64,000 nucleotides of DNA, taken from the NCBI GenBank assembly GCA_038890875.1, contig JAWAFA010000001.1, positions 258,617-322,616 on the forward strand, read 5' to 3'. This document shows, one piece after another, positions 1 through 64,000 of the stretch (the first letter of the stretch is position 1; the number at the start of each line of letters is the position of its first letter). A program made the translations under genes and the position numbers. The notes beneath the pieces were generated by a model, which was given only the letters and a program-made list of their open reading frames with translations, had not been told where the DNA came from and searched no databases. This stretch comes from Candidatus Pacearchaeota archaeon (GTDB lineage: Archaea > Nanobdellota > Nanobdellia > Pacearchaeales > JAPDKA01).

Positions 1-7
1 TGATTAT

Positions 8-1945
8 GTGCCGCCAGGAAATGCAGAAAATGGAAGAGTCGGCTCAAGTCATCACGCTTTTTATTGTAGAGATGGCAATATTGAAGAAGTTAGTGTCGGA
101 GAATTAGTTACGAGAGGCAAAATATGTACTCAAACTGGTGAATTTATTAAACTATCAATAAATTTCTACAACGAATGTCTTAAATTAAACACTGAAGACG
201 AATGCAATAACTTTCGACCAAGCGGCCTTAGTATATGTAACTGGAGCGGTATAGGTTGCATTCCTAAATATCCTTATGGCGGCGCTGATTGTTCTTTAGC
301 TGATAATACAACAATAGTTTCTATTAATAATTGTAACATCAATAATTATCAGCAAAATTTTACTGAATGTATTAAGAATCAAAATTTAGAGTGGATTAAC
401 AAACAAATTCAAAGATGCTCAGCAATTGGTGATTGTGGCAACAGTGCTCATTTTTTAAATGAAATCAAAATTGAACCAGGTTATAGTTTTATAGCATCTC
501 CTTTAAATGAAACACACGCATTACTTATGTTTAGATGTGAGAAAGTCGTTAGTAGCTATGATATTTCTGGTAGTAATTGTGAAAAGTGCAACAACTCAGC
601 ATATTTTGGTTATAATCGAATATGCTCTCAATATGAGTGTGAAAGCCTTGGAAGTAACTGTATATCTGATCAGGATCAATGCAAAGCAAATTATGACTTT
701 ACTCCTATAGAATTAAATGAGTTTACTGTAAGAACAAATCAAGTAGAATGCTCAGCTATAAAGCCAAATATTACCACAACAGGAAAAATAGAATGTGTAA
801 CATCAAGTAAATGTATTCCTCCACAAATACCCTTAACATTAGCCTACAGTACAAATAAAGAAACAATATGTAAAATAGCTATTTATCCAAAAGGTCAAAG
901 TTTAACTGTTGACTGGCTTAACATGACAAATGCAGATAATACTGGAAATGTATTTAGTAAGCGGCATAAATGGGATATCCCTTCTTTTATTTTTCCATTA
1001 ATTAATCCAAGTACAACCTTTGAAGCAACAGCTTATCTTGTTTGCAAGGATAAGTTCAATTTAACTCAAACCTATAAAGCTGAGTTTTGTATAGCGAATC
1101 AAGATGTGGTAGCGCCAATAATAACCTCCTCTATTGAAAATGGAGCCAGGCTTCTTCCAGGAAATCAAAAGATGAAAATATATGTAAATGAACCAATAAA
1201 AGAATGTACATATAGCTATGGTTCAAAATCAGAAACATTGCAGCAATCAAGCTTTTCTCTTGATGCTTTAGGAAGATGGACAACTGAGGTAAACTTTGAA
1301 ATGTTAACTACACCATTAACATTTTCAATTGCATGTACTGATCTTAGTAATAATCAAGGCTCTTTAAGCCTGAACTTAATCCCAGCTTTAGGCAGTTTCA
1401 ATTTAGAAATAAAATCCCCTATTAACAATAGTGCAATCGTTGGTTGTGGAGACATGGTATCTGTTAACCTAAAAGTTGTAACCAGTGGTGATGCTGGAGA
1501 TGGAAAAGGAAATAGTAACTGCTATTATTCAAGTGATAATACAAATTGGGATATTATTCCTCCTTCTTCAAGTAATGAACATGAAATACAACTTTTACTT
1601 GGTACAGGAGATTATACTTATTATGTTAAATGCAATGATGCATATGGCCAAGGTCTTACAGCTTCAAGTACTGTGAACTTCAATGTTAATACAAACAAAA
1701 GAGGCCCACTTGTTACAAGAATTTATAAAGAAGGCGATGAGCTTGTGCTGCATACAGATAAGGTTGGTAGCTGTTATAAGCTAAGTTACTGTGAACAGCC
1801 AATTACTTCTTTTATTACCAAGCTGACAGAAAAAGCACAGAATATATTTAGTCTACCATGGCAACTCATTCCTTTAAATATAAGGTGTATTGATAATTGT
1901 AATAATAAAGGTGAATGTATCGTAATAAATCCACTTGAAATTTAA
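8..1945 (+). CDS. Cys-rich, NxS/T-sequon-rich secreted/surface protein. Probably 5'-partial: the reading frame is open to the window edge and no signal peptide is seen.
   Basis: 645-aa ORF with very high Cys/Asn/Thr content and many N-x-S/T sequons. No stop upstream in frame. Overlaps the next surface-protein gene by 11 nt. Confidence 0.5.
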   Translation: MPPGNAENGRVGSSHHAFYCRDGNIEEVSVGELVTRGKICTQTGEFIKLSINFYNECLKLNTEDECNNFRPSGLSICNWSGIGCIPKYPYGGADCSLADNTTIVSINNCNINNYQQNFTECIKNQNLEWINKQIQRCSAIGDCGNSAHFLNEIKIEPGYSFIASPLNETHALLMFRCEKVVSSYDISGSNCEKCNNSAYFGYNRICSQYECESLGSNCISDQDQCKANYDFTPIELNEFTVRTNQVECSAIKPNITTTGKIECVTSSKCIPPQIPLTLAYSTNKETICKIAIYPKGQSLTVDWLNMTNADNTGNVFSKRHKWDIPSFIFPLINPSTTFEATAYLVCKDKFNLTQTYKAEFCIANQDVVAPIITSSIENGARLLPGNQKMKIYVNEPIKECTYSYGSKSETLQQSSFSLDALGRWTTEVNFEMLTTPLTFSIACTDLSNNQGSLSLNLIPALGSFNLEIKSPINNSAIVGCGDMVSVNLKVVTSGDAGDGKGNSNCYYSSDNTNWDIIPPSSSNEHEIQLLLGTGDYTYYVKCNDAYGQGLTASSTVNFNVNTNKRGPLVTRIYKEGDELVLHTDKVGSCYKLSYCEQPITSFITKLTEKAQNIFSLPWQLIPLNIRCIDNCNNKGECIVINPLEI

Positions 1946-4172
1946 AATGAAAAAACAAAATTTAATCTTGTTTATTTTTTTCACCTTTATTTTAATTACT
2001 CCACTAATCTTAAGTCAAACAGAAGAGATAACTAAAATAAAAAAAGCCTATTCTTGGCTCAGAACAGAAGGAATAGAAAAATTTAACACTCTTACAGAAA
2101 AGCAGGCCTCTTTTACTATCTTTGCTTTAAAGGAAAAATTGACTGTTGATAAAGCAAGACTTATGCACAAAATATTGCTTGAAAAAAGTTATGACAATGG
2201 GACTTGCTGGCCAGGACCAAATGAAAATGATTGTAATGCTTTAACAACTGCTATCGTAAAACTTGCTCTTGATTCTCTTAGTAAAGATACAAGTAAGGCA
2301 AGTGCTTGGCTTCTAAAGAACTCTTTTTCAGTCCAAACAATCAATATTAAATCTTTTTTACAGGTCATTCCTATCACAGCTGAAACGATAAACTGTCAAA
2401 TAAAAACAAATACATCAACAGGGATAGTTAGTTTTAGCGCTGAAGGATTGGTTAATTCAATTGATAGCGAATTGACTTCATGTTTTGCTAGTACAATTTA
2501 TTCACTTCAACTTAATCAAAGTTGCTTAAATGATATTTTTAGAATAACATGTGACAAAGATGTAAAAGTTAATTTTATTTATAAGAAAAGTGAAGGACAA
2601 GAATGGTATGTGACCAATAAACTAGATTTTGTTAGTGCAATGCAAGAAAAAGAAATACAGCCCTTGAAAGCACTATGCATAGCCAAAGGACAAGTATGTG
2701 ATTATGAAGCTAGTTTATGGGCAGCCATTGCTTTTAAAAATTCTAATCTAAGTGTTGCCAAAAGCTTTCTCCTTTATCTTATTTCAGAAGCCTCAGTTAA
2801 TGAGCAGTACTTACCAGAAGCATTTTTGTATGCTTTAACTAATGCAAGTGATTATACTAATCAAGTTATCAAACTGCAAAGGTTTGATGGACTTTTTGTT
2901 GCCCCTAACACAGCTTATAACGAATATTACGATACTGGACTCGCAGGAGTAATGGGAAGTTTGAATAAATTAAATTTAACTGTAACAAAATCAACCTTGC
3001 TCAACAATCAAACGAGAGAAGGATTTTGGAGCGCAAGCAATAATGTTGATGCTATCAGAGATACTGCCCTGATTCTAGCAGGAATATGGCCTACTTTTAC
3101 AGGAGTTTCAACTTGCGAACAGCAAGGCTACAGCTGTGTTCAAAATTGTAGCGCAATTAATGGAGCATTAGTTGCATTATCTTGCTATACGGGAGAATGT
3201 TGCAATATAAATAGTATTGAAGGAGCTTGTGAGCTTAAGGCAGGGAACTGTACTGATACCACTACATGCCCTTCAAACACAACTCAGGTTCCTTATGCTT
3301 GTTCCCAAGGAAAATGCTGCAAACAAATAACTAAGTCCCTATGTGCAGCAGAAATTAATGGAACAATCTGTCAACCTAATCAAAAATGTTTGGTGAATGG
3401 TACTATTGTTCCTTTTATTAGCTCAAGTGATAGTGCTTACTGCTGTATTGGAAATTGTATAAGTTCAACAAAAGCATGTGCTGAACAAGGAGGTGAAATA
3501 TGCGACCCACAGCAAAAATCATGTCAAAATAAATGGTTATTTGCAAGTGATACGAGCTATTGTTGCCAGCAAGGTTTTTGCGCAGATGTTTTATTGACTT
3601 GCCAACAAATGGGAGGAGTAATATGCGAGGCAGATCAAGATTGTAAAGGAGGTTATCTTGTTACAGCGAGCAATACTGCTGGTAAGGCAACTTGTTGTGT
3701 TCAAGGAGGGACTTGCCTAAAGAAGACTTGTGAGCACAATAAATGTGAATCAGATGAAACTTGCAATGGAAATTCTTATGAGACAAGCGATGCTTTAAAG
3801 TGTTGTGAAGGTAATTGTGAAAAGCCATGCTCTTCTTTAGGTGGTAATGTTTGCCCCGAAAATTATAAATGTAAGGGGGAAGTCCTAAATTCTTCAGACA
3901 CAACATCATGTTGCATTGGTGATTGTGTTGAAAAGAAAGGCCTTCCATTCTTTATTATAATCATTTTGATTATTGTGATCATTTTCATAATTTTATTCTT
4001 TTTAATAAAGAAAGGTTATATTTCTAAATTAAAATCTAAATTTAAAAAGAAGCCTACTGCCCCTTCAGTACCAACATTAAAAACAATGCCAACGTTGACA
4101 AAAACAACTAGGCTAGCCTCTAAACCTATGCCGCCAACCCAACCAATTCAACCAAGACAAATCCAAAAATGA
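1935..4172 (+). CDS. Surface-anchored cysteine-rich repeat protein. It has a signal peptide, tandem CC-motif modules, a C-terminal TM helix and a basic/Pro-Thr cytoplasmic tail.
   Basis: N-terminal hydrophobic signal (LILFIFFTFILITPLILS). At least six ~35-40 aa repeats carry the CC motif (YCCIGNC, YCCQQGFC, TCCVQGGTC, KCCEGNC, SCCIGDC). The C-terminus has FFIIIILIIVIIFIILFFLI followed by KKGY... and a PT-rich tail. Confidence 0.6.
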   Translation: MKFKMKKQNLILFIFFTFILITPLILSQTEEITKIKKAYSWLRTEGIEKFNTLTEKQASFTIFALKEKLTVDKARLMHKILLEKSYDNGTCWPGPNENDCNALTTAIVKLALDSLSKDTSKASAWLLKNSFSVQTINIKSFLQVIPITAETINCQIKTNTSTGIVSFSAEGLVNSIDSELTSCFASTIYSLQLNQSCLNDIFRITCDKDVKVNFIYKKSEGQEWYVTNKLDFVSAMQEKEIQPLKALCIAKGQVCDYEASLWAAIAFKNSNLSVAKSFLLYLISEASVNEQYLPEAFLYALTNASDYTNQVIKLQRFDGLFVAPNTAYNEYYDTGLAGVMGSLNKLNLTVTKSTLLNNQTREGFWSASNNVDAIRDTALILAGIWPTFTGVSTCEQQGYSCVQNCSAINGALVALSCYTGECCNINSIEGACELKAGNCTDTTTCPSNTTQVPYACSQGKCCKQITKSLCAAEINGTICQPNQKCLVNGTIVPFISSSDSAYCCIGNCISSTKACAEQGGEICDPQQKSCQNKWLFASDTSYCCQQGFCADVLLTCQQMGGVICEADQDCKGGYLVTASNTAGKATCCVQGGTCLKKTCEHNKCESDETCNGNSYETSDALKCCEGNCEKPCSSLGGNVCPENYKCKGEVLNSSDTTSCCIGDCVEKKGLPFFIIIILIIVIIFIILFFLIKKGYISKLKSKFKKKPTAPSVPTLKTMPTLTKTTRLASKPMPPTQPIQPRQIQK

Positions 4173-4708
4173 TTATTAATGCAAAAAAACAAAAAAAAGC
4201 AAAAAAAGCATTTGAGCTTAGTTTTACTTTTCTCTTTTCTTTAATTTTAATTGCTGTTTTTATTTTTGTAGCAATATGGGCAATAAAAAATTTTCTAGAG
4301 TTAAAAGATTCAACAATGATAAGAACATCAATAAATGATATAAATACGGTTGTTATTGAAGTCTGGCAAGCAGAAGAAGCTCAAAGAATAGAAACCTTTA
4401 TATTTCCGACAACAGTCACACAAATTTGTTTTGCCAATTTATCCGAACTAATAACAACAACATCAACAGACTTAACATCAACAGACTTAGATCCCTATAA
4501 ATCATTATACAAAAACACTGACAAAAATCTTTTTGTTTTGCCATTTAAGCTACGCAATAAATACAACTTAGAAGGTGCCTATGCTATAAAATGTGGAGAG
4601 GTAAATTGTTTAAATTTTACAAATCCAACTTGTTTTAATGTTGTTAAGGGAAAGGTAACTCTAACATTTGTAGGAATGCCTGAAGGTAAGGTTAGGATAA
4701 GCAAATAA
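4169..4708 (+). CDS. Pilin-like protein with an archaeal class III (type IV prepilin-like) signal peptide.
   Basis: N-terminus is MIINAKKQKKAKKA/FELSFTFLFSLILIAVFIFVAIW: a Lys-rich n-region, then K-K-A, then a long hydrophobic stretch. Start overlaps the stop of the upstream gene (ATGA). Confidence 0.45.
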   Translation: MIINAKKQKKAKKAFELSFTFLFSLILIAVFIFVAIWAIKNFLELKDSTMIRTSINDINTVVIEVWQAEEAQRIETFIFPTTVTQICFANLSELITTTSTDLTSTDLDPYKSLYKNTDKNLFVLPFKLRNKYNLEGAYAIKCGEVNCLNFTNPTCFNVVKGKVTLTFVGMPEGKVRISK

Positions 4709-4709
4709 T

Positions 4710-5102
4710 CTAAAATAATACCTTGTTATTTATAATAAAGTGCTCTACTTCTATTTGTTTGTTTTTAAATTCTCCTTTTATAATAGTTTTGATATCCTTA
4801 TTTTTATCATAATCATACATTACATATGCATCAGTAACTTGATCAATTATCTCTGAAGTTAGTTGAGAAGGCTTAGCGGTCCCATAAACAACTAAAGAAT
4901 ATAAGCTATAGGGCTCGCCTTTCCAGCATTCAAATCTTAGCTCTTTGCTACCTGAAACAAAGCAAATATTAGTAGTAACTTCAATTTTTTTTCCTTCATA
5001 TCTTTTAGGATTTTTTACGAGATCTTCGATAGAGACCTCTTTATAATTGCAAGAGGAAAAAGTTAAAAGAGCTAAAGCAGCTAAGATATTTTTTATTTTC
5101 AT
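4710..5102 (-). CDS. Small secreted lipoprotein-like protein.
   Basis: Signal peptide with a lipobox-like FSSC motif (MKIKNILAALALLTFSSCNYK). 130 aa, no recognisable catalytic motif. Confidence 0.4.
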   Translation of the reverse strand: MKIKNILAALALLTFSSCNYKEVSIEDLVKNPKRYEGKKIEVTTNICFVSGSKELRFECWKGEPYSLYSLVVYGTAKPSQLTSEIIDQVTDAYVMYDYDKNKDIKTIIKGEFKNKQIEVEHFIINNKVLF

Positions 5103-5185
5103 TTTAATTTTTTATTTTCATTTTAATTTTGTTTTCATTAATATAAAAGTTTTAAACTTAATAATCCTTTATAAATTTAATTAAT

Positions 5186-6136
5186 ATGAAAAATAAAAAA
5201 AGAGGTAAAAAAGAAAAAGGTATAAAGGCGCAGCTGCCGGCTTTTGCCTGGATATTTAGTATTATTATCGGCGCCGTTATCTTGTTTTTCGCATTTTTCT
5301 TTGTTACTCAATACGGCAAGCAAGTTGCCGAGCCAACGAGGGCTGCAGGCATAGAAAGCGGGATAGCGATTTTACTTGAACCATTTGCCGCAGTTGGCTC
5401 TCTTGTTGAAGCTCAAGGAAGCATTCTTGAATTTCCGGCAGGAAGCTATATAGAATTTGGTTGTAATATTGATAATGATTACAGTGAAATAAAGGCAAGA
5501 AATATTAAAGAAAAAACTTTTTCATTAACAAAAAAAGTCTATGATAAGTATCTCTTCAGTCAACCGATAACAACAAGGAACAAGGCAAAGCTTTTTGCTT
5601 TTTCTATGCCAATCAAAGAACCTTTTTACATTGCAACTCCGATTGTGATCGTTAATGGCAAATATTGCTTTAGCTCATTGCCATTACAATACAAAAACAC
5701 TTTAGAAAAAATTTCAGAAAAGATAAATGAGACAGATTCTGCTTTTAACTTTACAAGTTGTCCTTCAGGTTATATACAGGTTAATATTGATTGGTGTGAT
5801 TCAGCTTGTAATTATGGGTATATAGGAAAAAAATATTGGTTTGGTGATTTAATATTTCCTGCAATTTTTTCAGATGAATTAACATATAATTGTAATCTTG
5901 ATAGAATGTTGGAAAGGGAAAAAGTTCTTATATCCATTTATAAAAAGAAAGTAGAAAACTTAGGAAATAAAGGATGCCCTACAGCAGGGATGTCATCAGC
6001 TTTAGATAATTTTAAAACACAGGTTGATAATTTTCAAAAAAATAAAAATATCAACAATCTTGCATCTCTTTATAATTCAATTAAGCAAATAGAAAATTTA
6101 AATGCAGGCCTTCCGTCTGATTGTAAAATAATATGA
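5186..6136 (+). CDS. Pilin-like / class III signal peptide protein (large pilin or pilus-associated adhesin).
   Basis: N-terminus MKNKKRGKKEKGIKAQ/LPAFAWIFSIIIGAVILFFAFFFV. The rest of the protein is Cys-containing and extracellular-like. Confidence 0.45.
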   Translation: MKNKKRGKKEKGIKAQLPAFAWIFSIIIGAVILFFAFFFVTQYGKQVAEPTRAAGIESGIAILLEPFAAVGSLVEAQGSILEFPAGSYIEFGCNIDNDYSEIKARNIKEKTFSLTKKVYDKYLFSQPITTRNKAKLFAFSMPIKEPFYIATPIVIVNGKYCFSSLPLQYKNTLEKISEKINETDSAFNFTSCPSGYIQVNIDWCDSACNYGYIGKKYWFGDLIFPAIFSDELTYNCNLDRMLEREKVLISIYKKKVENLGNKGCPTAGMSSALDNFKTQVDNFQKNKNINNLASLYNSIKQIENLNAGLPSDCKII

Positions 6137-6675
6137 TTAAAAAGACAGAAAGCAAAGTTAAACAAGCACAAATCCAGTTTCAAGAAATGGCTTTTGTATT
6201 AGTTGGACTAATTCTTTTTTTTGCTTTGCTTCTAACTTTTTTCAGCATTTTTCAATCAGCAAAAATAAAGCAATTAGCAACAGAAACAAGAAGAGAGGAA
6301 ACTATTGCAAAACTCGAAAGTATTGCTAATATGCCAGAATTTTCTTGCAGGGAAGCTTTTTGCATTGATGAAGAGAAATTGATAGGTTTTCTAAATCTAC
6401 CATTGCAGCAACAAGAAAAATATTTTGAGGCCTGGGAAAAATCAAATTTAATCTTAATAAAAGTTGAAAGGATTTGGCCTGAAAAAAGTGGGAAATGTAA
6501 TGAACAAAATGTTGGCGAGTGCAAGTTTTATGAAATTTTTAATAAAACAATAGGTAAGAACTATGAAGCACATTCAACTTTTATGCCACTATGCTACTAT
6601 TCATCAACACAATGGTACCAAGGATATAGATGCGATATAGGTAAAATTATCGTTGGGTTTGAAATAGCAAAATGA
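6133..6675 (+). CDS. Pilin-like protein with a class III signal peptide.
   Basis: N-terminus ...KVKQAQ/IQFQEMAFVLVGLILFFALLLTFF. Overlapping start/stop with both neighbours (ATGA), which suggests an operon. Confidence 0.45.
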   Translation: MIKKTESKVKQAQIQFQEMAFVLVGLILFFALLLTFFSIFQSAKIKQLATETRREETIAKLESIANMPEFSCREAFCIDEEKLIGFLNLPLQQQEKYFEAWEKSNLILIKVERIWPEKSGKCNEQNVGECKFYEIFNKTIGKNYEAHSTFMPLCYYSSTQWYQGYRCDIGKIIVGFEIAK

Positions 6676-7184
6676 AAGCTAAAACAAAAAAAGCGCAACA
6701 AGAGATTTTTGGTTTCGTAATAATCATTTTACTAGTTATTGTAATTGGTATAATTATTTTAACATTTTCTTTGCAACGAAGCTTAAGAAAGCCAACATTT
6801 GTTATCGATGTAAAAGTAAATGATTTGTTAAATGCTGTAATGCATTATACAACCGGATGCAAAAATAAGAAGATCAGTGAAATAATAGGAATAGTGGTAG
6901 TAAATAGTAATGAAAAATGTGATGGCGAGAATGCAAAAACTTATCTTGAAAATATTCTTAAAAATATTTTAAATGCAAGTTTTCCTGGTTTGGAATATGG
7001 TTATTTGAATGGTTATAATCTAACTATTTTTACCCAACCGCTAATTTCAATTACATCTGGTAAGCTGGAAGGAAATGTTGTTGTCGGTTCTTATATAATC
7101 CCTGTTTTTACAGAAGGTCAAGCAAGCAATATTGAAGCTAGGCTTTATCTTTATTATAGTGGCAAAAAGAGTGAAAAAGCTTAA
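6672..7184 (+). CDS. Pilin-like protein with a class III signal peptide.
   Basis: N-terminus MKAKTKKAQ/QEIFGFVIIILLVIVIGIIIL. This is the classic K-K-A-Q followed by a hydrophobic helix. Confidence 0.5.
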   Translation: MKAKTKKAQQEIFGFVIIILLVIVIGIIILTFSLQRSLRKPTFVIDVKVNDLLNAVMHYTTGCKNKKISEIIGIVVVNSNEKCDGENAKTYLENILKNILNASFPGLEYGYLNGYNLTIFTQPLISITSGKLEGNVVVGSYIIPVFTEGQASNIEARLYLYYSGKKSEKA

Positions 7185-7186
7185 TA

Positions 7187-8110
7187 TCAAATGTCGAATA
7201 TGTTTGTTAAAATTATTGGTTTTTCTTTAATTATAATTGTTGTTTCGGCCTGGCTCACTTTTGCTCCTGTTTTTTCGACGAGCTCTGGATAATTATAAAC
7301 CAGGCCTTGGCTCTCGAAAAGCTTTAGCGCAATACTTGCGTTTTCAAACTTAAGCCATCGCTGCGAGAAGGGAAAACTGTTAAAATTTTTGTTTATCCAT
7401 TCATAAATCTCTCGATGTGTCCGTGGCTTTTGGAGTTTTTTTAAAATCCAAATTGCGCTAGGTTTTCCATTAACAACCGAGCCACTTGCATTTGGCAATG
7501 TTACAAATGGCTCAATCGCAATTACATCATTTTCTTCTAACTTTGTTTTATCATTATTGTTATAGTTAGGGATTGTTTTTCCTCCATGTAGGCTTGTTTT
7601 ACTTATTTCATGTCCTGTAAGATTGTATATTGGTCTAAACCCAAACTCATTAATTTTTTCTTCTATAGCTTTACCAATTTCACAAACTTCAACTTCAGGC
7701 TTTGCAACTTGTAACGCGGCCTTTAAAGCTTCCTTAGCAGTTTTTATTAGCTCTTTATTTTTCTCAGAACCTTCAAGATCAAGGCTTATAGCCGCATCAG
7801 CAATACAATCGTTAACTCTAACTCCTATATCAACTTTTAATAAACCTGAAGCTACGGTTGTATCATTTGTAAATGGGCTATAATGAGCAGCTATTTCATT
7901 AATACTTAAATTTGGTGGGAATGCAAGCGCAGCACGAATGGCACGGCTCTTTTCAATAAAGTTCTCAAGCTGTTCAGCTATCTTAAGAAGTAAGACTTCT
8001 TTTTTACAAATTTTCTTCGCTAAGCTTAAAGTTTGCTCAAGTAGCTTACCAGCAGTTTTATAATCTTTGATTTCACCTTTTCCCTCAACTTTTCCCTCAA
8101 CTTTTCCCAT
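7187..8110 (-). CDS. map: Methionine aminopeptidase, type 2 (archaeal).
   Basis: Pita-bread fold signature regions (…IAAHYSPF…, VDIGVRVNDCIADAA…, HGGKTIPNY). Length 307 aa is typical of archaeal MetAP2. Confidence 0.7.
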   Translation of the reverse strand: MGKVEGKVEGKGEIKDYKTAGKLLEQTLSLAKKICKKEVLLLKIAEQLENFIEKSRAIRAALAFPPNLSINEIAAHYSPFTNDTTVASGLLKVDIGVRVNDCIADAAISLDLEGSEKNKELIKTAKEALKAALQVAKPEVEVCEIGKAIEEKINEFGFRPIYNLTGHEISKTSLHGGKTIPNYNNNDKTKLEENDVIAIEPFVTLPNASGSVVNGKPSAIWILKKLQKPRTHREIYEWINKNFNSFPFSQRWLKFENASIALKLFESQGLVYNYPELVEKTGAKVSQAETTIIIKEKPIILTNIFDI

Positions 8111-8115
8111 AAATT

Positions 8116-9795
8116 TTATCTTTTGCGCTTTATTTTATATACCATTCTTACAATTTTGTAAATTATAATTGCAATAAAAATAGCTGTTAAAATTAACGTT
8201 GAATAGAAAATTTTTTGATAGGCATAAGGATAAACAGCCGGTTTTTCTGTTGGCAATACTTTTAAAATGAATGGAATCTCTTTAATTTCAATAGGGATTT
8301 TTTTATAAACAATCCTTGTATCATTAGCAATTATTCTTATCCAAAAGTCGTATGTTCCTTTTTTTATCTCTTTTTCACTACTAACATTTATTATTGTTTT
8401 TAACAAATTCTTTTTTTCTAAAAACTTCTTACTTACTACTTCCTGGCTTAGATTAAATAAACTTTCATTATCTCTTGGTTTTTCTATTAAAATTAATAAA
8501 TTCTGAAGATCTTGAAGAGGAACAAAATCAATTTCAATTTCAAATTGCTCTCCTTGGTAAATTTTTTTTGGAGCAAGTATGGTAAGTTCGTAACCTTCAA
8601 TCGCCACAGCCTCTTTAATTTCACAAGCTTTTATAACTTTCCGACCTAGAAAATAGGAGGGGCATTCGCAATAAATAAAAGAACTTTCCTGCCACCCACT
8701 GCATGCCCCGCTAATATCACAACTTCGAACAGCCCATTTTACTAACCGTGTTTCATTGAAAACAAGAATTTTCGGACTAGTTACATTACTTTCTATTACC
8801 CCCTCTAATTTAAATTCATCATAACAGGCCTGGCCTTCACTATCAAAATTTGCCGATTGCCATTCAAATCTTACCTCTTCGTTGCATACATTTTGTATTA
8901 CTGTTAAATTTGGTTTTGGGCAAGGCAAATTTTGTACACTGAAAGTATCAGTTGCCCAATCACTACATTGCCAAAAATCACAAGCACGAACTTTCCATTC
9001 ATGTAAGCCAAAGCTGAGTCCTTCAACAAGTTGAGGACTGGTTACATTTTCTCTAAGCTCAGAATCAATCATAAAGTCATAGCTTATAGGATCATTATCA
9101 GAGTCACTTGAATTTTGCCATTGTAACAGAACTGTATTATTGTTAGTATTTTGTTGGTCAATCAAAACAGGGGTAGTTGGTATAGAATTTAAAATTGTAA
9201 AGTTATCATAAGCGTCATCAGAACAGCATTGTGTATTGCAAGTCTTTACTTTCCATTCATGAAAACCTATAGCAAGATTGATTCTTGTTGCAGGACTTGT
9301 TATATTTTGCCAAATTCCATCTAGATAAAACATATCATAAGTTGGCAAGCCATTAGGATCTATTCCAGATGTCCAAGCAAAAGTAACATTATATGTTTTA
9401 TTCATAGGATGAAAATTGTTGACAGGTTGTAAAATAGGTACTGAAGGAGCCTCGCATAATGTTAAATTCAAACTTAAAACACCATATTCGTCCGCTTGCC
9501 CGATACCTCTTGCATAAAAGTTTCCTTTTTTGGCTTCAACCTCCCCATAGCTGTAAGGTTCGAGTGCAAGATTAGCTACAATATAATAACCATTATCTTG
9601 AGTCAACGTCTGTCGATTGCAATATTGTGAAGGTGCGGTACAGTTTATTATTAAAATATTAACAATTGCATTACTAGCATTAGTTCCATTAGAATAAAAA
9701 ACAAATCCATCAGCAACTCCGAGATAGATTTGTGCTTTTGCATTAATTAAGAGAATAAAAAAAGCTAAAATAGCAGCCAAAACTTCCTTTCTCAT
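8116..9795 (-). CDS. Surface protein with a signal peptide, repeated W/C-rich ~90-aa modules and a C-terminal TM anchor.
   Basis: N-terminal signal (AAILAFFILLINAKAQ). Repeated motifs HEWKVKTCNTQCCSD / HEWKVRACDFWQCSDW / VKWAVRSCDISGACSGW. C-terminal TM (LILTAIFIAIIIYKIV) plus a basic tail. Many NxS/T sequons. Confidence 0.5.
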   Translation of the reverse strand: MRKEVLAAILAFFILLINAKAQIYLGVADGFVFYSNGTNASNAIVNILIINCTAPSQYCNRQTLTQDNGYYIVANLALEPYSYGEVEAKKGNFYARGIGQADEYGVLSLNLTLCEAPSVPILQPVNNFHPMNKTYNVTFAWTSGIDPNGLPTYDMFYLDGIWQNITSPATRINLAIGFHEWKVKTCNTQCCSDDAYDNFTILNSIPTTPVLIDQQNTNNNTVLLQWQNSSDSDNDPISYDFMIDSELRENVTSPQLVEGLSFGLHEWKVRACDFWQCSDWATDTFSVQNLPCPKPNLTVIQNVCNEEVRFEWQSANFDSEGQACYDEFKLEGVIESNVTSPKILVFNETRLVKWAVRSCDISGACSGWQESSFIYCECPSYFLGRKVIKACEIKEAVAIEGYELTILAPKKIYQGEQFEIEIDFVPLQDLQNLLILIEKPRDNESLFNLSQEVVSKKFLEKKNLLKTIINVSSEKEIKKGTYDFWIRIIANDTRIVYKKIPIEIKEIPFILKVLPTEKPAVYPYAYQKIFYSTLILTAIFIAIIIYKIVRMVYKIKRKR

Positions 9796-10445
9796 TTTTT
9801 ATTCAATATAAGTTTACTTCTATTATAAATTAAAAGGTGTGGTTGAGTAGCCAGTATAAATTGTCCCTCTCCGACAAAAATTTCATCAAATGGATTTGAC
9901 TGAGCTAAAGGTGAATAAATTTCAAATTCTTGGCTTTGTTTGTTCCATTTCATCAAATATTTATGCAATGAGGCATTGAAATATTTTATTATGCTTGCAT
10001 TAAACTCGTAAGGCCAAGAGGGAGCATTCCAACCGGCATTCATACTTATTTCAAGATCACTGTTATTTGCTCCTCCAAAACCGATACTTGTCACATTATC
10101 AACTAATATAAAATAGGATTCATTTAAATTTGTTAAATTAAAAGGATTATCTAAAGCGCGCGGGCTATAAACTTGAAATTCTGTACCATTCCATTTAAGT
10201 ATATAACGAAAATTAGTTTGTTCATAGTTAAAAATCTCATTTATCGATCCAGTTTTGTTCGTACAAACTGAAACAAAATTCCATCCTGGAACAAGATCAG
10301 AACTGCATTTTGGAACAATAAAAAAAGAAAGCCAGCCATAAGCTACTGCCTTTGTCGTAATAATACTGGAAGTATCTAATGCACTAATTAAGGATAAATC
10401 AAGAAATAAGCATAAAGCAAAAGCAAATAAAAATTTTGATTTCAT
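9792..10445 (-). CDS. Secreted protein with an internal domain duplication.
   Basis: Signal peptide. Two homologous halves: YILKWNGTEFQVYSPRALDNPF vs YLMKWNKQSQEFEIYSPLAQSNPF. Translationally coupled (ATGA) to the upstream surface-protein gene. Confidence 0.45.
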   Translation of the reverse strand: MKSKFLFAFALCLFLDLSLISALDTSSIITTKAVAYGWLSFFIVPKCSSDLVPGWNFVSVCTNKTGSINEIFNYEQTNFRYILKWNGTEFQVYSPRALDNPFNLTNLNESYFILVDNVTSIGFGGANNSDLEISMNAGWNAPSWPYEFNASIIKYFNASLHKYLMKWNKQSQEFEIYSPLAQSNPFDEIFVGEGQFILATQPHLLIYNRSKLILNKK

Positions 10446-10909
10446 CTTTCTTCTTTATTTTCTTTTATTCTCCTTTCTTTTGGTGTATAATTTAAAATTT
10501 TTATATATTTATTTTTTTTAATAAGTCCACATCCTAAAAAATCATTATTATGTTTTAAAACAATAAAACCTTCCTCTTTTGCTTCTTTCTTTTCTTTTTT
10601 TAAACTTAAACCTTGCATCCATTTCGCAAATTCATCATCATTGATGCTAATAAACTTTTTTATCTGAGTTGCGAAGAGTTGTGTAGCATCAAAACTTAAT
10701 CTAAACCCGCCATGCTCAAGCTTGCCAAGATAAAATCCAGCTCGTATAGCTAAAGGTAAAAAGTTTACACTTTCTCTTGGTGCGATAAAAATTTTTTTCT
10801 CAGCTCTTAAAAATACAAAATTAGGAGAAATTTTAATTCCATATTCCGCAAGAAAATTAACAATCTGTTTTTCTTCTTTTTTTCCAATAATTTTAAATTT
10901 TATTCTCAT
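10442..10909 (-). CDS. PUA-domain protein (Nip7-like). Likely partner of the adjacent NOP2/Sun RNA methyltransferase.
   Basis: C-terminal GFIVLKHNNDFLGCGL resembles the PUA G-x-V-x-V...LG-x-G pattern. Gene is adjacent to and co-oriented with the nop2/sun gene, which is a known archaeal neighbourhood. Confidence 0.4.
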   Translation of the reverse strand: MRIKFKIIGKKEEKQIVNFLAEYGIKISPNFVFLRAEKKIFIAPRESVNFLPLAIRAGFYLGKLEHGGFRLSFDATQLFATQIKKFISINDDEFAKWMQGLSLKKEKKEAKEEGFIVLKHNNDFLGCGLIKKNKYIKILNYTPKERRIKENKEER

Positions 10910-10914
10910 GTTTT

Positions 10915-11919
10915 TTATTTTTCAAGTTTTAGTTTTGCAATGAAAAAACCTTCGCTATTAAAATCTTGGGGCATAATTCTTACTGCTTTTTTTAATTCTT
11001 TATTATAACTTTTTCCTTCCCATTCGCAAATACCTTGCCTTGTTGGAATTTTTAATTTTATTTTTTCAATTTTCAAAGGAAATCTTTTTAGCACGTAATC
11101 AATAACTCCCTCATTTTCTTCATGACTTAAAGTGCATGTTGAATAGACAAGAATGTTATCGTTTCTTAAAAGAGGTATTATATTCATAAGAATTTTTTTC
11201 TGAATCCAACTAAGCCGTCTTATAGTTTTTAAATTCCAGGTTTTAAAAAGCGCAATATTTTTTCTTATTGCTCCTTCATTGCTACATGGGACATCGGCTA
11301 AGATATAGTCAAAAGTTTTTTGTCTAATTTCTTTTGCAAGCTTTTTAATGGGCATTATTGTAACTAATGTATTGATTACTCCGCATCTTTGTAAATTACT
11401 CGCTAAAGCTATTCCTCTCTCCCAATTTGCATCATTAGCTATCATCAAGCCAGTATTTTTCATTAAAGCAGCTAGATGTGTTGTCTTTGATCCAGGAGCT
11501 GCACAGCAATCAAGAACAAGTGAGTACTCGGATGGCATTAACACTTTTGCAGGAAGCATTGAACTAAGCGATTGTGCATAATAATAGCCAAGCAAATGCT
11601 CAGGAGCATTTCCAAGCTCTCCAGAAGTAAGCTGCGTTTTTATTACAAAAGCCTCCTCTAAACCATATTTTTGCATTTGCTCAATATCCCATTTTTCTTC
11701 AAGTCGCGCTTTCAGTTTTTCAATAGAAATTTTTAAAGTATTAGCTCTAATGCTAAATAACATTGGTTCATAACATTTATCAAAAAATTTTTCAATGTCA
11801 TTTTTATTTTTTAAAATTTTAGAAATGCGTAAAAAAAACTCAAGCTTTGGTTTATAATCTTTATTTTGATATTTTTCAAGAATTTTTTCATAAAGTTCAT
11901 TAGTTTTATCATTTATCAT
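10915..11919 (-). CDS. NOL1/NOP2/Sun-family RNA (cytosine-C5)-methyltransferase.
   Basis: Motifs GYYYAQSLSS, DCCAAPGSKT (SAM site), DVPCSNEG and YSTCTLSHEENE (catalytic Cys pair). Confidence 0.85.
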   Translation of the reverse strand: MINDKTNELYEKILEKYQNKDYKPKLEFFLRISKILKNKNDIEKFFDKCYEPMLFSIRANTLKISIEKLKARLEEKWDIEQMQKYGLEEAFVIKTQLTSGELGNAPEHLLGYYYAQSLSSMLPAKVLMPSEYSLVLDCCAAPGSKTTHLAALMKNTGLMIANDANWERGIALASNLQRCGVINTLVTIMPIKKLAKEIRQKTFDYILADVPCSNEGAIRKNIALFKTWNLKTIRRLSWIQKKILMNIIPLLRNDNILVYSTCTLSHEENEGVIDYVLKRFPLKIEKIKLKIPTRQGICEWEGKSYNKELKKAVRIMPQDFNSEGFFIAKLKLEK

Positions 11920-11976
11920 TTTCTTTATTTTCTTTCAATAAATTTAAATGTTTCTTAGGGAAAAGTATCAAAATTA

Positions 11977-14433
11977 TCAAAATTCGGAAAGCTTTTTTTG
12001 TTTTTTTATAATCTCCTCGCTTCCAAAATTAAAAACTGCAAAAATGCTTTCAACAGCAGGAATGATTTGATTATTTATATAGTAGTCAGCATCATATTCT
12101 TTGTCTTTCAACTCGTCAGGCATCTTAACTTTTTCTCTTATTCTTGCTTTTTTCTCTTTTGTTTCACAAACAATCCATTCAGCAAGGCTTCCTGGCCTTA
12201 CTGGAATCCCTCGTGCCCGCATCCTTTGCGCTATTTCAACATGGGGAGTAAAAGCTTCATAAGCTTCTACCTCTTTTTTTATCTGTGTTCTTATAATAAG
12301 CTTTTCAATTTCTACTTGCTTTTTCTTTAATTTTTCAATCACCTCTCTAACATATTCGAGCGCTTTCTCTGGTTTTTCTTCCTCAAGAATAATACGTAGC
12401 ACTTTGTCCTGAACCTCTTTTGCTAAGCTACACCAATCTCGTCTTACAGTTTCAAAGCCTCTAACTTTTAATTCATGTCTTTCATTTATTAATGCATATT
12501 TTTTCTTAGCTCCAATTTCTCCTTTTCTTGTTGTCACAAAAAGCCCTCTTAAATAAAAATCCTCTAGCTCAAGCTCCATTCCTTTTGGCAACTCAGCATT
12601 TACTCTTTTTAACCATTCCATTGTCTGGGCTTTTGTTTTGTCGTTTAATAGAACAGCAAGGCTATCCGTGTCAGCGTAAATAACATCAAAGCCAGCCTTT
12701 TTTGCTTTTTCAATCATTTCTTTTATGTGCCATCTTCCCAATGCTGTTATGCTAGCGGCGCATTCTCTGCTATAATATCTCGCCCCAAAAAAACCAAAGT
12801 AACCATAATGCGCATTTGCAAGTGTTTTTAGAGCAAGATCTCTTGCTTCGAGCAATGGACTAGGCTTAAGTTTTTTCTCCTGCTTCACTTTTTTCCTTGC
12901 TTCAATAAGATCTTTGAGTAGTAAAGGAATAAAACTTGGCTTTTCTTCAAAATAAAAATGCACTTTTTTTCTATCGAGCTCAAATTCAGGAGTAGCAAGA
13001 GCTGTTTTTTTTGTTGTAATTGTGGCAGGACTTATATTATAACTAACTATAATGCTAGGATAAAGGCTACGAAAATCGAAAACAGCGAGATTTTCATAAA
13101 AGCCAGGTTTTGGCTCAAGAACAAAAGCACCAGCATATTTCGGTAGCATTTTTCTTTTTGCAATAACATCTTGGAATGGCCTATGCTCAGCTATTTCATT
13201 AAAGCGCTTTAGTCCATGTATAATATAACTTTCTACAAGCTGGCTGAATGAACTACGAGTTACATTGAAAAGAGGTTCTTGAGCAATCTTTGCTAACTCA
13301 AAGAGTTGAGGCCATAGTTTATGGAAAAGCTTGTAAACAAGAATGCTATCTTGCAAGTTATAGAGGGCAAATTTTTCAAGCTCGCTATGCTTATCACTTT
13401 TAAGAGTTTCAAAGCTGACTTTTAACTTTTCTTCTCCGAGGAGCTGTGATGCAACTTCGTTAAGTGTTAATGTTTCCGTACGCAAAGATGGAGCAACAAA
13501 GTTTTCAATAAATCTAAAAAGATCTATGTGACAAATTCCTGCAATTTTTGCTGATGTAATCTTACCCCTTTGTAAAACAACTTCACTTCCGTCAAGACCA
13601 ATATTGAACCTTATCTTGTTTGCTTTCGCCCTTTCTTTTAAATAAGGCATATCAAAACCATCACTAAAATAACCAACAAGATAATCTGGTTTTTCAGCAT
13701 TTACAATTTCAATAAATCGTTTTATAAGTTCAGCTTCATCTCTTACAAACTCAATGCTTTTTTCCTTTGTAATAAACTTTTTCCATGTTAGAACTTTTTT
13801 TAGCTTATTCCCGACAATACTAATCATCATTATTTGCCCCTTACCTATTTCAAACTCACTCGCTTCGATATCAAAAGCAATAATTTTTGGTTCATACTCA
13901 TAGCGCTTTGTATTAAGTTTAATATTTTTTACAAATCCAATGATATCAGCCTTAATCGACGAAAGCTCAGAAGAGCTTTCGATTTCTATTTCAACATCAT
14001 ACCAAAAAAGCGGCTTAACATCTTTTTCTGTAATATAACGAGTAACAAAATTTATATCGTCTTCTTTATGCTCATGCTCAACACTTTCAGGAAATAATTT
14101 TATTTTATCTTTTATTGGTATTATATCTTTATGATTATAGACAAAAATCTGCAAAGCTTCAACGACCTTACCAATAAAATTTTTTTTTACAAGTAAAACA
14201 TCTTTAACTTTTACTTTCCTACCTGCATACTCAAAAGAAATATTTTTTATTTTTTCAATATATTTTTCAATTTGTGCCTTGCTTAAACTAGGTTTAAAGA
14301 ACTGATAATAATATTTCTCACAGTTATCAAGCAAGCAAACAACTTTGTTTCCACTTCTTCCCCAAAGCCTTATATAATCTTTCTCGCCAATATCAAAATA
14401 ATCTATGTCAGTTAAAAAAAACTCAAACTTCAT
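11977..14433 (-). CDS. polB: DNA polymerase, family B.
   Basis: Exo I (IIAFDIEA) and Exo II (LYNLQDSILVY) motifs. Polymerase motif C is IYADTDS (YGDTDS-type). 818 aa. Confidence 0.9.
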   Translation of the reverse strand: MKFEFFLTDIDYFDIGEKDYIRLWGRSGNKVVCLLDNCEKYYYQFFKPSLSKAQIEKYIEKIKNISFEYAGRKVKVKDVLLVKKNFIGKVVEALQIFVYNHKDIIPIKDKIKLFPESVEHEHKEDDINFVTRYITEKDVKPLFWYDVEIEIESSSELSSIKADIIGFVKNIKLNTKRYEYEPKIIAFDIEASEFEIGKGQIMMISIVGNKLKKVLTWKKFITKEKSIEFVRDEAELIKRFIEIVNAEKPDYLVGYFSDGFDMPYLKERAKANKIRFNIGLDGSEVVLQRGKITSAKIAGICHIDLFRFIENFVAPSLRTETLTLNEVASQLLGEEKLKVSFETLKSDKHSELEKFALYNLQDSILVYKLFHKLWPQLFELAKIAQEPLFNVTRSSFSQLVESYIIHGLKRFNEIAEHRPFQDVIAKRKMLPKYAGAFVLEPKPGFYENLAVFDFRSLYPSIIVSYNISPATITTKKTALATPEFELDRKKVHFYFEEKPSFIPLLLKDLIEARKKVKQEKKLKPSPLLEARDLALKTLANAHYGYFGFFGARYYSRECAASITALGRWHIKEMIEKAKKAGFDVIYADTDSLAVLLNDKTKAQTMEWLKRVNAELPKGMELELEDFYLRGLFVTTRKGEIGAKKKYALINERHELKVRGFETVRRDWCSLAKEVQDKVLRIILEEEKPEKALEYVREVIEKLKKKQVEIEKLIIRTQIKKEVEAYEAFTPHVEIAQRMRARGIPVRPGSLAEWIVCETKEKKARIREKVKMPDELKDKEYDADYYINNQIIPAVESIFAVFNFGSEEIIKKQKKLSEF

Positions 14434-14574
14434 GAAATTATAGGGTTTGATTTTTTAAATATTTTTGATCCAATTAAACTCAAAGTAGCGCAAAAACTTA
14501 CCTTTAGCTTATCAAATTCGCTTAAATCGACTTCTCATTTGCTCGATTAAAACTTCTAAAACTTGCAAAATTAA

Positions 14575-14595
14575 AAACCAAAAAAATATAAAAAT
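14575..14595 (+). promoter_or_regulatory. Putative archaeal TATA box (AAAAATATAAAAAT) about 25 nt upstream of the fen ATG. This fits a leaderless transcript in the divergent polB/fen intergenic region.
   Basis: A/T-rich TATA-like octamer preceded by a purine-rich BRE-like stretch. Its spacing to the ATG at 14615 is typical for archaeal leaderless mRNAs. Confidence 0.3.
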
Positions 14596-14614
14596 CACGG
14601 GCTTGTTAAGAATA

Positions 14615-15643
14615 ATGGGCGTTGACATAGGCAAAATTGTGCCAAAGCACGAGATAAGTCTTGATGATTTGAAAGGTAAGATAATAGCCATTGATGCCTA
14701 CAATTCATTGTATCAATTTTTAACTACAATAAGACAACCAGACGGTAGCTTACTGACAGATAGGCAAGGCAATATCACTAGTCATCTTAGTGGACTTTAT
14801 TATCGAACAATGAACTTACTTTACAAAAATATAAAGCCAATCTACATCTTTGATGGTAAGAGCCCTGAACAAAAATATAGCGAGAAAGAAAAACGAGAGA
14901 GAATAAAGCAAGAAGCAAGTAGAAAGTATGTAGAGGCAAAAGAAAAAGGAGAAATTGAGGAAGCGGCGAAATATGCAAAAATGACAGCAAAGCTAACGAG
15001 TGACATGGTTGAAGAAGCAAAAAAATTAATCGAGGCCATGGGGCTATGTTATGTCCAAGCGCCAAGTGAGGGAGAAGCACAAGCAGCATTCATGACCAGA
15101 AAAGATAAATCAATTTATGCTGTCGCTAGTCAAGATTATGATTCACTTATTTTTGGTGCAACGAGGCTTATACTAAATTTAACACTAGCAAAGAAACGCA
15201 AGCTGGCAAGTGGTGCTGTTGTACAGGTAAATCCTCAACTTGTTATGCTCGATGAAGTGCTTAATAATCTTCACATTGATTATGATATGCTTGTTTCTCT
15301 TGCTATACTTATAGGCACAGATTTTAATGCTGGTGTGAAAGGGATAGGTCCAATAAAAGGTTTAAAGCTAATAAGACAGTTTAAAAATCCTTATGAGCTT
15401 TTTAAATGGGTAGAAAAAAATTTTACCATAGATTTTGATTGGCAAGAAATCTTTCAAATTTTTAAAAAACCGAATGTAAAAAAAGATTTTACTTATTCCT
15501 TTGGAAAGCCAAATAAACAAAAATTAATAGAGTTGTTATGTAACAAGCATGATTTTTCAGAAGAGCGCGTTATTTCTGCTTTTGAAAAACTAGAGAAAGA
15601 AAAAGAAAAGTCTAGCCAGGAAAGCCTCGGAAAATTTCTGTAG
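14615..15643 (+). CDS. fen: Flap endonuclease 1 (FEN-1).
   Basis: N-terminus MGVDIGKIV...IAIDAYNSLYQFL (XPG-N) and the I-domain ...GTDFN... The ORF track starts at an upstream TTG; the ATG at 14615 gives the canonical MGV start. Confidence 0.9.
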   Translation: MGVDIGKIVPKHEISLDDLKGKIIAIDAYNSLYQFLTTIRQPDGSLLTDRQGNITSHLSGLYYRTMNLLYKNIKPIYIFDGKSPEQKYSEKEKRERIKQEASRKYVEAKEKGEIEEAAKYAKMTAKLTSDMVEEAKKLIEAMGLCYVQAPSEGEAQAAFMTRKDKSIYAVASQDYDSLIFGATRLILNLTLAKKRKLASGAVVQVNPQLVMLDEVLNNLHIDYDMLVSLAILIGTDFNAGVKGIGPIKGLKLIRQFKNPYELFKWVEKNFTIDFDWQEIFQIFKKPNVKKDFTYSFGKPNKQKLIELLCNKHDFSEERVISAFEKLEKEKEKSSQESLGKFL

Positions 15644-15644
15644 A

Positions 15645-16706
15645 ATGGCAATTATAATGCATATTGACATGGATGCCTTCTTTGCATCTATCGAAGAAAG
15701 AGAGCATAAATTGCATGGAGTTCCAGTAATTGTAGGTGCTCCTCCAAAAAATGGCAAAGGTAGAGGTGTTGTTAGTACAGCTAATTATGAAGCGAGAAAA
15801 TATGGCATAAAGTCTGGAATGTCGATAGCTAAGGCATGGAAACTTTGTAAACATGCTGTTTTTTTGCAACCAAGATTTGAACTTTATGAAAAAGAAAGCG
15901 AAAAAATAATGAAAATAATTAAAAATTATAGTGATGCTTTTGAACAAGTTAGTATTGATGAGGCTTTTATTGATGTAAGTAAGAGATGCAAAAATTTTGA
16001 AGAAGCAAAGGCGATGGCATATCTTATAAAAAATAAGATTTTCGAGGCTACTGGATTAACTTGTAGTGTTGGGATAGCAAATAACAAGTTGCTTGCTAAA
16101 ATTGCAAGCAGTATGAAAAAGCCAGATGGTCTGACTATAATAGAGAACAATGGAAAATTTTTAGCTAAGCTTAAACCTGATAAAATTCCTGGAATAGGGA
16201 AAAAAACAAAAGTATACTTGAGAAAACTTGGAATAAAAACAATTGGAGATATGCAAAAGAAAGACAGCTTTTGGTTTCTTGAAAATTTTGGTAAAATGGG
16301 AATTTATTATCACAATGCAGCTTTTGGTATAGACAAGAGCAAAGTTGGTGAAAAGTATGAAATAAAATCAGTAGGAAAAGAAATAACATTTGAGCATGAT
16401 ACTCTTGATAGGGAATTTATTTTTTTCAACCTTTCACAACTCTGCAAAAAGGTTTGGCAAGAACTAAAAAAAGAAAAAATTTATTTCAAGACAATAGAGT
16501 TAAAAGTTAGGTATAGTAACTTTGAAACGCACACTCATGAGCAGAGTTTCATTGTACCAATTGATAATCTAGGCATATTTAAAGAAAAAGCAAAAATGAT
16601 GCTTGCTCCATTATTAATAAGACCAATTAGACTAATTGGAATTCGTGCAAAAAATTTTATTAAAGAAAAACAATTAAAGTTACATAGCATAAATCATTTA
16701 TTCTAA
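15645..16706 (+). CDS. dinB: Y-family DNA polymerase IV (Dpo4/DinB-like).
   Basis: N-terminus IMHIDMDAFFASIEEREHKLHGVPVIVG (the DxD...FFA...E signature of Y-family polymerases). 353 aa. Confidence 0.85.
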   Translation: MAIIMHIDMDAFFASIEEREHKLHGVPVIVGAPPKNGKGRGVVSTANYEARKYGIKSGMSIAKAWKLCKHAVFLQPRFELYEKESEKIMKIIKNYSDAFEQVSIDEAFIDVSKRCKNFEEAKAMAYLIKNKIFEATGLTCSVGIANNKLLAKIASSMKKPDGLTIIENNGKFLAKLKPDKIPGIGKKTKVYLRKLGIKTIGDMQKKDSFWFLENFGKMGIYYHNAAFGIDKSKVGEKYEIKSVGKEITFEHDTLDREFIFFNLSQLCKKVWQELKKEKIYFKTIELKVRYSNFETHTHEQSFIVPIDNLGIFKEKAKMMLAPLLIRPIRLIGIRAKNFIKEKQLKLHSINHLF

Positions 16707-16707
16707 A

Positions 16708-17502
16708 ATGTATGAACAAATCGGAAACATAGCAATAATTGATATCAAAAAAGCAGAGAAATTAAATTTAAAAAGACTTAAGAATCTTGCAAAAAAAATC
16801 CTTAGTAAACATATTAAGACAGTAATTTTAAAACAAAAAAAAATTAAAGGAAGATTTCGCAAAGCAAATTATAAGTTTCTGGCAGGAGAAAAATGCTTTG
16901 AAACATTCCACAAAGAGAATGGATGTATTTTTAAATTAAATATCAAAGATGTTTATTTTTCTTCCCGATTAGCATCAAATAGGTTATGGTTAGCAAAAAA
17001 AATTTTAGATTTAACAAAAAAAAAGAAAAGAAAAAAAATAAAAATATTAGTAGGCTTTGCAGGAGTTGGAGCATATGGAATTGTTATAGCTAGAGAACTT
17101 AAGTTAGCAGGAATAGATTTTGAGATGGCAATGGTAGAGATTAATAGAAAAGCAGTAGAGTATATGAAAGAAAACATTTTGCTGAACAAGCTCAATATAA
17201 AAATAATACAAGGAGATGTAAGAGAAGTTTTTCCTAAACTAAATAAATTTGATTTTATAATTATGCCAAGACCGCAACTTGCTTATGATTTTTTTAATGA
17301 ATGTTTTATCAATGCAAAAAAAGACAGCATTGTTTTTTATTTTGATTTTTTACTTGAACAAGAAATAGAGAAAAGAAGGCAAGAGCTTGAAAGCAAGGCA
17401 AAAGTGCTAGGAAAAAAAATAAAAATTCTGGAAATAAAGAAGGCTGGAGAAATTGGGGTTAGAAAATGGCGCGTTGTTGTTGTTTTTGAAATTAGTAACT
17501 AA
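16708..17502 (+). CDS. Met-10+/Trm5/Taw2-family class I SAM-dependent tRNA methyltransferase.
   Basis: IGNIAIID N-terminal region, SAM motif VGFAGVGAYGI (DxFAGxGxF-type) and a downstream IMPRP segment (NLP-loop-like). Confidence 0.5.
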   Translation: MYEQIGNIAIIDIKKAEKLNLKRLKNLAKKILSKHIKTVILKQKKIKGRFRKANYKFLAGEKCFETFHKENGCIFKLNIKDVYFSSRLASNRLWLAKKILDLTKKKKRKKIKILVGFAGVGAYGIVIARELKLAGIDFEMAMVEINRKAVEYMKENILLNKLNIKIIQGDVREVFPKLNKFDFIIMPRPQLAYDFFNECFINAKKDSIVFYFDFLLEQEIEKRRQELESKAKVLGKKIKILEIKKAGEIGVRKWRVVVVFEISN

Positions 17503-17529
17503 TTCACGACTAATTTTAGTCTAATTTTT

Positions 17530-18645
17530 TTAGTGATAGTTAATTTTTATATCCTCTGGTTTTACCCCTTTAATTTCTATAGTTATGTTTCCGTATTTTA
17601 TTTTAAAAGTTTCATCGGTTTTGTTTTCAATTTTTGTTTCTATTTCTTTTATTTCCACTTTTTCTTGCTTAACCTCTTTTTTCCTTTCTCTTTTTTCTAA
17701 TGTTTGTTCTTTTTTCTTGTTAATCTTTTCAAGTGTTGTTTTTATTTCATCAAGTGAGGAGGCAATTTTTGAAATTTCAAATCCTTGTTTTTTAAGTCTC
17801 TCAAATTTTCTCTTGTAAATAGCTTCTACTTTTTCTTCAAGGGTAGCTTTTTCTCCAAGTTGACAATTTTTTGGTAGCAGAACTATTTGACCCTTTTTAA
17901 GGTACCCTCTTGTTATTTGTGGGTTTAATCTATTAATGAGATGATTATTACAAACTTTTCTAAGATTATATAAATCATTATTCGAGCTAGCATAATAGAT
18001 TTTAGCTTCTGAGAAGATGTCTTTGTCAGTTATTCTTTCTTCAATTTTCTTACATGAGTGAATTGTTTTTAAAATATTATTTATATAATTTCTAATAGTC
18101 TCTACTTTGTTTAACTTTCCAACTTTATCCTCTCCAGCAACATAAGCTACTAAAGCATCTTCTAGCCTCCTATATTTTTCTATCAAATCTCTTATTTCTT
18201 CAACTCCGGCAATGATGCTGAATGGCGAGAATCTCCAATCTTCATAATAGTTAATATTTAAGCCATGCCTCCTTGCAGTTGACTTCATAAGTTGCATTAC
18301 TCCAGCAGCCCATTTTGGGGAAAGTGCATAAGGATTTCCTTTTGATTCAACAAGAATCACTGCGGCAATAGTGCAAAAGTCAATCCCAAAGACATCAGCT
18401 GCAAAATCAATTATTTTTTTATATTCCTCTATATTACTTACCGCATCAATATAGCTTGAATAACAACTATTATCATTACAATAACTTTCAACTTCATTCG
18501 CTACTATTTTCACAATTTTGTTCCCACCAATGAGCCCCCCTCCCTCTAATCCATCCCCTTTAAAACTAGAAACGTTTATATTAAGCAGTGAAGAGAGTAT
18601 AAGAGTAGATAACAACTTTTTGTTATTTTTTATAATTTTTATCAT
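17530..18645 (-). CDS. Secreted lytic transglycosylase (Slt/family-1 SLT domain) with a Lys/Glu-rich coiled-coil C-terminus.
   Basis: Signal peptide. SLT motif I is VILVESKGNPYALSPKWAAGVMQLM (ES-GNP-A-S-AGA-G-MQLM). The C-terminal ~90 aa are a KE-rich coiled coil. Confidence 0.7.
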   Translation of the reverse strand: MIKIIKNNKKLLSTLILSSLLNINVSSFKGDGLEGGGLIGGNKIVKIVANEVESYCNDNSCYSSYIDAVSNIEEYKKIIDFAADVFGIDFCTIAAVILVESKGNPYALSPKWAAGVMQLMKSTARRHGLNINYYEDWRFSPFSIIAGVEEIRDLIEKYRRLEDALVAYVAGEDKVGKLNKVETIRNYINNILKTIHSCKKIEERITDKDIFSEAKIYYASSNNDLYNLRKVCNNHLINRLNPQITRGYLKKGQIVLLPKNCQLGEKATLEEKVEAIYKRKFERLKKQGFEISKIASSLDEIKTTLEKINKKKEQTLEKRERKKEVKQEKVEIKEIETKIENKTDETFKIKYGNITIEIKGVKPEDIKINYH

Positions 18646-18824
18646 TTTGAAATGATATCATTAAGCTTTAAAAATCTTTCTTAAGATGGTACTGTTAATT
18701 TATTGTAGGCGATGATTCTAACAAACAAACCATAAAGCAGTGCCTTTGCGTATCTGATCTTAATTAATTCACAATAGGATAGTGTTCATAAAGTGACTTC
18801 ATCAAGAAATTTATAGCTTAAAAA

Positions 18825-19478
18825 TTATTTTTCAACTATAAACAGTTGTTTTTTCTTTAAAGCCCTTTCTATAATCTCTTTTTCCCTCTCGGTTACTATT
18901 GTATGATAAAAAATTGCATGTCCAAGGTTAACTGCCTTTCCTAAATTTTTAACATTTTTGAGGTATGCACTCGAAAGGTCTGCTCCCCAAAGGTCTGCTC
19001 CCCAAAGGTCTGCTCTCCAAAGGTATGCTCCCGAAAGGTCTGCTCCCGAAAGGCATGCTCTCCAAAGGTATGCTCCCGAAAGGTCTGCTCCCGAAAGGCA
19101 TGCTCTCCAAAGGTCTGCTCCCGAAAGGTCTGCTCCCAAAAGGTCTGCTCCCCAAAGGTTTGCTTCTTTTCCTCTAAAAAATGGTAAATAAAGATTTCTT
19201 GCCACAACACCTCGAAGCTTAGAATTATCCATGATTATAGGATCTAAATCAAGGTTAGCGTTTGTTAAATACTTTTGCAGTTCTTCAAAAGATTCATGAT
19301 CAGCAAGATTAAAACCTTCTTCTAATTCTATTCTAGAAAAATCCCTTTCTCCAGCTAAGATTTTTTTTACAAGTTCGTCTCCTTTCATTGGTATAAGTTG
19401 TGTTACCATATTAATTAAATAAAGATTAAGGTTTATAAATCTTTCGGTTCTTTGACTACTCTTAAGATACGACATCAA
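18825..19478 (-). CDS. Pentapeptide-repeat protein.
   Basis: About 17 consecutive A(D/N)L(S/W)GA pentapeptides (ANLWGADLLGADLSGADLWRACLSGADL...). Confidence 0.8.
   Translation of the reverse strand: MMSYLKSSQRTERFINLNLYLINMVTQLIPMKGDELVKKILAGERDFSRIELEEGFNLADHESFEELQKYLTNANLDLDPIIMDNSKLRGVVARNLYLPFFRGKEANLWGADLLGADLSGADLWRACLSGADLSGAYLWRACLSGADLSGAYLWRADLWGADLWGADLSSAYLKNVKNLGKAVNLGHAIFYHTIVTEREKEIIERALKKKQLFIVEK
18966..19170. repeat. Tandem ~15-bp direct repeat (aaaggtctgctcccc-type, ~13 copies) that encodes the pentapeptide repeats.
   Basis: Visible nucleotide periodicity of 15 bp with minor variants (ggtctgctcccc / ggcatgctctcc / ggtatgctcccg). It produces open frames in five of six frames, which are the ORF-track artefacts at 18941-19210. 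Confidence 0.8.
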
Positions 19479-19829
19479 CCTCTAAAAGACACTATCCCTC
19501 GCGACTTTGATTTTTGCCTTTTGAATGTTGCACGTATTCGGGAGAGATTAACAGCGATTATGTTCAATAAAATCGGCTCTGTGAAAATGTGGTAAGATGT
19601 AGCATTTATAAATGAAAACATTGTAATGAACCATTCTGTCGTTATTTATTTCATCAACAAGAAGCAGAAAGATGGTTACTGATTTGGAAAAATAAATTAG
19701 ACGCAGAATTAGTTGAATATAAAAGAAAAGAGACGATAGAAAAGAAGTTGGTGTAAGAAATGATTCACCTCGCCGATTTTACTTTGCTATCGCAATCGGC
19801 TAACGCCGAGAATATAACACCAATTATGT

Positions 19830-20609
19830 CTAATTGCTCGGCGGCGCTTTCGCTATTTTCCATAGAACCTCAAATTGTTTTATATAAAGGTCAGCTACCT
19901 CTTCACTTTCAATTCTTATAACCAATGGTTTTAATGTAAAAATAAAATAAATAATTTTGTTTCCATAAATAGAATGAACAACTTTATTGTTGAAATATTC
20001 TTTAGGTAAAATTTTAACTTTTACATATGGGTGTTTTGTAATTGATTTTCCTTCTGCAAATAATTGTCTTGAAAAAATTTTGTATTTTTCTCTTAAATTC
20101 CAAAATCTTTTCCATATATATTCAGGAACTTGTTTAATAAATTCTTCTTTTGAAAATGAATTCATTACAAGAATTTCTTTATATTTTCGTTCAATTCCAT
20201 CTTTAATTATATCATTCAAAATATACCTTATTCCTTCTATTCCCTCATAAACTTCAACTTTTGATGTTGTTATTATTTCTTTTTCTTTTAAATCTGCTAT
20301 TTTTTCCTTCAATCTTTGTTTTTGTTTTTCCAGGTATTCTTCCTTTGCCTCTAAAATATTAATCAAATTATTGGGGTCAGTTATTCTAAACAGCTTTATC
20401 TTTCCCTTTATTATATAATTTATCAAGCCTTTTCCTAACAAAGAATTTAAAGAATCATAAACATGGGCTCTTGATATTGTTGTATATCTTGCAATATCAT
20501 AAGCTTTTGCTTCCTTTAATTTCAAGAGGATAAGATAAACTTCAGCCTCATTATTTGTCAATCCCAATTCAATTAAATCCGCTTTTTGTAGCATATTATT
20601 ATTAAACAC
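19830..20609 (-). CDS. TrmB-family transcriptional regulator.
   Basis: N-terminal HTH: LGLTNNEAEVYLILLKLKEAKAYDIARYTTISRAHVYDSLNSLLGKGLI. Full TrmB-like length (259 aa) with a C-terminal effector domain. Divergent from the rSAM gene. Confidence 0.7.
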   Translation of the reverse strand: MFNNNMLQKADLIELGLTNNEAEVYLILLKLKEAKAYDIARYTTISRAHVYDSLNSLLGKGLINYIIKGKIKLFRITDPNNLINILEAKEEYLEKQKQRLKEKIADLKEKEIITTSKVEVYEGIEGIRYILNDIIKDGIERKYKEILVMNSFSKEEFIKQVPEYIWKRFWNLREKYKIFSRQLFAEGKSITKHPYVKVKILPKEYFNNKVVHSIYGNKIIYFIFTLKPLVIRIESEEVADLYIKQFEVLWKIAKAPPSN

Positions 20610-20734
20610 ATTTTCCTTATAAATCTTTCTTTTTTCGTCCTTTAAATGGACAAATAAAATATTTAAATCTTTGAATAATAGTTATAACATGAAAAAAAAT
20701 AATTATAGCATGAAAAAACAGAGAAAAGAAAGAA

Positions 20735-22114
20735 ATGAGAATGGAATCAAAATTACAAAAATCACAGAACCAGTCAGAATCACAAATTTATCAAAAAAAC
20801 ATAAAGGCTTATCCGCAGGATGCACAGTCTGTATTTAATTATCACAAATTACCAACCATACCATTAAAAGACTCTTACTTAATTTATTCTCCTTTTGCTA
20901 GAGAATTTGCTTTAATAAAAAGACATTTACTAAATGAAAAAATACTTTTGAGAAAACTAAAAAAGAGGGGTTTTTTTAATTCAAACCCTTTTCCTCAAGA
21001 AAAAAATACGCTTAAGGTTGGTTTAATAACTACTACTGCTTGTAATCAAAAATGTGCCTACTGCGCTACTTGCGCTGAATTTATAGGAAATAAAAAGATT
21101 TATTCAAAAAAACTTTTTATGGATGAAGACGCCGTTATTTTAACTTTAGATAAATTGCTTAAAAAGTATAAAATAGAAGCGATTAATTTTATGGGCGGGG
21201 AACCTACTTTAAATATGCCTATTATAAAAAAAGTCATAGATTTAATAAATAATAAAAGTAAAAAGACACTATTCTCTATTCAAACAAATGGAGTAATTAA
21301 TAAAGAAGATTTGAATTATCTAATTAGTAAGGGAATCGTTTTCTCGATTTCATGGGATGGAATAGAAAATGATAAATTTAGAGCTTCATCTAAAATTATA
21401 AAGAAAAATATATTAAAACTTGTAAAAAAAGGGGCCTTATTCAAAATTCGTATGACTGTTGGAAAGTGGAATTCAAGCAATATCATAAAGTCTATTAGAT
21501 GGCTTTTAAAAAATGGTGTTAAGTTTATACAACTTGAACCGATGTTACCGGAAGGAAGGGGAAGCAAATTATCTGATCAAAGTTTAACCCCTCAAGAATT
21601 TAAAACAATTTTCTTTAATACCTTAAAAATTGTGGAGAAGAAAAAATGTTTTTTAATAAATTATGCCTTTGCAAATCTTTTTTCACCTAAGCTCTTTTTT
21701 TGTGATTCTGCAGCAGGCAAAAAAATTATATTGAATGCAGACGGAAGTATCTCTTCATGTTACAAAGTCCAAAGAAGAAAAGACCCTCTTTCAGAAAATT
21801 TTATAATTGGGGAATATAATTTTAAAAAAATCAAATTTAAAAAATCAAATTTTAATGTAAATTCTTATCCAACATGTAAGAAATGTGCTTTTTATTACCT
21901 GTGTTCTGGTGCCTGTCCATTTGAAAATATAAAATCTAATGAAGGAGTGGACAAATATTTATGCGACTTAAGAAGTTCTTTATTGATGAGCGGTATTCTT
22001 CATTTGTATAGTTGTAAATTAAAGAAAAATATGTGTAGTTTAGAAGGTCTTTATATTATGGGAAGAATTGCCATGAAAAGAAAATATGATCGTTTGCCAA
22101 ATTTTATGATTTAA
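20735..22114 (+). CDS. Radical SAM enzyme with a C-terminal SPASM/twitch Cys-rich domain and a ~90-aa N-terminal extension.
   Basis: CxxxCxxC radical-SAM motif (TTTACNQKCAYCATC). Auxiliary cluster cysteines follow (CDSAAGK...SSCYK...CKKCAFYYLCSGACPF). Confidence 0.8.
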   Translation: MRMESKLQKSQNQSESQIYQKNIKAYPQDAQSVFNYHKLPTIPLKDSYLIYSPFAREFALIKRHLLNEKILLRKLKKRGFFNSNPFPQEKNTLKVGLITTTACNQKCAYCATCAEFIGNKKIYSKKLFMDEDAVILTLDKLLKKYKIEAINFMGGEPTLNMPIIKKVIDLINNKSKKTLFSIQTNGVINKEDLNYLISKGIVFSISWDGIENDKFRASSKIIKKNILKLVKKGALFKIRMTVGKWNSSNIIKSIRWLLKNGVKFIQLEPMLPEGRGSKLSDQSLTPQEFKTIFFNTLKIVEKKKCFLINYAFANLFSPKLFFCDSAAGKKIILNADGSISSCYKVQRRKDPLSENFIIGEYNFKKIKFKKSNFNVNSYPTCKKCAFYYLCSGACPFENIKSNEGVDKYLCDLRSSLLMSGILHLYSCKLKKNMCSLEGLYIMGRIAMKRKYDRLPNFMI

Positions 22115-22224
22115 AATGAAAGAAGAAATACTAAATTCTTTAAAAGAAAGAGTTAAAATCCATACAAATCATAAAACTTACAAACATGTTTCTTTAAAAA
22201 TTATGGATTAAGAAACTTTGAGAT

Positions 22225-22470
22225 TTATGAAGGCGTTTTTAGATCAGATCATCTCGACCGACAATAGAAATATGCGAATATCTTGTAAATAATCTAAGGC
22301 TATGTTGCAGATATTGGATGTGGAACAGGTATTTATTCAATTTTATGGCAAAACATGGTGCATCTTCGGTTACAGCAATTGATATTGATCCCCGAGCTTG
22401 TAAAAATGTAAAAGAAAATGCTCATCGCAACAAGTTTCTATCGCAAAATGGCCCCCCATCCGAGTGCTGA
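22225..22470 (+). pseudogene. Frameshifted remnant of a PrmA/HemK-like class I SAM methyltransferase.
   Basis: Frame a reads ...VADIGCGTGIYSILWQNMVHL... then a stop. The +1 frame continues as ...KHGASSVTAIDIDPRACKNVKENAHRNKF, which are MTase motifs I and II/III. Locally GC-richer than the flanks, with no intact ORF. Confidence 0.5.
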
Positions 22471-22502
22471 TGGGTATCCTTGACTTCGTCAAGAAGAAAT
22501 TA

Positions 22503-24155
22503 TTATTTTTTGAAGATAGAATATTTCCTTTCTAAAATTTCTTTTGCTTTATCAATTTCTGCTCTAATCTGCTCATCAGTCAAACTATTAGGAGTAGTAT
22601 AAACTTTTCTGAATTCTCTAGGAACATTTTGCAAATTTTGACTTTTTTCTGGAATTCCTAAATATACTGATACATCAGCAGGAGAATATCTTCTAATTTT
22701 ACTGTATGCTTTTTCTAAAGTTTTTCCTGTTCTAACATCATCTTCAATAAGTAGTGTGTGCTTACCCCTAATCACACTTATATCATCTAATTCTTTATAT
22801 GGTCTGTTTTCGGTTCTGCAATATTCGTCTATATAGATATTTCTTATTGGTAAACCCAATAGTTCAAACATACTTGCATATACAAAACCTTCTGGTCCAA
22901 TCGCTACTCCAATATCTACCATACCTTCATCCATGACTTTTCTAACTGAAGAAAAAGAAACAAGTAAATCATGTGGAAAATGTTGTATCTGTAAATTACG
23001 CCTGGCAAAATAATCTAGTGCTTCTTTTTTTAATAGCTCATCTACAACTCTACCGAGAATTTCATATTTTTGAGCTTCTTGGTCTCTACTTCTTAATATA
23101 TTTCTCGTTCCTTCTGGATTTATTAGCAAGGTTTGCCTAAAATTTATTAACTCTTGTTCGATTGTGTGATAAAAATGTTGTACCAATTCATCCATTGGAG
23201 CATAAGAATTATCCAATAATTCAATAAATCTGGTTCTCTGAACAAGTCTTTCTGAGATTTCATCTAAAAGAGCTTCATCTTGAAATGGGATAAAAACAGG
23301 TCTAAGAGCATCTTTAACCCTACCTTCCAGTTTGTCACGCGCTTTCATACAACTTAGCTTGCTCTCTAAAAAATATTTAGCTATTCGTCTAGCAGCAGCA
23401 CTTCCCTTTAACTCATCTTCTTCTAAAAAAGGATTTGAGGTATATAAAGCCACATCACTAGGTATTAATCCTTTTTTATATGGAAGTGTGCTTCTAATTG
23501 TGCTTAATCCAGAAGTTCTGCCTTTCCAAAAAGTATCAAAATTTACAGTATCATTGCCAATGAAAAATTCTTCAGATTTCTCAGATTTCATTCCAGGCCA
23601 TCTGAATAAACCAATATACGCCCCATTAACTTTAACATCCTTTTCTCTTAAGTATCTTGTAACTTCTCTTAATGCTTTACCTGTAACGAAGTCAATATCT
23701 GTAAGCAATACTGATTTCTTGTCACGTAATTGTTTTACTTTTTCATCGTCTATTTGTGGTTCTTTCATATCTCTTTTACGGTGCGAATAATCAATCTCAA
23801 ATATTGGAAAACCTACCATTTCAAAAATTTGTGCATACGGGATTCCTGCATTTTTTATGCCAACAACGGCATCATAATTTTGTCTTAATTGTAAAGCCGC
23901 ATCTACATGAGAAATTAATGGAGAGTCTAAATATCTTTTCCATTGTTCTCTTGCTTTCCATTGCGATAATAGAAATGCTTCTGTGTGTAAAATTCGATCA
24001 TGCGGACTAAGTTCTTCTTTTAATAGAACTTTAGCTAAACTAGCTAAATCTCCTTCAATCCTAGCTGCTTCTTCAGTTATTTCTGGGTTTCTAATTGGTG
24101 AATGAGGTTGAACTATCCGTAGCTCCAATCTTAAACCACAACCGCACATTGTCAT
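22503..24155 (-). CDS. Hypothetical protein with two phosphoribosyltransferase (PRT type I)-like domains in tandem.
   Basis: Two PRPP-binding-loop-like motifs: VLLTDIDFVTGKAL (~residue 150) and TLLIEDDVRTGKTL (~residue 470). 550 aa. Higher GC than the surrounding genes. Confidence 0.45.
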   Translation of the reverse strand: MTMCGCGLRLELRIVQPHSPIRNPEITEEAARIEGDLASLAKVLLKEELSPHDRILHTEAFLLSQWKAREQWKRYLDSPLISHVDAALQLRQNYDAVVGIKNAGIPYAQIFEMVGFPIFEIDYSHRKRDMKEPQIDDEKVKQLRDKKSVLLTDIDFVTGKALREVTRYLREKDVKVNGAYIGLFRWPGMKSEKSEEFFIGNDTVNFDTFWKGRTSGLSTIRSTLPYKKGLIPSDVALYTSNPFLEEDELKGSAAARRIAKYFLESKLSCMKARDKLEGRVKDALRPVFIPFQDEALLDEISERLVQRTRFIELLDNSYAPMDELVQHFYHTIEQELINFRQTLLINPEGTRNILRSRDQEAQKYEILGRVVDELLKKEALDYFARRNLQIQHFPHDLLVSFSSVRKVMDEGMVDIGVAIGPEGFVYASMFELLGLPIRNIYIDEYCRTENRPYKELDDISVIRGKHTLLIEDDVRTGKTLEKAYSKIRRYSPADVSVYLGIPEKSQNLQNVPREFRKVYTTPNSLTDEQIRAEIDKAKEILERKYSIFKK

Positions 24156-24345
24156 ACATATTGATTAACTTGCAAGTTTATAAAGCTTTCTATTAATTAG
24201 TAATTTATAAATAGTAACATGGCAAGCTCCAGGAAAGGCTCTCCAACAAAAACTCCTCCAAGTTAATTCTGTATAAATGAGACAAAAAAGATTTTAATGT
24301 TTAATACATCAACAATAAGTTAACAAAACCCTTAAGATAAACGAC

Positions 24346-25053
24346 CTATAAGCTTAATTTTTCGTACTTATTAACAATTGCATACAATATTCCCTTATTT
24401 GTTTTTTCAAAGTCACGAAGAAATTTTTTAGTGATCTCTTTATTGCCGCCTTCTTTTTTAGGAATCTCAGAAATTTCAGGAATCTTTATTTTATTTAGTA
24501 GACAATAAATTTTATTTTCTTCTTCCTTGCAAAAATAAAGAGGCCTTATTATCTTAATTTTTTTCTTCTCTATAGGGTGGATTATCTCTTTTTCTCCATT
24601 AAAGAAATAATTTAATATACTTACAGCAGCATCATTAAGGCATTCCCCCCTAGCAATTATAGTTTTTAATTTTAATGCAAATTTTTTAATTATTTTCTCT
24701 TCAAAAATTGATTTAGGACTTTGGCTTACAGCAAAATCAATCTTCTTCTTTACACAATAATCTCGAATATATTTGTAATCTTTTCTTTGAGAATATTGAA
24801 TAAATAATGCTATAATATTTATCTTTCTTTGTTGGCAGTATCTATGAAAAAAGTGAAGCAAAGCAAAGTCATTTTTATTACCTTCTCTGACAACAATAAG
24901 GACCTTATCTTTCTTAGGTTTTGTTTTTATCATTTCATAAGCTCTTATCGTTCGTAAGATTTTTTTCTCATAAAACCTAATAAAGTGTCTAGCACATAGT
25001 TTTTTCCCGCTTATATCAGTATAAACTGGCTTTGCATCACATTGCTTGCACAT
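24346..25053 (-). CDS. TtuA/TtcA/NcsA-like PP-loop-superfamily protein with an N-terminal zinc finger and a degenerate PP-loop.
   Basis: N-terminus C-KQ-C...C-AR-H (TtuA-type CxxC...CxxH). C-terminal conserved IIRPLYFCKEEE (the RPL motif). The expected SGGKDS is replaced by VVREGNKND. Confidence 0.35.
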   Translation of the reverse strand: MCKQCDAKPVYTDISGKKLCARHFIRFYEKKILRTIRAYEMIKTKPKKDKVLIVVREGNKNDFALLHFFHRYCQQRKINIIALFIQYSQRKDYKYIRDYCVKKKIDFAVSQSPKSIFEEKIIKKFALKLKTIIARGECLNDAAVSILNYFFNGEKEIIHPIEKKKIKIIRPLYFCKEEENKIYCLLNKIKIPEISEIPKKEGGNKEITKKFLRDFEKTNKGILYAIVNKYEKLSL

Positions 25054-25094
25054 GTAAAAATTTTAAATAAAAGATATTTAAAATTATTGGAAAA

Positions 25095-25697
25095 TTGGAA
25101 AAGATGAAAAAAGTGAAGGAAAAAGAGAAAAAAAGTGAAGTGATAAAAAGCGAAGTTCAGATACCATTTACTTTTGCTATTTTAGTTATTTTTATTTTTG
25201 TATCTTTCTTTTGGCTTGATAAAATAAAAATTCCGAGAAGTTCTACTCTTGATAGCTTGCTCGCTCCATTTTTTGGGGCTTACAGCTATATCAGCCTGGT
25301 CTTTTTAATTTTCCTCGCTGGGGTTTTCTTTAACAGGATTTATAAATCAAACCTAAAGAAAGAGGCAAGTGCTTTGATTATAGCAATTTTGCTTGGCTTC
25401 TTGTTAAAAGCCATTGTTGGAAGAGCAAGACCTACTGAAGGCTTTTATCTTAGCAGTTCTTTTCCGAGCAATCATACTATAGCTATTTTTTCACTACTTA
25501 CATTTTTCCAAGGACTTGCTTTGATTGTTTGGCTTTTGCTAAGCTTGCTAGTTGCTTTTTCAAGAGTTTATTGGGGCTATCATTATTTTAGTGATATTGC
25601 CTTTGGCGCTTTTCTTGGCTATCTCGTCGGGTTTTTGATGAATAAAATATTAAAATCGAAGAAGGAAGGGGAAGCTAGAGCAAAGTCAAGCCAATGA
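25095..25697 (+). CDS. PAP2-family (type 2 phosphatidic acid phosphatase) integral membrane phosphatase.
   Basis: Three PAP2 motifs are present: KAIVGRARP, PSNHT and SRVYWGYHYFSD. Multiple TM helices. Confidence 0.8.
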   Translation: MEKMKKVKEKEKKSEVIKSEVQIPFTFAILVIFIFVSFFWLDKIKIPRSSTLDSLLAPFFGAYSYISLVFLIFLAGVFFNRIYKSNLKKEASALIIAILLGFLLKAIVGRARPTEGFYLSSSFPSNHTIAIFSLLTFFQGLALIVWLLLSLLVAFSRVYWGYHYFSDIAFGAFLGYLVGFLMNKILKSKKEGEARAKSSQ

Positions 25698-25781
25698 GTG
25701 AAGCAAATGAGTGAGAACATAATTTTGATTAGTAGAATAGTAAGTAGTTAGAAAATGCGCTAAAGAAGCAATAACTTTTGC

Positions 25782-26507
25782 TTATAGTAATTTCCAGATT
25801 AATTCAAATATTTTTTTTTGAGTTTGCGCAATATCTTTATTTTTTATTATAACTCCAATTAATTTTTCTTTGTTCATTGTTAGAAACGCTACGTTTTCAT
25901 TATAAATATAAGTCATTGTGTTTATTTTTATTTCTTTTGGAAGAAATTTGGTTTTAGTATAGGTTTTATTTCTTAATTTAAGTTCTTTATTAATTTTGTC
26001 CGTTTTTTCTTGTATTATTCTACAAAATATTTTTTCTTTTATTCTCTTTTCACTCCAGTGAGGAAAATAAAATTCCAAGGTTTTAAATATTTCATCACAT
26101 TCTATTACTAGAATTTCTTCGGGCTTTATTTTTAATATATTTTCTAATATTGTTTTTATTCCTTCAACTCCTTCATAAATTTCTATTTCTGGTTTTTCTT
26201 CTACTGTCTTTTTTATTTGCTCTAATTTTGGAATTATAGATTTAATAGTATTTAATTTTTCTTCTTCTATTTTTAAAACTCTTTTTGGATCAACTGCCTC
26301 AAAATATCTAGTTCCTGATTTGATAGTATAAAAAACAAGTCCTTTTTTTAATAAAGAATTCAAAATACTATAAATTGTTGTCCTAGGAAGATTTAATCTT
26401 TTTGATATTTCATTAACTTTAGAATTACCTAATTTTAATAATTCTATATAGATCTCTGCTTCTTTATCATTTAGTCCTATTTTTTTTAAAGCATATTTTT
26501 CTTCCAT
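25782..26507 (-). CDS. TrmB-family transcriptional regulator, paralogous to the one at 19830-20609.
   Basis: HTH IGLNDKEAEIYIELLKLGNSKVNEISKRLNLPRTTIYSILNSLLKKGLV. Divergently oriented to the three-gene unknown cluster. Confidence 0.65.
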   Translation of the reverse strand: MEEKYALKKIGLNDKEAEIYIELLKLGNSKVNEISKRLNLPRTTIYSILNSLLKKGLVFYTIKSGTRYFEAVDPKRVLKIEEEKLNTIKSIIPKLEQIKKTVEEKPEIEIYEGVEGIKTILENILKIKPEEILVIECDEIFKTLEFYFPHWSEKRIKEKIFCRIIQEKTDKINKELKLRNKTYTKTKFLPKEIKINTMTYIYNENVAFLTMNKEKLIGVIIKNKDIAQTQKKIFELIWKLL

Positions 26508-26756
26508 TTTATTATAATTTTTTCTTTTTTATAAATCTTTTTTATAGTCCATTTTTGACAACAAAAATATAAATAATACAACTACTAAGGAGAGAGTATA
26601 AGAGATTAAAGAAAATGACAAAGGAAAAATATGAAAAAGAAAAAAGATATGTAGAAAGTTATGAAGATTTAGCAAAATATCCTTCATTGTCAGAAGGAAA
26701 GAATGAATTAGAAATCATGTTCAACAAAATAAATCGAACACGACGCGATGAAGTAA

Positions 26757-27650
26757 ATGGAGGGGGTGGAGAAAATGGAATTTGAAAAAATAATTTTGCA
26801 AAAACCAAAAAGAGAAAATTTACCTGAAATGCCAGAGTTAGTTAAACAATATTGTGATTTAAAAAGTTATAAGCCTGCTGGAAAGGTTTTTAGCATAGAA
26901 ATTAAACATAAGAGTAGGGATTCAAAAACAGACGGCATGGCTTATTTCAATGAGCTAGTAGTGAATAAAGAAAATAAAGTAGTCTATAGTAGTGGAATGA
27001 TGAAATATAGAGGAGCTTATAACTGGGAAATTGATAATCACGACACCCAGTTGTTTGATCCTTCAATTTTAGAAGAAAAAAGTAATGAAGTAGTATTTGG
27101 ATTAAGAACTGGTGCAGGAAACATAAAAATATACAGATTAAAGGGAAATGAACTAAAAGAACTTTACACCTTTGACATCGATGGTTATAGGAAAAAGAAG
27201 AAAAGAAATGAATTAATTAAAAAGATTCTTGAAGATCCAGATGAATGGGTGAAGTACATTGAAAATGAGCAAGGGCATCATTGGTATATTGATTCTTCGA
27301 GAATGCGTGATTTGAAAAATGAAAAAGAAAAGGGAAATGAATGGAGGGACGATTACCAAATTCTTGATGACGGAAATTTGATTATAGCACTAGCGAAACA
27401 TTACGATAGAGACTATGATCCTATCGTAGATTGTTATTATGTGTACTTTTGGAAAAAAAGGGTTGGTATGGCAAAATCAAAAACTTACTATACAGGACTT
27501 TGCCACCCTTGGGGAAAATTTTATATAATTGAGGTTAGATTTTTAGAACCAGCATCTTATGATAAAGATAAACAGATAGTTATAGCAAAAATAGGAAATA
27601 AGGGGCAAAACAAAGTAATAGAACACAAATTTAAGTTAGAAGAAAAATAA
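26757..27650 (+). CDS. Hypothetical cytoplasmic protein (cluster gene 1). The true start is probably the ATG at 26775, after a GGAGGGGGTGG SD.
   Basis: 297 aa with no signal peptide or TM and no recognisable motif. Shares a conserved upstream leader with the next gene. Confidence 0.45.
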   Translation: MEGVEKMEFEKIILQKPKRENLPEMPELVKQYCDLKSYKPAGKVFSIEIKHKSRDSKTDGMAYFNELVVNKENKVVYSSGMMKYRGAYNWEIDNHDTQLFDPSILEEKSNEVVFGLRTGAGNIKIYRLKGNELKELYTFDIDGYRKKKKRNELIKKILEDPDEWVKYIENEQGHHWYIDSSRMRDLKNEKEKGNEWRDDYQILDDGNLIIALAKHYDRDYDPIVDCYYVYFWKKRVGMAKSKTYYTGLCHPWGKFYIIEVRFLEPASYDKDKQIVIAKIGNKGQNKVIEHKFKLEEK

Positions 27651-27736
27651 GGAGTTAGAAAATTGAAAGAAGTATAATAACAAAAACAAAAGCCAATCGA
27701 GCACGACGCGATGAAGTAAATGGAGAGGTGAAGAAA

Positions 27737-28519
27737 ATGAAAAATTTCGAAAAGTATGTGGAAGAAGCGAAAGAAGGGAAGAAAATGATAATATATGTGT
27801 CTGACTCGTGTTATTCTGATATCCGTATTCCTCTTGAATATTATAAGTCTAAACTAGAAAGAATGATTTCACTTGATCAGTATACTGAAGATATTGCTAG
27901 TTTTCTATTGCTAATAGATAATGAAAGGACTTTGAGAGGTATTGTACAAGACTATTTATGCGAGTTTGGAAAAGATGAGTTTGGCTTAGTAGAAGCACTA
28001 AAGAAGTTAGTTCCAGAAAAAGATGAAAAATCATCTAAAGTTCTTTTGTATCATGGTCTTTGCAGTGAGTTTAGAAAAGGATTAAAAAAAGAAGAACTAA
28101 AAAAACTTGGAATAGAATATGCCGTAGATTTTCATCATTATCCAGACAATCCATTTGCATACGAATTAGAAGAAACTATAAAAAGTTTGGATTCGAAAAA
28201 ATATGATAACTTAATGAAAGTGATAAATGACACAAAGAAAAGAGAAGAAGAAATTTTGAAACAAGTAAATGAAAAGATTCCTATAAAGTATACAAGTGAT
28301 TTTATTAAAGTAGGAGAGTTTCTAAAAGAGTTAGATTTATCAAAGCAACATTTTTGTTTAAATTATATCATAGGAAAAATCACTGATACAGATTATATGA
28401 GAGGATTCATTTATCTTGGTGCTGGAGAATTAGATGCAGCTAAAAAAATGGCAGACATGACAAACTCTGCCTTTAATAAAGAATGGTTATTAAAAGAAAT
28501 CGAAAAACGAAAAAAGTGA
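27737..28519 (+). CDS. Hypothetical cytoplasmic protein (cluster gene 2).
   Basis: The ORF track uses the GTG at 27728. The ATG at 27737 lies 8 nt after a GGAGAGGTGA SD. No recognisable domain. Confidence 0.45.
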   Translation: MKNFEKYVEEAKEGKKMIIYVSDSCYSDIRIPLEYYKSKLERMISLDQYTEDIASFLLLIDNERTLRGIVQDYLCEFGKDEFGLVEALKKLVPEKDEKSSKVLLYHGLCSEFRKGLKKEELKKLGIEYAVDFHHYPDNPFAYELEETIKSLDSKKYDNLMKVINDTKKREEEILKQVNEKIPIKYTSDFIKVGEFLKELDLSKQHFCLNYIIGKITDTDYMRGFIYLGAGELDAAKKMADMTNSAFNKEWLLKEIEKRKK

Positions 28520-28540
28520 ACGAATGGGTGGTTGAAGAAA

Positions 28541-29209
28541 ATGACAAAACCACTGGAAATATTGGTTGTGGAAGATGGTGTTGAAAATTTAGAAAATTGT
28601 AAAAAAGCATATGAACCACTGATGAAAGAGGGGCTCATTATACCTTATTACGCCACTAATTACAAAGAAGCAGAGCCTTTAATTGATAAAGTGAATGCAG
28701 GAATTTTAGATCTTTATTTTCCAGCAGAAAATGGGGAAGAGATGATCAAAGAATTTGCTAGAAAATACGATAGAGGTAGTGGGTTTCCTAAAGAAGTAAA
28801 AGCTAATGATATGTATCCTATGGGCCTAATCATTGCTGATAAACTTGCTGAACAAGGAAAACCATCAATATTTGTAAGTCCAATTGCTAGTGGCCATGGA
28901 TCACATAACAATCCATTTTATCCATTGAGATATGCTATAGATAGTGAAAAAATACCTAAAGAAATAAAAATAGCATGGTCTGCTTGTGAGAATCCATACA
29001 GTTTTGAGGAATATGGCAGTCCTACATTTGTATCTTATATGTTAAGAGTAGATTCACAATGGTTTAGAGATTACATAGAAAAGATACCAGAAGTATGGCT
29101 TGCTTCTGTTAAAGCAATAGCCGCACTCTTAAAAAGAGAAGATATTTACAATAAAATAAAAGTTGATAAACTTGTAGAAAAAAATATAGAGGAATTTTAT
29201 AAAAAATAG
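28541..29209 (+). CDS. Hypothetical protein whose N-terminus looks like a response-regulator receiver domain (cluster gene 3).
   Basis: LEILVVEDGVENLENCKKAYEPLMKEGLII...AGILDLYFPAENGEEMIKEF was aligned by eye to the REC pattern (acidic pair, a phosphoacceptor-position Asp in ILDL, then a ...P..G.E helix). The C-terminal ~130 aa are unknown. The ORF track uses the TTG at 28532. Confidence 0.4.
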   Translation: MTKPLEILVVEDGVENLENCKKAYEPLMKEGLIIPYYATNYKEAEPLIDKVNAGILDLYFPAENGEEMIKEFARKYDRGSGFPKEVKANDMYPMGLIIADKLAEQGKPSIFVSPIASGHGSHNNPFYPLRYAIDSEKIPKEIKIAWSACENPYSFEEYGSPTFVSYMLRVDSQWFRDYIEKIPEVWLASVKAIAALLKREDIYNKIKVDKLVEKNIEEFYKK

Positions 29210-29511
29210 TAACTTATGGAGATAGAAAGAATCAAATATTTTGATAGCCGTCGGCCAATTTTTATAAAAATAAAAGTTTATTAGATAAATCAAAATTTTT
29301 GAATAATAAGAAAGTATTTTTTAAAAGTTTATTTAAAGATTTAAAAAAAAGATAAGCAAAAAAGCCAGGTAGTTGGATTTTTAGATAAATTTTATTTAAA
29401 AGATCAGTTAGATAGCCACATTTTTGACAGAAAAAAATATTAAAGTTTCAATAAGAATATACAAAAATATAAAAATTAATGAAATAAAAGCTTCGATAGT
29501 TGAGCTACTAA

Positions 29512-29823
29512 ATGACATCTTCCGACATGTTCAAAATTTATAATCAAAAAGATGAATGGCTGTGTGGTTTTCTTGTAGGAAAAAATATAATGCATGTTTA
29601 TTTATATCCAAAAAGAAATTGGAAGAGTAATTTTAAAAGTAATTTACTTTACGAATTTGGCACTGTATACAACCTTATTTTCGAACATTTAATTGCTGAA
29701 GGTTTAGCAGAAAGTATGGAAAAAAATTATTCTTTTCATAAAGCTCTATTCTTCGGAAATAGAATATCCTTTATGGAGTGGATACACACAGTAGAGGACA
29801 TATTAAAAGGGAAGAAAAAATAA
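29512..29823 (+). CDS. Hypothetical small protein inside an otherwise non-coding ~820-bp AT-rich gap.
   Basis: 103-aa ORF with no motif. Coding status is uncertain. Confidence 0.25.
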   Translation: MTSSDMFKIYNQKDEWLCGFLVGKNIMHVYLYPKRNWKSNFKSNLLYEFGTVYNLIFEHLIAEGLAESMEKNYSFHKALFFGNRISFMEWIHTVEDILKGKKK

Positions 29824-30033
29824 ACTGGAAAGAAATATTAAGAAAAAATCCTTTTAGCTTCAAAAATAAATTAAAGAATTGGTTCTATTAGAAACATAAA
29901 TTAGTAAACGTAAAACATGCCTCAAGTACATGCAGGTTTTTTAAGCTTTTGCTCACGTTCATCATCAACATTGAGTTAAAAGCAAAGAAATAAAAATATT
30001 AACAAGCATATATTAGAAGCAAAAAGAGGTCAA

Positions 30034-31344
30034 ATGCCAGACATATGGATTGGAAGAAGTGAAGAGGATAGAAAAAAATTTGGCGATAAGGGCTTGATTT
30101 ATATTGGAAAACTTTGGGTTAGGATGGAACATCTTGTCAATTTAAGTAATCTCGTCTTACTTGATCTTGCAAGAAGTCATATAATAATGGTTTGTGGAAA
30201 AAGAGGTAGTGGAAAGTCATATACGCTTGGAGTTATTGCTGAAGGTATAACAGATATGCCTGAAGAAGTAAAAAGTAACATAGCTCCTCTTATCTTTGAT
30301 ACAATGGGTATTTACTGGAGTATGGCCTATAGAAATGATAAAGAAATAGAACTTTTGCGAGAGTGGCAGCTTAAGCCAAAAGTATTACCTGTCAGAATAT
30401 TTGTACCATATGCTTATTACGACGAATTTGTAAAGCGTGGCATAGGCAAAATCTTACCATTCGCTTTAAAGGTTTCTGATGTTAGCCATGAGGACTGGCT
30501 TATAACTTTTGATTTGGGTTTCACTGATCCAGTAGGAATAGTTATCCAAAAAGCGATAATAAAGTTACGCGAGAAGAAGACTGACTATGACATTGATGAT
30601 ATAATCACTCTAATCAAAGCTGATGAAGAAAGTGAGAAGCAGCATAAGCTAGCTGCTATAAATATATTTGAAGCTGCTAAAGCTTGGGGAATTTTTGCAA
30701 CTAAAGAACAAAAAGCAACAACGTCGAGAGAATTACTAGAGGCAGGTGTAACAACTGTGCTTGATTTGAGTATGTACAGTAGTGTAGGGGCTTATAATGT
30801 TAGAGCTCTTGTTATTGGTCTTCTATGTAAAAAAATTTTCAATGAGCGCATGCTTGCAAGAAAACTTGAAGAAGTAGAAGCAGTAAGAAGAGGGCTTGAG
30901 TATCTTTATTTCAAAGAAAAACGAGAATTGCCACTTGTTTGGATTTTTATCGATGAGATGCATGAATTTTTGCCACGAGAAGGAAAAACAGCAGCAAGCG
31001 ATGCATTAATCCAATTGCTGCGAGAAGGGAGGCAGCCAGGCATAAGTCTTGTGTTTGCTACTCAACAACCAGGAAAACTTCATACAGATGCTATAACTCA
31101 AGCCGACATTATAATTAGCCATAGACTTACAGCAAAGCCTGATTTAGATGCATTAAGTGAAATAATGCAAAGTTACCTTGCCGAAGATATAATTGCTTAC
31201 ATGAATAATCTTCCTCGTTATAGAGGCTCCGCTCTTGTTCTTGATGATAATAGTGAGAGAATATATAGCATCCGTGTTAGACCACGCTTCACTTGGCATG
31301 GTGGAGAAGCACCAACTGCAGTAAAAGTTGAAAAACGAGAATAA
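30034..31344 (+). CDS. HerA/FtsK-superfamily P-loop ATPase (DUF87-like).
   Basis: Walker A VCGKRGSGKSYTLG. Walker B VWIFIDEMHEF. A HerA/VirB4-type ...LVFATQQPGKL...ADIIISHRLT segment. No TM. Confidence 0.65.
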   Translation: MPDIWIGRSEEDRKKFGDKGLIYIGKLWVRMEHLVNLSNLVLLDLARSHIIMVCGKRGSGKSYTLGVIAEGITDMPEEVKSNIAPLIFDTMGIYWSMAYRNDKEIELLREWQLKPKVLPVRIFVPYAYYDEFVKRGIGKILPFALKVSDVSHEDWLITFDLGFTDPVGIVIQKAIIKLREKKTDYDIDDIITLIKADEESEKQHKLAAINIFEAAKAWGIFATKEQKATTSRELLEAGVTTVLDLSMYSSVGAYNVRALVIGLLCKKIFNERMLARKLEEVEAVRRGLEYLYFKEKRELPLVWIFIDEMHEFLPREGKTAASDALIQLLREGRQPGISLVFATQQPGKLHTDAITQADIIISHRLTAKPDLDALSEIMQSYLAEDIIAYMNNLPRYRGSALVLDDNSERIYSIRVRPRFTWHGGEAPTAVKVEKRE

Positions 31345-31442
31345 CTAATCTTATTTGTTCTGAAAGCAAAAAAGTGCAATTTTTTAAAAACATAATATTT
31401 TTAAATCTAAAAATATTAACTTAATAGTAGTAAAGTTTAAAA

Positions 31443-32411
31443 ATGAAAAACCATCTTAAAAAAATAATCAATTTTTTGCTTGCCTCAAGTATTTTTTTTA
31501 CTTATACTGCCGCAGCCGTACCTAAATCAGTTGAGTCGATCAAACCTATCCCAAAAGAAATTAAGGACATCTCTATGTATCAGGAATGGCTTGATCGATA
31601 TGAATTGAATAATTATAATTATTCAAGTGAAAATTTTTATTCTTGTTTTCAGAGAATGGAAAAATATAGGAATATAATAGAAAAAGCAGCAAAAGAGTCA
31701 AGATTGCCTGTTTGCGAGTTAGAAGCTTTAATAGCGATTGAATCTTGCGGTTTGTTAAAAGCACATTCAAAAGCTGGAGCAAGTGGACCAGCACAATTAA
31801 TGTATGGAAAAGCTAAAGAATTTGGAATAAAAATAACTAGTACTGAAGATTGGAGATATAGTGTAGATTCGATTTTTCCAGCGGCTAAATATTTCGCAAA
31901 GGTGAAAAAAAATTATGGATTGGAGAATGCACTAATAGCTTATAATGCTGGTGAGAGTAAAGCTAACAACATTAATCATCTTGAAGAGTGGGAAGATAAG
32001 AGGGATTATATACCATATGAAACACAAAAGTATGTTCCAAGATTTATGAATGCGGCTGTCCAATGCCTTGAATATGAAGAAGAGAGAAAAAATCATGTAA
32101 AAATAGCTCAAAAAGGAGATACATTATGGAAAATAGCTAAAGAATGTAAAAGTAATGTAGAAAAAATAAAAAAAATTAATGGAATTTCCGGTAAAAAGAT
32201 ATTCTCTGGGCAAAAAATAGTGTGCAGTGAAGATTATTTTGACATATTTGCTAAAGCAACCTTTTATACTGTTAAAACAAATGATACTATGGCAAAGATA
32301 GCTAGAAAATATGGAATTTCACCAGAGCTGTTAAAATATCTAAATCCACAGATAAAAAAATTTTCCAACTTAACTCCAGGAATGAAAATAAGAATAATAA
32401 AAAGTGAATAA
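31443..32411 (+). CDS. Secreted lytic transglycosylase (SLT domain) with two C-terminal LysM domains.
   Basis: Signal peptide. SLT motif IAIESCGLLKAHSKAGASGPAQLM with a downstream AYNAG. LysM 1 is VKIAQKGDTLWKIAKECKSNVEKIKKINGI. LysM 2 is YTVKTNDTMAKIARKYGISPELLKYLNP. Confidence 0.75.
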   Translation: MKNHLKKIINFLLASSIFFTYTAAAVPKSVESIKPIPKEIKDISMYQEWLDRYELNNYNYSSENFYSCFQRMEKYRNIIEKAAKESRLPVCELEALIAIESCGLLKAHSKAGASGPAQLMYGKAKEFGIKITSTEDWRYSVDSIFPAAKYFAKVKKNYGLENALIAYNAGESKANNINHLEEWEDKRDYIPYETQKYVPRFMNAAVQCLEYEEERKNHVKIAQKGDTLWKIAKECKSNVEKIKKINGISGKKIFSGQKIVCSEDYFDIFAKATFYTVKTNDTMAKIARKYGISPELLKYLNPQIKKFSNLTPGMKIRIIKSE

Positions 32412-32461
32412 TAAAAGCAACCAAATAGTAATATTTAAAAAGAAAAAAAATTAAGTAAAAC

Positions 32462-33880
32462 ATGCAAAAAAAATTAATTATTTTTCTTATTGCTTTAGCA
32501 ATTATTGCAATAGTAATTGCTTCAATTATTAAATTTTCCTCGCCTAATGTAATAAGTGAATCAAGCGGAAAAAGAATCAAAGTTGGATATATTATTTACG
32601 TCAATAATTCAGTTTATGAAAGTTCAGAATTAAGTTTTGAGGATAGTTTTTCCAAACAGCTTGGCCTGGTTGGTAATAAAGCTGATAGTTACTTTGATAA
32701 TGTCAAAGTTAGTGATGAGTTTAACATAAGCCTTAAAGCTGAGGAAGCTTATGGTAATTATAATGAGAGCTTGCGAAAGATTGTTAATCGAACAATGAGT
32801 GATAAAAGAATTATTGAATTGAACTTAGGAGGAGAAATCACTCAGGATCAATTTTATCAAGTTTTTAATCAACTACCAATCGTAAACCAAACATATTCAT
32901 CTACTCTCTTACCTTTCAAGATAAAAGTTACTAGAGTTGATAATAACAATGTTAACTTTGTCTTTGATGTTAAGATCAATGATCAAACAGCAAAAGATCA
33001 AAATGGATTTTGGTTAAAAGTAGTTAAGGTAGATGAAAAAAATAATTTAATGCAACTTAAACTTGAAGGTGAGCCAAAAAAAATTGCAACTGAAAAAGGT
33101 CTTATTGATATTTGGTTTGATGAAGAAAATATCTATTATAAACTTACACCGAAAATAGGAGATAGCATTGAATGGCATAATGAGTATGGTAAAGTTGCAA
33201 GTTACAATGAAACTCATATTATTTTCGATAACAACCATCCTCTTGCTGGCAAGGATATAGTAATAACTATCAGAGTACTTGATGTTTCGAGTGAAATTAT
33301 TAAAGCTTCATGTAAGGCAAATTCCGGTCCAACATTTGATGTTTTTATTATGAGCTATTGCCCATTCGGTATACAATTTGTTAAAGGCTTGCTTCCTGTT
33401 TGGAAAGCGCTTGAAAATGATGCCAATATCAATGTTAGATTTGTAAGTTATACGATGCATGGTCAAAAAGAAGCTAATGAAAATGCAAGAATGGTTTGTA
33501 TAAGGGAGGAACAATGCGAAAGCTATCGCGCATATCTTGAGTGTTTTGTGCAAAGTGGCGATTCTGAAAGTTGTATAAATAAACTTAATATAGATAAAAC
33601 CAAACTTGATGAGTGTATGGCAAAAAAAGCACAGAGTTATCTTGAATATGATGCCCAGCTTAATGAAAAGTATGGCGTGAAAGGAAGTCCGACGGTGGTG
33701 CTCAATGGAAAACAGATTGAAGTTTGGCCAAGAAGCCCAGCCAATATAGCAAGAATACTTTGTGAATCATTCACTTCAGAACCAAGTGCATGCTCACAGC
33801 GCTTTAGTGATGAAAATCCTGGCCCTGGCTTTGGCACTTCATCAACTTCATCAAACTTAGGGAGTTGTGGGGCAGCTTAA
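32462..33880 (+). CDS. Membrane-anchored extracellular protein with a C-terminal DsbA/thioredoxin-like domain (atypical CPFG active site).
   Basis: N-terminal TM. FDVFIMSYCPFGIQF (CxxC position reads C-P-F-G). A cis-Pro region GSPTVVLNGKQI typical of DsbA-like folds. Additional paired cysteines near the C-terminus. Confidence 0.45.
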   Translation: MQKKLIIFLIALAIIAIVIASIIKFSSPNVISESSGKRIKVGYIIYVNNSVYESSELSFEDSFSKQLGLVGNKADSYFDNVKVSDEFNISLKAEEAYGNYNESLRKIVNRTMSDKRIIELNLGGEITQDQFYQVFNQLPIVNQTYSSTLLPFKIKVTRVDNNNVNFVFDVKINDQTAKDQNGFWLKVVKVDEKNNLMQLKLEGEPKKIATEKGLIDIWFDEENIYYKLTPKIGDSIEWHNEYGKVASYNETHIIFDNNHPLAGKDIVITIRVLDVSSEIIKASCKANSGPTFDVFIMSYCPFGIQFVKGLLPVWKALENDANINVRFVSYTMHGQKEANENARMVCIREEQCESYRAYLECFVQSGDSESCINKLNIDKTKLDECMAKKAQSYLEYDAQLNEKYGVKGSPTVVLNGKQIEVWPRSPANIARILCESFTSEPSACSQRFSDENPGPGFGTSSTSSNLGSCGAA

Positions 33881-33916
33881 CGCTTAACTAAACTAAAATT
33901 GTTTTCTTATTTTATA

Positions 33917-34366
33917 TTATTTTGTGAGCAAGAAATTTTCAATAACTTTGATAAAATTTTCAAAATTTTTTTGAATCTCTTCGAACTTTTGCATATTTAC
34001 TGTTAAAACCTCTTCATTAATAAAAATTTTTAGCGTTATACCTTTCCTGAATTCTTTTTCTGTAATCTTTTTATACTTATCTATATTTCTAATTATTTCA
34101 TAGAATTCCAAAAATTCGATGACTTCTTTATCTTTTTTAAAAATTTTCCTTATAGCATCTAATTGTTCAAGAGGTGTTTTTGGCACAACAGTGATTAATT
34201 TCCTCTTTTTTGCATGTTGTAAAGCAAGTTCAATACTTAGTTTTGTTACATCAACCATTTTTTTCATTACACTTACTATAAGCTCCCCTGTTTTGGTATA
34301 CTTGAAACTAGTATAAAATAAATGCTGCTCTTGCCTTTTCTCTCGCTCAATTTTTTTTAAAGGCAT
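33917..34366 (-). CDS. Hypothetical protein.
   Basis: 149-aa ORF, lysine-rich, with no recognisable motif. Confidence 0.35.
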   Translation of the reverse strand: MPLKKIEREKRQEQHLFYTSFKYTKTGELIVSVMKKMVDVTKLSIELALQHAKKRKLITVVPKTPLEQLDAIRKIFKKDKEVIEFLEFYEIIRNIDKYKKITEKEFRKGITLKIFINEEVLTVNMQKFEEIQKNFENFIKVIENFLLTK

Positions 34367-34389
34367 TTTTTCACCTTTTTTTATTTAAA

Positions 34390-34869
34390 CTAGTTTTTTA
34401 AGTACTTTGACATTAATAAATCTTTTCTAAACTTTTCTTCGAGTTTTGCCTGGATTTTTTTTAATTCATATGAACTTTTTTTGACGTCATCAATACTGAA
34501 ATTAAGAAAGTTACCGTTATTTTTCAGCACAATATAACTATCTTGTTTTAAAAAATCAACACTTGCTTTTTCTATTTCTTCACTTTTTTGAATATGCTCT
34601 TCAATAAGCTTAATCTCATACGTACTCAGATATTTTGTAGCTATTTTTTTAAAAATTTCAAGATTAATTTTTTTTTCAGGAATTCGTTTATATAAGAACT
34701 CATAAAGAATAAGTGCTTCAACAATCTGCTTCATGCATCTAACTAAGTCAAGAAAAATTTTTTGTAACATTTTTTTGTCTCTTATTCGTGGGTAAAGTAT
34801 TTCAGCAAAATAATCAACCCGTTTTAAGTTTTCTTTACTTTTATTAAATAAATCAGCAACCTCTCGCAT
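34390..34869 (-). CDS. Hypothetical protein.
   Basis: 159-aa ORF with no recognisable motif. Confidence 0.35.
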   Translation of the reverse strand: MREVADLFNKSKENLKRVDYFAEILYPRIRDKKMLQKIFLDLVRCMKQIVEALILYEFLYKRIPEKKINLEIFKKIATKYLSTYEIKLIEEHIQKSEEIEKASVDFLKQDSYIVLKNNGNFLNFSIDDVKKSSYELKKIQAKLEEKFRKDLLMSKYLKN

Positions 34870-34918
34870 TTATTTTTTATTATAAGGATAAATATAAAGG
34901 TTTCGCACTTGCTTAAAA

Positions 34919-35071
34919 TTAGAGAATATTGAGCAACAACTCAATCACAATAAAGAAAATTATCACTACCAAAACAAGACTTGGCTTTATCTCGATTTTA
35001 CTTTTATATTCCTCAAAATAACGCGTTAGCCCGCCAAAGCTCGGTGGTAGCATTATTCTTTCGTCTGCCAT
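34919..35071 (-). CDS. secG: Preprotein translocase subunit SecG / Sec61-beta. A 50-aa protein missing from the ORF track.
   Basis: Minus-strand ORF MADERIMLPPSFGGLTRYFEEYKSKIEIKPSLVLVVIIFFIVIELLLNIL. This matches the archaeal Sec61-beta hallmark (...GL.RY.EE...I.I.P..V. plus a single C-terminal TM). Confidence 0.6.
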   Translation of the reverse strand: MADERIMLPPSFGGLTRYFEEYKSKIEIKPSLVLVVIIFFIVIELLLNIL

Positions 35072-35119
35072 AAAATCTTATTATCTTACAATTTAAAAGA
35101 TTTTTGAATAAAGACTTTA

Positions 35120-35360
35120 AAGGAAGGTGTAAGCAGGTATAAGCCTCCTTTTGTCGCTCGATATTGAGCGTTCAGCATTCTACTAAGCGGCTCAGAGCGA
35201 GCCTTGCACGCTTAGGCTGGCCGTTTCATCCACAAGCAAGCTCGTGGTCTCGTTTCTGTGCCAGAGCCGTGCCTTTCGACACGTGCTTTTCAGCACTAAG
35301 CGTTTTATGTGGGAGGACTTTCCTCTCGTAAAACGAGACAGCTGAGCCCTGCTTACATAA
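35120..35360 (-). ncRNA. rnpB: Probable RNase P RNA, minimal/compact form (~235 nt).
   Basis: A GC-rich island in the AT-rich intergenic region. The minus-strand transcript has a 9-bp terminal P1 stem (GUAAGCAGG / CCUGCUUAC). Just downstream of P1 is GAGAGGAAAGUCCUCC (CR-I, the P4 5' strand). Near the 3' end is ACAAAAGGAGGCUUAU (the ACAGAA-CCGGCUUAU-like CR-V, P4 3' strand). There is an internal GGCACAGAAAC. Confidence 0.55.
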
Positions 35361-35399
35361 TAAAAAAGAATTTAAAATTTAAAAACTTTTTTACATGGT

Positions 35400-35472
35400 G
35401 CCTCGGTAGCTCAGCTGGTAGAGCAATCGCTTCGTAAGCGATGGGTCATGGGTTCAAATCCCATCCGAGGCT
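35400..35472 (+). tRNA. tRNA-Thr (anticodon CGU).
   Basis: Manual fold. Acceptor GCCUCGG/CCGAGGC. D-arm GCUC-AGCUGGUA-GAGC. Anticodon stem AUCGC/GCGAU with loop UUCGUAA. T-arm AUGGG-UUCAAAU-CCCAU. No encoded CCA. Confidence 0.85.
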
Positions 35473-35473
35473 T

Positions 35474-36754
35474 TTATTTTTTAATTTTTTTAATAAGTTC
35501 ATTTTCTTTTAACATTTCCTCCTTGCCAGAAATCATGTTCTTTAATCTAAACTTTCCTTGCTTCAGTTCATTCTCACCAATAATTAAACAAAACTCTATA
35601 CCTTCTTTGTTTGCATAATCAAGTGCTTTACTTAAACTTTTATCAGAAATATCAACACTAATTCCAGCACTTCTCAGCTTTTGTGCTATCTTTAGTGATT
35701 CCTCCAGAGTATTGATTGGAATTACGAGCACTTGTGGGATTTTTTTTATTTCTTTGAGGCTTCCTTTTACAGCTTCATAAATAACATCAAGACCAAAACT
35801 AATCCCTGTCGCAGGATAATTTTTATTAGTTTTTAAGAATTTACTTATCAGGTTGTCCCATCGACCTCCAGCAGCAACACTTCTTTTTATTTTTGATTTT
35901 TTTAAATAAACTTCCCATATTGGGCCAGTATAATAAGCTAAGCCTCTTGCCAATCTTGGCTCAAATATAATGTCTTTCAAATTTAAAATTTTGCAAAGCC
36001 TTAAAATCTCATCAAGGCTTTTTAAACCTTCTAATGCTAACTTATTTTTTAAATTTTTTTTGAAAAAATTTATTTTTTCCTCATTACTTTTCATCTTTAT
36101 CTTATCAAAAAAATAAAATATCTTCATTATACTCTCATCCTTAATCCCTTTATCTTTAAGCTCTTTAATAACATTCTGTTTTCCATATTTTTCAAGTTTG
36201 TCTATGCTTAAAATAGCAGAAATTATCTTTTCTTTTTCAACCCCACATTCTTCTAACAAGCCTGAAAGAAATTTTCTATCATTTAGTAAAATAAAAATGT
36301 CTAAATTAAGCTCATTAAAAACATCAAAAGTTAAGGCAAGAATTTCCGTATCAAAAATAAGATTTTCACTACCAACGCAGTCAATATCACATTGGGTGAA
36401 TTCACGAAATCTTGCAGATGTTGTTGGACCATCTCTGAAAACCTTTCCGATTTCATAACGCTTAAAAGGCATTCTCAAGCTTGGATTTAAACCAATTAAT
36501 TTTGCTAATTTGAAAGTCAACTCATAACGTAAACAAAGATCACGATTGCCCCTATCTCTTAATCGATAAATTTCATTTATAATCTCATTTCCAGCCTTGC
36601 TCGAAGCAAGTTCATAAAAATCAAGGATAGATGTTTCGATAGGCTTATAGCCATATTTTTCAAAATTTTTTTTCAAAATTTTTATAATAGCTTCTCTGAC
36701 AATTTGCTCTTCTGGTAAATAATCCTTTGTTCCTTTCAGCACTTTTAATTCCAT
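35474..36754 (-). CDS. hisS: Histidyl-tRNA synthetase.
   Basis: N-terminus LKGTKDYLPEE, class II motifs 1-3, a ...GGRWDNL... segment and a C-terminal anticodon-binding domain. 426 aa. Confidence 0.9.
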   Translation of the reverse strand: MELKVLKGTKDYLPEEQIVREAIIKILKKNFEKYGYKPIETSILDFYELASSKAGNEIINEIYRLRDRGNRDLCLRYELTFKLAKLIGLNPSLRMPFKRYEIGKVFRDGPTTSARFREFTQCDIDCVGSENLIFDTEILALTFDVFNELNLDIFILLNDRKFLSGLLEECGVEKEKIISAILSIDKLEKYGKQNVIKELKDKGIKDESIMKIFYFFDKIKMKSNEEKINFFKKNLKNKLALEGLKSLDEILRLCKILNLKDIIFEPRLARGLAYYTGPIWEVYLKKSKIKRSVAAGGRWDNLISKFLKTNKNYPATGISFGLDVIYEAVKGSLKEIKKIPQVLVIPINTLEESLKIAQKLRSAGISVDISDKSLSKALDYANKEGIEFCLIIGENELKQGKFRLKNMISGKEEMLKENELIKKIKK

Positions 36755-36815
36755 ACAATATGTAATAAAACAAATTTTTAAATGTAAGCAAAAAATAAAG
36801 TGAGAAATATTTTTA

Positions 36816-38060
36816 TTACATTTTCTTTACTATCCTTTCGACATCACTATCCATCCCCTTTTTTTTATAATATTCAATAACTTTCTGGTATAACTCTCTA
36901 GCTTTTTCGATCATGCCAGCATCGTTGGCCATATCAGCTATTTTTTCATAGTTTTCAATAACTTTCTTATACAACTCTTCAACCTTCTCTTCCATACCAT
37001 ATTCACTCGCTAATTTGAAGGCATTATCAAACATCCCCGCTTTTTCATAAATCTCGACAGCCTTTTCACCCATTTTTGCCTCAATTGCAATTCTTACAGC
37101 ATCATCAATCCTTCCTTTTTTCTCATAATCTTCAATAGCCTCCTTATACAACTCTTTTGCTTTTTCTTCATTTCCCTTCTCTTTAGCTAATCTAGCAGCA
37201 ACATCTTTAAATCCTGCTTCTTCATAATCCTTAATTGCTCTCTCTATCATATTAGCTTCAAGAGCTATCTTTGCAGCATAAACAAACATTCCTTTTTTCT
37301 CATAATCTTCAATAGCCTCCTTATACAACTCTTTTGCTTTTTCTTCATTTCCCTTCTCTTTAGCTAATCTAGCAGCAACATCTTTAAATCCTGCTTCTTC
37401 ATAATCCTTAATTGCTCTCTCTATCATATTAGCTTCAAGAGCTATCTTTGCAGCATAAACAAACATTCCTTTTTTCTCATAATCTTCAATAGCTTTAAGA
37501 TAAAATTGCTGAGCTATACCTTTAATACCTGCCTCAAGAGCTATCTTTGCAGCCTCATAAAACCTCTTTTTGTCCTTATACCCCTCAATAACTTTCTTAT
37601 ATAACTCTTCAGCCTTATCCTTCATACCATGCTCACTAGCAACTTTAGCAGCAATATAAGTTAACCCTGCTTTTTCATAAATCTCGACAGCCTTTTCACC
37701 CATTTTTGCCTCAATTGCAATTCTTACAGCATCATCAATCCTTCCTTTTTTCTCATAATCTTCAATAGCCTTTAGATACAACTCTTTTGCTTTTTCTTTC
37801 ATCTCAATTTTACTTGCTATCTTTGCACTATCATAAAACTTCCCTTTACTTTCATAATACTTAATAACTACTTGATAGAGTTTTTTAGCTATTTCTTTCA
37901 TCCCTAAATTAAGAGCAATAGTAGCGGCTTCTTCGCAATCTTTAATAATTTCCGCACGTAACTTTTCGGCTCTCTCAGTCATCCCTATTGAAAGCGCAAA
38001 TTTAACTGATTTTTCACGTTCTTTAATAGATTTAAGCATTTGCTCTAGGTCGGCTTTCAT
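36816..38060 (-). CDS. Alpha-helical tandem-repeat protein (~38-aa Sel1/TPR-like units).
   Basis: Repeats of A.KIA.EA.M.E.A...YEKAG...AA.LA.E.G.EEKA.ELYK.AIEDYEKKG, with two 59-aa blocks that are identical at the protein level. Confidence 0.55.
   Translation of the reverse strand: MKADLEQMLKSIKEREKSVKFALSIGMTERAEKLRAEIIKDCEEAATIALNLGMKEIAKKLYQVVIKYYESKGKFYDSAKIASKIEMKEKAKELYLKAIEDYEKKGRIDDAVRIAIEAKMGEKAVEIYEKAGLTYIAAKVASEHGMKDKAEELYKKVIEGYKDKKRFYEAAKIALEAGIKGIAQQFYLKAIEDYEKKGMFVYAAKIALEANMIERAIKDYEEAGFKDVAARLAKEKGNEEKAKELYKEAIEDYEKKGMFVYAAKIALEANMIERAIKDYEEAGFKDVAARLAKEKGNEEKAKELYKEAIEDYEKKGRIDDAVRIAIEAKMGEKAVEIYEKAGMFDNAFKLASEYGMEEKVEELYKKVIENYEKIADMANDAGMIEKARELYQKVIEYYKKKGMDSDVERIVKKM
37140..37495. 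repeat. Near-perfect tandem duplication (~177-bp unit x2) within the helical-repeat gene.
   Basis: The sequence ...ttcaatagcctccttatacaactcttttgctttttcttcatttcccttctctttagctaatctagcagcaacatctttaaatcctgc... recurs identically starting ~177 bp later. Confidence 0.8.
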
Positions 38061-38179
38061 AACTAAATTAAAAATAAATTATTTATAAATCTTTTTGCTA
38101 CTCTAAATTAGTAACTTAATCAAAATCAATAAAAACAATCGAGCATAAAAATTTAAATGTAAACTCTAAGTATATAATA

Positions 38180-38506
38180 ATGAAAAATAAAAAGGCGATT
38201 TCATTCCTTTTTCAGATAATCATAGAAATCTTAATAATAACTATTGTTTTTGCTTTATTAGCTTTTTTTGTTGTTTCTTCCCAAGGACTTGATACAAAAA
38301 AAGTAGCATTATCAGAGCTTAGCTTTTTTGTTTCAATGTTTGACGACGTCGAAGTTAATATAAATTCAAGTGAATTTAATGTTAGCGAGCTTAGCTATGA
38401 AACCAACTCTTTTGTTCTATCAATTTCTCCGATTATAAAATATAGAAGCCCTGTCTATGTAAAGAAAGAGATAGATTTAATTGATGGCAATCTAAGAATA
38501 AAATGA
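38180..38506 (+). CDS. Pilin-like protein with a class III signal peptide.
   Basis: N-terminus MKNKKA/ISFLFQIIIEILIITIVFALLAFFVV. First gene of a four-gene overlapping operon. Confidence 0.45.
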   Translation: MKNKKAISFLFQIIIEILIITIVFALLAFFVVSSQGLDTKKVALSELSFFVSMFDDVEVNINSSEFNVSELSYETNSFVLSISPIIKYRSPVYVKKEIDLIDGNLRIK

Positions 38507-38901
38507 AAGAAAAAAAAGCACAACTTCTTGGAAGCGAATACTTGTTATGGATTTATAGATTCTTTTTAATCTCTCTTGTTGCTTTAGGTACCGTTATCAT
38601 AGTTGCTAAATATAATAGCATTGAGCTTGATAAAAAACCTCTAATAGCAAGCCAGCTGCTCAATGCAGTTCTTGAATGTAAAGAAGAAAATAAATTAAAC
38701 TGTATTTTTTATAATCAAATTTATGATATTTATGTTTCTTACGATAAAAAAGAAATTGGTAAAAAAGATTTAATTATTTTGTGCGAGGCTAAAGAATCTG
38801 GAGTTGAAATACCAAATATAGATTTATTCTGTAAGAACTATAAAATAATTGTTGCTAATAAAATAAAAAATTTAAAGATAGCAATAGCAAGTGAAAAATG
38901 A
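38503..38901 (+). CDS. Pilin-like protein with a class III signal peptide.
   Basis: N-terminus MKEKKAQ/LLGSEYLLWIYRFFLISLVALGTVII. ATGA overlap with both neighbours. Confidence 0.45.
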   Translation: MKEKKAQLLGSEYLLWIYRFFLISLVALGTVIIVAKYNSIELDKKPLIASQLLNAVLECKEENKLNCIFYNQIYDIYVSYDKKEIGKKDLIILCEAKESGVEIPNIDLFCKNYKIIVANKIKNLKIAIASEK

Positions 38902-39383
38902 AAACAGCAAAAAAAGCCAAAAGAGCACAAACAAGCGTCTTTGGTTTAATTTTAGCAACTTTTATTCTTATCTTTTTAATAATCATTTACCTTCTTTTTT
39001 CAGTATTCTATAAAGGAATAAATGAGAAAAAAAATTTAAAAATAACTGAACAGCTTGATGAAAAAATTTTATCTTACTATTTACTTGATGCAATGTTCAC
39101 TGAACTAGATGCAAGCACAATGCAAAAAATTTATGATCAGAGTAAGATGAAATATAATTTGTCTAACTTTGCCGAGCTATTTTATGCATACTATTCATCT
39201 AAAGATGATGAAAAGCTTATAGAAAATATAATTAATAAAAAGCTTGATGAGTTGGAACTTTCTGATTATACTTTACAATTTGAAATTATTAAAATCGATA
39301 AAATTGATAAGAGAGAAGGAGCAAGAGTTTTTCTTCCTTTTTCAAATTCAAGCGTAATCGAAATTAATCTAATAAAAAAATAA
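38898..39383 (+). CDS. Pilin-like protein with a class III signal peptide.
   Basis: N-terminus MKTAKKAKRAQ/TSVFGLILATFILIFLIIIYLLF. Confidence 0.5.
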   Translation: MKTAKKAKRAQTSVFGLILATFILIFLIIIYLLFSVFYKGINEKKNLKITEQLDEKILSYYLLDAMFTELDASTMQKIYDQSKMKYNLSNFAELFYAYYSSKDDEKLIENIINKKLDELELSDYTLQFEIIKIDKIDKREGARVFLPFSNSSVIEINLIKK

Positions 39384-39390
39384 ACTTAAA

Positions 39391-40134
39391 ATGAAAAGCA
39401 AAAACAAGGAAGGAGGCAAAAGAGGATTTGCACTTTTTCCTTGGTTAATTATAATAGTTGCCCTGGTAATATTTAATATTGCTTCTTTTATTCTTCTTGA
39501 AAAAACAAAGGAAAAGATAAAAAGTATAGAAAATCTTGATGAAGTTATTGATTACTCTTGGTTTATCAAAAATTATGAGAGATTTTTAAATTTATCTTAT
39601 GAACTAGCTTATGCTCAAGCTTTGAACGATCTTTCTCATATGCCCAGTTTTGATTGTGAAATTATCCAAATTAGTGGCGAAACTTTTTTTTCTCTTGAGA
39701 AGTGTAAGTTAGATCAAGATTTATTTCTCAACAATTTTAAACAGAGATTTAATGAGCACATTAATTCATTTTCTACTCTTACCAATGCTAAAAGTGAATG
39801 TAATTTTGATAATAATAAGGTAGATTGTCAATTAACTTTTAATAAAACATTTGAGCTAAATTTTTTAAATCTGACAACAAAAAAAGTTGTTAAATTTGAA
39901 AGAGCGATTGATCTTAGCTATATAAACAACCTAGAAGAAGCGAGAAAAGAAGTTCTTGAAAAAATAAAAGCAATAAAAATAGCCGAAACAGAGCAATCTA
40001 TACCTAAAAAATATTCCATTAAAATTGAATTAATTTCAGGAAGGCAGAAGATTACATTTTTAACAAAAAAATTTTTCTTGGTTGAAAATGACAAAGTTTT
40101 ATATAAGGAAATTCCTTTAATTTTTATTTATTAA
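39391..40134 (+). CDS. Pilin-like protein with a class III signal peptide (largest subunit, possibly a tip or minor pilin).
   Basis: N-terminus MKSKNKEGGKRG/FALFPWLIIIVALVIFNIASFILL. This is a textbook [KR]-G-[F]-hydrophobic prepilin-peptidase site. Confidence 0.55.
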   Translation: MKSKNKEGGKRGFALFPWLIIIVALVIFNIASFILLEKTKEKIKSIENLDEVIDYSWFIKNYERFLNLSYELAYAQALNDLSHMPSFDCEIIQISGETFFSLEKCKLDQDLFLNNFKQRFNEHINSFSTLTNAKSECNFDNNKVDCQLTFNKTFELNFLNLTTKKVVKFERAIDLSYINNLEEARKEVLEKIKAIKIAETEQSIPKKYSIKIELISGRQKITFLTKKFFLVENDKVLYKEIPLIFIY

Positions 40135-40135
40135 A

Positions 40136-41077
40136 ATGATAAATGCAAAAATTGATGAGATTATTGAGAAAATAGCAAAGATTGCAAAGACTGATAAAGA
40201 GGAAGTTAAACGAAGAATCGAAGCTAAGAAGGCAGCACTTAGTGGGCTTATAAGCTACGAGGGAGCAGCCCAGATTGTTGCTGCCGAGCTCGGAATAAAG
40301 TTTGATAGTATAAAACTAAACATTGCTGATTTGCTTCCTGGAATGAGGCATATCAATGTGATTGGTAAAATTATTGAGCTTTACAAAATTCAAAAATTTG
40401 TTAGAGGTGGTAAAGAGCAAAAACTTGCTTCCTTTCTTTTTGCTGATGCTACAGATTGCATTCGTGTTGTTCTCTGGGATACGAAACATATTGCTTTGAT
40501 CGAAGAAGGAAAATTAAAAGAAGGAGATACTGTAGAGATTAGTAAAGCATATGTTAGAGGGGATGTTAACAGCAAAGAGTTACATTTAACTGGCATTTCC
40601 GATATTTCTTTATCAAGTATCAAGCTAGAACAAACAATTAACAAAGAAACAAGACCATTTCGTTTTATAAATCAATTAACAACAAACTCAAGGGTTAAGA
40701 TAAAAGCAAATATTGTTCATGCTTTCAAACCAATGATTTATGATTTTTGCCCTATTTGTAACAAAAAAGCAGGAAATTGTGAGCATGAAAGCTTTGAAAA
40801 ACGTATTGTTTTTGCCTTTATTGTTGATGATGGTACTAGTAATATTAGATGCATTGCATTTACACCAATAGCAATGAAAATTTTAGGTTTAGCAAACAAA
40901 ATCGAAGATCTCGAAGTTGAAGCAAGGCTTGTTGATTTACTTGGCGAGGAATTTTGGCTTACTGGTCGCGTGCGAAAAAATACTTTTCGTGATGCTCTCG
41001 AACTAGTAGTTGAAGATGCCGAGCAAGTTGATGTTAAAGAATTAATTGAAAAGCTGCAGAGTTCGTCTCTAAAATGA
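40136..41077 (+). CDS. rpa: RPA-like single-stranded-DNA-binding protein (OB folds plus a C4-type zinc ribbon).
   Basis: OB-fold-like segments (…HINVIGKIIELYKIQKF…ASFLFADATDCIRVVLWD…GDTVEISKAYVRG). Zinc motif CPICNKKAGNCEHE. Confidence 0.5.
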   Translation: MINAKIDEIIEKIAKIAKTDKEEVKRRIEAKKAALSGLISYEGAAQIVAAELGIKFDSIKLNIADLLPGMRHINVIGKIIELYKIQKFVRGGKEQKLASFLFADATDCIRVVLWDTKHIALIEEGKLKEGDTVEISKAYVRGDVNSKELHLTGISDISLSSIKLEQTINKETRPFRFINQLTTNSRVKIKANIVHAFKPMIYDFCPICNKKAGNCEHESFEKRIVFAFIVDDGTSNIRCIAFTPIAMKILGLANKIEDLEVEARLVDLLGEEFWLTGRVRKNTFRDALELVVEDAEQVDVKELIEKLQSSSLK

Positions 41078-41379
41078 AAATTGCTTTAGTTGGAACTCAT
41101 GGAGTAGGAAAAACAACTGCAGCCCATGAAATTGTTGCTTTACTGAAAAAGAATTCTCTTGATGCAGGTTACCTAGAAGAAGTAGCAAGGAAATGTCCTT
41201 TACCGATAAACGAAGAAACAACTAAAGAAAGTCAAAAATGGATTTTTTATACACATTTAGCTTATGAGATAGAGCTTAAAACAAGATATTCTATTCTAGT
41301 ATGTATAGATCATTACTTGACATTTATGCCTATTATTTCAGAAAATTTGGCAGCAATAAAGCTATGGAATCTGTTTTAA
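41074..41379 (+). CDS. P-loop NTPase, THEP1-like (N-terminal part), possibly frameshifted into the next ORF.
   Basis: Walker A MKIALVGTHGVGKTT at the extreme N-terminus, as in archaeal ~175-aa NTPases. Only 101 aa before the stop. Confidence 0.5.
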   Translation: MKIALVGTHGVGKTTAAHEIVALLKKNSLDAGYLEEVARKCPLPINEETTKESQKWIFYTHLAYEIELKTRYSILVCIDHYLTFMPIISENLAAIKLWNLF

Positions 41380-41600
41380 GAGAAAATCTTCCTTCTTATG
41401 ATTCTCTCTTCTATATACCATTAAAAAAATTCAAAAGAGAACCACAAAAAGATAAAGCAAGATCGACTAATAAAAAATTTCAGGAAGAAATTGATATAAT
41501 AATAAGAAATTTTTTTGAAAAGTTTAAGGTTGACTATTCAGAATATAAAAATGCAGAAGATGCAGTAGAGAAAATAAAAGCTACTCTTCTTTGTCACTAA
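41301..41600 (+). CDS. Hypothetical ORF overlapping the NTPase ORF in a different frame. Possible C-terminal part of the same frameshifted gene.
   Basis: 99-aa ORF overlaps 41301-41379 with the upstream gene. The combined length (~175 aa) matches a single small NTPase. Confidence 0.3.
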
Positions 41601-42549
41601 CTCCATACTGAGTTATAAAAAAAACTGTTTCATTATCGGGAAGATTTGGGCTATCTATAAGCTTAACTATTCTACTATTTGATTTGCCGCGCCTAAAATA
41701 AAGCCTGTAAGTTGAGGCATGCCCAACTATATGGCCACCTATAGCTCTTGTTGGATCACCAAACATCATTGCTGGATCAGCCATAACTTGGTTTGTAACA
41801 TAAACAGCAAGATTATATTGTTCAGCTAGTCGCATTAAAATATGTAAATATTTGTTTAATTTTTGCTGTCTATCAGCGAGAGTACCTCGTCCTGTATATT
41901 CAGCTCTAAAATGACTTGTCAATGAATCTACAATGACTAATTTAATTGGCTCACCTTCTCTCAACATTTCTTGAACTTTATCAAGCAACAATATTTGATG
42001 GTCACTATTAAAAGCCCGAGCAACATAAATATTATTAAGAGTTTTTTCAGGATCAAGGCCTTTAGCTAGAGCCATTTGTTTAATCCGCTCTGGTCTAAAT
42101 GTACCTTCAGTATCTATATAAATTGCCTTTCCATTTGCTCCTCCTTCTTCGAGTGACATTTGCACATTGACAGCAAGTTGATGGGCGACTTGTGTTTTGC
42201 CAGAACCAAAAGCACCAAAAGCTTCAGTTATTGCTTTAGTCTCAACACCTCCTCCTAATAAATTATCAAAGTTCTTGCTATTTGTTGTTATTTTTATTAT
42301 CTCTTTTCTTCTTCTCTCATAAGCAACACCAGTATCGAAATCAAGTTTTAACAACTTTCTTGCTGCAGCAATAATCTTTCGCGCCACTCCTTCAGAAACA
42401 TCAATAGCAGTTCCGAGTTCTGCTGGCGGCATTACTGCAATTGCCATCAGATCAGTAAAACCAGCATCTTCGAGCTTTTTAGCAATAGTGCTTCCAACTC
42501 CAGGCAAATCTTTTATTTCATACTCCTTTTCTTTTGCCTTTTCAGCCAT
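41581..42549 (-). CDS. radA: DNA repair and recombination protein RadA.
   Basis: N-terminal HhH ([17 protein letters not shown]). Walker [10 protein letters not shown]. RecA-fold core. 322 aa. Confidence 0.9.
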
Positions 42550-42612
42550 AACTCAAAAAAACTCTTTTTATTTATAAAGCTTGTTTATTTTTTTCGCTAC
42601 CATACATGAATA

Positions 42613-43638
42613 TCATTTATGCCTCTTTTTCTTTCTATTTTTGGTTTTTTTATATCTGCAATAGCCTTTTTTTCCCTCATTTTTTACTAGCATCATTGCT
42701 TCATCGGCATGTTTTAAGAGCTCTAGCATAGAATTGGCATCATAGCCATAGGTCGCACAACCTACACTAACTCCTATTTTGCCTCTGAACTCTCGCACTT
42801 CTTTCGCAAATTCAATTGTTGCATAATTACTGACCTCTTTGACAATTCTTCGTGCAATTTTATCAACTTCTTTTGGAGAAGCTTCTGGGATGATAATTAC
42901 AAACTCATCCCCTCTGTAACGCCTTCCTAAAGTATCTATAGAACGACAATATTTTCTTAAACCTTCAGCAATTAACTTTAATGCTAGATCGCCTCTTAGA
43001 TGATTATAGTTATCATTTATAGCTTTAAAATTATCAACATCTATGAAAAGAAGTGAGACATATTTTTTCTTTTTGCTTCTTTTTGCTCGCTCTACTTCTT
43101 TTTTTAATTGTTCGATTATATATCTTTCATTAAACAAGCCTGTTAATGAGTCAATCATCACCTCACGCTTCAATGATTCGATTTCTTTTGTTTGTCTTGC
43201 TCCAAGAAGATGTACTAATTTCTCAATTCTTTTCATTTCTTTTAGTACTTCATAGGCTTCTACCCTACTTTTCTTAAAAAAATAAAACTTTAATTTTGAT
43301 ATCCCATCAGTAATTTTTGGAGCAACATAACTTAACATTATATCTGCAAATTGGTTTTTCCTTGCCCTTTCTTCTTCATGATTATTTGAATCTATTTCTG
43401 ACATTAGGGTATACTGCCTTTTCATTATTGTTCTAAGATTGCCTATAAGCTCTCTAAGCATTATTCTAGCATTTATATAATCTTCATAAGTAAATTTTTT
43501 AGAGTAGTGTGCATACTGCATATTCAAACTATCACTCTCTTCTTGGATGCCCTTTAATTCCTTCAAAAATCTTTCTACATAAATTCTTACTTTTTTGTCT
43601 GCACTTTTTAACATCTCTTCAAAAACCTTATTTTTCAT
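42613..43638 (-). CDS. GGDEF-domain protein (diguanylate-cyclase fold) with a degenerate active-site motif and an N-terminal coiled-coil region.
   Basis: DSLTGLFNERYI..., FIDVDNFKAINDNYNHLRGDLAL, and RYRGDEFVII where RYGGEEF is expected (the first Gly is replaced by Arg). No TM. Confidence 0.65.
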   Translation of the reverse strand: MKNKVFEEMLKSADKKVRIYVERFLKELKGIQEESDSLNMQYAHYSKKFTYEDYINARIMLRELIGNLRTIMKRQYTLMSEIDSNNHEEERARKNQFADIMLSYVAPKITDGISKLKFYFFKKSRVEAYEVLKEMKRIEKLVHLLGARQTKEIESLKREVMIDSLTGLFNERYIIEQLKKEVERAKRSKKKKYVSLLFIDVDNFKAINDNYNHLRGDLALKLIAEGLRKYCRSIDTLGRRYRGDEFVIIIPEASPKEVDKIARRIVKEVSNYATIEFAKEVREFRGKIGVSVGCATYGYDANSMLELLKHADEAMMLVKNEGKKGYCRYKKTKNRKKKRHK

Positions 43639-43714
43639 TTTTTTATAAAAGTTAAATTTAATTTTATTTATAAATTTTTTGCTTAATTACTATCTAATAA
43701 TGATAACAAAATCA

Positions 43715-43786
43715 TGCCCCCACGAGGATTCGAACCTCGATTTCAGGCTCCGCAAGCCCGCGTTCTATCCGTTGAACTATGGGGGC
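43715..43786 (-). tRNA. tRNA-Arg (anticodon GCG).
   Basis: Reverse complement folds as follows. Acceptor GCCCCCA/UGGGGGC. D-arm GUUC-AACGGAUA-GAAC. Anticodon stem CGGGC/GCCUG with loop UUGCGGA. T-arm CGAGG-UUCGAAU-CCUCG. Confidence 0.85.
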
Positions 43787-43921
43787 TGAAGCTCTGCCGG
43801 CTCGAAACCTGAACAATAGCTGACTAAATTTAAAGGCATTAAACTTTAAAAATGCGAGCAGTATTTTTCTTTTTTTCATTTTGAATAAAGTATGTCATAA
43901 TCCCAAAAGATATTAAAAATA

Positions 43922-44407
43922 TTAAAACTCTGAGGAGTTTTCATAGCACAACAAGCCCAACAAGCCTTTTGTGCCTATAGCAATAAAATTAACGATAAAT
44001 ACAATAAGCATGCTTAGTGTTAATAAATCAACTATGAAGCAATATCTACATATCGCCTTTATTACAAAAAACTGCAAAAATAAAAGATAGAGCGAGAATA
44101 ATGACATAGCGACTAGGAGAAAAAATATGGTTTTATTTTTAACATTGCTTGGATTTTTTATTTGGGCAGCACTTAATAAGACTAAAATTAAAAATGCAAG
44201 CATCCCTAAAACGCTTAAAGGTAGTCCTGCTATATCAGAGAAAGCGCTTGCATCAACAATTGCACAACCTCCCCCAATAAAACAAGAATCACTGGGCTTA
44301 ATTTTATTAATCTCTATATAGCCAGAAATAACTAGACTTATTATTGAAACAATTAATATGTATACTAGTGCAATTTTTTTTCTTTTTTTTGGTTCCGAGT
44401 ATTTCAT
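43922..44407 (-). CDS. Vitamin K epoxide reductase (VKOR)-family membrane thiol oxidoreductase.
   Basis: Polytopic membrane protein. A loop Cys pair (SDSCFIGGGCAIV) comes first, followed by an intramembrane CxxC (AICRYCFIV). This order is diagnostic of VKOR rather than DsbB. Confidence 0.55.
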   Translation of the reverse strand: MKYSEPKKRKKIALVYILIVSIISLVISGYIEINKIKPSDSCFIGGGCAIVDASAFSDIAGLPLSVLGMLAFLILVLLSAAQIKNPSNVKNKTIFFLLVAMSLFSLYLLFLQFFVIKAICRYCFIVDLLTLSMLIVFIVNFIAIGTKGLLGLLCYENSSEF

Positions 44408-44601
44408 ATAACTCTATGATTTTTAACTTTTTAAGCATTTTGGAAAAATTTGAAAATTATTACTATAGAGGTAATATAAAAATTAAGTAAATATAACGAA
44501 GCATATAAAAAATGAAAATGACAAAACTCAAACCGAAAGATTTATGAATTGTTACTACTTAGTAATAATATAAAATTAACAACGCGTAAATAAAAATAAA
44601 A

Positions 44602-45420
44602 ATGAGAATGAAAAAACTAAGCAATCTCATTACTGCGACTAGTCTAGCTGCTTTATTAGGTTATGCGCCGCTTTTGGCTGGTAATGGCTTTAGCAATGCC
44701 TTTGAAAAAGCTACACACTTTTTTATTAATTCAAATTCGCTACAATATGCAACTCAGAATGTAACTCAGAAAAGAAGCGATGGTGAAAAAGATTTAAGCC
44801 AATTTAACCAATTTAACTATTTAGACAGCAATTTAGGTGGAAAAAGCAAGCATTATTATGTTGATGCAAGCAGAGAGGAGAGCGAAGAAGAGCTAAAAAA
44901 GTTAATGTATAATGAATATGGAGTTGAGGAGGCATGGTTTTATGTTAAGGGCAGACTTCATGATGGCAAGCTCATTGAAAGATGGTTTGAATGTGGCGGA
45001 GATGAAACAGCTTTATTAATAAAAAAAATAATTAATCCAGGATTAGTAATAGATTACTTTACTAGCATAGAGAATTTTGTTAGTTACCATATTCATCCAG
45101 CCTGCGAGGCTAAGGAATTTTGCACGAGCAATTTTCCAAGCATGAAAGATCTTTATGCAGCCCTTTGGCTCAAGCAAATTATAACTTCAGAAGCCAAAAA
45201 GCGAGGAGTTTCAATTAAGAGCATAAGCTTTAGTATTGTGACACCGATTGGAATTTATGATATCGATGCCCCTGAAATTAATGATAATAATAAAGAAGAA
45301 ATAAAGTCAAGAATAATAAGTTATGGAGCAGAGCTTTTATTAAATAGCCCGGCTGATAATGAAAAAAATTTGGATAACTTACTAAGAAAATTGAGCTGGA
45401 TTGAGCTAAGGAAGCATTAA
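44602..45420 (+). CDS. Secreted hypothetical protein.
   Basis: Signal peptide (LITATSLAALLGYAPLLAG). 272 aa with no recognised domain. Confidence 0.4.
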   Translation: MRMKKLSNLITATSLAALLGYAPLLAGNGFSNAFEKATHFFINSNSLQYATQNVTQKRSDGEKDLSQFNQFNYLDSNLGGKSKHYYVDASREESEEELKKLMYNEYGVEEAWFYVKGRLHDGKLIERWFECGGDETALLIKKIINPGLVIDYFTSIENFVSYHIHPACEAKEFCTSNFPSMKDLYAALWLKQIITSEAKKRGVSIKSISFSIVTPIGIYDIDAPEINDNNKEEIKSRIISYGAELLLNSPADNEKNLDNLLRKLSWIELRKH

Positions 45421-45657
45421 AAATAAAAGAGTTGCCGCAGGCGGATTAGTTGCTTTGTTGGGTTGTGCACATATCAAAGCAAAACCGCCGATGGCATTAG
45501 CTTGCCAGCATGAATGAAAAATAAACAAGGCACATTTACACGCCATTATTTATCACAGTGCGCCATTTCTCGCCATTTATTGCCATTTATTGCATTGCTT
45601 AACTTACAAAATTGCTTAATTTACAAAAGTTTTTTAATTTGGTTTTTTTCTTTATTT

Positions 45658-47136
45658 ATGGAAAAGCTTGAATTGATAAATGGAATAGCATTAAAGCGAG
45701 GCTTTTTTATGCCATCAGCAGAGATTTATAAAGGAAAAGCTGAAATTGGGGGACTTTATTTTTATGGTCATCTTGGCAAAGCAGTTAAGCTAAAATTTGA
45801 GAATCTTTGGCGTAAATTTTTTCTTAGTATTCACGACAATTTTCACGAAATAGAAGGAACTTGCATACTACCAAGACAAGTTTTTGAGGCAAGTGGCCAT
45901 CTCGAGCATTTCAATGACCCATTAATAGAATGTCAAAAATGTCATTTTCGTTTTCGTGCAGACCATTTTATTGAAGATAGCCTAAACATTTCTATCGAAG
46001 GTTTAAGTTTGGATGATATGACAAAGCTGATAAAACAAAATAAACTAAAATGTCCTAAATGCAAATCAGAAAAATTAGGTGATGTAAATTTTTATAATAT
46101 GATGTTTCCTCTCAACCTGGGTGCTATAAATAAAAACGAGACTAATGCTTATTTAACCCCAGAAACAGCCCAGCAAAGTTATCTTGCTTTTTCTCGCGAG
46201 TTTGAAGCTCTTCGAAAACAGCTTCCTCTCGGCCTAGCTGTTATCGGCAAGGTTTTTAGAAATGAAATAAGTCCAAGACAGCTTTTTTTTCGCCTTCGTG
46301 AGTTTACCCAAGCTGAGCTCCAAGTTTTTATAGCTCCTGAAATGCTTGATTCTGATATCTTTGGCGAATGGAACAGAATTAAAGATAAGAAAATTCCTAT
46401 AAAGCGAGCAAAAGAAAAGACAATGAAAGAGTATAAGCTAGAAGAGCTTTCTAAAGAGTATGGCAAACTATACCTCTTTTTTCTTTCCAAAATTTATGAA
46501 TTTTATGTTGAAAAGTTAAAAATTCCACGAGATAAATTTAGATTTAGGGAGCTAAGCAAGGAAGAGCGCGCTTTCTATAATAAAGCACACTTTGATATCG
46601 AGCTTAACATAGAGAGCCTTGGTGGTTTTAAAGAAGTTGCTGGTTTACATTACCGAAGTGATTATGATCTTGGCAGACATCAACAGCATAGTAAAGAAAA
46701 GCTCGAAGTGTTTTGGAACAATAAAAAAGTCATTCCTCATGTTATCGAGCTTAGTTTTGGTGTTGATAGAAATATTTTTGCTTTTCTTGACATTTTTTTT
46801 AAGCAGGAAAAAGAGCGAAACCTTTTTAGCTTTCCTGCTTCAATTGCGCCAATTGATATAGCAGTTTTTCCTCTTGTTAATAAAGATAAGCTTCCAGAAA
46901 AAGCAAAAGAAGTTTATAGCATGCTTAAAAGTTTGTTTGGATGTTACTATGATGAGGCTGACAGCATTGGCAGACGCTACAGAAGACAAGATGAAATAGG
47001 TACACCTTTTTGTATAACAATTGACTATCAAACACTCGAGGATAATAAAGTCACGATTCGCGATCGTGATACAATGAAGCAAGAACGAGTTGCTATAGAT
47101 AGGCTAATTGATTATTTTTGCAAAAAACTTTTCTAG
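45658..47136 (+). CDS. glyS: Glycyl-tRNA synthetase (archaeal/eukaryal alpha2 type).
   Basis: The N-terminal region reads ...RGFFMPSAEIYKGKAEIGGLYFYGHLG (aligned by eye to the eukaryal-type GlyRS N-terminus). Class II motifs and a C-terminal anticodon-binding domain. The ORF track extends upstream to 45514, but the ATG at 45658 (MEKLELING) is the plausible start. Confidence 0.85.
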   Translation: MEKLELINGIALKRGFFMPSAEIYKGKAEIGGLYFYGHLGKAVKLKFENLWRKFFLSIHDNFHEIEGTCILPRQVFEASGHLEHFNDPLIECQKCHFRFRADHFIEDSLNISIEGLSLDDMTKLIKQNKLKCPKCKSEKLGDVNFYNMMFPLNLGAINKNETNAYLTPETAQQSYLAFSREFEALRKQLPLGLAVIGKVFRNEISPRQLFFRLREFTQAELQVFIAPEMLDSDIFGEWNRIKDKKIPIKRAKEKTMKEYKLEELSKEYGKLYLFFLSKIYEFYVEKLKIPRDKFRFRELSKEERAFYNKAHFDIELNIESLGGFKEVAGLHYRSDYDLGRHQQHSKEKLEVFWNNKKVIPHVIELSFGVDRNIFAFLDIFFKQEKERNLFSFPASIAPIDIAVFPLVNKDKLPEKAKEVYSMLKSLFGCYYDEADSIGRRYRRQDEIGTPFCITIDYQTLEDNKVTIRDRDTMKQERVAIDRLIDYFCKKLF

Positions 47137-47185
47137 AGGTTAGAAAAGTAGAAAAAGTTTTAAACTTTGAAGTGGTATAAAAAGT

Positions 47186-47440
47186 ATGGATTTGGAAAAA
47201 AGAATTGGCTATGAAGAACAAGATGATGAAAGTGAAGGGTCAGCTCTTCATGCAGTTTCATATATGATTCCAATTTTTGGAGATATAGCTTTTTTATGCA
47301 ACATAAGAGAATTGATAAAGGAAAATAATCTTGCACGTGGTATGACGATTGGATTTCTGCTTGTTAAATATAGTTATTTGTCAACTCTTGCTTATGGTTG
47401 CTATAAATTAATAAATTTTATAGATAACAAACTTCTTTAG
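47186..47440 (+). CDS. Hypothetical small protein.
   Basis: 84-aa ORF with no motif. Confidence 0.3.
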   Translation: MDLEKRIGYEEQDDESEGSALHAVSYMIPIFGDIAFLCNIRELIKENNLARGMTIGFLLVKYSYLSTLAYGCYKLINFIDNKLL

Positions 47441-47727
47441 TCAACAGAAAAATATTTTTTCTCTCTTCCTTTCAGTTTCCAAAAACCAAGACGTGCTCCT
47501 GCATCAAGCCAGGCATGGCCATAATAAATAGCTGCGATTGCCCGCAAATAATCTTTTTGTTTAAAAAAATACATTGAATCGTTTAAATATGTTTCAGCCA
47601 TCTCAACAAATTCTCTAGCTTTTTCAAGCTTTGCCTTATCTTTAGTTAAATTTTTCTTCGCAATTGTCAAAGCTTTTTTGCTAAAATTAAACTCTTTTTT
47701 TATGTACTCAGTATTTCCTTTTTTCAT
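47437..47727 (-). CDS. Hypothetical small helical protein.
   Basis: 96-aa ORF, lysine-rich. A 4-nt overlap with the convergent neighbour. Confidence 0.3.
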   Translation of the reverse strand: MKKGNTEYIKKEFNFSKKALTIAKKNLTKDKAKLEKAREFVEMAETYLNDSMYFFKQKDYLRAIAAIYYGHAWLDAGARLGFWKLKGREKKYFSVD

Positions 47728-47812
47728 TAAATAGCATTGCTCTCAAAATTAAAAATCTTGGCTTTGCTCTCTATTCCCATATATTTTTAAAATTTGAAGA
47801 TTAAAAGATAAA

Positions 47813-48184
47813 ATGGAAGAAAGAGAAAGAGTAAAAAAAGAAAATTTAAAAAAGATGTTTAATGCTGAGAGAGGTGGAATGTATCATCTTTTGATGAGAG
47901 AGAGTGTTGGGGGAAATGCAGGTTACTATGAAGATAGGCCTTGTGTTGCCGCGAATTTTCTTTATAATGAAAAAGGCGAGATCGTGGAGTTTACAAATTA
48001 TCGAGAAGGCAGAGAAAAACTATACAAAGGAACTTTTAGAATTGTTGTGAATCCTAAAGGAAAAAAATCTTATAAGGAAATATATGAAAAAATAGTCGAC
48101 GTTTTTCTCGACAAAAATAGCCCGAAAGAAAGTCAAGAAATTATTAAAGAAAGTGCAAAAGAATATAATAAGCTCGAAGAGTAA
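47813..48184 (+). CDS. Hypothetical protein.
   Basis: 123-aa ORF with no motif. Confidence 0.35.
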   Translation: MEERERVKKENLKKMFNAERGGMYHLLMRESVGGNAGYYEDRPCVAANFLYNEKGEIVEFTNYREGREKLYKGTFRIVVNPKGKKSYKEIYEKIVDVFLDKNSPKESQEIIKESAKEYNKLEE

Positions 48185-48255
48185 AAAACAGTGAAAGATG
48201 AACTAAAAGATACTAAAAGATAAAATATTAAAAAACTAAAGATATGCTTCTTTGT

Positions 48256-48327
48256 GGGCTCGTAGTTCAATGGTAGAACGCTCCCTTGGCTAGGGAGAGG
48301 TTCCGGGTTCAAGTCCCGGCGAGTCCA
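48256..48327 (+). tRNA. tRNA-Ala (anticodon GGC).
   Basis: Acceptor GGGCUCG/CGAGUCC with the G3:U70 alanine identity pair. D-arm GUUC-AAUGGUA-GAAC. Anticodon stem CUCCC/GGGAG with loop UUGGCUA. T-arm CCGGG-UUCAAGU-CCCGG. Confidence 0.85.
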
Positions 48328-48334
48328 TCTAAAA

Positions 48335-48796
48335 ATGTCAGAAATAGCGGTCGCAATTTTACTTAGTTTATCTCCTATAAGTGAATTAAGGGGAGGAATT
48401 ATTTATGCTATTGCTTCAGGCATAAATCCTCTTGTATCTTTTTTTGTTTGTGTCATGGCTAACATGCTAATATCTCCGGCTTTATTTTTCTTTTTATCAA
48501 CCCTGCATTTATCACTTTATAAAATGAAAACATACCAAATGTTATTTGATAGACATATTAAAAGTCTTGATAGAAAAGTTAGGGCATACGAAAAAAGGCA
48601 TAAAGTATGGGGTTATCTTGCCTTAACTTTTTTTGTTGCAGTTCCCCTTCCTTTTACAGGGGCGTGGACAGGAAGTTTCATAGCTTGGATACTCGGCTTA
48701 AATAGAAAAAAAAGTATCTTTGCGATCAGTGTTGGTGTTATTATAGCCGGGATTATTATTACAGCATTAGTTTTATCAGGTATTGCTTTGTTATAA
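48335..48796 (+). CDS. Small polytopic membrane protein (possibly small multidrug-export family).
   Basis: 153 aa with four predicted TM segments. The N-terminal LSLSPISELRGGIIYAI resembles COG2426-type proteins. Confidence 0.4.
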   Translation: MSEIAVAILLSLSPISELRGGIIYAIASGINPLVSFFVCVMANMLISPALFFFLSTLHLSLYKMKTYQMLFDRHIKSLDRKVRAYEKRHKVWGYLALTFFVAVPLPFTGAWTGSFIAWILGLNRKKSIFAISVGVIIAGIIITALVLSGIALL

Positions 48797-49451
48797 AATA
48801 AGCAAACAAGCACAAAATAAAATGGAAGCTAGTAAGGAAAAAGCGAGAAAAGCAATTTGGCAGTTAAAGAAAATTGCTAAGATCATTAGCAATAATAAAA
48901 TAAGACTAGCAGCTGAATGGCGTGAGCCATGGAAAGTATTAATTGCAACTATCTTATCTGCTCAAAGCAGGGATGAAAAAACAATCGAAGTAGCGCAAAG
49001 ACTTTTTAAAGCTTATAACTCATTAAAAGCTCTTGCTAATGCTAAAATAAGCAAGGTAGAAAAAATTATTCGTGAAATAAATTTTTATAGGACAAAGGCA
49101 AGGGCCATAGTAAGAACAGCGCGAATAATAATTAAAAAATATAAAGGCAAAATTCCTGCTCAGCGAGAAGAGCTTATGAAGCTGCCAGGTGTAGGGCGAA
49201 AAGTTGCAAATGTTTATCTTGTTGTTGTTCATAAAGCAAATGCTATCGGTGTAGATACGCACGTAGCTTTCCTATCACAAGTACTTGGATGGACAAAAAA
49301 CAAAAGCCAGAGCAAAATAGAAAAAGACCTTGAAGCTTTATTTCCAAAACGCTATTGGAATGAAATCAATTATGTTCTTGTTAGATTTGGCAGGCTTTAT
49401 AGGACAAGAAAGATGCAAGTAGAAAAGTTAAAATCGGATGGCGTTATTTAA
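48783..49451 (+). CDS. HhH-GPD-superfamily DNA glycosylase (endonuclease III-like), lacking the C-terminal [4Fe-4S] Cys cluster.
   Basis: Helix-hairpin-helix LMKLPGVGRKVANVYL with the catalytic Lys, and GVDTHVAF with the catalytic Asp. No CX6CX2CX5C motif. An alternative start is the Met at 48822. Confidence 0.65.
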   Translation: MLCYKISKQAQNKMEASKEKARKAIWQLKKIAKIISNNKIRLAAEWREPWKVLIATILSAQSRDEKTIEVAQRLFKAYNSLKALANAKISKVEKIIREINFYRTKARAIVRTARIIIKKYKGKIPAQREELMKLPGVGRKVANVYLVVVHKANAIGVDTHVAFLSQVLGWTKNKSQSKIEKDLEALFPKRYWNEINYVLVRFGRLYRTRKMQVEKLKSDGVI

Positions 49452-49458
49452 ATTATGA

Positions 49459-50346
49459 TTAGAAGCAACCAGCCTTTTCCAGAGCTTCTTTAATTTTTTC
49501 TCTGCTTAGGCTTTTTACTTTGGCAGTCGCAGGATATTGTTTACCTTTATACTCTACAAGAAGATTGATTTCACTCTCTTCAAGATTTTTATATGCTTCT
49601 CTTAAATTACATACACTTTCAAACATTTTAACTTCCTCTCTTTTAATGAATTCCTCATAGCTAATTCCTACTGCGGCTAAAATGTTAAAATATGCTATTC
49701 CTTTTTCATCTGTTTTGGCAGGATTAATTGGTTTTAGTTCTGGCGAATAAACTTTGAGCTGAACATCTGCAAGAGGTAATGTCCTTTCAGAAATTTCATT
49801 TGTCGGCACTAGTCTTACTTTACTTTCTTTTTCATAACGAGCCTCTATGAGCTCTGTTTTCCTAGTTCCATTCTTAGCTAGCTCCGTCCCACAGCCAACA
49901 CTACCTGCTATGCTTGAAGCAGTTACAATGCTACCAACAACTGCCCCACCAGCGTCTCCTTTGGAGGCAGCGAGAGGAATAAGCACAAGTCCAAGAAGGC
50001 TGTTAACTATGGCTAACGGAAGGATTATCTTACAATCGGACCATGCCTCATATTCCTTAGTTGCATATTCTTCTATTTTAATTTCTGTAATCTCATTTTC
50101 TTTCTTGAATTTCTCTTCACGTCTTTTTACTTCACCAACTATTTCTAGCTTTTTTCCTTCAATTTTAGCCTCGAACCTTATCGATTCTTCTTTTTTAGTA
50201 AAATAGCCTACATCCTCATAACTTTTTCCTATTGGAATTACCTTTTTTTCAGCGTCCAAAAATTTCCAATAACCACAGCCATCAAGCCAGCTAGAAAGCA
50301 TGCCTGCCAAGCTTAAAGCCAAAATTTTTTCAAGTTGCTTTTTCAT
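49459..50346 (-). CDS. Lipoprotein-like hypothetical protein.
   Basis: N-terminus MKKQLEKILALSLAGMLSSWLDGCGY (signal plus Cys). An internal hydrophobic Gly/Ala-rich segment. Confidence 0.4.
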   Translation of the reverse strand: MKKQLEKILALSLAGMLSSWLDGCGYWKFLDAEKKVIPIGKSYEDVGYFTKKEESIRFEAKIEGKKLEIVGEVKRREEKFKKENEITEIKIEEYATKEYEAWSDCKIILPLAIVNSLLGLVLIPLAASKGDAGGAVVGSIVTASSIAGSVGCGTELAKNGTRKTELIEARYEKESKVRLVPTNEISERTLPLADVQLKVYSPELKPINPAKTDEKGIAYFNILAAVGISYEEFIKREEVKMFESVCNLREAYKNLEESEINLLVEYKGKQYPATAKVKSLSREKIKEALEKAGCF

Positions 50347-50470
50347 CTTTACTAAATTTTTACAAAATTTTTAAAAATTTCCTTGATTTTTCATCATAAC
50401 TTAATAATAAAATTAAAGAAGTAAAAAGTTAAACTTAAAAAATCTAAAAATCAAAAGTAAAATAGTAAAA

Positions 50471-50959
50471 ATGATACAACGAACACTTGTTTTGTTAAAG
50501 CCTGATGCAGTGAAGCGAGGTTTGATTGGCAGAATTATACAGCGCTTCGAAGATGCTGGGCTCAAAATTGTTGCTTGCAAAATGGTTTGGGTAAGCAAAG
50601 AGCATGCTGCTAAGCATTATTATGATCTCGGTAAGAGACGAGGAGAGCATGTTAAAGAAAAAATGGTTGATTTTCTTACACAAGGTCCTATTCTTGCTCT
50701 TGTTTTAGAAGGCATCGAAGCCGTTGATGTTGTTAGAAAAATGGTTGGCGGTACAGAACCAAAAACAGCACAACCAGGAACAATTCGCGGAGATTTTGCA
50801 CATCTAAGCTTTATGCATGCTGATACTAAAGGCAAAGCGGTTCCTAATTTGATCCATGCTTCAGGAAAAGTCAAAGAAGCAAAGCAAGAAATAAAGCTCT
50901 GGTTTAAGGATAAAGAGATTCATAGCTATAAAACTGTTCACGAAGAGTTTGTTTTTTAA
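50471..50959 (+). CDS. ndk: Nucleoside diphosphate kinase.
   Basis: QRTLVLLKPDAVKRGLIGRII...GTEPKTAQPGTIRGDFA...NLIHAS (catalytic His region). Confidence 0.9.
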   Translation: MIQRTLVLLKPDAVKRGLIGRIIQRFEDAGLKIVACKMVWVSKEHAAKHYYDLGKRRGEHVKEKMVDFLTQGPILALVLEGIEAVDVVRKMVGGTEPKTAQPGTIRGDFAHLSFMHADTKGKAVPNLIHASGKVKEAKQEIKLWFKDKEIHSYKTVHEEFVF

Positions 50960-51584
50960 AATGGAAGAAGTTGCAAGAGGGGCTGAAGCCGTGCTTTACA
51001 AAAAAGCAGACAAGCTATTAAAAGTACGTGTGAAAAAGGACTATAGACATAACGAGCTTGATTTTGAATTGAGAAAGTATCGGACAAGGCGCGAAGCAAA
51101 AATTATGCAGAGACTTTCTCATATAATCCCTGTGCCGATTGTCTATAAGGTGAGTGAAGAGAGTAGTAAGATTGTGATGGAATTTATCGAAGGAAAAAAG
51201 TTAAGTGAGGCCTTAGAAAGTTTTAGTCAGGCAAAGCGAGAGCTTATTGCTAAGCAAATAGGAGAAAGCATTGCATTAATGCACAATATAGGCATTATCC
51301 ATGGTGATCTCACAACGAGCAACCTAATCTACAAAGAAGGAAAAGTCTACTTTATTGATTTTGGTCTTGCTTTTCATAGCAGTAGGATAGAGGATAAAGC
51401 AGTTGATATCTATTTGCTTATTCAAGCTTTAAAAGCAAAGCACTATAAAATATGGCATGCCTTGGCTGAAGCTATCTTAAAAGCTTATTTTAAAAAAGTC
51501 GATGATGCCAAAGCAATAAAGACACAACTGGAAAAAGTTGAAGCTCGACGAAGATATAAGGGAAAGCAGCTAAAGAAGGCATAG
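50949..51584 (+). CDS. bud32: Bud32/Kae1-associated serine/threonine kinase (KEOPS subunit).
   Basis: GAEAVLYK Gly-loop, catalytic IIHGDLTTSNLIY, and DFGLA. 211 aa. Confidence 0.75.
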   Translation: MFFKMEEVARGAEAVLYKKADKLLKVRVKKDYRHNELDFELRKYRTRREAKIMQRLSHIIPVPIVYKVSEESSKIVMEFIEGKKLSEALESFSQAKRELIAKQIGESIALMHNIGIIHGDLTTSNLIYKEGKVYFIDFGLAFHSSRIEDKAVDIYLLIQALKAKHYKIWHALAEAILKAYFKKVDDAKAIKTQLEKVEARRRYKGKQLKKA

Positions 51585-51933
51585 GCATTGAAAGATCGAA
51601 AAGCATTAACAATTTTAAGGCTAAACTATTTTCTAGTTGAAGCCAGACTACAACTTTTTTATCTTTTCTCTTAACTCCAAGCCTCCGCTCCCCATAAATT
51701 AGTTCCTTCCTCAAAACATTCATTCTCTAGTCTTTTCTTAGTTTTTTAGACTTTTAAAGATTTTGCGAGAAATCAGTCCTTAGCTGATTTATATGTGAAA
51801 GATATTAATAAAGATGTTAATATTATGCAAGTATAAAGTGATTTTGGATGAAGAAAATTGCAAGAGCATGCATCATTAATAGGAGACGATTTAATTAAGT
51901 TTTTAAAATTCCTGGCGCTTTTATAATAAGCAT

Positions 51934-52006
51934 AGCCCCGTGGTGTAGCGGTCAAGCATACAGGCCTTTGGAGCCTGTGACGTCGGTTCGAATCCGGCCG
52001 GGGCTA
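51934..52006 (+). tRNA. tRNA-Gln (anticodon UUG).
   Basis: Acceptor AGCCCCG/CGGGGCU. Anticodon stem CAGGC/GCCUG with loop CUUUGGA. T-arm GUCGG-UUCGAAU-CCGGC. Confidence 0.8.
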
Positions 52007-52025
52007 TTAAAGTAAAAAAGTCAAG

Positions 52026-55000
52026 ATGATAAGTCGAAGAAAAATTTTCCTAATATGTTTTTTCATTCTTTTAGCTTTTCTTCTTCTTTTTATTTTTTTT
52101 ACAACTAAATCGATTACTATTTTCACGATAGCTCAGCCAAAAAAAGCAAGCCAAGAAGTTAATGAAGCTTTAGAAAAGCAGGAAAAAGTACGCATCGTGC
52201 TTATGCTAGAAGATGATAAAAAAGTGAAGGTAATAACAGATGAAGTTTCAAATCAAGTAGAAGATATTCTTGGAAAGGGCAAGATTAAACACAAGTTTCC
52301 AGGAGCAATAACTCTTGAGATTACAAAAAATGATCTTGAAGTTTTGCAAAGAATAACCAAAATAAAAAAAATAGAAAAAATAAAAGCGAGACAAATATTT
52401 TTACAAGATAGTATCGGAATAACTAATGCAACACAAGTATGGAATTTGCAAGTTAATAATGTAAACATTACTGGGGCTGGAGAGGCCATTTGTATTGTTG
52501 ATACTGGAATAAATTATTTACACGCTGATTTAGGTGGTTGCTTTGGAACTGGATGTAAAGTTATTGGTGGTTATGATTACTGTGCTGATGATACCAACTG
52601 CCTAACAAGCGACGCTGATCCTATGGATATTAATGGTCATGGTACTCATGTAGCAGGCATTGCCGCTGCTAAAGGAAATATCAAAGGCGTAGCTCCTGAC
52701 GCTAAGCTTATTGCTTTAAAAGTTTGCAATGCTACAGGAATTTGTTGGGATGATGATATAAAAGCAGGAATTGATTGGTGTATAAACAATGCGGCGCTAT
52801 TTAACATTTCTGTAATAAGTTTAAGTTTGGGCGGGGGTTTATATAACGACTATTGTGATAATGTTGATGATCCAATGAATATAACAGGAAGCATCAACAA
52901 TGCCATTGCCAAAAACATTTCAGTAATTGCGGCAACAGGAAATCAAGGAAATTATACACACATCGCTAGTCCTGCTTGCATAGAAAATGTAACTGCTGTG
53001 GCAGCTACAACGAAGAGTGATGCAATCGCAAGTTTGAGTAATAGAAATAGCATAACCGATCTTATCGCGCCTGGTGAAAATATTAATTCAACTTGCATTA
53101 ATGGAGGCTATTGTATAAAATCAGGAACAAGCATGTCAGTGCCTCATATCTCTGGAGCTTTCGCTTTGCTTCAGCAATTTAAAAAGCTTGAAAAAGGCAA
53201 GATTTTAAAGCCTCAAGAAATTCAAAATGCGCTTAAGGCAACAGGAAAACAAATATATGATAGTGCGAGTGGCCTGAATTTTTCGCGAATTAATATTTAT
53301 GCAGCAATTTTAAGCCTTGATGAAACTCCACCAGAACTTTATTTTATTGAGCCTACAGAAACTTCTAGCTCAATTCTTACTAGAAAATATATTCAAATTA
53401 ATGTCACAGCAAGAGATAACATAAGCGGAATAAAAAATTTAACAGTTTATTTTTACAACTCAACCTCTCTTCTTAACATAACAAGTGGGGCAAGCCCCTT
53501 ATTTATTAATTTTACAGATCTTGTTGATGATACTTATTATTTCAATGCTACGGCTTATGATGCTGTCGACAATCACAATTCAACAGAAACGAGAAACATA
53601 ACAATTGATACAATCTTACCTTCAATTACAATCATTTCTCCGGAAAACATAACTTACACAACTTCGACAATAAGTTTTAATATTAGTGGTAATGAAATCT
53701 TGGACTTTTGCCAATACTCAATTAATGAATGGATAACGAATGTTACCATGGTAAAATATAACTCAACTTACTTCTACAATCTAACAAATTTAAGTGATGG
53801 AAGTTACATAGCAAGATTTTGGTGCAATGATACTGCTGGAAATATTAATAACACTGAATTAGTTTGGTTTAGTGTAAATGCAACTCCACCTTCAATAGCA
53901 ATTATAAACCCACAGAACACAACTTATAATAATGCAACAATTCTTGTTAATATCTCAGCTTATGATCAAAATTTAGATAAGGTATGGTATAATTGGAATG
54001 GAACAAATGTAACCTATACTGATCCAGTTTATATAACATTCAATGAAGGAAGCAATACACTTTATGCCTGGGCAAATGATAGTGCTGGCAACATCAATTC
54101 AACAAATGTAACATTTACAATCGATATTCTAGCTCCAGACATCATCAATGTGAGTGCAACGAGCATAACAGCATCAAGTGCAACAATAATATGGCTAACA
54201 AGTGAGCCAAGTAATTCAACCATTCATTATGGAACTAATTTGAACTTAACGAGTAATAAGAGCAGTCCCAGCTTTGTCTTAAATCACAGTCTAACAATAA
54301 CTGGCCTTTTAGCTTCAACTTTATATTATTTTGATATAATGAGTTGCGATGTTGCTGGAAATTGCAATACTACTGCCCCCTTCAATTTTACAACTCTTGC
54401 ATCCGGTGGTGGAGGGGGAACTGGTGGAGGAGGAAGTGGTAGTGGAAAAGCTATTGGAGTTAATATTATTAACAAGACTTTTGAGAAAAAAGAAGAAAAA
54501 GAGAGAGAAACTGTAGTTTATGATATAAGTCAAGATCTAATGAGGTCTAATTCCTTAGAAATAAACCTAAAACAAAATGATAAAGTTGTTTTTAACTTCA
54601 ACGATGAAATCCATTCTTTGGTTGTAGATGTTATAAGTGAGAATTATGTTGAGCTTACAATGATGAGCTATCAAATAAAAACAAAAATATATGTTAAGGA
54701 AACGAAGAAGTTTGATCTCAATAATGATAGCATGAATGATATTCTTATAACTTTAAAAGAAATTAAGAATGCTAGTGCACTGATCTATATCTCATATGCT
54801 TGCGAATGTTTTGGATGCAGTGAATGGAGTGCTTGCGTTAATGGTAGTCAAATACAACAATGCTATAAATGCCTGGCTGGAAAATGTATAACTTCTTCTC
54901 AAACCCGAGAATGTCAAATTCGAACTGAAAAAATACTAATGAAGTTGATATTATTAATTATTATTTTAATTTCTTTAATCATTATAGGAATTATAAGGAA

Positions 55001-55046
55001 AATATTGAAGGATAAGATTTTTAAAATGCCAAAAGAAAATTTCTAA
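52026..55046 (+). CDS. Subtilisin-like serine protease (S8) with a long glycosylation-sequon-rich stalk, a Gly-rich linker, a Cys-rich module and a C-terminal TM anchor.
   Basis: N-terminal signal anchor. Catalytic triad regions ICIVDTGI (Asp), HGTHVAGIAA (His) and GTSMSVPHISG (Ser). SGGGGGTGGGGSGSG linker. Cys-rich CECFGCSEWSACVNGSQIQQCYKCLAGKC. C-terminal LILLIIILISLIIIGII. Confidence 0.85.
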   Translation: MISRRKIFLICFFILLAFLLLFIFFTTKSITIFTIAQPKKASQEVNEALEKQEKVRIVLMLEDDKKVKVITDEVSNQVEDILGKGKIKHKFPGAITLEITKNDLEVLQRITKIKKIEKIKARQIFLQDSIGITNATQVWNLQVNNVNITGAGEAICIVDTGINYLHADLGGCFGTGCKVIGGYDYCADDTNCLTSDADPMDINGHGTHVAGIAAAKGNIKGVAPDAKLIALKVCNATGICWDDDIKAGIDWCINNAALFNISVISLSLGGGLYNDYCDNVDDPMNITGSINNAIAKNISVIAATGNQGNYTHIASPACIENVTAVAATTKSDAIASLSNRNSITDLIAPGENINSTCINGGYCIKSGTSMSVPHISGAFALLQQFKKLEKGKILKPQEIQNALKATGKQIYDSASGLNFSRINIYAAILSLDETPPELYFIEPTETSSSILTRKYIQINVTARDNISGIKNLTVYFYNSTSLLNITSGASPLFINFTDLVDDTYYFNATAYDAVDNHNSTETRNITIDTILPSITIISPENITYTTSTISFNISGNEILDFCQYSINEWITNVTMVKYNSTYFYNLTNLSDGSYIARFWCNDTAGNINNTELVWFSVNATPPSIAIINPQNTTYNNATILVNISAYDQNLDKVWYNWNGTNVTYTDPVYITFNEGSNTLYAWANDSAGNINSTNVTFTIDILAPDIINVSATSITASSATIIWLTSEPSNSTIHYGTNLNLTSNKSSPSFVLNHSLTITGLLASTLYYFDIMSCDVAGNCNTTAPFNFTTLASGGGGGTGGGGSGSGKAIGVNIINKTFEKKEEKERETVVYDISQDLMRSNSLEINLKQNDKVVFNFNDEIHSLVVDVISENYVELTMMSYQIKTKIYVKETKKFDLNNDSMNDILITLKEIKNASALIYISYACECFGCSEWSACVNGSQIQQCYKCLAGKCITSSQTRECQIRTEKILMKLILLIIILISLIIIGIIRKILKDKIFKMPKENF

Positions 55047-55492
55047 TGGAAAAAGAAAACGAGAAAATAGAGAAAGAAAAACCAGTAAAAAAAATTCAGA
55101 AAAAGCAAGTATTAGTGGAAAAGAATAAAGCGGAGGTTAAAACTGGTAAAAGCTTAAAAGCAGGAACATTAAGTAAGGAAGAAGTAGAAAAGCTTATTCT
55201 CGAGCTATATAAACAAGGAAATAAACCAGAAATTATTGGCATGATTTTGCGTGATACCTATAGTGTTCCTAATGTAAAAGAAATTTGCGGCAAAAAAATT
55301 GTTAAAATTATCAGAGAGAAAATGCCTTATTTTCCTTCTGATCTCGAAGCTTTGCAAGAAAAAATAAAAAAATTACGAGCACATCTTGAAAAAAATCGCC
55401 ATGATTATAAATCAAAACGAAGTTTACAGATTCTTGAAGCAAGAATTAGGATCTTAAACGATTATTATAGGAAAAAGGGAATTCTAAAATAG
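55046..55492 (+). CDS. rps15: Ribosomal protein S15 (uS15).
   Basis: C-terminal ...SKRSLQILEARIRILNDYYRKKGIL... S15 signature. Archaeal N-terminal extension. Adjacent to the RecJ-like gene, a conserved archaeal neighbourhood. Confidence 0.8.
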   Translation: MEKENEKIEKEKPVKKIQKKQVLVEKNKAEVKTGKSLKAGTLSKEEVEKLILELYKQGNKPEIIGMILRDTYSVPNVKEICGKKIVKIIREKMPYFPSDLEALQEKIKKLRAHLEKNRHDYKSKRSLQILEARIRILNDYYRKKGILK

Positions 55493-55538
55493 TAAATTTT
55501 TTCATAAAACTTTTTAAACTAATTAAATTGTTAAAGTT

Positions 55539-56960
55539 ATGGAAATTTTAGATCATATAGAAAAAGAGGCACAAGATTTTCTCAAGTTTCAAGAAACACA
55601 GGAAAAGATGATAGCCATCTTTAGTCATTATGATGTTGATGGCTTAAGCTCAGCTGCAGTCCTTGCAAGAACATTCAAAAATCTAGACATTCCTTTTTTT
55701 ATTAGAATTTTTGACTCACTTGATAAAAACATAATAAAAGAAATAAAAGAAAAAAGCAAAAATTATGCTTGCATTTTTTTCCTTGATTTAGCCTCAAGTT
55801 TTATTCAAAATCTTGAAAATTTTGATTGCGAAGTTTATATAATCGATCATCATGAAATAGAAAAAGAAAAATGGGGAAAGTCAAAGTTGCATTTAATTAA
55901 TTGGAGGATGTTTGATGATGATTATGCAACAAGCTCAAGTATTCTAACATATTTTTTCTCTTCAAGTTTAGCAAAAGCAAAAAATAAAAATTCTGAGGAG
56001 AATGAAAACGGAAAGAATGAAAAAATAGCCCTTCTTGGTCTTATTGGAGATTCCATGGACAAAGAATTAAGTAAACTTAGCAGTTTATTTTTAAAAATTG
56101 CAAGAGAAAAAGGAGCAATTGAAATTAAAAGAGGCCTGAGATTTTTTTCTTACTCAAAACCTATTCATAAGGCAATAGAATTTGGTTCTGTTTACATTCC
56201 CAAAATAACTGGAGATAGTGCAAATGTTATTGAATTTTTACACAATCTTGGAATAGATATCAAAAATGGTTCAGGATATAGAACTCTCAATGATCTTAAT
56301 AAGGATGAGCTTTCAAAACTAACCACAGCCGTTATAACTTCCTTTAGTGATGAAAAAAGTAAGAGCATCGACTTGGTTGGGAATATCTATCTAATAAAAC
56401 TTTTTGACACTGTCGAAGATGCTAAAGAGCTAGCAACAATAATAAACGCTTGCGGTAGATTGGGAAAAAGCTTTGTTATTTTGGCCTTTTTGCTAGGAAA
56501 AAGAAAAGCTCGAGAAATAGCAGAGCAATATTATGCCAAATACAAATATGAAATTTTTAATGGTTTAAAATATGTAAGTAGATGTATTGAAAATAAAGAA
56601 AATGTGATAAAGGGGGAGAATTTTATTATAATAAATGCGAAGAATGTGATTAGAACAAGTATAATTGGAGTTATCTGTTCAATGTTAGCTAATTCTTGCC
56701 TTTATGAGCAAGGTTTTGTTATAGTTGGGCTTGCCCATAAACAAGATAAAGCTAAAGTCAGTGTGCGCATTGTGGAAAGCGAAAATAAATTAAACGCTTT
56801 TAATTTACTGCAAAAAGTTAAAGAATTAAGTAAGCTTGAATTTGAAGTTGGCGGGCATGAAAGAGCTGCTGGAGCCTTGCTAAAAATAGAGCAAGAAAAA
56901 GAATTTTTGAAATATCTTGAAAAAGTGCTACAAGAAGAAAGCATGACGATAAAGATTTAG
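55539..56960 (+). CDS. recJ: RecJ-like DHH-family phosphoesterase (archaeal Cdc45/GAN-type).
   Basis: DHH motifs I (SHYDVDGLSSAAV) and III (IIDHHE). DHHA1 GGH motif (EFEVGGHERAAG). Confidence 0.7.
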   Translation: MEILDHIEKEAQDFLKFQETQEKMIAIFSHYDVDGLSSAAVLARTFKNLDIPFFIRIFDSLDKNIIKEIKEKSKNYACIFFLDLASSFIQNLENFDCEVYIIDHHEIEKEKWGKSKLHLINWRMFDDDYATSSSILTYFFSSSLAKAKNKNSEENENGKNEKIALLGLIGDSMDKELSKLSSLFLKIAREKGAIEIKRGLRFFSYSKPIHKAIEFGSVYIPKITGDSANVIEFLHNLGIDIKNGSGYRTLNDLNKDELSKLTTAVITSFSDEKSKSIDLVGNIYLIKLFDTVEDAKELATIINACGRLGKSFVILAFLLGKRKAREIAEQYYAKYKYEIFNGLKYVSRCIENKENVIKGENFIIINAKNVIRTSIIGVICSMLANSCLYEQGFVIVGLAHKQDKAKVSVRIVESENKLNAFNLLQKVKELSKLEFEVGGHERAAGALLKIEQEKEFLKYLEKVLQEESMTIKI

Positions 56961-57045
56961 CAAAAATCTTGGCCAAAAGTTTTAAAAATCACATAAACGA
57001 AATAATATAAACAAAATAATAAATAAAAATTTAAAAAAAGAGAAA

Positions 57046-57771
57046 ATGCCTGATGGCGATTTTCAAAGTCAGTTAATGGGGTACGATAGAGCTAGCACTC
57101 TCTTTAGCCCTGAAGGTAGAATATTTCAAGTAGAGTATGCTGAGAAAACTGTTAGACTCGGAGCAAGCAGTATTGGATTTGTTTGCAAAGATGGAGTTGT
57201 AATTGTTGCTGATAAAAGAGTTGTCGAAAAACTTCTCGTGGCAGGGAGTATTTACAAAATTTATGAAATTGATGATCACATTATTGCAAGCGCAGCAGGA
57301 ATTTTAAGTGATGCACGCGTGTTAATCGAAAGGGCACAGCTTTATGCACAACAACATCGTATAACTTTTAATGATGATGTTGAAATCGAATCTGTTGTTA
57401 GAGATATCTGTAATATAAAGCAAGCATTTACTCAATACGGGGGAGCTAGGCCATTTGGCGTACAAATAATGTTTGCTGGAATTAATGTTGATAGTTCAAA
57501 AAAGCTGTATGTTACTGATGTTACTGGGAATTATAATGCCTATCATGCTATTGCAATCGGTGAACATGATGAGAAAATTAAGGAAATCTTACATAAAGAA
57601 TATCAGGAAAATATGAGTATTAATGATGCCATCAAGCTTGGTTTAAAAATCTTTAAGAAACTTCTTAGTAAAGATTTTAATTTTGAGCGAATTGATGTTG
57701 TCTATGTTAAGGAAAAAGAAAGAAAGCCTGTAAGATTAAGTCCTGAAGAGATAAAAAAAGTGGAAAAATAA
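57046..57771 (+). CDS. psmA: Proteasome alpha subunit.
   Basis: N-terminal YDRASTLFSPEGRIFQVEYA alpha-subunit signature. 241 aa. Confidence 0.9.
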   Translation: MPDGDFQSQLMGYDRASTLFSPEGRIFQVEYAEKTVRLGASSIGFVCKDGVVIVADKRVVEKLLVAGSIYKIYEIDDHIIASAAGILSDARVLIERAQLYAQQHRITFNDDVEIESVVRDICNIKQAFTQYGGARPFGVQIMFAGINVDSSKKLYVTDVTGNYNAYHAIAIGEHDEKIKEILHKEYQENMSINDAIKLGLKIFKKLLSKDFNFERIDVVYVKEKERKPVRLSPEEIKKVEK

Positions 57772-57775
57772 TTCT

Positions 57776-58525
57776 ATGGAACATCAACATTTTGAATCAA
57801 GCATAGCAAGAATAAAAAAACTTGGAAAAGAATTTGAAATCTTGGTTTCTGATGCAGAAAAAGCTCTACAATTAAAAGAAAAATTGAAGAAAATAAGGCA
57901 AGAGAAGAAGATTATAGAAAAAGCCGAACTTATTGAAAACTTACAAAAAATCTGTCAAGTTAATCATATTTTTTATGATGAAAAAAAAGGTTTAAAGCCT
58001 ACTGAATCAGAACTTCAAACAGCATTTGGTACAACTGACTTTTTTGATATTGCAGCCGAAATTATTGAAACTGGAGAAATAGTACTGCCTTCAGAGCTAA
58101 GAAAAAAATTGAGGGAACAAAAATTAAAACAAATGATTGATTTTCTTTCGAAAAATGCTGTTGATCCGCGCACAAAAAGCTTGCATCCACCTGAAAGAAT
58201 TGAAGCAGCATTAAAACAAGTTGGTGCTAAAATAGATGAGTTTAAAAGCATCGATGAACAACTTCAATCAATAATAAATCAACTTGCCAGGATTTTACCG
58301 ATAAAATTGGAAATTAGAAAACTTGAAGTTATTATTCCTGCAGCCTTCACTGGCAAAGCCTATAGCTTTCTCGCCAAATATAATAAACAACAAGAAGAAT
58401 GGTTGGATGATGGTAGTTTAAAAGTAATTCTTAATTTACCAACAGCTTTGCAACCGGAATTTTTTGATAAGCTGAATAAAATAACAAACGGAACTTCACT
58501 TACTAAAGACCTTGGTGAGGCTTAG
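57776..58525 (+). CDS. sdo1: SBDS/Sdo1-family ribosome maturation protein.
   Basis: N-terminal SIARIKKLGKEFEILVSDAEKA (FYSH domain). Located between psmA and the exosome genes, as in the archaeal exosome superoperon. Confidence 0.7.
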   Translation: MEHQHFESSIARIKKLGKEFEILVSDAEKALQLKEKLKKIRQEKKIIEKAELIENLQKICQVNHIFYDEKKGLKPTESELQTAFGTTDFFDIAAEIIETGEIVLPSELRKKLREQKLKQMIDFLSKNAVDPRTKSLHPPERIEAALKQVGAKIDEFKSIDEQLQSIINQLARILPIKLEIRKLEVIIPAAFTGKAYSFLAKYNKQQEEWLDDGSLKVILNLPTALQPEFFDKLNKITNGTSLTKDLGEA

Positions 58526-58593
58526 CATTTGAGCATAAACCTTATAAATTTTAAAACAAATAATAAATAAAATAAAAAAGAGGAAAAAGAAAA

Positions 58594-59004
58594 ATGATAG
58601 ATGATATTTTTGAAAAGATGGCTAAAATTATGAGTGAATTTGAGAGGGGCTTCGGGAGGTTTGAGAGAGAGATGAGAATACCAATCGCTGATCTAAGGGA
58701 AACAGATAATGAATTTATTGCCATAATCGAGTTGCCAGGAGTTGATAAAAAAGATATAGAACTTTTACTTACTGAAGATACTTTAGAAGTTAGAGCAGAG
58801 AAGAAAAAAGAAACCAAGATGGAGAAAGAAGGATATATAAGGGCAGAGAGAGCTTATAAGGGATTCCATCGTTTAATGAGCTTGCCTGCGCGTATTATTC
58901 CTGAACAAGCTAAAGCAACTTACAAAGAAGGTATACTTGAAGTTATAATGCCAAAAGCAGAGAAAAAATTAGTAAAGAAAGGCAAGAGAATTGAGGTTAA
59001 ATAG
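58594..59004 (+). CDS. hsp20: Small heat-shock protein (Hsp20/alpha-crystallin).
   Basis: Alpha-crystallin domain (DLRETDNEFIAIIELPGVDKKDIEL...GILEVIMPK). Confidence 0.85.
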   Translation: MIDDIFEKMAKIMSEFERGFGRFEREMRIPIADLRETDNEFIAIIELPGVDKKDIELLLTEDTLEVRAEKKKETKMEKEGYIRAERAYKGFHRLMSLPARIIPEQAKATYKEGILEVIMPKAEKKLVKKGKRIEVK

Positions 59005-59115
59005 CTTAGAAAAAGAGAAAAGAATTTTGCTTTTACTTAATTACAAAGATTTTTAAAGTCTTTCTTTCTTAGAAAAGGATAAGATGAAAGGAAAAAAAGG
59101 AGGAATTAGATTAAA

Positions 59116-59823
59116 ATGCCGAAAAAAGAAATTAATGAGGGGTTAGAGAAAGAGAAAGAAGAAAGAAAGCTTGTTGTTCCTGGCGAAATTGTGGCCAAAG
59201 GATATGAGTATCTCACAGGAGAAGGTTGTATTCGCGAAGAAGAAAATATTGTTGCCATAAAATTTGGAATTTTAAGTTGTGAAAATAAGCTAGTAAAAGT
59301 TATCCCGATAAGTGGAGTTTATATGCCGCGCATTGGAAATGTTGTTATCGGTCAAGTGATTGATGTCTTATTTAATGGCTGGCTTGTTGATATCTATGCT
59401 CCTTATCAAGCATTTTTGCCAGCGTCTGATGTTACAAGTAATTTAGAAAATCTAACTAATTTTTATGATGTTGGCGATATCATCATTGCAAAAATAAAAA
59501 CTGCACAAAGAAGGAGTGTAACCCTAACAATGAAGGGAGCTGGACTGATGAAAATTAATTTTGGCCTTATAATAAAAGTTGGGCCTTCTAAAGTTGCAAG
59601 AATTATAGGAAAGCAAGGAAGTATGGTAAATGTTATAAAAGAAGCCACGAAAACAAAAATTGTTGTTGGGCAAAACGGCTTAATTTGGGTTAAAGGCGAA
59701 GATGCAGAGTCAGAGTTACTAGCTAAAGAAGCTATTGAAATGGTAGCAAAAAACCCATTGCTTGATGGACTAACAGAAAAAGTAAAATCATTTTTGGAAA
59801 AGAAAACTAAAGAAGAAAGATAA
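59116..59823 (+). CDS. rrp4: Exosome RNA-binding subunit Rrp4 (N-terminal, S1 and KH domains).
   Basis: S1 (YMPRIGNVVIGQVIDV) and KH with a GxxG loop (IIGKQGSMVNVIKEATKTKIVVGQNG). Directly upstream of rrp41/rrp42. Confidence 0.8.
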   Translation: MPKKEINEGLEKEKEERKLVVPGEIVAKGYEYLTGEGCIREEENIVAIKFGILSCENKLVKVIPISGVYMPRIGNVVIGQVIDVLFNGWLVDIYAPYQAFLPASDVTSNLENLTNFYDVGDIIIAKIKTAQRRSVTLTMKGAGLMKINFGLIIKVGPSKVARIIGKQGSMVNVIKEATKTKIVVGQNGLIWVKGEDAESELLAKEAIEMVAKNPLLDGLTEKVKSFLEKKTKEER

Positions 59824-59842
59824 TAAAAAATACAAAAATAAG

Positions 59843-60556
59843 ATGGCATATACAAAAAGGTTTGATGGTCGAGCTTTTGATGAGCCGAGGCCAATAAGAG
59901 CAGAAGTTGATATTATTGATAATGCCGATGGTAGCGCTCTTTTTGCTTTTGGTGATACTGTTGCTATTGCTGCTGTTTATGGTCCTCGTCAACTTTTTCC
60001 TCAGCATTTACAAAATCCAGAAAGAGCGCTATTAAGAGCATATTATGACATGCTTTCTTTTTCTGTCAAAGAAAGAAAAAAACCAGGCCCTTCTCGCCGG
60101 AGTCTTGAAATAAGTCATGTAACCACTCAAGCTCTTGAACCAGTTGTAATGCTCGATAAATTTCAAAATTGTGTTATTGATGTTTATATTCAAATTCTCC
60201 AAGCCAATGCTTCCACAAGAACTGCGGGAATAAACGCTGCAAGTATAGCTTTAGCTCATGCTGGCATCCCGATGCGTGATCTTGTTACAAGTGTTTCTGT
60301 TGGTAAAGTTGGTGGGAGCCTAATTGTTGATCTAACTAAAGAAGAAGAAGATTATAAAGAGAATGGGAAAAAAGCAGCTACAGATATTGCTTTGGCAATG
60401 GAAGCAAAGAGCAAAAAAATAGCCTTGCTCCAACTTGACGGAAATATAGCTCCAAAAGAATTATTGCAAGCAGTCGAACTAGCAACAGAAGCAAGCAAAA
60501 AAATTTATGAAGCACAAATAAAAGCATTAAAAGAAATAAATAAAAAATGGATTTAA
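59843..60556 (+). CDS. rrp41: Exosome catalytic subunit Rrp41 (RNase PH fold).
   Basis: RFDGRAFDEPRPIRAEVDIIDNADGSALFAFGDTVAIAAVYGPRQ. 237 aa. Confidence 0.85.
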   Translation: MAYTKRFDGRAFDEPRPIRAEVDIIDNADGSALFAFGDTVAIAAVYGPRQLFPQHLQNPERALLRAYYDMLSFSVKERKKPGPSRRSLEISHVTTQALEPVVMLDKFQNCVIDVYIQILQANASTRTAGINAASIALAHAGIPMRDLVTSVSVGKVGGSLIVDLTKEEEDYKENGKKAATDIALAMEAKSKKIALLQLDGNIAPKELLQAVELATEASKKIYEAQIKALKEINKKWI

Positions 60557-60557
60557 A

Positions 60558-61358
60558 ATGGAAACATCAAAAGTAATGTATAATACTTTACTAGGGTTGC
60601 TAAAGAAAGGGAAGAGGATTGATGAAAGAGGGCTTCTTGATTATCGGGAAATTGTTGTGAAACCAGATATTAGTAAAAATGCAGAAGGTAGCTGTGAAGT
60701 TAGAATTGGTAAAACTATTGTAGCTGTTGGAGTAAAAATTGATGTTGGTGAACCTTTTACTGATTCACCTGATGAAGGTATTCTAATTGTTAATGCTGAA
60801 CTTTTGCCTCTAGCTTATTCTGGTTTTGAACCAGGACCTCCAGGAATTGATGCTATCGAGCTAGCACGAACAATAGACAGAGGCCTAAGAGAAAGTGGTT
60901 TTATTGATTTAAAGGCTCTTTGTTTAGAGCCAGGGAAGCAAGTTTATAGCATTTTTATTGATATCTATCCTCTAAACTATGATGGGAATCTTGTTGATGC
61001 TAGTTTTTTAGCCAGTATTATAGCTTTAAAAAGAGCTTTTTTACCAAAAATCGTGAAAGAAAATGATATATGGAAAGTTGAATATGGAGAAAAAACTAAA
61101 CAACCTTTGCCAGTAAGTAAAAATATTCCTTTAATGTCAACAGTATACAAACTCGGTGAAAACTTTTTCCTCGACGCCTCTCTTGTCGAAGAAAAGGCAA
61201 GTGATGCAAAAATGAGCATTGGATTTACTTTTGGTAAAGAAACAATAATCAATGCCATACAAAAACTTGGCTCCGATACTATAACAAGCGAACAACTTAA
61301 AAAAATCATAGATCTTGCTGAGAAAGGCGCTCTCCATCTAAAAAAATTTTTAATTTAA
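60558..61358 (+). CDS. rrp42: Exosome subunit Rrp42 (RNase PH-like, non-catalytic).
   Basis: RNase PH-like fold. 266 aa. Immediately follows rrp41 with a 1-nt spacer. Confidence 0.8.
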   Translation: METSKVMYNTLLGLLKKGKRIDERGLLDYREIVVKPDISKNAEGSCEVRIGKTIVAVGVKIDVGEPFTDSPDEGILIVNAELLPLAYSGFEPGPPGIDAIELARTIDRGLRESGFIDLKALCLEPGKQVYSIFIDIYPLNYDGNLVDASFLASIIALKRAFLPKIVKENDIWKVEYGEKTKQPLPVSKNIPLMSTVYKLGENFFLDASLVEEKASDAKMSIGFTFGKETIINAIQKLGSDTITSEQLKKIIDLAEKGALHLKKFLI

Positions 61359-61386
61359 AGTTAATAAAAAATAGAAGGGCTGGCAG

Positions 61387-61830
61387 ATGAAAAAAGAAGA
61401 AAAAGGAGGAAAAGAAGGAAAAGAGAAGAAAGAAAAAATAGAAAGCTATACTAAATACGAAACTGCAAGAATAATAGCTGCGCGAGCATTGCAACTTAGT
61501 ATGAATGCTCCCATCTTATTAAAAATTCCCAAAGAACAACTTGAAGCAATTAATTATGATGTGATCAGAATAGCGGAAATGGAATTTAATGAAGGAATTT
61601 TGCCAATTACTGTTAGAAGGCCAAAACCAAGAAAACTACAATTTGTACCGATAGGCCGCGAGCTTGGCGAAATAATTGAAGAAAAAGAACCAGGAGTAGA
61701 AGAAGAAAAAGAAAAAGAAAAAATAGAACAAGTCACAGAAACGATTAGCGAAGAGCTTGAACAAGTTGAGCTTGAAGAGAAAGAAGAAGTTGAAGAGGAA
61801 GAAGAAAAAGAAGGTTATGAAGCCGATTGA
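61387..61830 (+). CDS. rpoK: DNA-directed RNA polymerase subunit K (Rpo6/RpoK), with unusual Lys-rich N-terminal and poly-Glu C-terminal extensions.
   Basis: Core TKYETARIIAARALQLSMNAPILL (the Rpb6/omega signature). C-terminal ~50 aa are E/K-rich (EEKEKEKIEQ...EEEEEKEGYEAD). Next to eno, as in the conserved rpoK-eno-rps2 cluster. Confidence 0.7.
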   Translation: MKKEEKGGKEGKEKKEKIESYTKYETARIIAARALQLSMNAPILLKIPKEQLEAINYDVIRIAEMEFNEGILPITVRRPKPRKLQFVPIGRELGEIIEEKEPGVEEEKEKEKIEQVTETISEELEQVELEEKEEVEEEEEKEGYEAD

Positions 61831-61845
61831 TTATTTTATCATTTT

Positions 61846-63069
61846 ATGAAGCCAGCCAATATCAAAGCTTCACAAGTTTATGATTCAAGAGGCAAGCCGA
61901 CAATAAAAGTTACAATTGTCTTTTCTGGTGGAGAAGTTTTTGCTATCGCCCCCAATGGAACTTCAACGGGAAGGAAAGAAGTGCGTGATTTTTCTATTAA
62001 AGGAATAGAATATAGCTTAATTCTAATTGACAAAATTGGAGAAGAACTAAAGAATGTAAACCTTGAAAGCTTTGAAAGTTTGCAAAAAGTTGAAGATATC
62101 GTAAAAAAGTATGACAACACTCAAGATTATCGCATTCTTGGAGGTAATGCACTTTATGCTCTTGAGGCAGCCTTAATTAAGGCAATCGCCAAATCTCAAG
62201 GTTTAGAACCATGGAGATTGTTAAGAGAAAGTGAAAAAATAAGGTTAAAGCTTAGAATGCCGATGCCTCTCGGCAATTGTATTGGTGGAGGGAAACATAG
62301 CACTATTGTCGGTTCGCCAGAATTTCAAGAGTTTTTGATTACACCAATAACAAAAAAATTTTTTGAAGCTTGCTTTATAAACATGCATGCATACAAAAAA
62401 GCAAAAGAGCTTTTGCAAAGATTAAATAAGCTAAAAGGAATAACTATTGAAAATGCACTCTGTGGAACTTTCAGTAATGAAGAGGCTATTGATTTTTTGA
62501 TAGAGGTTAGAGAAAATATAAAAGAAACATTTGGTATTGAACTTGATATCGGCATTGATGTGGCAGCAACAAGTTTTTTCAAGGCCAATACTTATCAATA
62601 CAAAACTAAACCTCTTTCGCTTTCAGCTTCATCACAACTAGAGTTTATAAAACAATTAATAAAGAAGCATAATCTTGTTTATGTCGAAGATCCTTTTTAT
62701 GAAGATGATTTTGAGAGTTTTGCAAGACTTACTTCACAAGTATCAAACTGTTTAGTTGTAGGTGATGACCTGACATGTACCAACCCTACCTACATAGAAA
62801 AGGCAATAAAGATGAGAGCAATAAATGGAGTTATAATAAAACCAAATCAAATTGGAAGTTTGCTTACAACAAAATATACTTTTGATTTAGCAAAGAAAGC
62901 AGGAATAAAATGTATAGTAAGTCATCGAAGTGGTGATACTATCGACGATTTTATTGCTGATCTTGCTGTTGGCTGGCAGGCAGATTTTATTAAAGCAGGA
63001 ATAACTGGAAGGGAAAGAGAGGCAAAGTTAAAAAGAATTATTGCCATAGAGAAATCGCTTATTGGTTAG
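61846..63069 (+). CDS. eno: Enolase.
   Basis: N-terminus VYDSRGKPTIKV. Metal and active-site region SHRSGDTIDDFIADLAVG (the SHRSGETED motif). 407 aa. Confidence 0.85.
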   Translation: MKPANIKASQVYDSRGKPTIKVTIVFSGGEVFAIAPNGTSTGRKEVRDFSIKGIEYSLILIDKIGEELKNVNLESFESLQKVEDIVKKYDNTQDYRILGGNALYALEAALIKAIAKSQGLEPWRLLRESEKIRLKLRMPMPLGNCIGGGKHSTIVGSPEFQEFLITPITKKFFEACFINMHAYKKAKELLQRLNKLKGITIENALCGTFSNEEAIDFLIEVRENIKETFGIELDIGIDVAATSFFKANTYQYKTKPLSLSASSQLEFIKQLIKKHNLVYVEDPFYEDDFESFARLTSQVSNCLVVGDDLTCTNPTYIEKAIKMRAINGVIIKPNQIGSLLTTKYTFDLAKKAGIKCIVSHRSGDTIDDFIADLAVGWQADFIKAGITGREREAKLKRIIAIEKSLIG

Positions 63070-63125
63070 CCAAAAAATAGCATATAGCATTTTAAAATTT
63101 TTAAACTTCTTTTCGCTTTATTTTT

Positions 63126-63995
63126 ATGTTTGAATTTTTGATAAATCCAAAGAAAGCTGAAAAGAAGCCATGGGAAATGTTTTTTATCGGCTTGCTTTAT
63201 AGCTTAATCGCTCTTCTTTTAGTCGATTTAGTTTTTATAAAAAATAATGTTTTCAAGAACTATGCCAGTATGATGATCATTTTGTTTGCTGTTATGCTTT
63301 GTATACCTTTTGTTTTTTACCTTTTCGCTTACGAAGAGCGTAAGGATCTTGTTTTGAAAAAAGAGAGAAAAATTCTGAAAGAGCATGGTAGAGCCCTTCT
63401 TGCATTAACTTTTCTGTTTTTAGGCATGCTTGTTGGTTTTTCACTTTCAGCACTTCTCTTGCCAACAGAGTATACTAAAATAAATTTTGAAAGTCAGATA
63501 CATACTTATTGTAATATAAATATGCCTTATGATATGAAAACATGCTTTGATTATTTGCCTGAAGGAAAAATTAGTAAGCCAAGTCCAACAATAACATTTA
63601 GTGCCGCTATGAACAGATTCTTCGGCATATTTATAAATAACATTTATGTTTTGCTTTTTACTATCATCTTTAGCTTTATTTTTGGTGCAGGTGCAATTTT
63701 TATTTTGACATGGAATGCAAGCGTTATTGCCATAGCCATAAGTAGCCTGGCAAAAGCAAGAAATTTCGGTTTAGCATTTACTCACTATATGCTTCATGGC
63801 ATACCAGAAATAATGGCTTATTTTGTCGCCGGTCTTGCAGGAGGAATAATAAGCATGGCAGTAATAAGACATGATTATGAAAGTAATGATTTTTGGATAA
63901 TTTTACAAGATAGTGTAGATTTAATCATAATTTCTGTTCTTATTTTAATTCTTGCAGCATTCATAGAAGTTTTCATTAGTCCATTCTTGCTTTAA
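63126..63995 (+). CDS. Polytopic integral membrane protein of unknown function.
   Basis: 289 aa with six or more hydrophobic helices. No catalytic motif recognised. Confidence 0.4.
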   Translation: MFEFLINPKKAEKKPWEMFFIGLLYSLIALLLVDLVFIKNNVFKNYASMMIILFAVMLCIPFVFYLFAYEERKDLVLKKERKILKEHGRALLALTFLFLGMLVGFSLSALLLPTEYTKINFESQIHTYCNINMPYDMKTCFDYLPEGKISKPSPTITFSAAMNRFFGIFINNIYVLLFTIIFSFIFGAGAIFILTWNASVIAIAISSLAKARNFGLAFTHYMLHGIPEIMAYFVAGLAGGIISMAVIRHDYESNDFWIILQDSVDLIIISVLILILAAFIEVFISPFLL

Positions 63996-64000
63996 AAATT

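What the first reader, a model, noticed from the sequence alone, without database searches (positions are those of the whole stretch)
22503..24155. GC-shifted gene encoding a tandem double-PRTase protein of unknown function.
Two PRPP-binding-loop-like motifs (VLLTDIDFVTGKAL and TLLIEDDVRTGKTL) are spaced ~320 aa apart in one 550-aa polypeptide. This is not the architecture of the common housekeeping PRTases, which are single-domain (Apt, Hpt, PyrE, PyrR) or, for PRPP synthetase, a single motif-bearing C-terminal domain. The gene is noticeably GC-richer than its neighbours and sits next to a degraded methyltransferase fragment, which suggests a horizontally acquired islet.
Basis: partly seen in the sequence, partly recalled or inferred. 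Interest (0 to 1): 0.5.

Follow-up and report, generated by a model that had tools for sequence, protein, structure and literature searches.

The report
Two salvage phosphoribosyltransferase genes fused
This archaeal gene is a recent in-frame fusion of two neighbouring, very divergent phosphoribosyltransferase-like genes that small symbiotic archaea often keep beside a nucleoside hydrolase, so it probably recycles scavenged nucleobases, and it is not a foreign or defence gene.

Summary
The 550-aa ORF at 22503-24155 (-) is real. Both PRPP-loop motifs are present, at residues 149-162 and 467-480. Each half gives a confident type I PRTase-fold model, and the halves are paralogues of each other.

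The architecture has a simple origin. The closest relatives (75-81% identity, other DPANN archaea) encode the two halves as adjacent genes 5-7 nt apart. In the window a small indel just before the first gene's stop codon joins them. The old TAA and the second gene's ATG (M270) are still visible. Assemblies of two separate sequencing runs give the identical fused protein.

Among 13 distinct loci that carry the N-type gene:
- 8 have a second PRTase paralogue adjacent or fused.
- 7 have a divergent IU-type nucleoside hydrolase directly downstream.
- 1 Woesearchaeota operon carries three PRTase paralogues plus the hydrolase.

About 30 long tandem proteins from unassigned metagenome contigs show the same domain order.

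No curated subfamily threshold is met. No sequence homologue has a solved structure, and there are no viral or defence-system hits.

The horizontal-transfer reading fails. GC is +0.3 SD, GC3 is below the window mean, codon usage is typical, and the flanking genes are chromosomal housekeeping genes.

Most likely function: a bifunctional nucleobase-salvage PRTase. This is inferred, and the substrates are unknown.

The parts
22503..24155 (-). Fused ORF of 550 aa plus stop. An N-type and a C-type PRTase-like module lie in one reading frame.
   Evidence: ORF listing. Pfam PF00156 in two stretches. The identical protein with the same neighbours appears in Logan assemblies of runs SRR27730023 and SRR27730025.
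23349..24155 (-). N-type module, residues 1-269: N-terminal helices, a PRTase core and a C-terminal subdomain. In the closest relatives this is a separate gene of about 260 aa.
24066..24134 (-). Conserved N-terminal motif, residues 8-30 (LRLELRIVQPHSPIRNPEITEEA). Family consensus: LxLEQRL...PHSPIxNPxLT. Residues 1-20 are modelled with low confidence.
   Evidence: Alignments A4 and A8: P24 and T27 are nearly invariant. pLDDT is 53-64 over residues 1-20.
23772..23789 (-). YSHRKR, residues 123-128. In the family profile alignment it lines up with the flexible catalytic loop (SSYK) of purine PRTases. S124 and H125 are nearly invariant.
   Evidence: Profile-to-PDB alignment against Giardia GPRT 1dqn. 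Conservation in A8.
23670..23711 (-). PRPP-loop-like motif 1, residues 149-162 (VLLTDIDFVTGKAL). It has the non-canonical acidic pair D-x-D.
   Evidence: Position. D153, D155, G159 and T161 are nearly invariant in N-type proteins. The first domain of most long tandem relatives carries the same D-K-D form.
23346..23356 (-). Fusion junction. The relic stop codon TAA (23356-23354) is now out of frame. A 5-nt spacer follows, then ATG (23348-23346), which encodes M270 and is the former start codon of the C-type gene.
   Evidence: DNA alignment with the split loci L018 and L007. Sequence of the junction. N-type homologues end ...YFKERQR*...YFKETA* or ...YFRG*. C-type homologues start at the position equivalent to M270.
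22971..23348 (-). Helical bundle at the start of the C-type module, about residues 270-395. It acts as the linker in the fused protein.
   Evidence: AlphaFold2 model of residues 270-550 shows helices H3-15 to H90-116 with high confidence. The region aligns with the N-termini of separate C-type proteins.
22506..22970 (-). C-type PRTase core, about residues 396-550. It resembles 6-oxopurine PRTases.
   Evidence: Foldseek best hits are 5vog, human HGPRT, PRTFDC1 and Sulfolobus HGXPRT, with E 1e-6 to 1e-5. All 19 C-type members weakly hit TIGR01203 HGPRTase. Model pLDDT 91.1.
22818..22832 (-). IDEYC, residues 442-446. Y445 aligns with the flexible-loop tyrosine (KSYC) of human HGPRT. I, D and E are nearly invariant in C-type proteins.
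   Evidence: phmmer alignment to HGPRT chains. Conservation in A9.
22716..22757 (-). PRPP-loop motif 2, residues 467-480 (TLLIEDDVRTGKTL). It has the canonical E-D-D...T-G-x-T form.
   Evidence: Position. E202, G208 and T210 of A9 are invariant, and D203 and D204 are nearly invariant.
24177..24184 (-). TTTATAAA, an archaeal TATA-box-like element about 25 nt upstream of the ATG. It suggests the gene has its own promoter and a leaderless or short-leader mRNA. This is inferred from the sequence only.
   Evidence: Read directly from the upstream sequence. No tool tested it.

Best explanation
The ORF is a lineage-specific in-frame fusion of two adjacent paralogous genes. Both encode very divergent type I phosphoribosyltransferase-fold proteins.
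- The N-type protein resembles OPRT and the PRK02277 family, and has a D-x-D ribose-phosphate loop.
- The C-type protein has a helical bundle followed by an HGPRT-like core with a canonical E-D-D...TGxT loop.

A small indel just before the N-type stop codon shifted the frame by the amount needed to read through the 5-nt spacer into the ATG of the C-type gene. These points are shown by the data.

The gene pair belongs to a recurrent DPANN module. That module can also hold a third paralogue (here called C2-type) and, directly downstream, a divergent inosine-uridine-type nucleoside hydrolase. This too is shown.

The proposed mechanism is inferred. In these nucleotide-auxotrophic symbionts the hydrolase would split scavenged nucleosides into ribose and free bases. 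Each PRTase module would then bind PRPP through its ribose-5-phosphate loop and transfer the phosphoribosyl group to a different nucleobase, giving nucleoside monophosphates. On this view the fused protein is a bifunctional salvage PRTase. Type I PRTases work as dimers, so the two modules may also pack against each other as an intramolecular pseudo-dimer. The base specificities are unknown.
For: Fusion:
- N-type proteins of 261-265 aa (66-77% identical to our N half) and C-type proteins of 281 aa (73-81% identical to our C half) are separate proteins.
- They are adjacent genes 5-7 nt apart in L018, L025/L026/L028, L027 and L007.
- The relic TAA, the 5-nt spacer and the ATG are visible at 23356-23346.
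- Two independent run assemblies give the identical 550-aa product.

Fold:
- Both halves give confident models, with pLDDT 92.4 and 91.1.
- Both match only type I PRTases at the top of the fold searches.
- The two families are paralogues.

Catalytic potential:
- Both ribose-phosphate loops are conserved across their families.
- So are the residues that align with the flexible catalytic loops: S124/H125, and the I-D-E stretch beside the tyrosine that aligns with HGPRT Tyr104.

Genomic context (13 distinct N-type loci):
- 7 have an IU_nuc_hydro gene immediately downstream, often overlapping: L001, L019, L022, L030, L031, L036, L040.
- 8 have a second PRTase paralogue adjacent or fused.
- L040 (Woesearchaeota) reads N, C, C2, hydrolase as one tight four-gene cluster.
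- Other neighbours are pentose or nucleotide genes: PfkB kinase, DeoC and a HAD nucleotidase-like gene, a PNP-APRT fusion, PurN, and a RuBisCO large subunit next to a tandem relative.
- Some C2-type proteins are fused to HAD phosphatases.

The order D-x-D loop then E-D-D loop, 280-290 aa apart, recurs in about 30 long proteins.
Against: - No enzyme activity or substrate is known for any member.
- Similarity to characterised PRTases is weak. NCBIfam scores are 18-30 bits against cut-offs of 107-506. Foldseek TM-scores are 0.3-0.55.
- The N-type loop has D-x-D in place of the canonical adjacent acidic pair.
- In the C-type loop, the position aligned with the catalytic Asp137 of human HGPRT is Arg, Val or Ile.
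- The nearest named family for the N-type module (PRK02277) includes GfcR, a non-catalytic sugar-phosphate sensor (PMC10838023).
- The window itself has no nucleoside hydrolase gene, and the window's own neighbours give no functional hint.
- The linked hydrolases have DIGSDxDD in place of the canonical DxDxxxDD.
- The full-length protein was not modelled, so contact between the two modules is untested.
Confidence: 0.55

Rival explanations
1. One or both modules are non-catalytic ligand sensors with a PRTase fold, as in GfcR, PurR or PyrR. They would bind PRPP, a sugar phosphate or a nucleotide and control the activity of the partner module, the adjacent nucleoside hydrolase or another protein.
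Against: No HTH or other nucleic-acid-binding domain was detected in any member. Residues that align with the catalytic flexible loops are conserved in both families, whereas this loop is restructured in GfcR. Up to three paralogues sit in one operon with an enzyme, and fusions to HAD phosphatases exist. Both patterns look like a metabolic pathway rather than a regulator.
Confidence: 0.2
2. The two PRTase-fold modules together form a divergent PRPP synthetase-like enzyme, or another pentose-phosphate enzyme. One example would be phosphorolysis of a nucleoside monophosphate to ribose-1,5-bisphosphate, feeding the RuBisCO nucleoside pathway. It would not be a nucleobase PRTase.
Against: Each half is a complete PRTase domain with its own ribose-phosphate loop, and each is about as long as a whole PRPP synthetase. 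Pfam Pribosyltran_N is not detected. Scores are 17.6 bits against a cut-off of 506. The N-type gene often occurs with the hydrolase and without a C-type gene in the stretch of DNA held, so the two-domain unit is not obligatory. OPRT, APRT and HGPRT rank above PRPP synthetase in every search.
Confidence: 0.1
3. One reading: a horizontally acquired, GC-shifted islet gene, possibly part of a phage-defence island.
For: The gene is about 5 GC points richer than its four nearest neighbours. A decayed methyltransferase fragment lies beside it. Neighbourhoods of the gene pair differ between relatives.
Against: GC is +0.3 SD of the window's genes, GC3 is below the mean, and codon usage is typical. The closest homologues are from the same DPANN lineages. 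There is no PADLOC hit and no viral relative. No integrase, transposase or tRNA lies within about 11 kb of the gene. The surrounding genes are housekeeping genes.
Confidence: 0.03
4. The fusion is an assembly or sequencing artefact, and the organism really has two separate genes.
For: All close relatives are split. A one- or two-base indel suffices to create the fused frame.
Against: Assemblies of two different runs, plus the NCBI MAG, give the identical 550-aa product with the same neighbours. The indel site (gagagcaagc) is not a homopolymer. An independent fusion, N-type with C2-type (P0002), was seen on at least 14 contigs from several sources, and about 30 long tandem proteins exist. The runs may come from one study, so the support is not fully independent.
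Confidence: 0.05

Closest known systems
6-oxopurine phosphoribosyltransferases (HGPRT/HGXPRT; NCBIfam TIGR01203; e.g. human HGPRT 1bzy, Sulfolobus HGXPRT 4z1o)
   Same: The C-type core has the same fold. It has the same E-D...T-G-K-T ribose-5-phosphate loop and a tyrosine aligned with the flexible-loop Tyr. These enzymes are its best sequence and structure matches.
   Different: Scores are only 23-28 bits against a cut-off of 150. Sequence similarity is confined to about 40-60 residues. The catalytic Asp after the acidic pair is replaced by Arg, Val or Ile. A 125-aa helical bundle precedes the core. The module is paired or fused with a second, different PRTase module.
Orotate phosphoribosyltransferase and the archaeal 'OPRT-like' family PRK02277 (includes the regulator GfcR)
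   Same: These are the best Foldseek matches (3mjd, 2ps1) and the best NCBIfam match for the N-type module. The longest structural alignments, about 198 columns, are to OPRT.
   Different: It scores 22-30 bits against cut-offs of 107-115. It has a D-x-D loop in place of D-D. It has no HTH. It has extra N-terminal helices, a conserved N-terminal motif that is modelled with low confidence, and a C-terminal subdomain with a conserved WPG...FxxFW signature.
PRPP synthetase (ribose-phosphate diphosphokinase)
   Different: There, both domains together make up about 300 aa and only the C-terminal one keeps the ribose-phosphate loop. Here each module is about 270 aa with its own conserved loop, and the modules also exist as separate genes. 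No family threshold is met.
Nucleoside hydrolase plus PRTase purine salvage of purine-auxotrophic protozoa (Trypanosoma, Leishmania, Trichomonas)
   Same: The inferred logic is the same: an IU-type nucleoside hydrolase frees bases, and PRTases convert them to nucleotides in organisms that lack de novo synthesis (papers listed, e.g. PMC10208901, PMC10474468).
   Different: In the archaeal loci the genes are physically coupled in operons, the PRTases are a distinct divergent clade, and nothing has been tested biochemically.
Other fused salvage enzymes in the same organisms, e.g. the MTAP-like phosphorylase fused to APRT in locus L007
   Same: It is a fusion of consecutive or related salvage enzymes in a reduced archaeal genome, and it lies directly upstream of a split N/C pair.
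   Different: That fusion joins two well-recognised families that score well above their Pfam cut-offs. The present fusion joins two uncharacterised paralogues.

Membership tests
Type I phosphoribosyltransferase superfamily (Pfam PF00156) | Score above the Pfam gathering threshold | tested here: met
   35.1 bits against a cut-off of 26.3, E 9.8e-9, in two stretches.
Type I phosphoribosyltransferase superfamily (Pfam PF00156) | Alpha/beta core fold shared with solved type I PRTases | tested here: met
Type I phosphoribosyltransferase superfamily (Pfam PF00156) | PRPP or ribose-5-phosphate loop: hydrophobic strand, two adjacent acidic residues, then T/S-G-x-T | tested here: met
   Fully met in the C module (LLIEDDVRTGKT, invariant or nearly invariant in the family). 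Met only as a variant in the N module (LLTDIDFVTGKA, D-x-D, also conserved).
Hypoxanthine/guanine PRTase (NCBIfam TIGR01203, equivalog) | Score above the curated cut-off of 150 bits | tested here: not met
   27.8 bits for the whole protein and 23.4 bits for the C half. All 19 C-type members hit weakly, best E 2e-7.
Hypoxanthine/guanine PRTase (NCBIfam TIGR01203, equivalog) | Catalytic Asp directly before the T-G of the loop (Asp137 in human HGPRT; the role of this residue is from established knowledge) | tested here: not met
   In the phmmer alignment, EDDVRTGKT pairs with EDIIDTGKT, so the position is Arg here and Val or Ile in relatives.
Orotate PRTase (TIGR00336) and OPRT-like PRK02277/GfcR | Score above the curated cut-offs (106.8 and 115 bits) | tested here: not met
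   21.0 and 29.5 bits. 25 of 33 N-type members hit PRK02277 only weakly.
OPRT-like PRK02277/GfcR regulators | N-terminal helix-turn-helix DNA-binding domain | tested here: not met
   No HTH family was found by Pfam in the protein or in relatives. The N-terminal 20 residues are modelled with low confidence.
PRPP synthetase | Score above the NCBIfam cut-off, plus an N-terminal Pribosyltran_N domain | tested here: not met
   17.6 bits against a cut-off of 506. There is no Pribosyltran_N or Pribosyl_synth hit in Pfam.
Known anti-phage defence system proteins (PADLOC-DB) | Match to any defence-system protein model | tested here: not met
   No family at E <= 0.01 for this protein or for P0002. No relatives in viral contigs.
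Nucleobase salvage PRTase (functional class) | PRPP-dependent formation of a nucleoside monophosphate from a free base | not testable with these tools
   Supported only by context: linkage to a nucleoside hydrolase in 7 of 13 loci.

The most novel reading that the evidence does not exclude
The N-type, C-type and C2-type proteins could be a previously unrecognised clade of PRTase-fold enzymes. The clade is seen in DPANN archaea, with long tandem relatives on unassigned metagenome contigs. Its chemistry or substrates could differ from classical nucleobase salvage. One possibility is a two-site enzyme that works with the unusual nucleoside hydrolase to channel host-derived nucleosides. Another is cleavage of nucleoside monophosphates to pentose bisphosphates that feed the archaeal-type RuBisCO pathway. 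The conserved N-terminal LxLEQRL...PHSPIxNPxLT peptide, which is modelled with low confidence, could serve as a docking or regulatory element.
Probability: 0.12. Interest if true: 0.7.

Novelty: new variant of a known kind. Interest (0 to 1): 0.4.

Why it matters
DPANN archaea are thought to depend on hosts for nucleotides, yet their salvage enzymes are mostly inferred from weak annotation.

This gene points to a recurrent, uncharacterised module of up to three divergent PRTase paralogues plus an atypical nucleoside hydrolase. The exhaustive search found 349 representative proteins. There is no specific Pfam or NCBIfam model and no solved structure for any sequence homologue.

If the module is the main route from scavenged nucleosides to nucleotides, it fills a gap in metabolic reconstructions of these organisms. 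It would also define new PRTase subfamilies with an unusual D-x-D ribose-phosphate loop.

The window's fused gene is a clear example of gene fusion by a terminal frameshift, with the relic stop codon still visible. It also suggests that the two products act together. The practical value is moderate: it is a set of targets for enzymology rather than a new kind of system.

Tried and rejected
- **One alignment of fused and split relatives.** MAFFT placed the C-type proteins onto the N half (A2, A3, A7). I therefore dropped full-length structure prediction with a mixed alignment and modelled the two halves separately. Contact between the modules is untested as a result.
- **Searching genome contigs with the broad N-type alignment A4.** It failed because no stretch was conserved enough. 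I used the C-type alignment A5 and the narrower N-type alignment A10 instead.
- **N-type profile against PDB sequences.** Nothing scored below E 0.02.
- **Micrarchaeota upstream gene.** A 306-308 aa gene lies upstream of the C-type gene in L008 and L009. I suspected it was an N-type partner because of its N-terminal motif and an FLDTSVTGT loop. Profile comparison gave no significant match, so I leave this unproven.
- **Bacterial single-domain C-type relatives.** These (L010-L017) pair with metallophosphoesterases, or are fused to DUF4915. I judged them too distant to inform this protein.
- **Riboswitch, promoter and terminator scans of the region.** Nothing exceeded chance.
- **Literature searches for tandem or double PRTase proteins and for DPANN salvage.** No description of this family turned up.
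- **Cluster look-up of long tandem forms.** It gave no organism names.
- **Neighbours in the window.** The PP-loop gene upstream and the radical SAM gene downstream are not conserved neighbours in any relative. I did not treat them as part of the system.
Full report
**1. The observation**

The window has an uninterrupted 550-codon ORF at 22503..24155 on the minus strand. A relaxed PRPP-loop pattern matches nowhere else among all ORFs of at least 60 aa in the window. Pfam's general PRTase model PF00156 matches in two stretches, above its gathering score (35.1 against 26.3 bits). The two halves also match each other, by BLASTP (29% identity over 89 residues, E 2e-7) and by profile-profile comparison of their families (97.6% probability, E 2.6e-12 over 112 columns). 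So the tandem double-PRTase description is correct.

The neighbouring degraded methyltransferase is real too. Between 22296 and 22470 (+), motif I (DIGCGTG) and motif II (AIDID) of a class I methyltransferase lie in two different frames. Joined, they match PrmA with E 8e-12, but only over positions 165-209 of a 296-position profile.

**2. The GC and horizontal-transfer claim**

- The gene's GC is 0.328. The 55 ORFs of at least 150 aa in the window average 0.319 +/- 0.035.
- Only the four nearest genes are lower (0.22-0.28).
- GC3 is 0.181, below the window mean of 0.226. The slightly higher GC therefore comes from amino-acid composition and not from a foreign mutational bias.
- Synonymous codon usage ranks 16th closest of 54 genes to the pooled usage.
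- The window is ordinary archaeal chromosome: PolB, RadA, FEN1, a Y-family polymerase, HisRS, another class II synthetase, enolase, a DHH/RecJ-like protein and tRNA/rRNA methyltransferases.
- NCBI names the identical protein as a phosphoribosyltransferase from a Candidatus Pacearchaeota MAG.
- PADLOC has no hit, and two scans of viral contigs found no relatives.

I conclude that the islet and defence idea is not supported.

**3. What the protein is**

The word-indexed search found only the protein itself and one 31%-identical 527-aa protein, P0002, also from Pacearchaeota. An exhaustive HMMER search of 1.84 billion representatives found 349 relatives with E <= 1e-3 and 45 with E <= 1e-30. The best hits cover only one half of the query each:
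- proteins of about 255-285 aa that match profile positions 5-275 (N-type);
- proteins of about 280 aa that match positions 282-553 (C-type).

Follow-up searches found N-type proteins up to 77% identical and C-type proteins up to 81% identical to the corresponding halves. All of them are separate proteins. On contigs they are adjacent genes on the same strand, in the order N then C, 5-7 nt apart. This holds in L018, L025/L026/L028, L027 and L007.

The junction in the window aligns base by base with L018. The former stop TAA is still present at 23356-23354 but is out of frame. A 5-nt spacer follows, then ATG at 23348-23346, which now encodes M270. N-type homologues end ...YFKERQR*...YFKETA* or ...YFRG*. 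The window reads ...YFLESKLSC-M.... An indel of one or two bases after codon E264 therefore fused the genes.

The identical fused product, with the same neighbours, occurs in assemblies of two different sequencing runs as well as in the MAG, and the indel site is not a homopolymer. I take the fusion as real and leave about 5% for an artefact.

**4. The wider family**

Among the 150 best representatives, hidden Markov models built here separate the following groups:

| Group | Count |
|---|---|
| N-type, single domain | 36 |
| C-type, single domain | 22 |
| Third paralogue (C2-type, the kind fused in P0002), single domain | 26 |
| C2-type fused to a HAD phosphatase (domains identified) | 3 |
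| Long proteins of 430-960 aa with two PRTase domains | about 31 |

- In most of the 20 long proteins examined, the first loop is D-K-D...[TS]G and the second is E-D-D...[TS]G, 280-290 residues later. This is the same order as in the window's protein.
- The long forms come from unassigned metagenome contigs. One contig carries a RuBisCO gene, and another carries Arf-family and EI24-like genes.
- Single-domain C-type relatives also occur in Micrarchaeota, Planctomycetota, Thermodesulfovibrio and Geobacteraceae.

The tandem arrangement is therefore recurrent, and the DPANN pair is a split or re-fused version of it. Which state is ancestral was not determined.

**5. Structure**

- Each half was modelled with its own family alignment. 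The N half gave pLDDT 92.4 and pTM 0.89, with residues 1-20 at low confidence. The C half gave pLDDT 91.1 and pTM 0.86, with a helical bundle of about 125 aa before the core.
- The C half is closest to 6-oxopurine PRTases, with E 1e-6 to 1e-5.
- By sequence, the N-type profile has no PDB hit below E 0.02. The C-type profile reaches HGPRT and PRTFDC1 at 4e-8, but only over the 40-residue loop segment.
- In NCBIfam, 25 of 33 N-type members weakly hit the archaeal OPRT-like family PRK02277, and 19 of 19 C-type members weakly hit HGPRTase. All are far below the cut-offs.

**6. Signs of catalysis**

Both loops are conserved in their families.
- In N-type proteins, D153, D155, G159 and T161 are nearly invariant.
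- In C-type proteins, E, G and T of E-D-D...T-G-x-T are invariant and the two D are nearly invariant.

Residues that align with the flexible catalytic loops of purine PRTases are conserved as well.
- YSHHKR of the N-type family aligns with VSSYKG of Giardia GPRT.
- IDEYC of the C-type family aligns with KSYC of human HGPRT.

Two points count against a classical enzyme. The N-type acidic pair is D-x-D and not adjacent. The position of HGPRT's catalytic Asp137 is Arg, Val or Ile in C-type proteins.

**7. Genomic context**

Thirteen distinct loci with an N-type gene were examined.

| Arrangement | Loci |
|---|---|
| N then C | L018, L025, L027, L007 |
| N-C fused | the window |
| N then nucleoside hydrolase | L019, L022, L030, L036 |
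| N, C2, hydrolase | L031 |
| N-C2 fused, then hydrolase | L001 |
| N, C, C2, hydrolase (tight four-gene cluster, Woesearchaeota) | L040 |
| N alone | L038 |

Seven of the thirteen loci have an IU_nuc_hydro gene immediately after the PRTase gene or genes, usually with overlapping or nearly abutting stop and start codons.

Other neighbours are nucleotide or pentose genes:
- a PfkB kinase, DeoC, a HAD nucleotidase-like gene and triose-phosphate isomerase in the P0002 loci L001 and L002;
- a purine-nucleoside-phosphorylase-APRT fusion in L007;
- PurN and 5-formyltetrahydrofolate cyclo-ligase in L008;
- a RuBisCO large subunit next to a tandem relative in L034.

The window itself has no hydrolase gene. 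Its local neighbours are a weak NcsA/TtuA-like PP-loop protein, a PAP2 phosphatase, two TrmB regulators and a radical SAM/SPASM protein. None of these is a conserved neighbour elsewhere.

**8. Interpretation**

The best-supported reading is a bifunctional nucleobase-salvage PRTase made by fusing two neighbouring paralogues. The linked hydrolase, where present, would free bases from scavenged nucleosides, and the paralogous PRTases would convert different bases to nucleotides using PRPP. The L040 operon, with three paralogues and one hydrolase, fits 'several base specificities plus one hydrolase' better than an obligate heterodimer. Type I PRTases are dimers, however, so the fused modules may still pack together.

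The fusion, the folds, the paralogy and the gene linkage are shown by the data. Catalysis, substrates and any contact between the modules are inferred.

The rivals are:
- non-catalytic sensors like GfcR (PMC10838023), at about 0.2;
- a PRPP-synthetase-like or other pentose-phosphate enzyme, at about 0.1;
- an assembly artefact, at about 0.05;
- horizontal acquisition or defence, at about 0.03.

**9. Novelty and score**

The protein belongs to the type I PRTase superfamily. It belongs to no characterised subfamily, because every specific threshold and the HGPRT catalytic Asp test were not met. It represents an uncharacterised set of paralogues with a distinctive loop variant, a conserved N-terminal peptide that is modelled with low confidence, and recurrent pairing. 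I rate it a new variant of a known kind. The interest is moderate (0.4). It is useful for understanding DPANN nucleotide salvage and for PRTase enzymology, but it is not surprising in kind.

Noticed in passing
window 22296-22470 (+): A frameshifted, truncated remnant of a PrmA-like class I SAM methyltransferase. Motifs I and II lie in different frames, and only about 45 of 296 profile positions are left.
   Followed up: yes
window 42613-43638 (-): A 341-aa protein with a strong GGDEF diguanylate-cyclase domain (E 1.5e-36) on a contig attributed to a Pacearchaeota archaeon. Cyclic-di-GMP signalling genes are unusual in archaea (from general knowledge; not checked here).
   Followed up: no
window 20735-22114 (+): A radical SAM/SPASM protein whose best match is PapB-type peptide maturases, far below the cut-off. 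It is convergent with the PRTase gene. No precursor peptide was identified nearby.
   Followed up: partly
window 24346-25053 (-): A 235-aa NcsA/TtuA/TilS-like PP-loop protein scoring far below the family cut-offs. The usual SGGxDS ATP-binding motif is not evident in the sequence. It may be a degenerate or divergent tRNA-thiolation paralogue.
   Followed up: no
window 18825-19478 (-): A pentapeptide-repeat protein. It is by far the strongest codon-usage outlier in the window (distance 0.31 against 0.07-0.20 for the rest) and has the highest GC locally, probably because of its repeat composition.
   Followed up: partly
window 19830-20609 (-) and 25782-26507 (-): Two TrmB-family regulator paralogues bracket the 5-kb segment that holds the radical SAM gene, the methyltransferase remnant, the fused PRTase, the PP-loop gene and a PAP2 phosphatase. 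A TrmB gene also lies near P0002 in L002 and L003.
   Followed up: no
L019 6559-7512: A 317-aa sigma-54-like protein (Sigma54_DBD, with an RpoN-box-like ARRTIAKYRE) lies directly upstream of an N-type PRTase gene. Sigma70_r4-containing genes are nearby. Its N-terminus (MTLELRLTPSLKLAQLQ) resembles the LxLEQRL motif at the N-terminus of N-type PRTases. The organism of this contig was not established.
   Followed up: partly
L001 6502-7662, L019 8304-9470, L040 6604-7725: The nucleoside hydrolases linked to the PRTase genes are long (373-394 aa). They carry DIGSDxDD near the N-terminus in place of the canonical DxDxxxDD metal-binding fingerprint.
   Followed up: partly
L007 1220-2518: A 432-aa fusion of an MTAP-like purine nucleoside phosphorylase with an adenine PRTase, directly upstream of a split N/C pair. 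An AAA_28 (NadR-like) ATPase and a CYTH protein lie downstream.
   Followed up: partly
L034 3682-7064: A 632-aa tandem PRTase relative (P0057) lies 56 nt downstream of a RuBisCO large-subunit gene on an unassigned metagenome contig.
   Followed up: no
L008 4845-5771 and L009 4845-5765: In Micrarchaeota, the C-type gene is preceded by, and overlaps, a 306-308 aa gene with no Pfam hit. That gene has an N-terminal LxLxQxL...PP motif and an FLDTSVTGT loop. It could be a very divergent partner PRTase, but profile comparison was not significant.
   Followed up: partly
L010 6320-7090, L011 6456-7109, L012 6551-7258: Bacterial single-domain C-type relatives are each followed by a calcineurin-like metallophosphoesterase gene. 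In L011 the PRTase domain is fused to DUF4915.
   Followed up: partly

Follow-up and report, generated by a model that had tools for sequence, protein, structure and literature searches.

Comparison with Described Systems

L7Ae-responsive k-turn leaders are known on archaeal l7ae and other mRNAs (Daume et al. 2017, PMC5539422; Huang et al. 2019, PMC6298567), and TrmB operators have been described as TACT-N3-AGTA in Thermococcales and TACT-N7-8-GAGTA in Halobacterium (PMC4158304). Both bear on an accessory module on contig JAWAFA010000001.1 of Candidatus Pacearchaeota archaeon, a tiny symbiotic DPANN archaeon, which we analyzed as part of a 64-kb stretch of DNA (hereafter the window). The module carries a repeated two-part element. 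In our judgment this is on balance probably a 5′ leader or intercistronic translation-initiation element that is portable and has been spread through recombination.

Like archaeal Shine-Dalgarno (SD) initiation regions, the element has GGAGG/GGTGA 5–8 nt before the ATG and an A-rich, unstructured spacer, and like operon-internal archaeal SD sites it lies directly after an upstream stop codon in a translational-coupling geometry. Unlike the usual archaeal SD region, it adds an invariant 18-nt GC-rich block, and the whole unit is nearly identical before unrelated genes, while ~90% of the starts examined have no SD. With L7Ae k-turn leaders it shares a (predicted) short 5′ UTR in an archaeon rich in leaderless genes, an adjacent SD, a lack of structure without protein, and a candidate GAU bulge plus GA motif close to another GA strand. 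The flanking helices are minimal and have no covariation support, and, unlike archaeal l7ae leaders, the element precedes accessory genes.

The arrangement also recalls integron attC arrays, with unrelated, co-oriented and mostly promoterless genes, a recurring element between them, and gene content that differs among close relatives, and the repeats could be read as the sites at which an integron-like cassette array undergoes site-specific recombination. We regard this as very improbable. The element occurs as direct repeats with no inverted-repeat or hairpin potential, it lies 5′ of each gene and carries the ribosome-binding site, and no integrase was found among the neighbours examined. The breakpoints vary as well (within the element, 33 nt into coding sequence, and inside the N-terminus of a receiver gene), which fits homologous rather than site-specific recombination.

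Organization of the Module and Its Regulator

The module opens with a winged-helix regulator (nt. 25782–26507, reverse strand, 241 a.a) divergent from an operon of forward-strand genes. Its assignment to the TrmB family, made in a preliminary description of this DNA, holds up on PF01978 (72.4 bits, cut-off 25.6), while it falls far under the cut-off of the NCBIfam equivalogs for sugar-sensing TrmB and TrmBL1 (53 vs 650 bits) and has no detectable sugar-binding-domain match to characterized TrmB or TrmBL1. The accessory module under this divergent regulator is genuine, and its layout recurs in a distant archaeal relative (L018), where a divergent TrmB (36% identity, E 1e-22) adjoins a small ORF and is accompanied by receiver-like genes and by a homologue of gene 1. 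A Falkowbacteria locus of the CPR (L020) retains part of the module, namely homologues of gene 1 and of the TrmB (30% identity over 246 a.a, E 2.5e-29) together with a receiver-like protein.

Between the regulator and the operon lies a TATA-like box, ATATAAATAA (nt. 26568–26577, forward strand), which reads as the probable operon promoter and is followed by the palindrome TACTAAGGAGAGAGTA (nt. 26583–26598, forward strand). This palindrome is the sole TACT-N7-8-GAGTA match in the window (0.6 expected), and an equivalent site in L018, TACTTTTAAGTA, lies between the TATA box and the small ORF. Like TrmB-family operators, TACTAAGGAGAGAGTA occupies the repressor position, 3′ of a TATA-like box in a divergent promoter region; it is therefore the probable TrmB operator, differs in sequence from the repeated element, and is the site at which TrmB would exert transcriptional control.

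The small ORF (nt. 26615–26785, forward strand, 56 a.a) had been noted as running through the first leader, and proves to be a conserved gene with a homologue (48–59 a.a, 11/27 identical, E 4e-5) in the same position beside the divergent TrmB of L018. In the window the last 19 codons of the ORF are encoded by element copy 1, whereas the L018 protein stops short of the SD site; the tail of the window protein thus comes from the element. The TATA-like box lies 47 nt 5′ of the small ORF, which suggests a short 5′ UTR from a predicted start.

The Repeated Element

The reported near-identical element before genes 1 and 2 was confirmed as two copies of ~45 nt on the forward strand, W1 (nt. 26731–26777) and W2 (nt. 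27692–27739). W1 lies within the transcript, overlapping the small ORF at its 3′ end, with the gene 1 ATG at nt. 26775, while W2 leads into the gene 2 ATG at nt. 27737. Their repetition is far above chance and restricted to the locus: the window contains the exact 22-mer CGACGCGATGAAGTAAATGGAG at two places (nt. 26741–26762 and 27704–27725; 0 expected, 100 shuffles), and a repeat search lengthened the match to 34 nt (94% identity; nt. 26732–26765 vs 27695–27728). Using an nhmmer profile built from six element copies, we recovered W1 (E 3.9e-13) and W2 (E 4.2e-15) and no further copies in the window; relatives carry more.

In total, seven distinct copies occur in four genomes, each at a constant place 5′ of the start codon of a different gene. 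Besides the two in the window, copies in JAWCLW01 precede REC211, geneX, and a DVHGD protein, and those in L029-L031 and L016 precede a gene 3 homologue and an unrelated 125-a.a gene. Alignment defined the 18-nt block as GA[R]CAC[R]ACGCGATGAAG, unchanged in 7/7 distinct copies except at the two R positions (nt. 26736–26753 in W1 and 27699–27716 in W2). The second part is a strong SD 5–8 nt 5′ of the start codon (GGAGGGGGTGGAG in W1, GGAGAGGTGA in W2).

A related leader had also been proposed for gene 3. Its 3′ SD/start half is indeed common to the other two (81% over 26 nt in the repeat search), but the GC-rich half is not: junction 3 (nt. 28519–28543, forward strand) abuts the gene 2 stop codon and holds the SD half only, GAATGGGTGGTTGAAGAAAATG, and with an E of 13 against the nhmmer element profile it is not significant alone. 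The KEIEKRKK* codons 5′ of this junction are the native gene 2 C-terminus, kept in the homologue P0015. A module with a shared cis-element thus stands in part, the element being real and recurring in relatives before different genes, while gene 3 has the SD half alone and there is no leader structure.

The decoy ATGs followed by a stop could likewise be read from the sequence, as a mini-ORF ATG AAG TAA in W1 (nt. 26748–26756) and W2 (nt. 27711–27719), a second in W2 (ATG GAG AGG TGA, nt. 27720–27731), and ATG GGT GGT TGA before gene 3 (nt. 28524–28535). The ATGAAG is invariant in all copies, in five of them the TAA is directly followed by an ATG, and the stop codon of the second mini-ORF either precedes the main ATG by 5 nt or shares nucleotides with it as ATGA, all in a host adapted to leaderless initiation. 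It might accordingly be a functional tiny uORF on which ribosomes load at the 5′-proximal AUG, terminate, and re-initiate at the main start. We give this little credence, given that length, frame, and stop position vary between copies (MK-stop in most, a 10-codon uORF in L016, in frame with the gene in L029B) and that in copy RB the ATG AAG TAA is simply the end of REC211.

SD Initiation, Promoters, and RNA Folding

Only 6/64 starts in the window carry an SD-like motif, and 3/6 of these belong to this module; the organism's 16S anti-SD lies outside the window. TATA-like boxes in the window peak 29 nt 5′ of start codons, as expected for leaderless genes, and the genome thus appears to be mostly leaderless with rare SD sites. 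The module junctions in L018 carry AGGAGGTTAAAGAAAAATG only, i.e., the SD half, relative to which the GC-rich part aligns as a ~31-nt insertion, pointing to the SD half as ancestral.

The intergenic segment before W2 (nt. 27651–27691, forward strand) contains a TATA-like TATAATAA (nt. 27673–27680), and adding 29 nt to its start predicts a transcription start at ~nt. 27700–27704, the 5′ edge of the invariant block of W2. A TATA-like box is found 24–32 nt 5′ of the block in three contexts (W2/RA, RC, and L016/L029), such that the block covers the predicted start site. Covering the transcription start is the classic position of an archaeal repressor. The block could hence be a DNA operator whose copies define a transcriptional regulon, bound by the module-adjacent TrmB, an Lrp-type regulator, or another protein, and in L029 it is duplicated along with the promoter. 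Against this, the block lacks palindromic symmetry, W1 and RB are embedded in the 3′ ends of coding sequences with no suitably placed TATA box, and the distance of the element is constant to the start codon rather than to the TATA box. The neighbouring regulator also varies (TrmB in the window, a tandem Lrp/AsnC type in JAWCLW01), and a better TrmB-type site exists at the palindrome described above, leaving a transcriptional operator distinctly unlikely.

A leader RNA structure had been suggested, but folding did not uphold it. Minimum free energies of the element were −0.6 to −5.9 kcal/mol with z-scores of −0.9 to +1.2 vs shuffles, the alignment fold gave two pairs and no covariation, and nothing in Rfam matched the element, even with E relaxed to 10. 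These results effectively refute a structured cis-regulatory RNA of riboswitch or thermometer type, which a GC-rich element adjoining start codons in an AT-rich genome might bring to mind.

A leader that is unstructured alone and adjoins the SD site would also suit an invariant block that serves as a K-loop or k-turn-like RNA site for L7Ae or another k-turn-binding protein. Its GA would form the non-bulged strand, followed by a 9-nt loop with two possible G-C pairs, and GAUGA would supply a 3-nt GAU bulge and G·A/A·G pairs; protein binding would fold the leader and occlude the SD 10–15 nt 3′, jointly repressing translation of the module genes. The exact minimal block invariant in 7/7 copies is GA-N9-GAUGA, the similarity begins at GA and in L029B stops right after GATGAAG, the two nucleotides 5′ of GA vary (TC, AT, CA) while GA is kept, and a strict form of the pattern has only 6 occurrences across both strands (128 kb). 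The pattern was, however, defined after the sequence was seen, and all copies descend from one ancestor and so count as one observation. The C-helix would span only 2 bp and is interrupted in W1 (A·C). The non-canonical helix, a weak one, changes from copy to copy (A·C/G·U, A-U/G·A, A·A/G-C) and shows no clear covariation, and the window holds no L7Ae gene for comparison. We therefore regard a K-loop as rather unlikely.

Distribution, Constraint, and Recombination History

Only a few hot-spring MAGs, all closely related, carry the element, and it was not found in genome-collection representatives of other lineages or in JGI metagenomes. Its GC-rich part is missing from the more distant homologous loci L014, L015, L018, and L019-L022 and is present in close relatives, so that the absence from homologous loci which would have told against a shared cis-element is found only in part. 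One relative has a degenerate copy, AATCGAGCACGATGCAGAGGGG (L002, nt. 2078–2121), and a gene 1 homologue in a relative works without the invariant block.

W2 itself is chimeric. Its left flank (48 nt, nt. 27651–27698) matches that of copy RA, the orthologous spacer in JAWCLW01, at 47/48 positions and that of RB at 28/48, whereas its right flank matches RB at 33/36 and RA at 22–26/36; W2 is thus a recombinant of RA (left) and RB (right). Given that gene 1, REC211, and geneX are consecutive in the outgroup L018, the gene order in the window results from an element-by-element deletion, in which recombination between the two copies removed the receiver-like REC211 that had separated them. In doing so, W2 drags the first 11 geneX codons along, and the alternative that the repeat is a duplicated 5′ gene fragment is to this extent correct. 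In L029-L031, from a sister species, a 103-nt promoter-plus-leader segment has a 100% identical duplicate 6.85 kb away that stops exactly at GATGAAG, which points to recent copying.

These observations, along with a mosaic locus containing chimeric genes, could mean that the GC-rich block is a functionless, hitch-hiking scar of an ancestral promoter, leader, and first codons. It would have been duplicated recently, the SD region included, and homogenized by gene conversion among its copies and by transfer between close relatives. The very narrow distribution, the degenerate copy, and the gene 1 homologue lacking the block favor such a scar, which we consider possible though not likely. It sits poorly with a block of ~60% GC unchanged in seven copies from four genomes of ~30% GC, with flanks that have wholly diverged beside genes at a dS of 0.2–0.4, and with edges of conservation that are sharp and identical in independent contexts.

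Divergence of the element itself hints modestly at constraint. Across the 87 nt of spacer and element 3′ of gene 1, 3 differences separate genomes with a gene 1 dS of 0.21, where ~9 are expected from the lower synonymous divergence at the gene 1 3′ end. Of ~29 core positions in the L016 element preceding the gene 3 homologue, 2 differ from W2 (gene 3 dS 0.40). This conservation could instead reflect recent duplication, gene conversion, or transfer among close relatives rather than selection.

Returning to the portable translation-initiation element, we propose that the two-part leader/junction belongs to a single family of accessory operons within a narrow DPANN clade. The 3′ half (GGAGG/GGTGA, A-rich spacer, ATG) would be an SD initiation region ancestral to the family, giving SD-dependent initiation to the module genes while most other genes are leaderless. 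The lineage-specific 5′ half would sit at the predicted transcription start wherever a TATA-like box is present, and thereby open a ~37-nt unstructured 5′ UTR. Recombination would copy the unit in front of unrelated genes, and the direct repeats so created would in turn allow intervening genes to be deleted or swapped. We infer that the element acts at the RNA level, driving or co-ordinating translation, with the invariant block a candidate sequence-specific binding site.

Genes 1–3

The three proteins had been described as mutually non-homologous, cytoplasmic, and unannotatable. The first two points agree with our analysis, as all pairwise BLASTP E-values exceed 3 and no hydrophobic segment is present (maximum Kyte-Doolittle 19-residue mean of 1.18), but the third does not extend to genes 1 and 3. 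Gene 1 (nt. 26775–27650, forward strand, 291 a.a), the anchor of the module, encodes a β-rich protein with β-propeller-like blades. Gene 2 (nt. 27737–28519, forward strand, 260 a.a; NCBI start ATG at nt. 27785, 244 a.a) is an orphan with no match to protein families, and its only homologues among 1.8–5.8 billion proteins are P0011 (92%) and P0015 (44%). Gene 2 begins with 11 codons (MKNFEKYVEEA) that in relatives form the N-terminus of the unrelated geneX.

Gene 3 (nt. 28541–29209, forward strand, 222 a.a) encodes an atypical, divergent receiver (CheY-like) protein. While gene 3 alone has no Pfam match, the receiver-like N-terminus proposed earlier is supported indirectly, through its paralogue group (hhalign probability 97.2%, E 3.4e-11), which matches PF00072 at 38 bits, over the gathering score, and through an AF2 model (pLDDT 76.5) whose top Foldseek PDB matches are nearly all receiver domains of response regulators. 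Like CheY-like receivers, gene 3 and its paralogues match β1-α1-β2-α2-β3 with an acidic pocket, formed by E11, D12, and D57 in gene 3. Unlike them, only the N-terminal half matches the profile, and a large insertion follows β3, with a helical C-terminal part in gene 3. No histidine kinase partner or recognizable output domain was seen, and gene 3 and its paralogues carry a His-rich motif after β4 (SGHGSH, SLFHHH, or SNHH).

The repeated element and its gene junctions

The locus studied here (nt. 25782-29209) is a real finding and more structured than could be seen in the preliminary description, which proposed that three genes divergent from a TrmB regulator share a conserved leader. An exact 22-mer (CGACGCGATGAAGTAAATGGAG) occurs at nt. 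26741-26762 and 27704-27725, where none would be expected by chance, within a repeat pair that precedes gene 1 (copy W1, nt. 26731-26777) and gene 2 (copy W2, nt. 27692-27739) and spans 34 nt at 94% identity, or ~47 nt when the Shine-Dalgarno (SD) region and ATG are included. The shared leader stands for these two near-identical copies; the junction before gene 3 (nt. 28519-28543), however, resembles them in the SD/start half only, a likeness that is not significant alone. No further copies were found in the 64-kb window using an nhmmer profile of six copies. The decoy ATGs and the 56-aa ORF running through the first leader (nt. 26615-26785) read as originally described, and the three proteins, thought to be non-homologous and cytoplasmic, indeed showed no mutual similarity and no hydrophobic segments. 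In concept, we read it as a portable leader and junction, specific to this lineage, within an accessory operon that undergoes recombination.

Copies in related genomes

A search for further copies had been suggested, and a scan of the genome collection with a 20-mer matched a single relative, JAWCLW01, in which the two loci recovered (L001 and L002) are contiguous. Here, copy RA precedes a receiver-like gene (REC211), copy RB overlaps the REC211 stop codon and precedes an unrelated gene (geneX), and copy RC precedes the gene of a DVHGD-motif protein, with a degenerate fourth copy following these genes. The gene 1 homologue of JAWCLW01 (80% amino-acid identity) is missing the GC-rich part upstream. 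In a third species group (L016, L017, and L029-L031), a full copy lies ahead of a stand-alone gene 3 homologue, and L029-L031 carry a second copy 6.85 kb away, ahead of an unrelated 125-aa gene. These two copies form a 103-nt repeat of 100% identity that runs from the TATA box (TTATAAAA) through the leader to GATGAAG, where the sequences diverge. We also noted that this perfect direct repeat (nt. 9876-9978 and 16726-16828 in L029; likewise in L030 and L031) lies on either side of a 6.85-kb stretch of housekeeping genes (TBP, aEF-2, S7, S12, and Ogg), and that contig ends and a scaffold gap coincide with it.

The alignment of seven distinct copies revealed one invariant block, GA[R]CAC[R]ACGCGATGAAG, which is the 18-nt GC-rich 5′ half of the element, and a downstream SD region of two subtypes. 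The block is missing from the more distant homologous loci, namely L018, L014, L015, L022, and the CPR loci L019-L021. At L018, a distant syntenic archaeal locus with a gene 1 homologue of 52% identity, the junctions carry AGGAGGTTAAAGAAAAATG alone, and the block aligns as a ~31-nt insertion relative to it. A metagenome scan with a 19-mer returned nine matches, all attributable to chance and inside unrelated coding DNA, and two scans of viral contigs returned none and five chance matches in GC-rich phages, respectively. The module of L020 (CPR, Falkowbacteria) has its own repeated upstream segment (ctcaagttaataattattgattattgatttaagaaaa; ~9470-9530 and ~10095-10155) before two different ORFs; repetition of upstream sequence may be common to the module as a whole.

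The Shine-Dalgarno half and the leaderless background

Taking an SD site as a purine-rich core matching GGAGGTGA and lying 4-10 nt upstream of the start codon, we found such cores at W1 (GGTGGAG), W2 (GAGGTGA), and the gene 3 junction (GGTGG), 5-8 nt before the ATG, with core and spacing likewise present in all of the relatives' copies. Judged by its sequence, the 3′ half reads as a classic SD site. Across the whole window, an SD-like motif occurs at 6 of 64 gene starts, three of which belong to this module, and TATA-like boxes at the same 64 starts form a sharp peak 29 nt ahead of the ATG, a pattern characteristic of leaderless transcripts. Given this peak and the rarity of SD motifs, the genome appears to be largely leaderless. 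The locus provides a natural example of genes led by SD sites inside such a genome, with a cis-element that is short, sharply bounded, and testable.

The block is preceded by a TATA-like box, 24-32 nt away, in three contexts (W2/RA, RC, and L016/L029), which puts the predicted transcription start no more than a few nucleotides from the 5′ edge of the block. The element would form a complete, unstructured 5′ UTR of ~37 nt in these contexts, and at W1 and RB would instead serve as an intercistronic junction. A DNA operator at the transcription start site is a rival reading of the block that has this predicted position on its side; at W1 and RB the block would lie between cistrons, and a repeat search found no inverted repeat spanning the element.

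Structural and coding alternatives

The preliminary description had envisaged a leader structure, an idea that did not survive folding: six copies fold no better than shuffles (z-scores −0.9 to +1.2), and the alignment fold comprises two pairs with no compensatory change. Rfam gave no match covering the element at E-values up to 10. A structured leader or riboswitch was ruled out by the folds of the six copies, the alignment fold, and Rfam at both gathering and E-value thresholds. An integron attC site was rejected, as the element lacks hairpin-forming imperfect inverted repeats (R''-L''/L'-R') and has fold energies equal to those of shuffles; no integrase or recombinase was present among the Pfam families of the ORFs examined (17.5-34.9 kb). 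A box C/D sRNA overlapping the element was also dismissed, there being neither a box D nor a conserved downstream part.

Nor does the element appear to be protein-coding. Frame 1 is open into the genes in some copies, yet has no start codon, and frame 2 (IEHDAMK*) is a genuine C-terminus in REC211 of the relative only. The 3′ end of gene 2 (IEKRKK*) was considered as a decayed copy of the 5′ half and rejected, since P0015, the 44% homologue of gene 2, shows KEIEKR to be native to the C-terminus of this gene. A relay through a tiny uORF is a further rival reading of the block. The element does supply the C-terminal 19 residues of the 56-aa ORF. This ORF is a conserved small gene, with a homologue at the same position in L018 (E 4e-5). 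A programmed frameshift from the small ORF into gene 1 was discarded, given that the L018 small ORF is a separate gene that ends before the SD site.

A possible protein-binding site

The minimal invariant unit of the block is exactly GA-N9-GAUGA-AG, and GA-N9-GAUGA is present in 7/7 copies. K-turns combine a non-bulged GA strand with a strand bearing a GAU bulge followed by GA, and the invariant unit resembles both; GA-N9-GAUGA contains the requisite two GA dinucleotides, which could pair as tandem sheared G·A/A·G, one after a 3-nt bulge, and both dinucleotides are found in the 40-nt leader RNA (GAGCACGACGCGAUGAAGUAAAUGGAGGGGUGAAGAAAAUG). L7Ae binds k-turns of this kind where they lie beside SD sequences in archaeal 5′ UTRs, and these RNAs are unfolded without the protein (PMC5539422, PMC6298567). 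The block might accordingly be read as a K-loop-type site for L7Ae-family binding, which we consider unlikely. The strict form of the pattern is rare in the window (6 occurrences in 128 kb, both strands, as background), but it was recognised after the fact, and the helices are minimal, with a C-helix of at most 2 bp (G-C, C-G), one pair of which is lost in W1. On reading the alignment, the NC positions vary among copies without consistent pairing, and the window contains no L7Ae gene. Slightly more doubtful again is the fuller proposal that the block acts as an RNA operator of the K-loop type, or as some other site bound sequence-specifically by a protein, through which a general RNA-binding protein such as L7Ae would control translation of the entire recombining module, which DPANN archaea and CPR bacteria share. 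If true, this would represent a post-transcriptional regulon spreading by copying its own leader.

Recombination and selection

The left flank of W2 is identical to that of RA at 47/48 positions (28/48 for RB), whereas its right flank, the first 36 nt of coding sequence, matches that of RB at 33/36 positions (22-26/36 for RA), such that W2 is a chimera of RA and RB. In the outgroup L018, gene 1, REC211, and geneX occur in a row. Given this gene order and the chimeric W2, we conclude that the window lost REC211 through recombination between two element copies. Gene 2 opens with 11 codons that correspond to the N-terminus of geneX, and its body is joined in frame behind them. A chimeric receiver gene was also observed in L013 (nt. 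832-903), beginning like gene 3 of the window (MTKPLEILVVEDGVEN) and continuing like REC211 (RKAAQQYF), which is further evidence of recombination between paralogues. From the W2, gene 2, and L013 chimeras, we infer that the locus is a mosaic evolving by homologous exchange at short conserved segments, and it preserves a record of genes lost and swapped among close relatives by way of direct repeats.

A block without any function is another rival. The 87-nt spacer and element after gene 1 show three differences between the window and JAWCLW01, with a gene 1 dS of 0.21 overall and ~0.10 near the 3′ end, and the L016 copy differs from W2 at ~2/29 core positions, with a gene 3 dS of 0.40. The case that the block is under selection is modest, and the same picture could result from recent transfer or gene conversion. 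For the genes themselves, dN/dS (Nei-Gojobori) was 0.46 (gene 1), 0.26 (gene 3), and ~1 (gene 2; very few changes), which indicates relaxed constraint and not demonstrated positive selection; a rough count (dN/dS ~0.9) that had raised positive selection was superseded by these values.

The TrmB regulator and a candidate operator

The assignment of the divergent regulator to TrmB was borne out by PF01978 (72.4 bits, residues 7-75), which corresponds to the N-terminal winged-helix DNA-binding domain. It is not equivalent to the sugar-sensing TrmB/TrmBL1, scoring 53 bits (cut-off 650) for TrmBL1 and 33.5 bits (cut-off 600) for TrmB in NCBIfam, with alignments covering the N-terminal ~145 residues only. 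In the divergent TrmB/operon intergenic region, a palindrome (TACTAAGGAGAGAGTA, nt. 26583-26598) closely follows a TATA-like box and precedes the small ORF. This is the single match in the window (0.6 expected) to TACT-N7-8-GAGTA, the Halobacterium TrmB motif (PMC4158304), and an analogous TACTTTTAAGTA is found at the equivalent position in L018. This palindrome is a candidate TrmB operator, and a likelier one than the repeated element. The TACT...AGTA sites of the CPR locus L020 lie within coding DNA and offer no operator support there. A second TrmB-family paralogue (nt. 19830-20609, reverse strand) is divergent from a radical-SAM gene (nt. 20735-22114, forward strand), a layout as at the studied locus.

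The module and its proteins

The accessory module itself is genuine. At L018, a TrmB homologue (36% identity, E 1e-22) is encoded divergently, alongside receiver-like genes, gene 1, and geneX, and the Falkowbacteria (CPR) locus encodes a gene 1 homologue (33% identity), a receiver-like protein with the same His-rich motif, and a TrmB protein 30% identical over 246 aa. The set of TrmB, β-propeller-like protein (gene 1), and atypical receiver (gene 3) thus recurs across the archaea-bacteria boundary, in both cases in groups of ultra-small symbionts, and this DPANN/CPR recurrence hints at an accessory function common to both. Nothing here overturns current understanding; what the locus gives experimenters is one defined element and a trio of defined proteins.

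Gene 3, whose N-terminal region had been described as receiver-like, fails the Pfam threshold alone, with no match to PF00072 at E-values up to 0.1 and the gathering score not reached; P0013, a homologue at 81%, reaches 17.3 bits where the cut-off is 30.2. Paralogues of gene 3 in relatives do exceed this cut-off (38.0 and 34.4 bits), and their alignment with the profile of gene 3 has a probability of 97.2% (E 3.4e-11). The AF2 model (pLDDT 76.5, from a 3-sequence alignment) predicts only four strands, and its top 50 Foldseek matches in the PDB are mostly receiver domains (probability up to 0.99, best E only 2.8e-3). An acidic pocket of E11, D12, and D57, equivalent to D12, D13, and D57 of CheY, is invariant in the 3-sequence alignment. 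Together, the paralogue link, structural matches, and acidic pocket point to a divergent receiver. Gene 2 is an orphan, with two homologues among billions of proteins.

A mobile or viral origin of the module was rejected, there being no compositional anomaly; neither gene 1 nor gene 3 had viral relatives, and PADLOC and PHROG matches for the module were absent or insignificant. The gene 1 homologues of L014 and L015 (75-78% amino-acid identity) are preceded by a perfect TTGACA-17-TATAAT, a leader with an 11-bp hairpin, and an SD site reading AGGAGGT, and a GC hairpin and T-run follow them (L014 1-105 and 983-1060, L015 120-232). For a gene so similar to an archaeal one, these surroundings look bacterial, on contigs too short to assign. 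A gene pair, encoding one protein of 213 aa that carries an R-x5-H (HEPN-like) motif and one of 249 aa that is nucleotidyltransferase-like, repeatedly flanks the module in relatives (L001 3581-4968, L018 5490-7398, and L029 8546-9803), the HEPN-like member being reduced to a 60-aa fragment in L029.

Genomic setting of the locus

The window contains an archaeal RNase P RNA and four tRNAs, with no 16S rRNA gene within it, and the records of its proteins come from hot-spring MAGs under the name Candidatus Pacearchaeota; JAWCLW01, the nearest relative to carry the element, is listed under Candidatus Aenigmatarchaeota. The host is a DPANN archaeon, a member of an uncultivated group whose control of gene expression is almost wholly undescribed. 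Its GC content is ~30%, and the composition of the locus is unremarkable across its length. Two lytic transglycosylases with SLT domains, one of which also has a pair of LysM domains, are encoded in this archaeal genome (nt. 17530-18645, reverse strand, and nt. 31443-32411, forward strand); these are peptidoglycan-directed enzymes, possibly targeting a bacterial partner. A pentapeptide-repeat protein (nt. 18825-19478, reverse strand) is encoded by a tandem DNA repeat (nt. 18961-19164; 15/45-nt unit, 12.7 or 4.5 copies), and the ORF at nt. 36816-38060 (reverse strand) contains a 177-nt tandem repeat at nt. 37097-37493 (2.2 copies, 98% identical).

Follow-up and report, generated by a model that had tools for sequence, protein, structure and literature searches.

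The closest described relative of the ATPase encoded at this locus is HerA, a protein of about 500-600 aa that carries a HAS-barrel and whose gene usually neighbours that of NurA, often together with those of Mre11 and Rad50. The HAS-barrel is the NurA-docking face in HerA-NurA complexes. Unlike HerA, the ATPase studied here has 436 aa, with Walker A already at residue 55 and no HAS-barrel, and none of these HerA neighbours was found adjoining its gene in 86 loci; it is only 19% identical to HerA of Saccharolobus solfataricus (PDB 4d2i). The transfer ATPases VirB4, TrwB and CedB, as well as the C-terminal domain of DptH (DndH), score below HerA, and none of them reached E<=1e-3 in a profile search of PDB sequences. 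The channel, pilin, coupling and Dnd/Dpt partners of these systems are missing beside the ATPase, which is a core syntenic gene and no cargo of mobile or defence islands. The DNA upstream of it resembles flexible genomic islands or replacement hot spots, in which presence and absence alleles occupy a fixed site between conserved genes in co-occurring strains, and its cargo is rare, compositionally deviant and mosaic.

The original prediction for this window (the whole stretch of 64,000 nucleotides that was analysed) described an orphan ATPase preceded by a largely non-coding gap. According to our analysis, three things are very probably juxtaposed here: a pseudogene at an island edge, a strain-specific island and a separate core ATPase. 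What had looked like a gap and an "orphan" ATPase turns out to comprise a pseudogene, a flexible island of small size and a core gene, which is mostly annotation housekeeping, and the locus overall is ordinary, with a few modest curiosities. The features are as follows.

25095-25697, forward strand: gene for a membrane phosphatase of the PAP2 family, conserved and flanking the island on the left (PF01569 on the identical L100 gene and on the orthologues in L001, L008 and L009)
25710-29977, strand not applicable: strain-specific accessory island of 4,268 bp, a replacement allele (blastn and pairwise junction alignments)
25782-26507, reverse strand: TrmB-family winged-helix regulator (PF01978, 72 bits), divergent from the island's gene array
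26732-26774, forward strand: leader copy 1 (AATCGAACACGACGCGATGAAGTAAATGGAGGGG...), direct repeat D3, ending at the p297 start codon
26775-27650, forward strand: p297, a rare beta-rich protein of 291 aa from a conserved ATG
27695-27736, forward strand: leader copy 2, direct repeat, ending at the p263 start codon
27737-28519, forward strand: p263, an orphan protein of 260 aa
28541-29209, forward strand: p225, a distant receiver (CheY)-like protein of 222 aa
29216-29891, forward strand: pseudogene of a DUF2268 (PF10026) predicted Zn-metalloprotease (phmmer with ORF103, tblastn of PF10026 proteins)
29512-29823, forward strand: ORF103, the longest frame of the pseudogene that is still open, a GenBank "hypothetical protein"
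29892-30033, forward strand: true intergenic spacer, with an oligo-T run at about 29937-29942
30034-31344, forward strand: core HerA-clade ATPase of 436 aa without a HAS-barrel (Pfam, profile searches, predicted monomer, synteny)
31443-32411, forward strand: secreted lytic transglycosylase (SLT) with two LysM domains (PF01464 and PF01476), present in the sibling strain L006

A core HerA-clade ATPase without a HAS-barrel

The predicted ATPase motifs were confirmed as GKRGSGKS (residues 55-62), WIFIDEMHEF (residues 303-312) and ATQQPGKL, with nt 30196-30219 encoding Walker A and nt 30940-30957 encoding Walker B. These Walker motifs, together with a RecA-like core and a conserved Arg/Gln region, assign the protein to the FtsK-HerA superfamily. 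The DUF87/HerA central domain was detected by Pfam at 31.7 bits, above the cut-off, the HerA-type motif REGRxxG...QxP is present, and the best matches in sequence and structure were all HerA, ahead of VirB4, TrwB and FtsK. In the profile searches suggested with the original prediction, the scores stayed far below all NCBIfam HerA equivalog cut-offs (37 bits against 970 for NF040819 and 36 bits against 800 for NF040937), and the NCBIfam CedD match reached 24.8 bits against a cut-off of 600. PADLOC returned only moderate matches at the superfamily level (mad8 at 63 bits, HerA at up to 59 bits). The N-terminal HAS-barrel of about 100 aa is absent, because only 54 residues, poorly structured in the predicted monomer, stand ahead of Walker A. 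The C-terminal tail TWHGGE(A/S)PTA is strictly conserved and family-specific. HerA-containing anti-phage defence systems (Nezha/HerA-Sir2, HerA-DUF4297, MADS mad8, Dnd/Dpt) were also considered and rejected, since no partner genes were found and the gene is core. Nothing specific was found in the literature on this ATPase family in DPANN.

The ATPase is no orphan. It has thousands of full-length homologues, it is present in strains with an empty island site, and it lies in a conserved block of replication genes that runs RFC-s, RFC-l, (SSB-like), DsbA-like (-), ATPase (+), a variable slot, Trm5/TYW2 (-), FEN1 (-) and PolB (+). The gene for the exported DsbA-like protein, which is no DNA enzyme, is its commonest immediate neighbour. 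The remaining large ORFs of the window are presumably the counterparts of PolB, RsmB, FEN1, DinB and TYW2, to judge by the gene order and gene size of the relatives. Streamlined genomes can keep gene order without a functional link, which calls for caution in assigning a function to the ATPase.

In Pacearchaeota the ATPase gene belongs to the core and is inherited vertically; its product combines a RecA core of the HerA type with a helical insert. Read only from its fold, predicted as a monomer, and from its gene neighbourhood, the protein may well form a hexamer that uses ATP to translocate DNA during replication-linked repair or the resolution of chromosomes, a function that we propose tentatively. 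The ATPase defines a large, strongly conserved and uncharacterised HAS-less HerA-clade family, near-universal in Pacearchaeota and situated between the RFC and FEN1/PolB genes, which could be an uncharacterised essential replication/segregation motor and is a reasonable target for studying DNA repair and segregation in minimal archaea.

Alternatively, the protein would be a bona fide HerA minus the HAS-barrel, working in DSB end resection with NurA (and Mre11/Rad50) encoded elsewhere. The uniformly HerA top matches, the REGRxxG...QxP motif and the replication/repair neighbourhood, with RadA encoded in the window, agree with this reading, which we nevertheless consider unlikely: the equivalog scores of 36-37 bits fall short of cut-offs of 800-970, and without a HAS-barrel the protein has no NurA-docking face. 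In line with the original prediction, which saw no NurA in the window, NurA, Mre11 and Rad50 were found neither among the 38 window proteins scanned nor among the recurrent neighbour families of the 86 loci.

The SLT-LysM gene lies directly downstream of the ATPase (31443-32411), so that the earlier statement that secretion partners are lacking is, taken literally, not quite correct. As the motor of an envelope-crossing machine for DNA or protein transfer (VirB4-, Ced- or Ted-like), the ATPase would act together with the adjacent peptidoglycan hydrolases (SLT-LysM, M23) to gain access to a bacterial host; this is decidedly unlikely, as SLT adjoins the ATPase in only 4 of the 86 loci and is a neighbour, no conserved partner. 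Moreover, no membrane-channel, pilin or other pilus components of the VirB4/type IV secretion/Ced/Ted kind (VirB2/3/6/8-like, CedA/TedC) occur among the neighbours in the 86 loci, the ATPase has neither a transmembrane segment nor a membrane-anchoring partner, and HerA scores above VirB4, TrwB and FtsK whether sequences or structures are compared. A housekeeping DNA translocase remains the preferred assignment.

The AT-rich stretch ahead of the ATPase

The gap of about 820 bp ahead of the Walker A/B ATPase was borne out as an AT-rich stretch of 824 nt (29210-30033), bounded by the stop of the preceding ORF at 29209 and the ATPase ATG at 30034. Its GC content is 0.250, against 0.317 for the window, and falls to 0.205 in the first 302 nt; values of <=0.20 occur in only about 0.4% of 300-nt windows. 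It would be the largest intergenic gap of the window, and the original prediction rightly called it exceptional among closely spaced genes, the median spacer between called genes being 43 nt.

The stretch is not, as had been claimed, largely non-coding. When ORF103 was used as a phmmer query against the full library, it matched P0139, P0140 and P0141, all of which carry PF10026; ORF103 alone had no Pfam match, and tblastx of the gap against related loci had found no remnant coding before phmmer supplied these DUF2268 homologues. Intact homologues score 85-92 bits on PF10026. In tblastn, the N-terminus, middle and C-terminus of DUF2268 proteins map onto the gap in frames 3-2-3-1-3-2-1, with six frame switches as well as in-frame stops. 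An internal deletion of about 35 codons was also found, and the HExxH motif is gone (HEFAH has become YEFGT). The gap copy is thus like the DUF2268 (PF10026) predicted Zn-proteases in its recognisable N-terminal, central and C-terminal segments, and differs from them in having no intact frame and no HExxH at 29216-29891. By sequence comparison, the AT-rich "gap" is a dead gene for a predicted Zn-protease of the DUF2268 family. The 103-aa ORF, formerly called dubious, does exist as a frame and is a surviving fragment of this gene; the GenBank "hypothetical protein" ought to be annotated as a pseudogene. In L019, an intact DUF2268 orthologue with 25.7% GC stands at the corresponding place ahead of the ATPase. 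Because the gene is AT-rich even when intact, the low GC of the gap is for the most part a property of this accessory gene itself.

The true spacer begins only at 29892. Homology with the empty-site strains picks up again at 29978, so that an ancestral segment (29978-30033) is contained within it, and the window, L006, L001 and L019 share GCAAAGAAATAAAAATATTAACAAGCA without a difference. A TATA-like box rich in A and T lies in this segment and would belong to the putative ATPase promoter (at about 29985-30005), as does GAGG, the ribosome-binding site of the ATPase gene.

The AT-rich stretch had also been taken for a possible replication origin or other non-coding regulatory hub, in keeping with its low GC and with PolB and FEN1 within about 15 kb. 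This is extremely unlikely, since coding remnants explain almost the whole stretch and it is missing in sibling strains. TRF and repeat scans of the gap returned low-complexity A/T repeats only and no ORB-like repeats, there is no adjacent Orc1/Cdc6 gene and no Rfam match, and GC skew tracks gene strand, with no local inflection at the gap.

The strain-specific island and its origin

An accessory island of 4,268 bp, with the pseudogene as its right-hand end, separates the PAP2 gene from the putative promoter of the ATPase itself. The sibling strains L006 and L007 have a 94-nt spacer in place of the island. The right flank, with the ATPase, is 99.3% identical between the window and the siblings, and the PAP2 gene on the left is 95.0% identical to that of L006, a comparison for which only about 600 bp were available. 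Three independent assemblies, L100, L101 and L102, agree at 100% identity over the island itself, and both the island and the empty allele occur in one sampling series. The island's GC content of 0.280 belongs to the lowest 0.4% of equal-size windows and makes it the lowest-GC 4.3-kb stretch of the window, and its tetranucleotide distance is in the top 2%, which answers the k-mer check suggested originally. The view of the gap as a sign of foreign or accessory DNA was correct, since it closes off a 4.27-kb island at the distal side and near-identical siblings lack this island. Neither the gap nor the gene order is conserved in relatives; over 74 loci, the spacer ahead of the ATPase has a median length of 94.5 nt.

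The island contains the TrmB-type regulator, a small ORF, p297, p263, the receiver-like p225 and the DUF2268 pseudogene, and these parts have different nearest relatives. The p297 segment of the island shares 88.7% identity with a MAG that has been placed in a different phylum. For p263, no Pfam, NCBIfam, PHROG or PDB-sequence match was found, and in related arrays no homologue beyond 12 common N-terminal residues. Only five homologues of p225 were found; it has no direct Pfam match, and blastp linked it to PF00072-bearing proteins of L013 and L012 (E 4e-8 and 9e-6). Its gene is 84.6% identical at the nucleotide level to one in L017, where it stands beside TBP and again behind the leader described below. 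None of the island's genes occurs in 80 metagenome loci. Neither the 25.6-30.1 kb interval nor the contig with the empty site gave an Rfam match at permissive thresholds, and folding z-scores of the empty-site spacer and of the hairpin/T-run region were within noise.

A compositionally deviant, AT-rich flank could suggest that gap and ATPase form one integrated mobile element or provirus, with the gap as its boundary and the ATPase as a packaging or transfer motor; weak PHROG matches to a terminase-like family and weak Pfam matches to Zot and FtsK point the same way. This is very unlikely, and membership of the ATPase in such an element is effectively refuted by its retention in empty-site strains, at 99.3% identity. 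Its thousands of orthologues lie in conserved chromosomal synteny, no relatives were found in IMG/VR or GenBank phages, and no phage or plasmid matches were obtained for the ATPase, p297 or island DNA; a viral or proviral genome with capsid neighbours, as expected for a packaging ATPase, was not seen. The signs of an integrative element are also lacking. None of the 38 window proteins scanned has an integrase domain, as originally stated, and the nearest tRNA is 5.4 kb away. Direct and inverted repeat searches of 25.4-30.3 kb found no att-like repeats above chance, bounding either the island or the 29.2-32.4 kb interval for which the check had been suggested, and junction-to-junction alignment of the island gave a best score of 12 against a shuffle mean of 11.4.

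The missing integrase, tRNA target and terminal repeats, the unequal flank identities (95% against 99.3%), the mixed relatives and the leader at the joints suggest that homologous or illegitimate recombination, and no site-specific integrase, brought the island in and rearranged it. It would have landed just upstream of the ATPase promoter, leaving the promoter undisturbed. The same filled/empty polymorphism, with the same right junction, occurs in a second species (L019 against L001). Because the empty allele has 94 nt that are missing from the filled one, neither of the two can be derived from the other in a simple way, and on sequence grounds the filled/empty comparison in the two species does not settle the polarity of the event.

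Were the island ancestral, L006 and L007 (and L001 in the other species) would have deleted it, and the window would show the older, decaying state. We regard this as rather unlikely. The DUF2268 gene does stand upstream of the ATPase in the second species too (L019), its copies in L019 and the window are 78-90% identical at the nucleotide level, resembling the 78-79% of the ATPase itself, and the pseudogene shows long residence and decay. However, the 94-nt sequence is about 98% conserved between the two species, and because it is absent from the filled allele, simple deletion cannot yield the empty one. The PAP2 gene is directly upstream of the ATPase in L001 and also abuts it in the more distant L008 and L009. 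The deviant composition, the absence of island genes from all 80 metagenome loci and the cross-phylum identity of the p297 segment speak against an ancestral island as well. Acquisition by recombination is the reading we prefer; the cargo shares 85-89% nucleotide identity with other MAGs, one of them assigned to another phylum, and this identity together with the filled/empty allele pair directly shows that genes have recently moved and decayed in DPANN archaea with reduced genomes.

Leader sequences and gene arrays

The two leader copies form direct repeat D3 (34 nt at 94% identity), and their 19-mer core occurs twice in the window, with zero occurrences expected. The leader spans about 45 nt, consists of ATCGnG-N5-CnCGAT and a strong ribosome-binding site, and lies at mosaic joints of the island. 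No significant RNA fold was found in it (z-score within noise). It is common to the island genes and to gene arrays in other DPANN MAGs. Exact-pattern scans found it in only one Aenigmatarchaeota MAG among the GTDB representatives, and not in JGI metagenomes or IMG/VR.

The island invites comparison with integron cassette arrays, as a short conserved sequence stands before each cargo gene here and coincides with the mosaic joints. It differs from such arrays in having no integrase, no attC-like structured site and no transposase, and its repeated element is located 5' of each gene. Because of this position and the included ribosome-binding site, the element resembles a shared operator and 5'-UTR more than a recombination site. 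The leader is probably an operator and 5'-UTR through which the TrmB-type regulator is predicted to control each gene, and regulators homologous to the island's TrmB-family gene flank p297-type arrays in L013 and L014.

Cassette exchange could move rare genes between DPANN lineages in one hot spring, with the leader as its handle. That the leader is indeed the recombination handle of an integrase-free cassette exchange, or else that the HAS-less ATPase is an essential replication/segregation motor, is a doubtful pair of prospects. Over 72 nt, leader copy 2 and the first 12 codons of p263 match the start of L012_259, a gene that is not homologous, at 95.8% identity. Several genes in L012 and L017 are preceded by the same leader, and the array of L014 carries a different repeated one.

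The AT-rich gap upstream of the ATPase gene

The features discussed here, in window positions, are:
25095-25697: PAP2 gene, left neighbour of the island
25710-29977: island
29210-30033: AT-rich gap
29216-29891: DUF2268 pseudogene
29512-29823: ORF103
30034-31344, plus strand: ATPase gene (436 aa)

The original prediction described an orphan HerA/FtsK-superfamily ATPase gene preceded by a long, AT-rich and largely non-coding gap. The observation itself was confirmed, because the size and GC content of the gap, all quoted ATPase motifs and the Pfam assignment (DUF87/HerA central domain above gathering score; HerA_C, Zot, FtsK and TrwB sub-threshold) check out. The stop of a 225-aa ORF (29209) and the ATPase start (30034) are separated by 824 nt with a GC content of 25.0% (20.5% in the first 302 nt), while only ~0.4% of 300-nt windows have a GC content of 20% or less. 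No other gap in the window is as long, provided that ORF103 is not counted as a gene.

The description of the gap as non-coding did not hold. ORF103 alone matched no family, and HMMER, run in full against 1.84 billion representatives, identified three relatives, P0139, P0140, and P0141 (E 3e-23 to 9e-7), in which the ORF103-like segment is merely the middle of a longer protein; all three belong to PF10026 (DUF2268, 'predicted Zn-dependent protease'). When these proteins were searched against 29100-30100 by tblastn, the rest of the gene was recovered in other frames: the N-terminus begins with an ATG at 29216, seven bases past the upstream stop codon, ORF103 forms the middle, and a third frame at 29802-29888 supplies the 29 C-terminal residues (KINWKEILRKNPFSFKNKLKNWFY; 83% identity, E 3e-16). 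The DUF2268 matches switch frame repeatedly (3-2-3-1-3-2-1) and meet several in-frame stops, YEFGT stands where the catalytic HEFAH was, and a deletion after AEGLAE has removed about 35 codons; 29216-29891 is therefore a decayed pseudogene, which leaves a true spacer of 142 nt upstream of the ATPase. The AT-richness of the gap is mainly intrinsic to this accessory gene, since an intact orthologue likewise has a GC content of only 25.7% (pseudogene, 24.3%; ATPase, 37-39%), and a regulatory or origin role of the gap found no support. ORF103 is called a hypothetical protein in GenBank (QW244_01605) and is actually a pseudogene fragment. Two MAG contigs end at about 29170-29210, within or beside the AT-rich stretch.

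The island and its filled and empty alleles

The suggestion that the gap marks accessory DNA stood, as the gap is the end of a 4,268-bp strain-specific and compositionally deviant island. Two sibling strains (L006 and L007, short contigs of the same run series, SRR27730042/43) match the window at 99.3% identity over 29978-31801 and at 95.0% over 25121-25709. The window carries 4,268 bp (25710-29977) in place of their short spacer, because they join the two matching segments through only 94 nt; the gap is thus absent in these relatives and not part of a conserved arrangement. The 94-nt spacer (L006:600-692; L001:7840-7935) is in turn missing from the window, so the island is a replacement rather than a clean insertion. 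Three relatives further removed (ATPase 85-88% aa identity) have PAP2 next to the ATPase, at a distance of 191 nt upstream in one, 1 nt in another, and with an overlap in the third. An assembly artefact was rejected, since an independent 16-kb Logan contig, which extends from PAP2 to past the ATPase, and two further contigs carry the island at 100% identity.

At 28.0%, the island has the lowest GC content of any 4.3-kb segment of the window (within the lowest 0.4%), and its tetranucleotide deviation is in the top 2%. The att sites expected to bound an element were not recovered, the junction-to-junction similarity scoring 12 against a shuffle mean of 11.4. No integrase was found in the island, no tRNA nearby, and no viral, phage, plasmid or defence-system relationship for the island.

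The same polymorphism was found in a second species, in which L019 is filled and L001 empty, as are the window and L006/L007, respectively. L019 and L001 share 99.1% identity from just upstream of the ATPase onward, and an intact DUF2268 gene in L019 replaces the PAP2 and spacer of L001. The right junction is the same in both species, whose ATPase genes are ~21% different. The empty-site spacer, which gave no Rfam match and no significant fold, is ~98% identical across both species, while the flanking genes share only 79-83%; either the element is non-coding and conserved, or the allele was exchanged recently. Because the polymorphism spans two species and the spacer outconserves its flanks, the polarity of the event (gain or loss) is uncertain, and the same two observations argue for the exchange of whole alleles via homologous recombination in the flanks. 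The unequal identity of the window to its sibling (left flank 95%, right flank 99.3%) fits such an exchange.

Homology with the empty-site strains restarts 56 nt before the ATPase ATG. The segment GCAAAGAAATAAAAATATTAACAAGCA, followed by a GAGG ribosome-binding site, is shared unchanged by the window, L006, L001, and L019 and is plausibly the BRE/TATA of the ATPase. We infer that the island lies just outside the ATPase promoter, which stays intact; island transcripts could terminate at an oligo-T run near 29937-29942.

Island genes and their shared leader

The island encodes a TrmB-family regulator (minus strand, 72 bits), a 56-aa ORF, p297, p263, p225, and the DUF2268 pseudogene. Only eight homologues of p297 were found among 5.8 billion clusters, the closest (80% aa and 88.7% nt identity over 1 kb) in the 'Aenigmatarchaeota' hot-spring MAG JZ-2_201705_bins_247, where it leads an array behind a divergent HTH regulator. 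The distantly receiver-like p225 has five homologues, one of which is 84.6% nt identical and adjoins TBP on another Pacearchaeota contig; p263 has no detectable relatives.

A GC-rich leader of ~45 nt (AATCGAGCACGACGCGATGAAGTAAATGGAGGGGTGAAGAAA-ATG), which combines a strong Shine-Dalgarno sequence with the inverted repeat ATCGnG-N5-CnCGAT, precedes p297 and p263, and a degenerate copy precedes p225. Its copies are:
Window: 26732-26774, 27695-27736, and about 28497-28540
L012 (DPANN contig): 8930-8975, 9603-9640, and 10518-10558
L017 (DPANN contig): 244-288

On L012, at least three to four genes in a row, none related to another, carry the leader upstream, as does the p225 homologue on L017. Over the leader plus the first 12 codons, p263 shares 95.8% identity with L012_259, to which it is not homologous, and therefore homology breaks just inside the genes. 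Exact-pattern scans found the leader in only one GTDB representative genome, and no significant RNA fold was detected for it. From this distribution, we infer that the leader may serve as a common operator and 5'-UTR for a TrmB-type regulator, and that it may also be a recombination substrate by which array genes would be shuffled; this leader-linked cassette mosaicism is a modest lead. A related array (p297-like, REC-like, TrmB) at L014:6230-8640 has a different repeated leader of ~70 nt (CCCTCTTTATCGGAATCTTGACTGTCAGAA..GTTCAGTAGAGA) before four consecutive genes.

The ATPase and its genomic setting

The ATPase proved neither orphan nor element-borne: it has 6045 significant matches in a word-indexed search, its neighbours include RFC, FEN1, and PolB in conserved order, and island genes occur in 0 of 85 other ATPase loci. 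The best 120 matches are 60-99% identical over the full ~436 aa, those with a named source mostly being called Pacearchaeota, and scanning metagenomes confirmed 566 among the first 600 candidates. ORFs were called and clustered in 86 loci and recurrent families annotated; by consensus, the genes run RFC-small(+), RFC-large(+), [SSB-like OB(-)], DsbA-like membrane protein(-), ATPase(+), [0-2 variable genes], Trm5/TYW2(-), membrane protein(+), FEN1(-), PolB(+).

Recurrent neighbours of the ATPase
DsbA-like, immediately upstream: 39 of 74 loci
Trm5/TYW2: 54 loci
RFC: 35 loci
FEN1: 31 loci
PolB: 21 loci
RFC-large, directly upstream and co-directional: at least 6 loci

The slots on either side vary: ~9.6 kb of unrelated genes separate the ATPase from TYW2 in the more distant relative L008, M23 and SLT fill this slot in L001 and L019, and the PAP2-ATPase segment is inverted in the window relative to L001. 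Both flanks are rearrangement-prone, and the ATPase is a fixed landmark inside a plasticity zone, because the conserved order persists while both adjoining slots vary. Relative to L001, 11977-33880 has five extra genes (pentapeptide, TrmB, radical SAM, PRTase, 235 aa) between SLT/TYW2 and PAP2.

Among structural and family matches, S. solfataricus HerA 4d2i leads (33.0; 328 residues, 19% identity), followed by the DptH C-terminal domain (28.9), VirB4 (26.8), TrwB (20.2), FtsK (17.5), and STIV B204 (16.7), and a profile of 44 family members matches only HerA proteins among PDB sequences. The HAS-barrel is the defining feature of HerA proper. Unlike HerA proper, the ATPase lacks it, as only 54 poorly ordered residues precede Walker A, and it scores 36-37 bits against NCBIfam HerA equivalogs with cut-offs of 800-970. 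Since HerA matches lead but the barrel is absent and the equivalog scores fall below cut-offs, the protein is filed as a member of the HerA clade of the FtsK-HerA superfamily, yet not HerA. A HerA orthologue partnered by a distant NurA, to which the leading HerA matches would be congenial, is unlikely; NurA, Mre11, and Rad50 were found neither in 38 scanned window proteins nor among recurrent neighbours. An envelope-crossing transfer motor acting with SLT/M23 hydrolases, such as those beside the ATPase in L001 and L019, is rather improbable, SLT being present in only 4 of the 86 loci. PAP2 was likewise found in 4 loci. We tentatively favour, at somewhat under even confidence, a DNA translocase that forms a ring and acts in chromosome resolution or in repair associated with replication.

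At the C-terminus, the tail TWHGGE(A/S)PTA is invariant across the family, one member (P0065) carries an intein (PF14890) within the Walker A/P-loop (GKRG|C...HN|SGKS), and no relatives were found in viral collections. This uncharacterised HAS-less HerA-clade family is a modest lead; overall, the region is largely ordinary, with a pseudogene within a small flexible island beside a conserved gene. In PADLOC, the ATPase matches best to mad8 (MADS defence system; 63 bits, entire 314-position model covered); with no further mad genes nearby, this is read as superfamily-level similarity.

The window, which has a GC content of 31.7% and tightly packed genes (median spacer 43 nt), comes from the chromosome of a DPANN archaeon belonging to Pacearchaeota and contains an archaeal RNase P RNA (35129-35356, 145 bits), four tRNAs, Sec61-beta, HisRS, and RadA. 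Its most tetranucleotide-deviant part, 8-7184, comprises six co-directional ORFs (645, 745, 179, 316, 180, and 170 aa), several with overlapping start and stop codons, and one opposite-strand ORF (130 aa), none with a Pfam match. Two SLT-domain lytic transglycosylases are encoded at 17530-18645 (-) and 31443-32411 (+), one of them next to TYW2, an arrangement shared with L001; murein hydrolases of this bacterial type are already known as peculiar to Pacearchaeota among such archaea's traits (PMC8204110). A GGDEF diguanylate-cyclase domain protein (42613-43638, minus strand, 126 bits) adjoins RadA (41581-42549), and in four other loci a DisA-type DAC protein follows the ATPase at a distance of 2-3 genes. 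Finally, 36816-38060 (minus strand) encodes a 414-aa protein made of near-identical TPR/SNAP-like repeats, with long internal duplications seen in translation.
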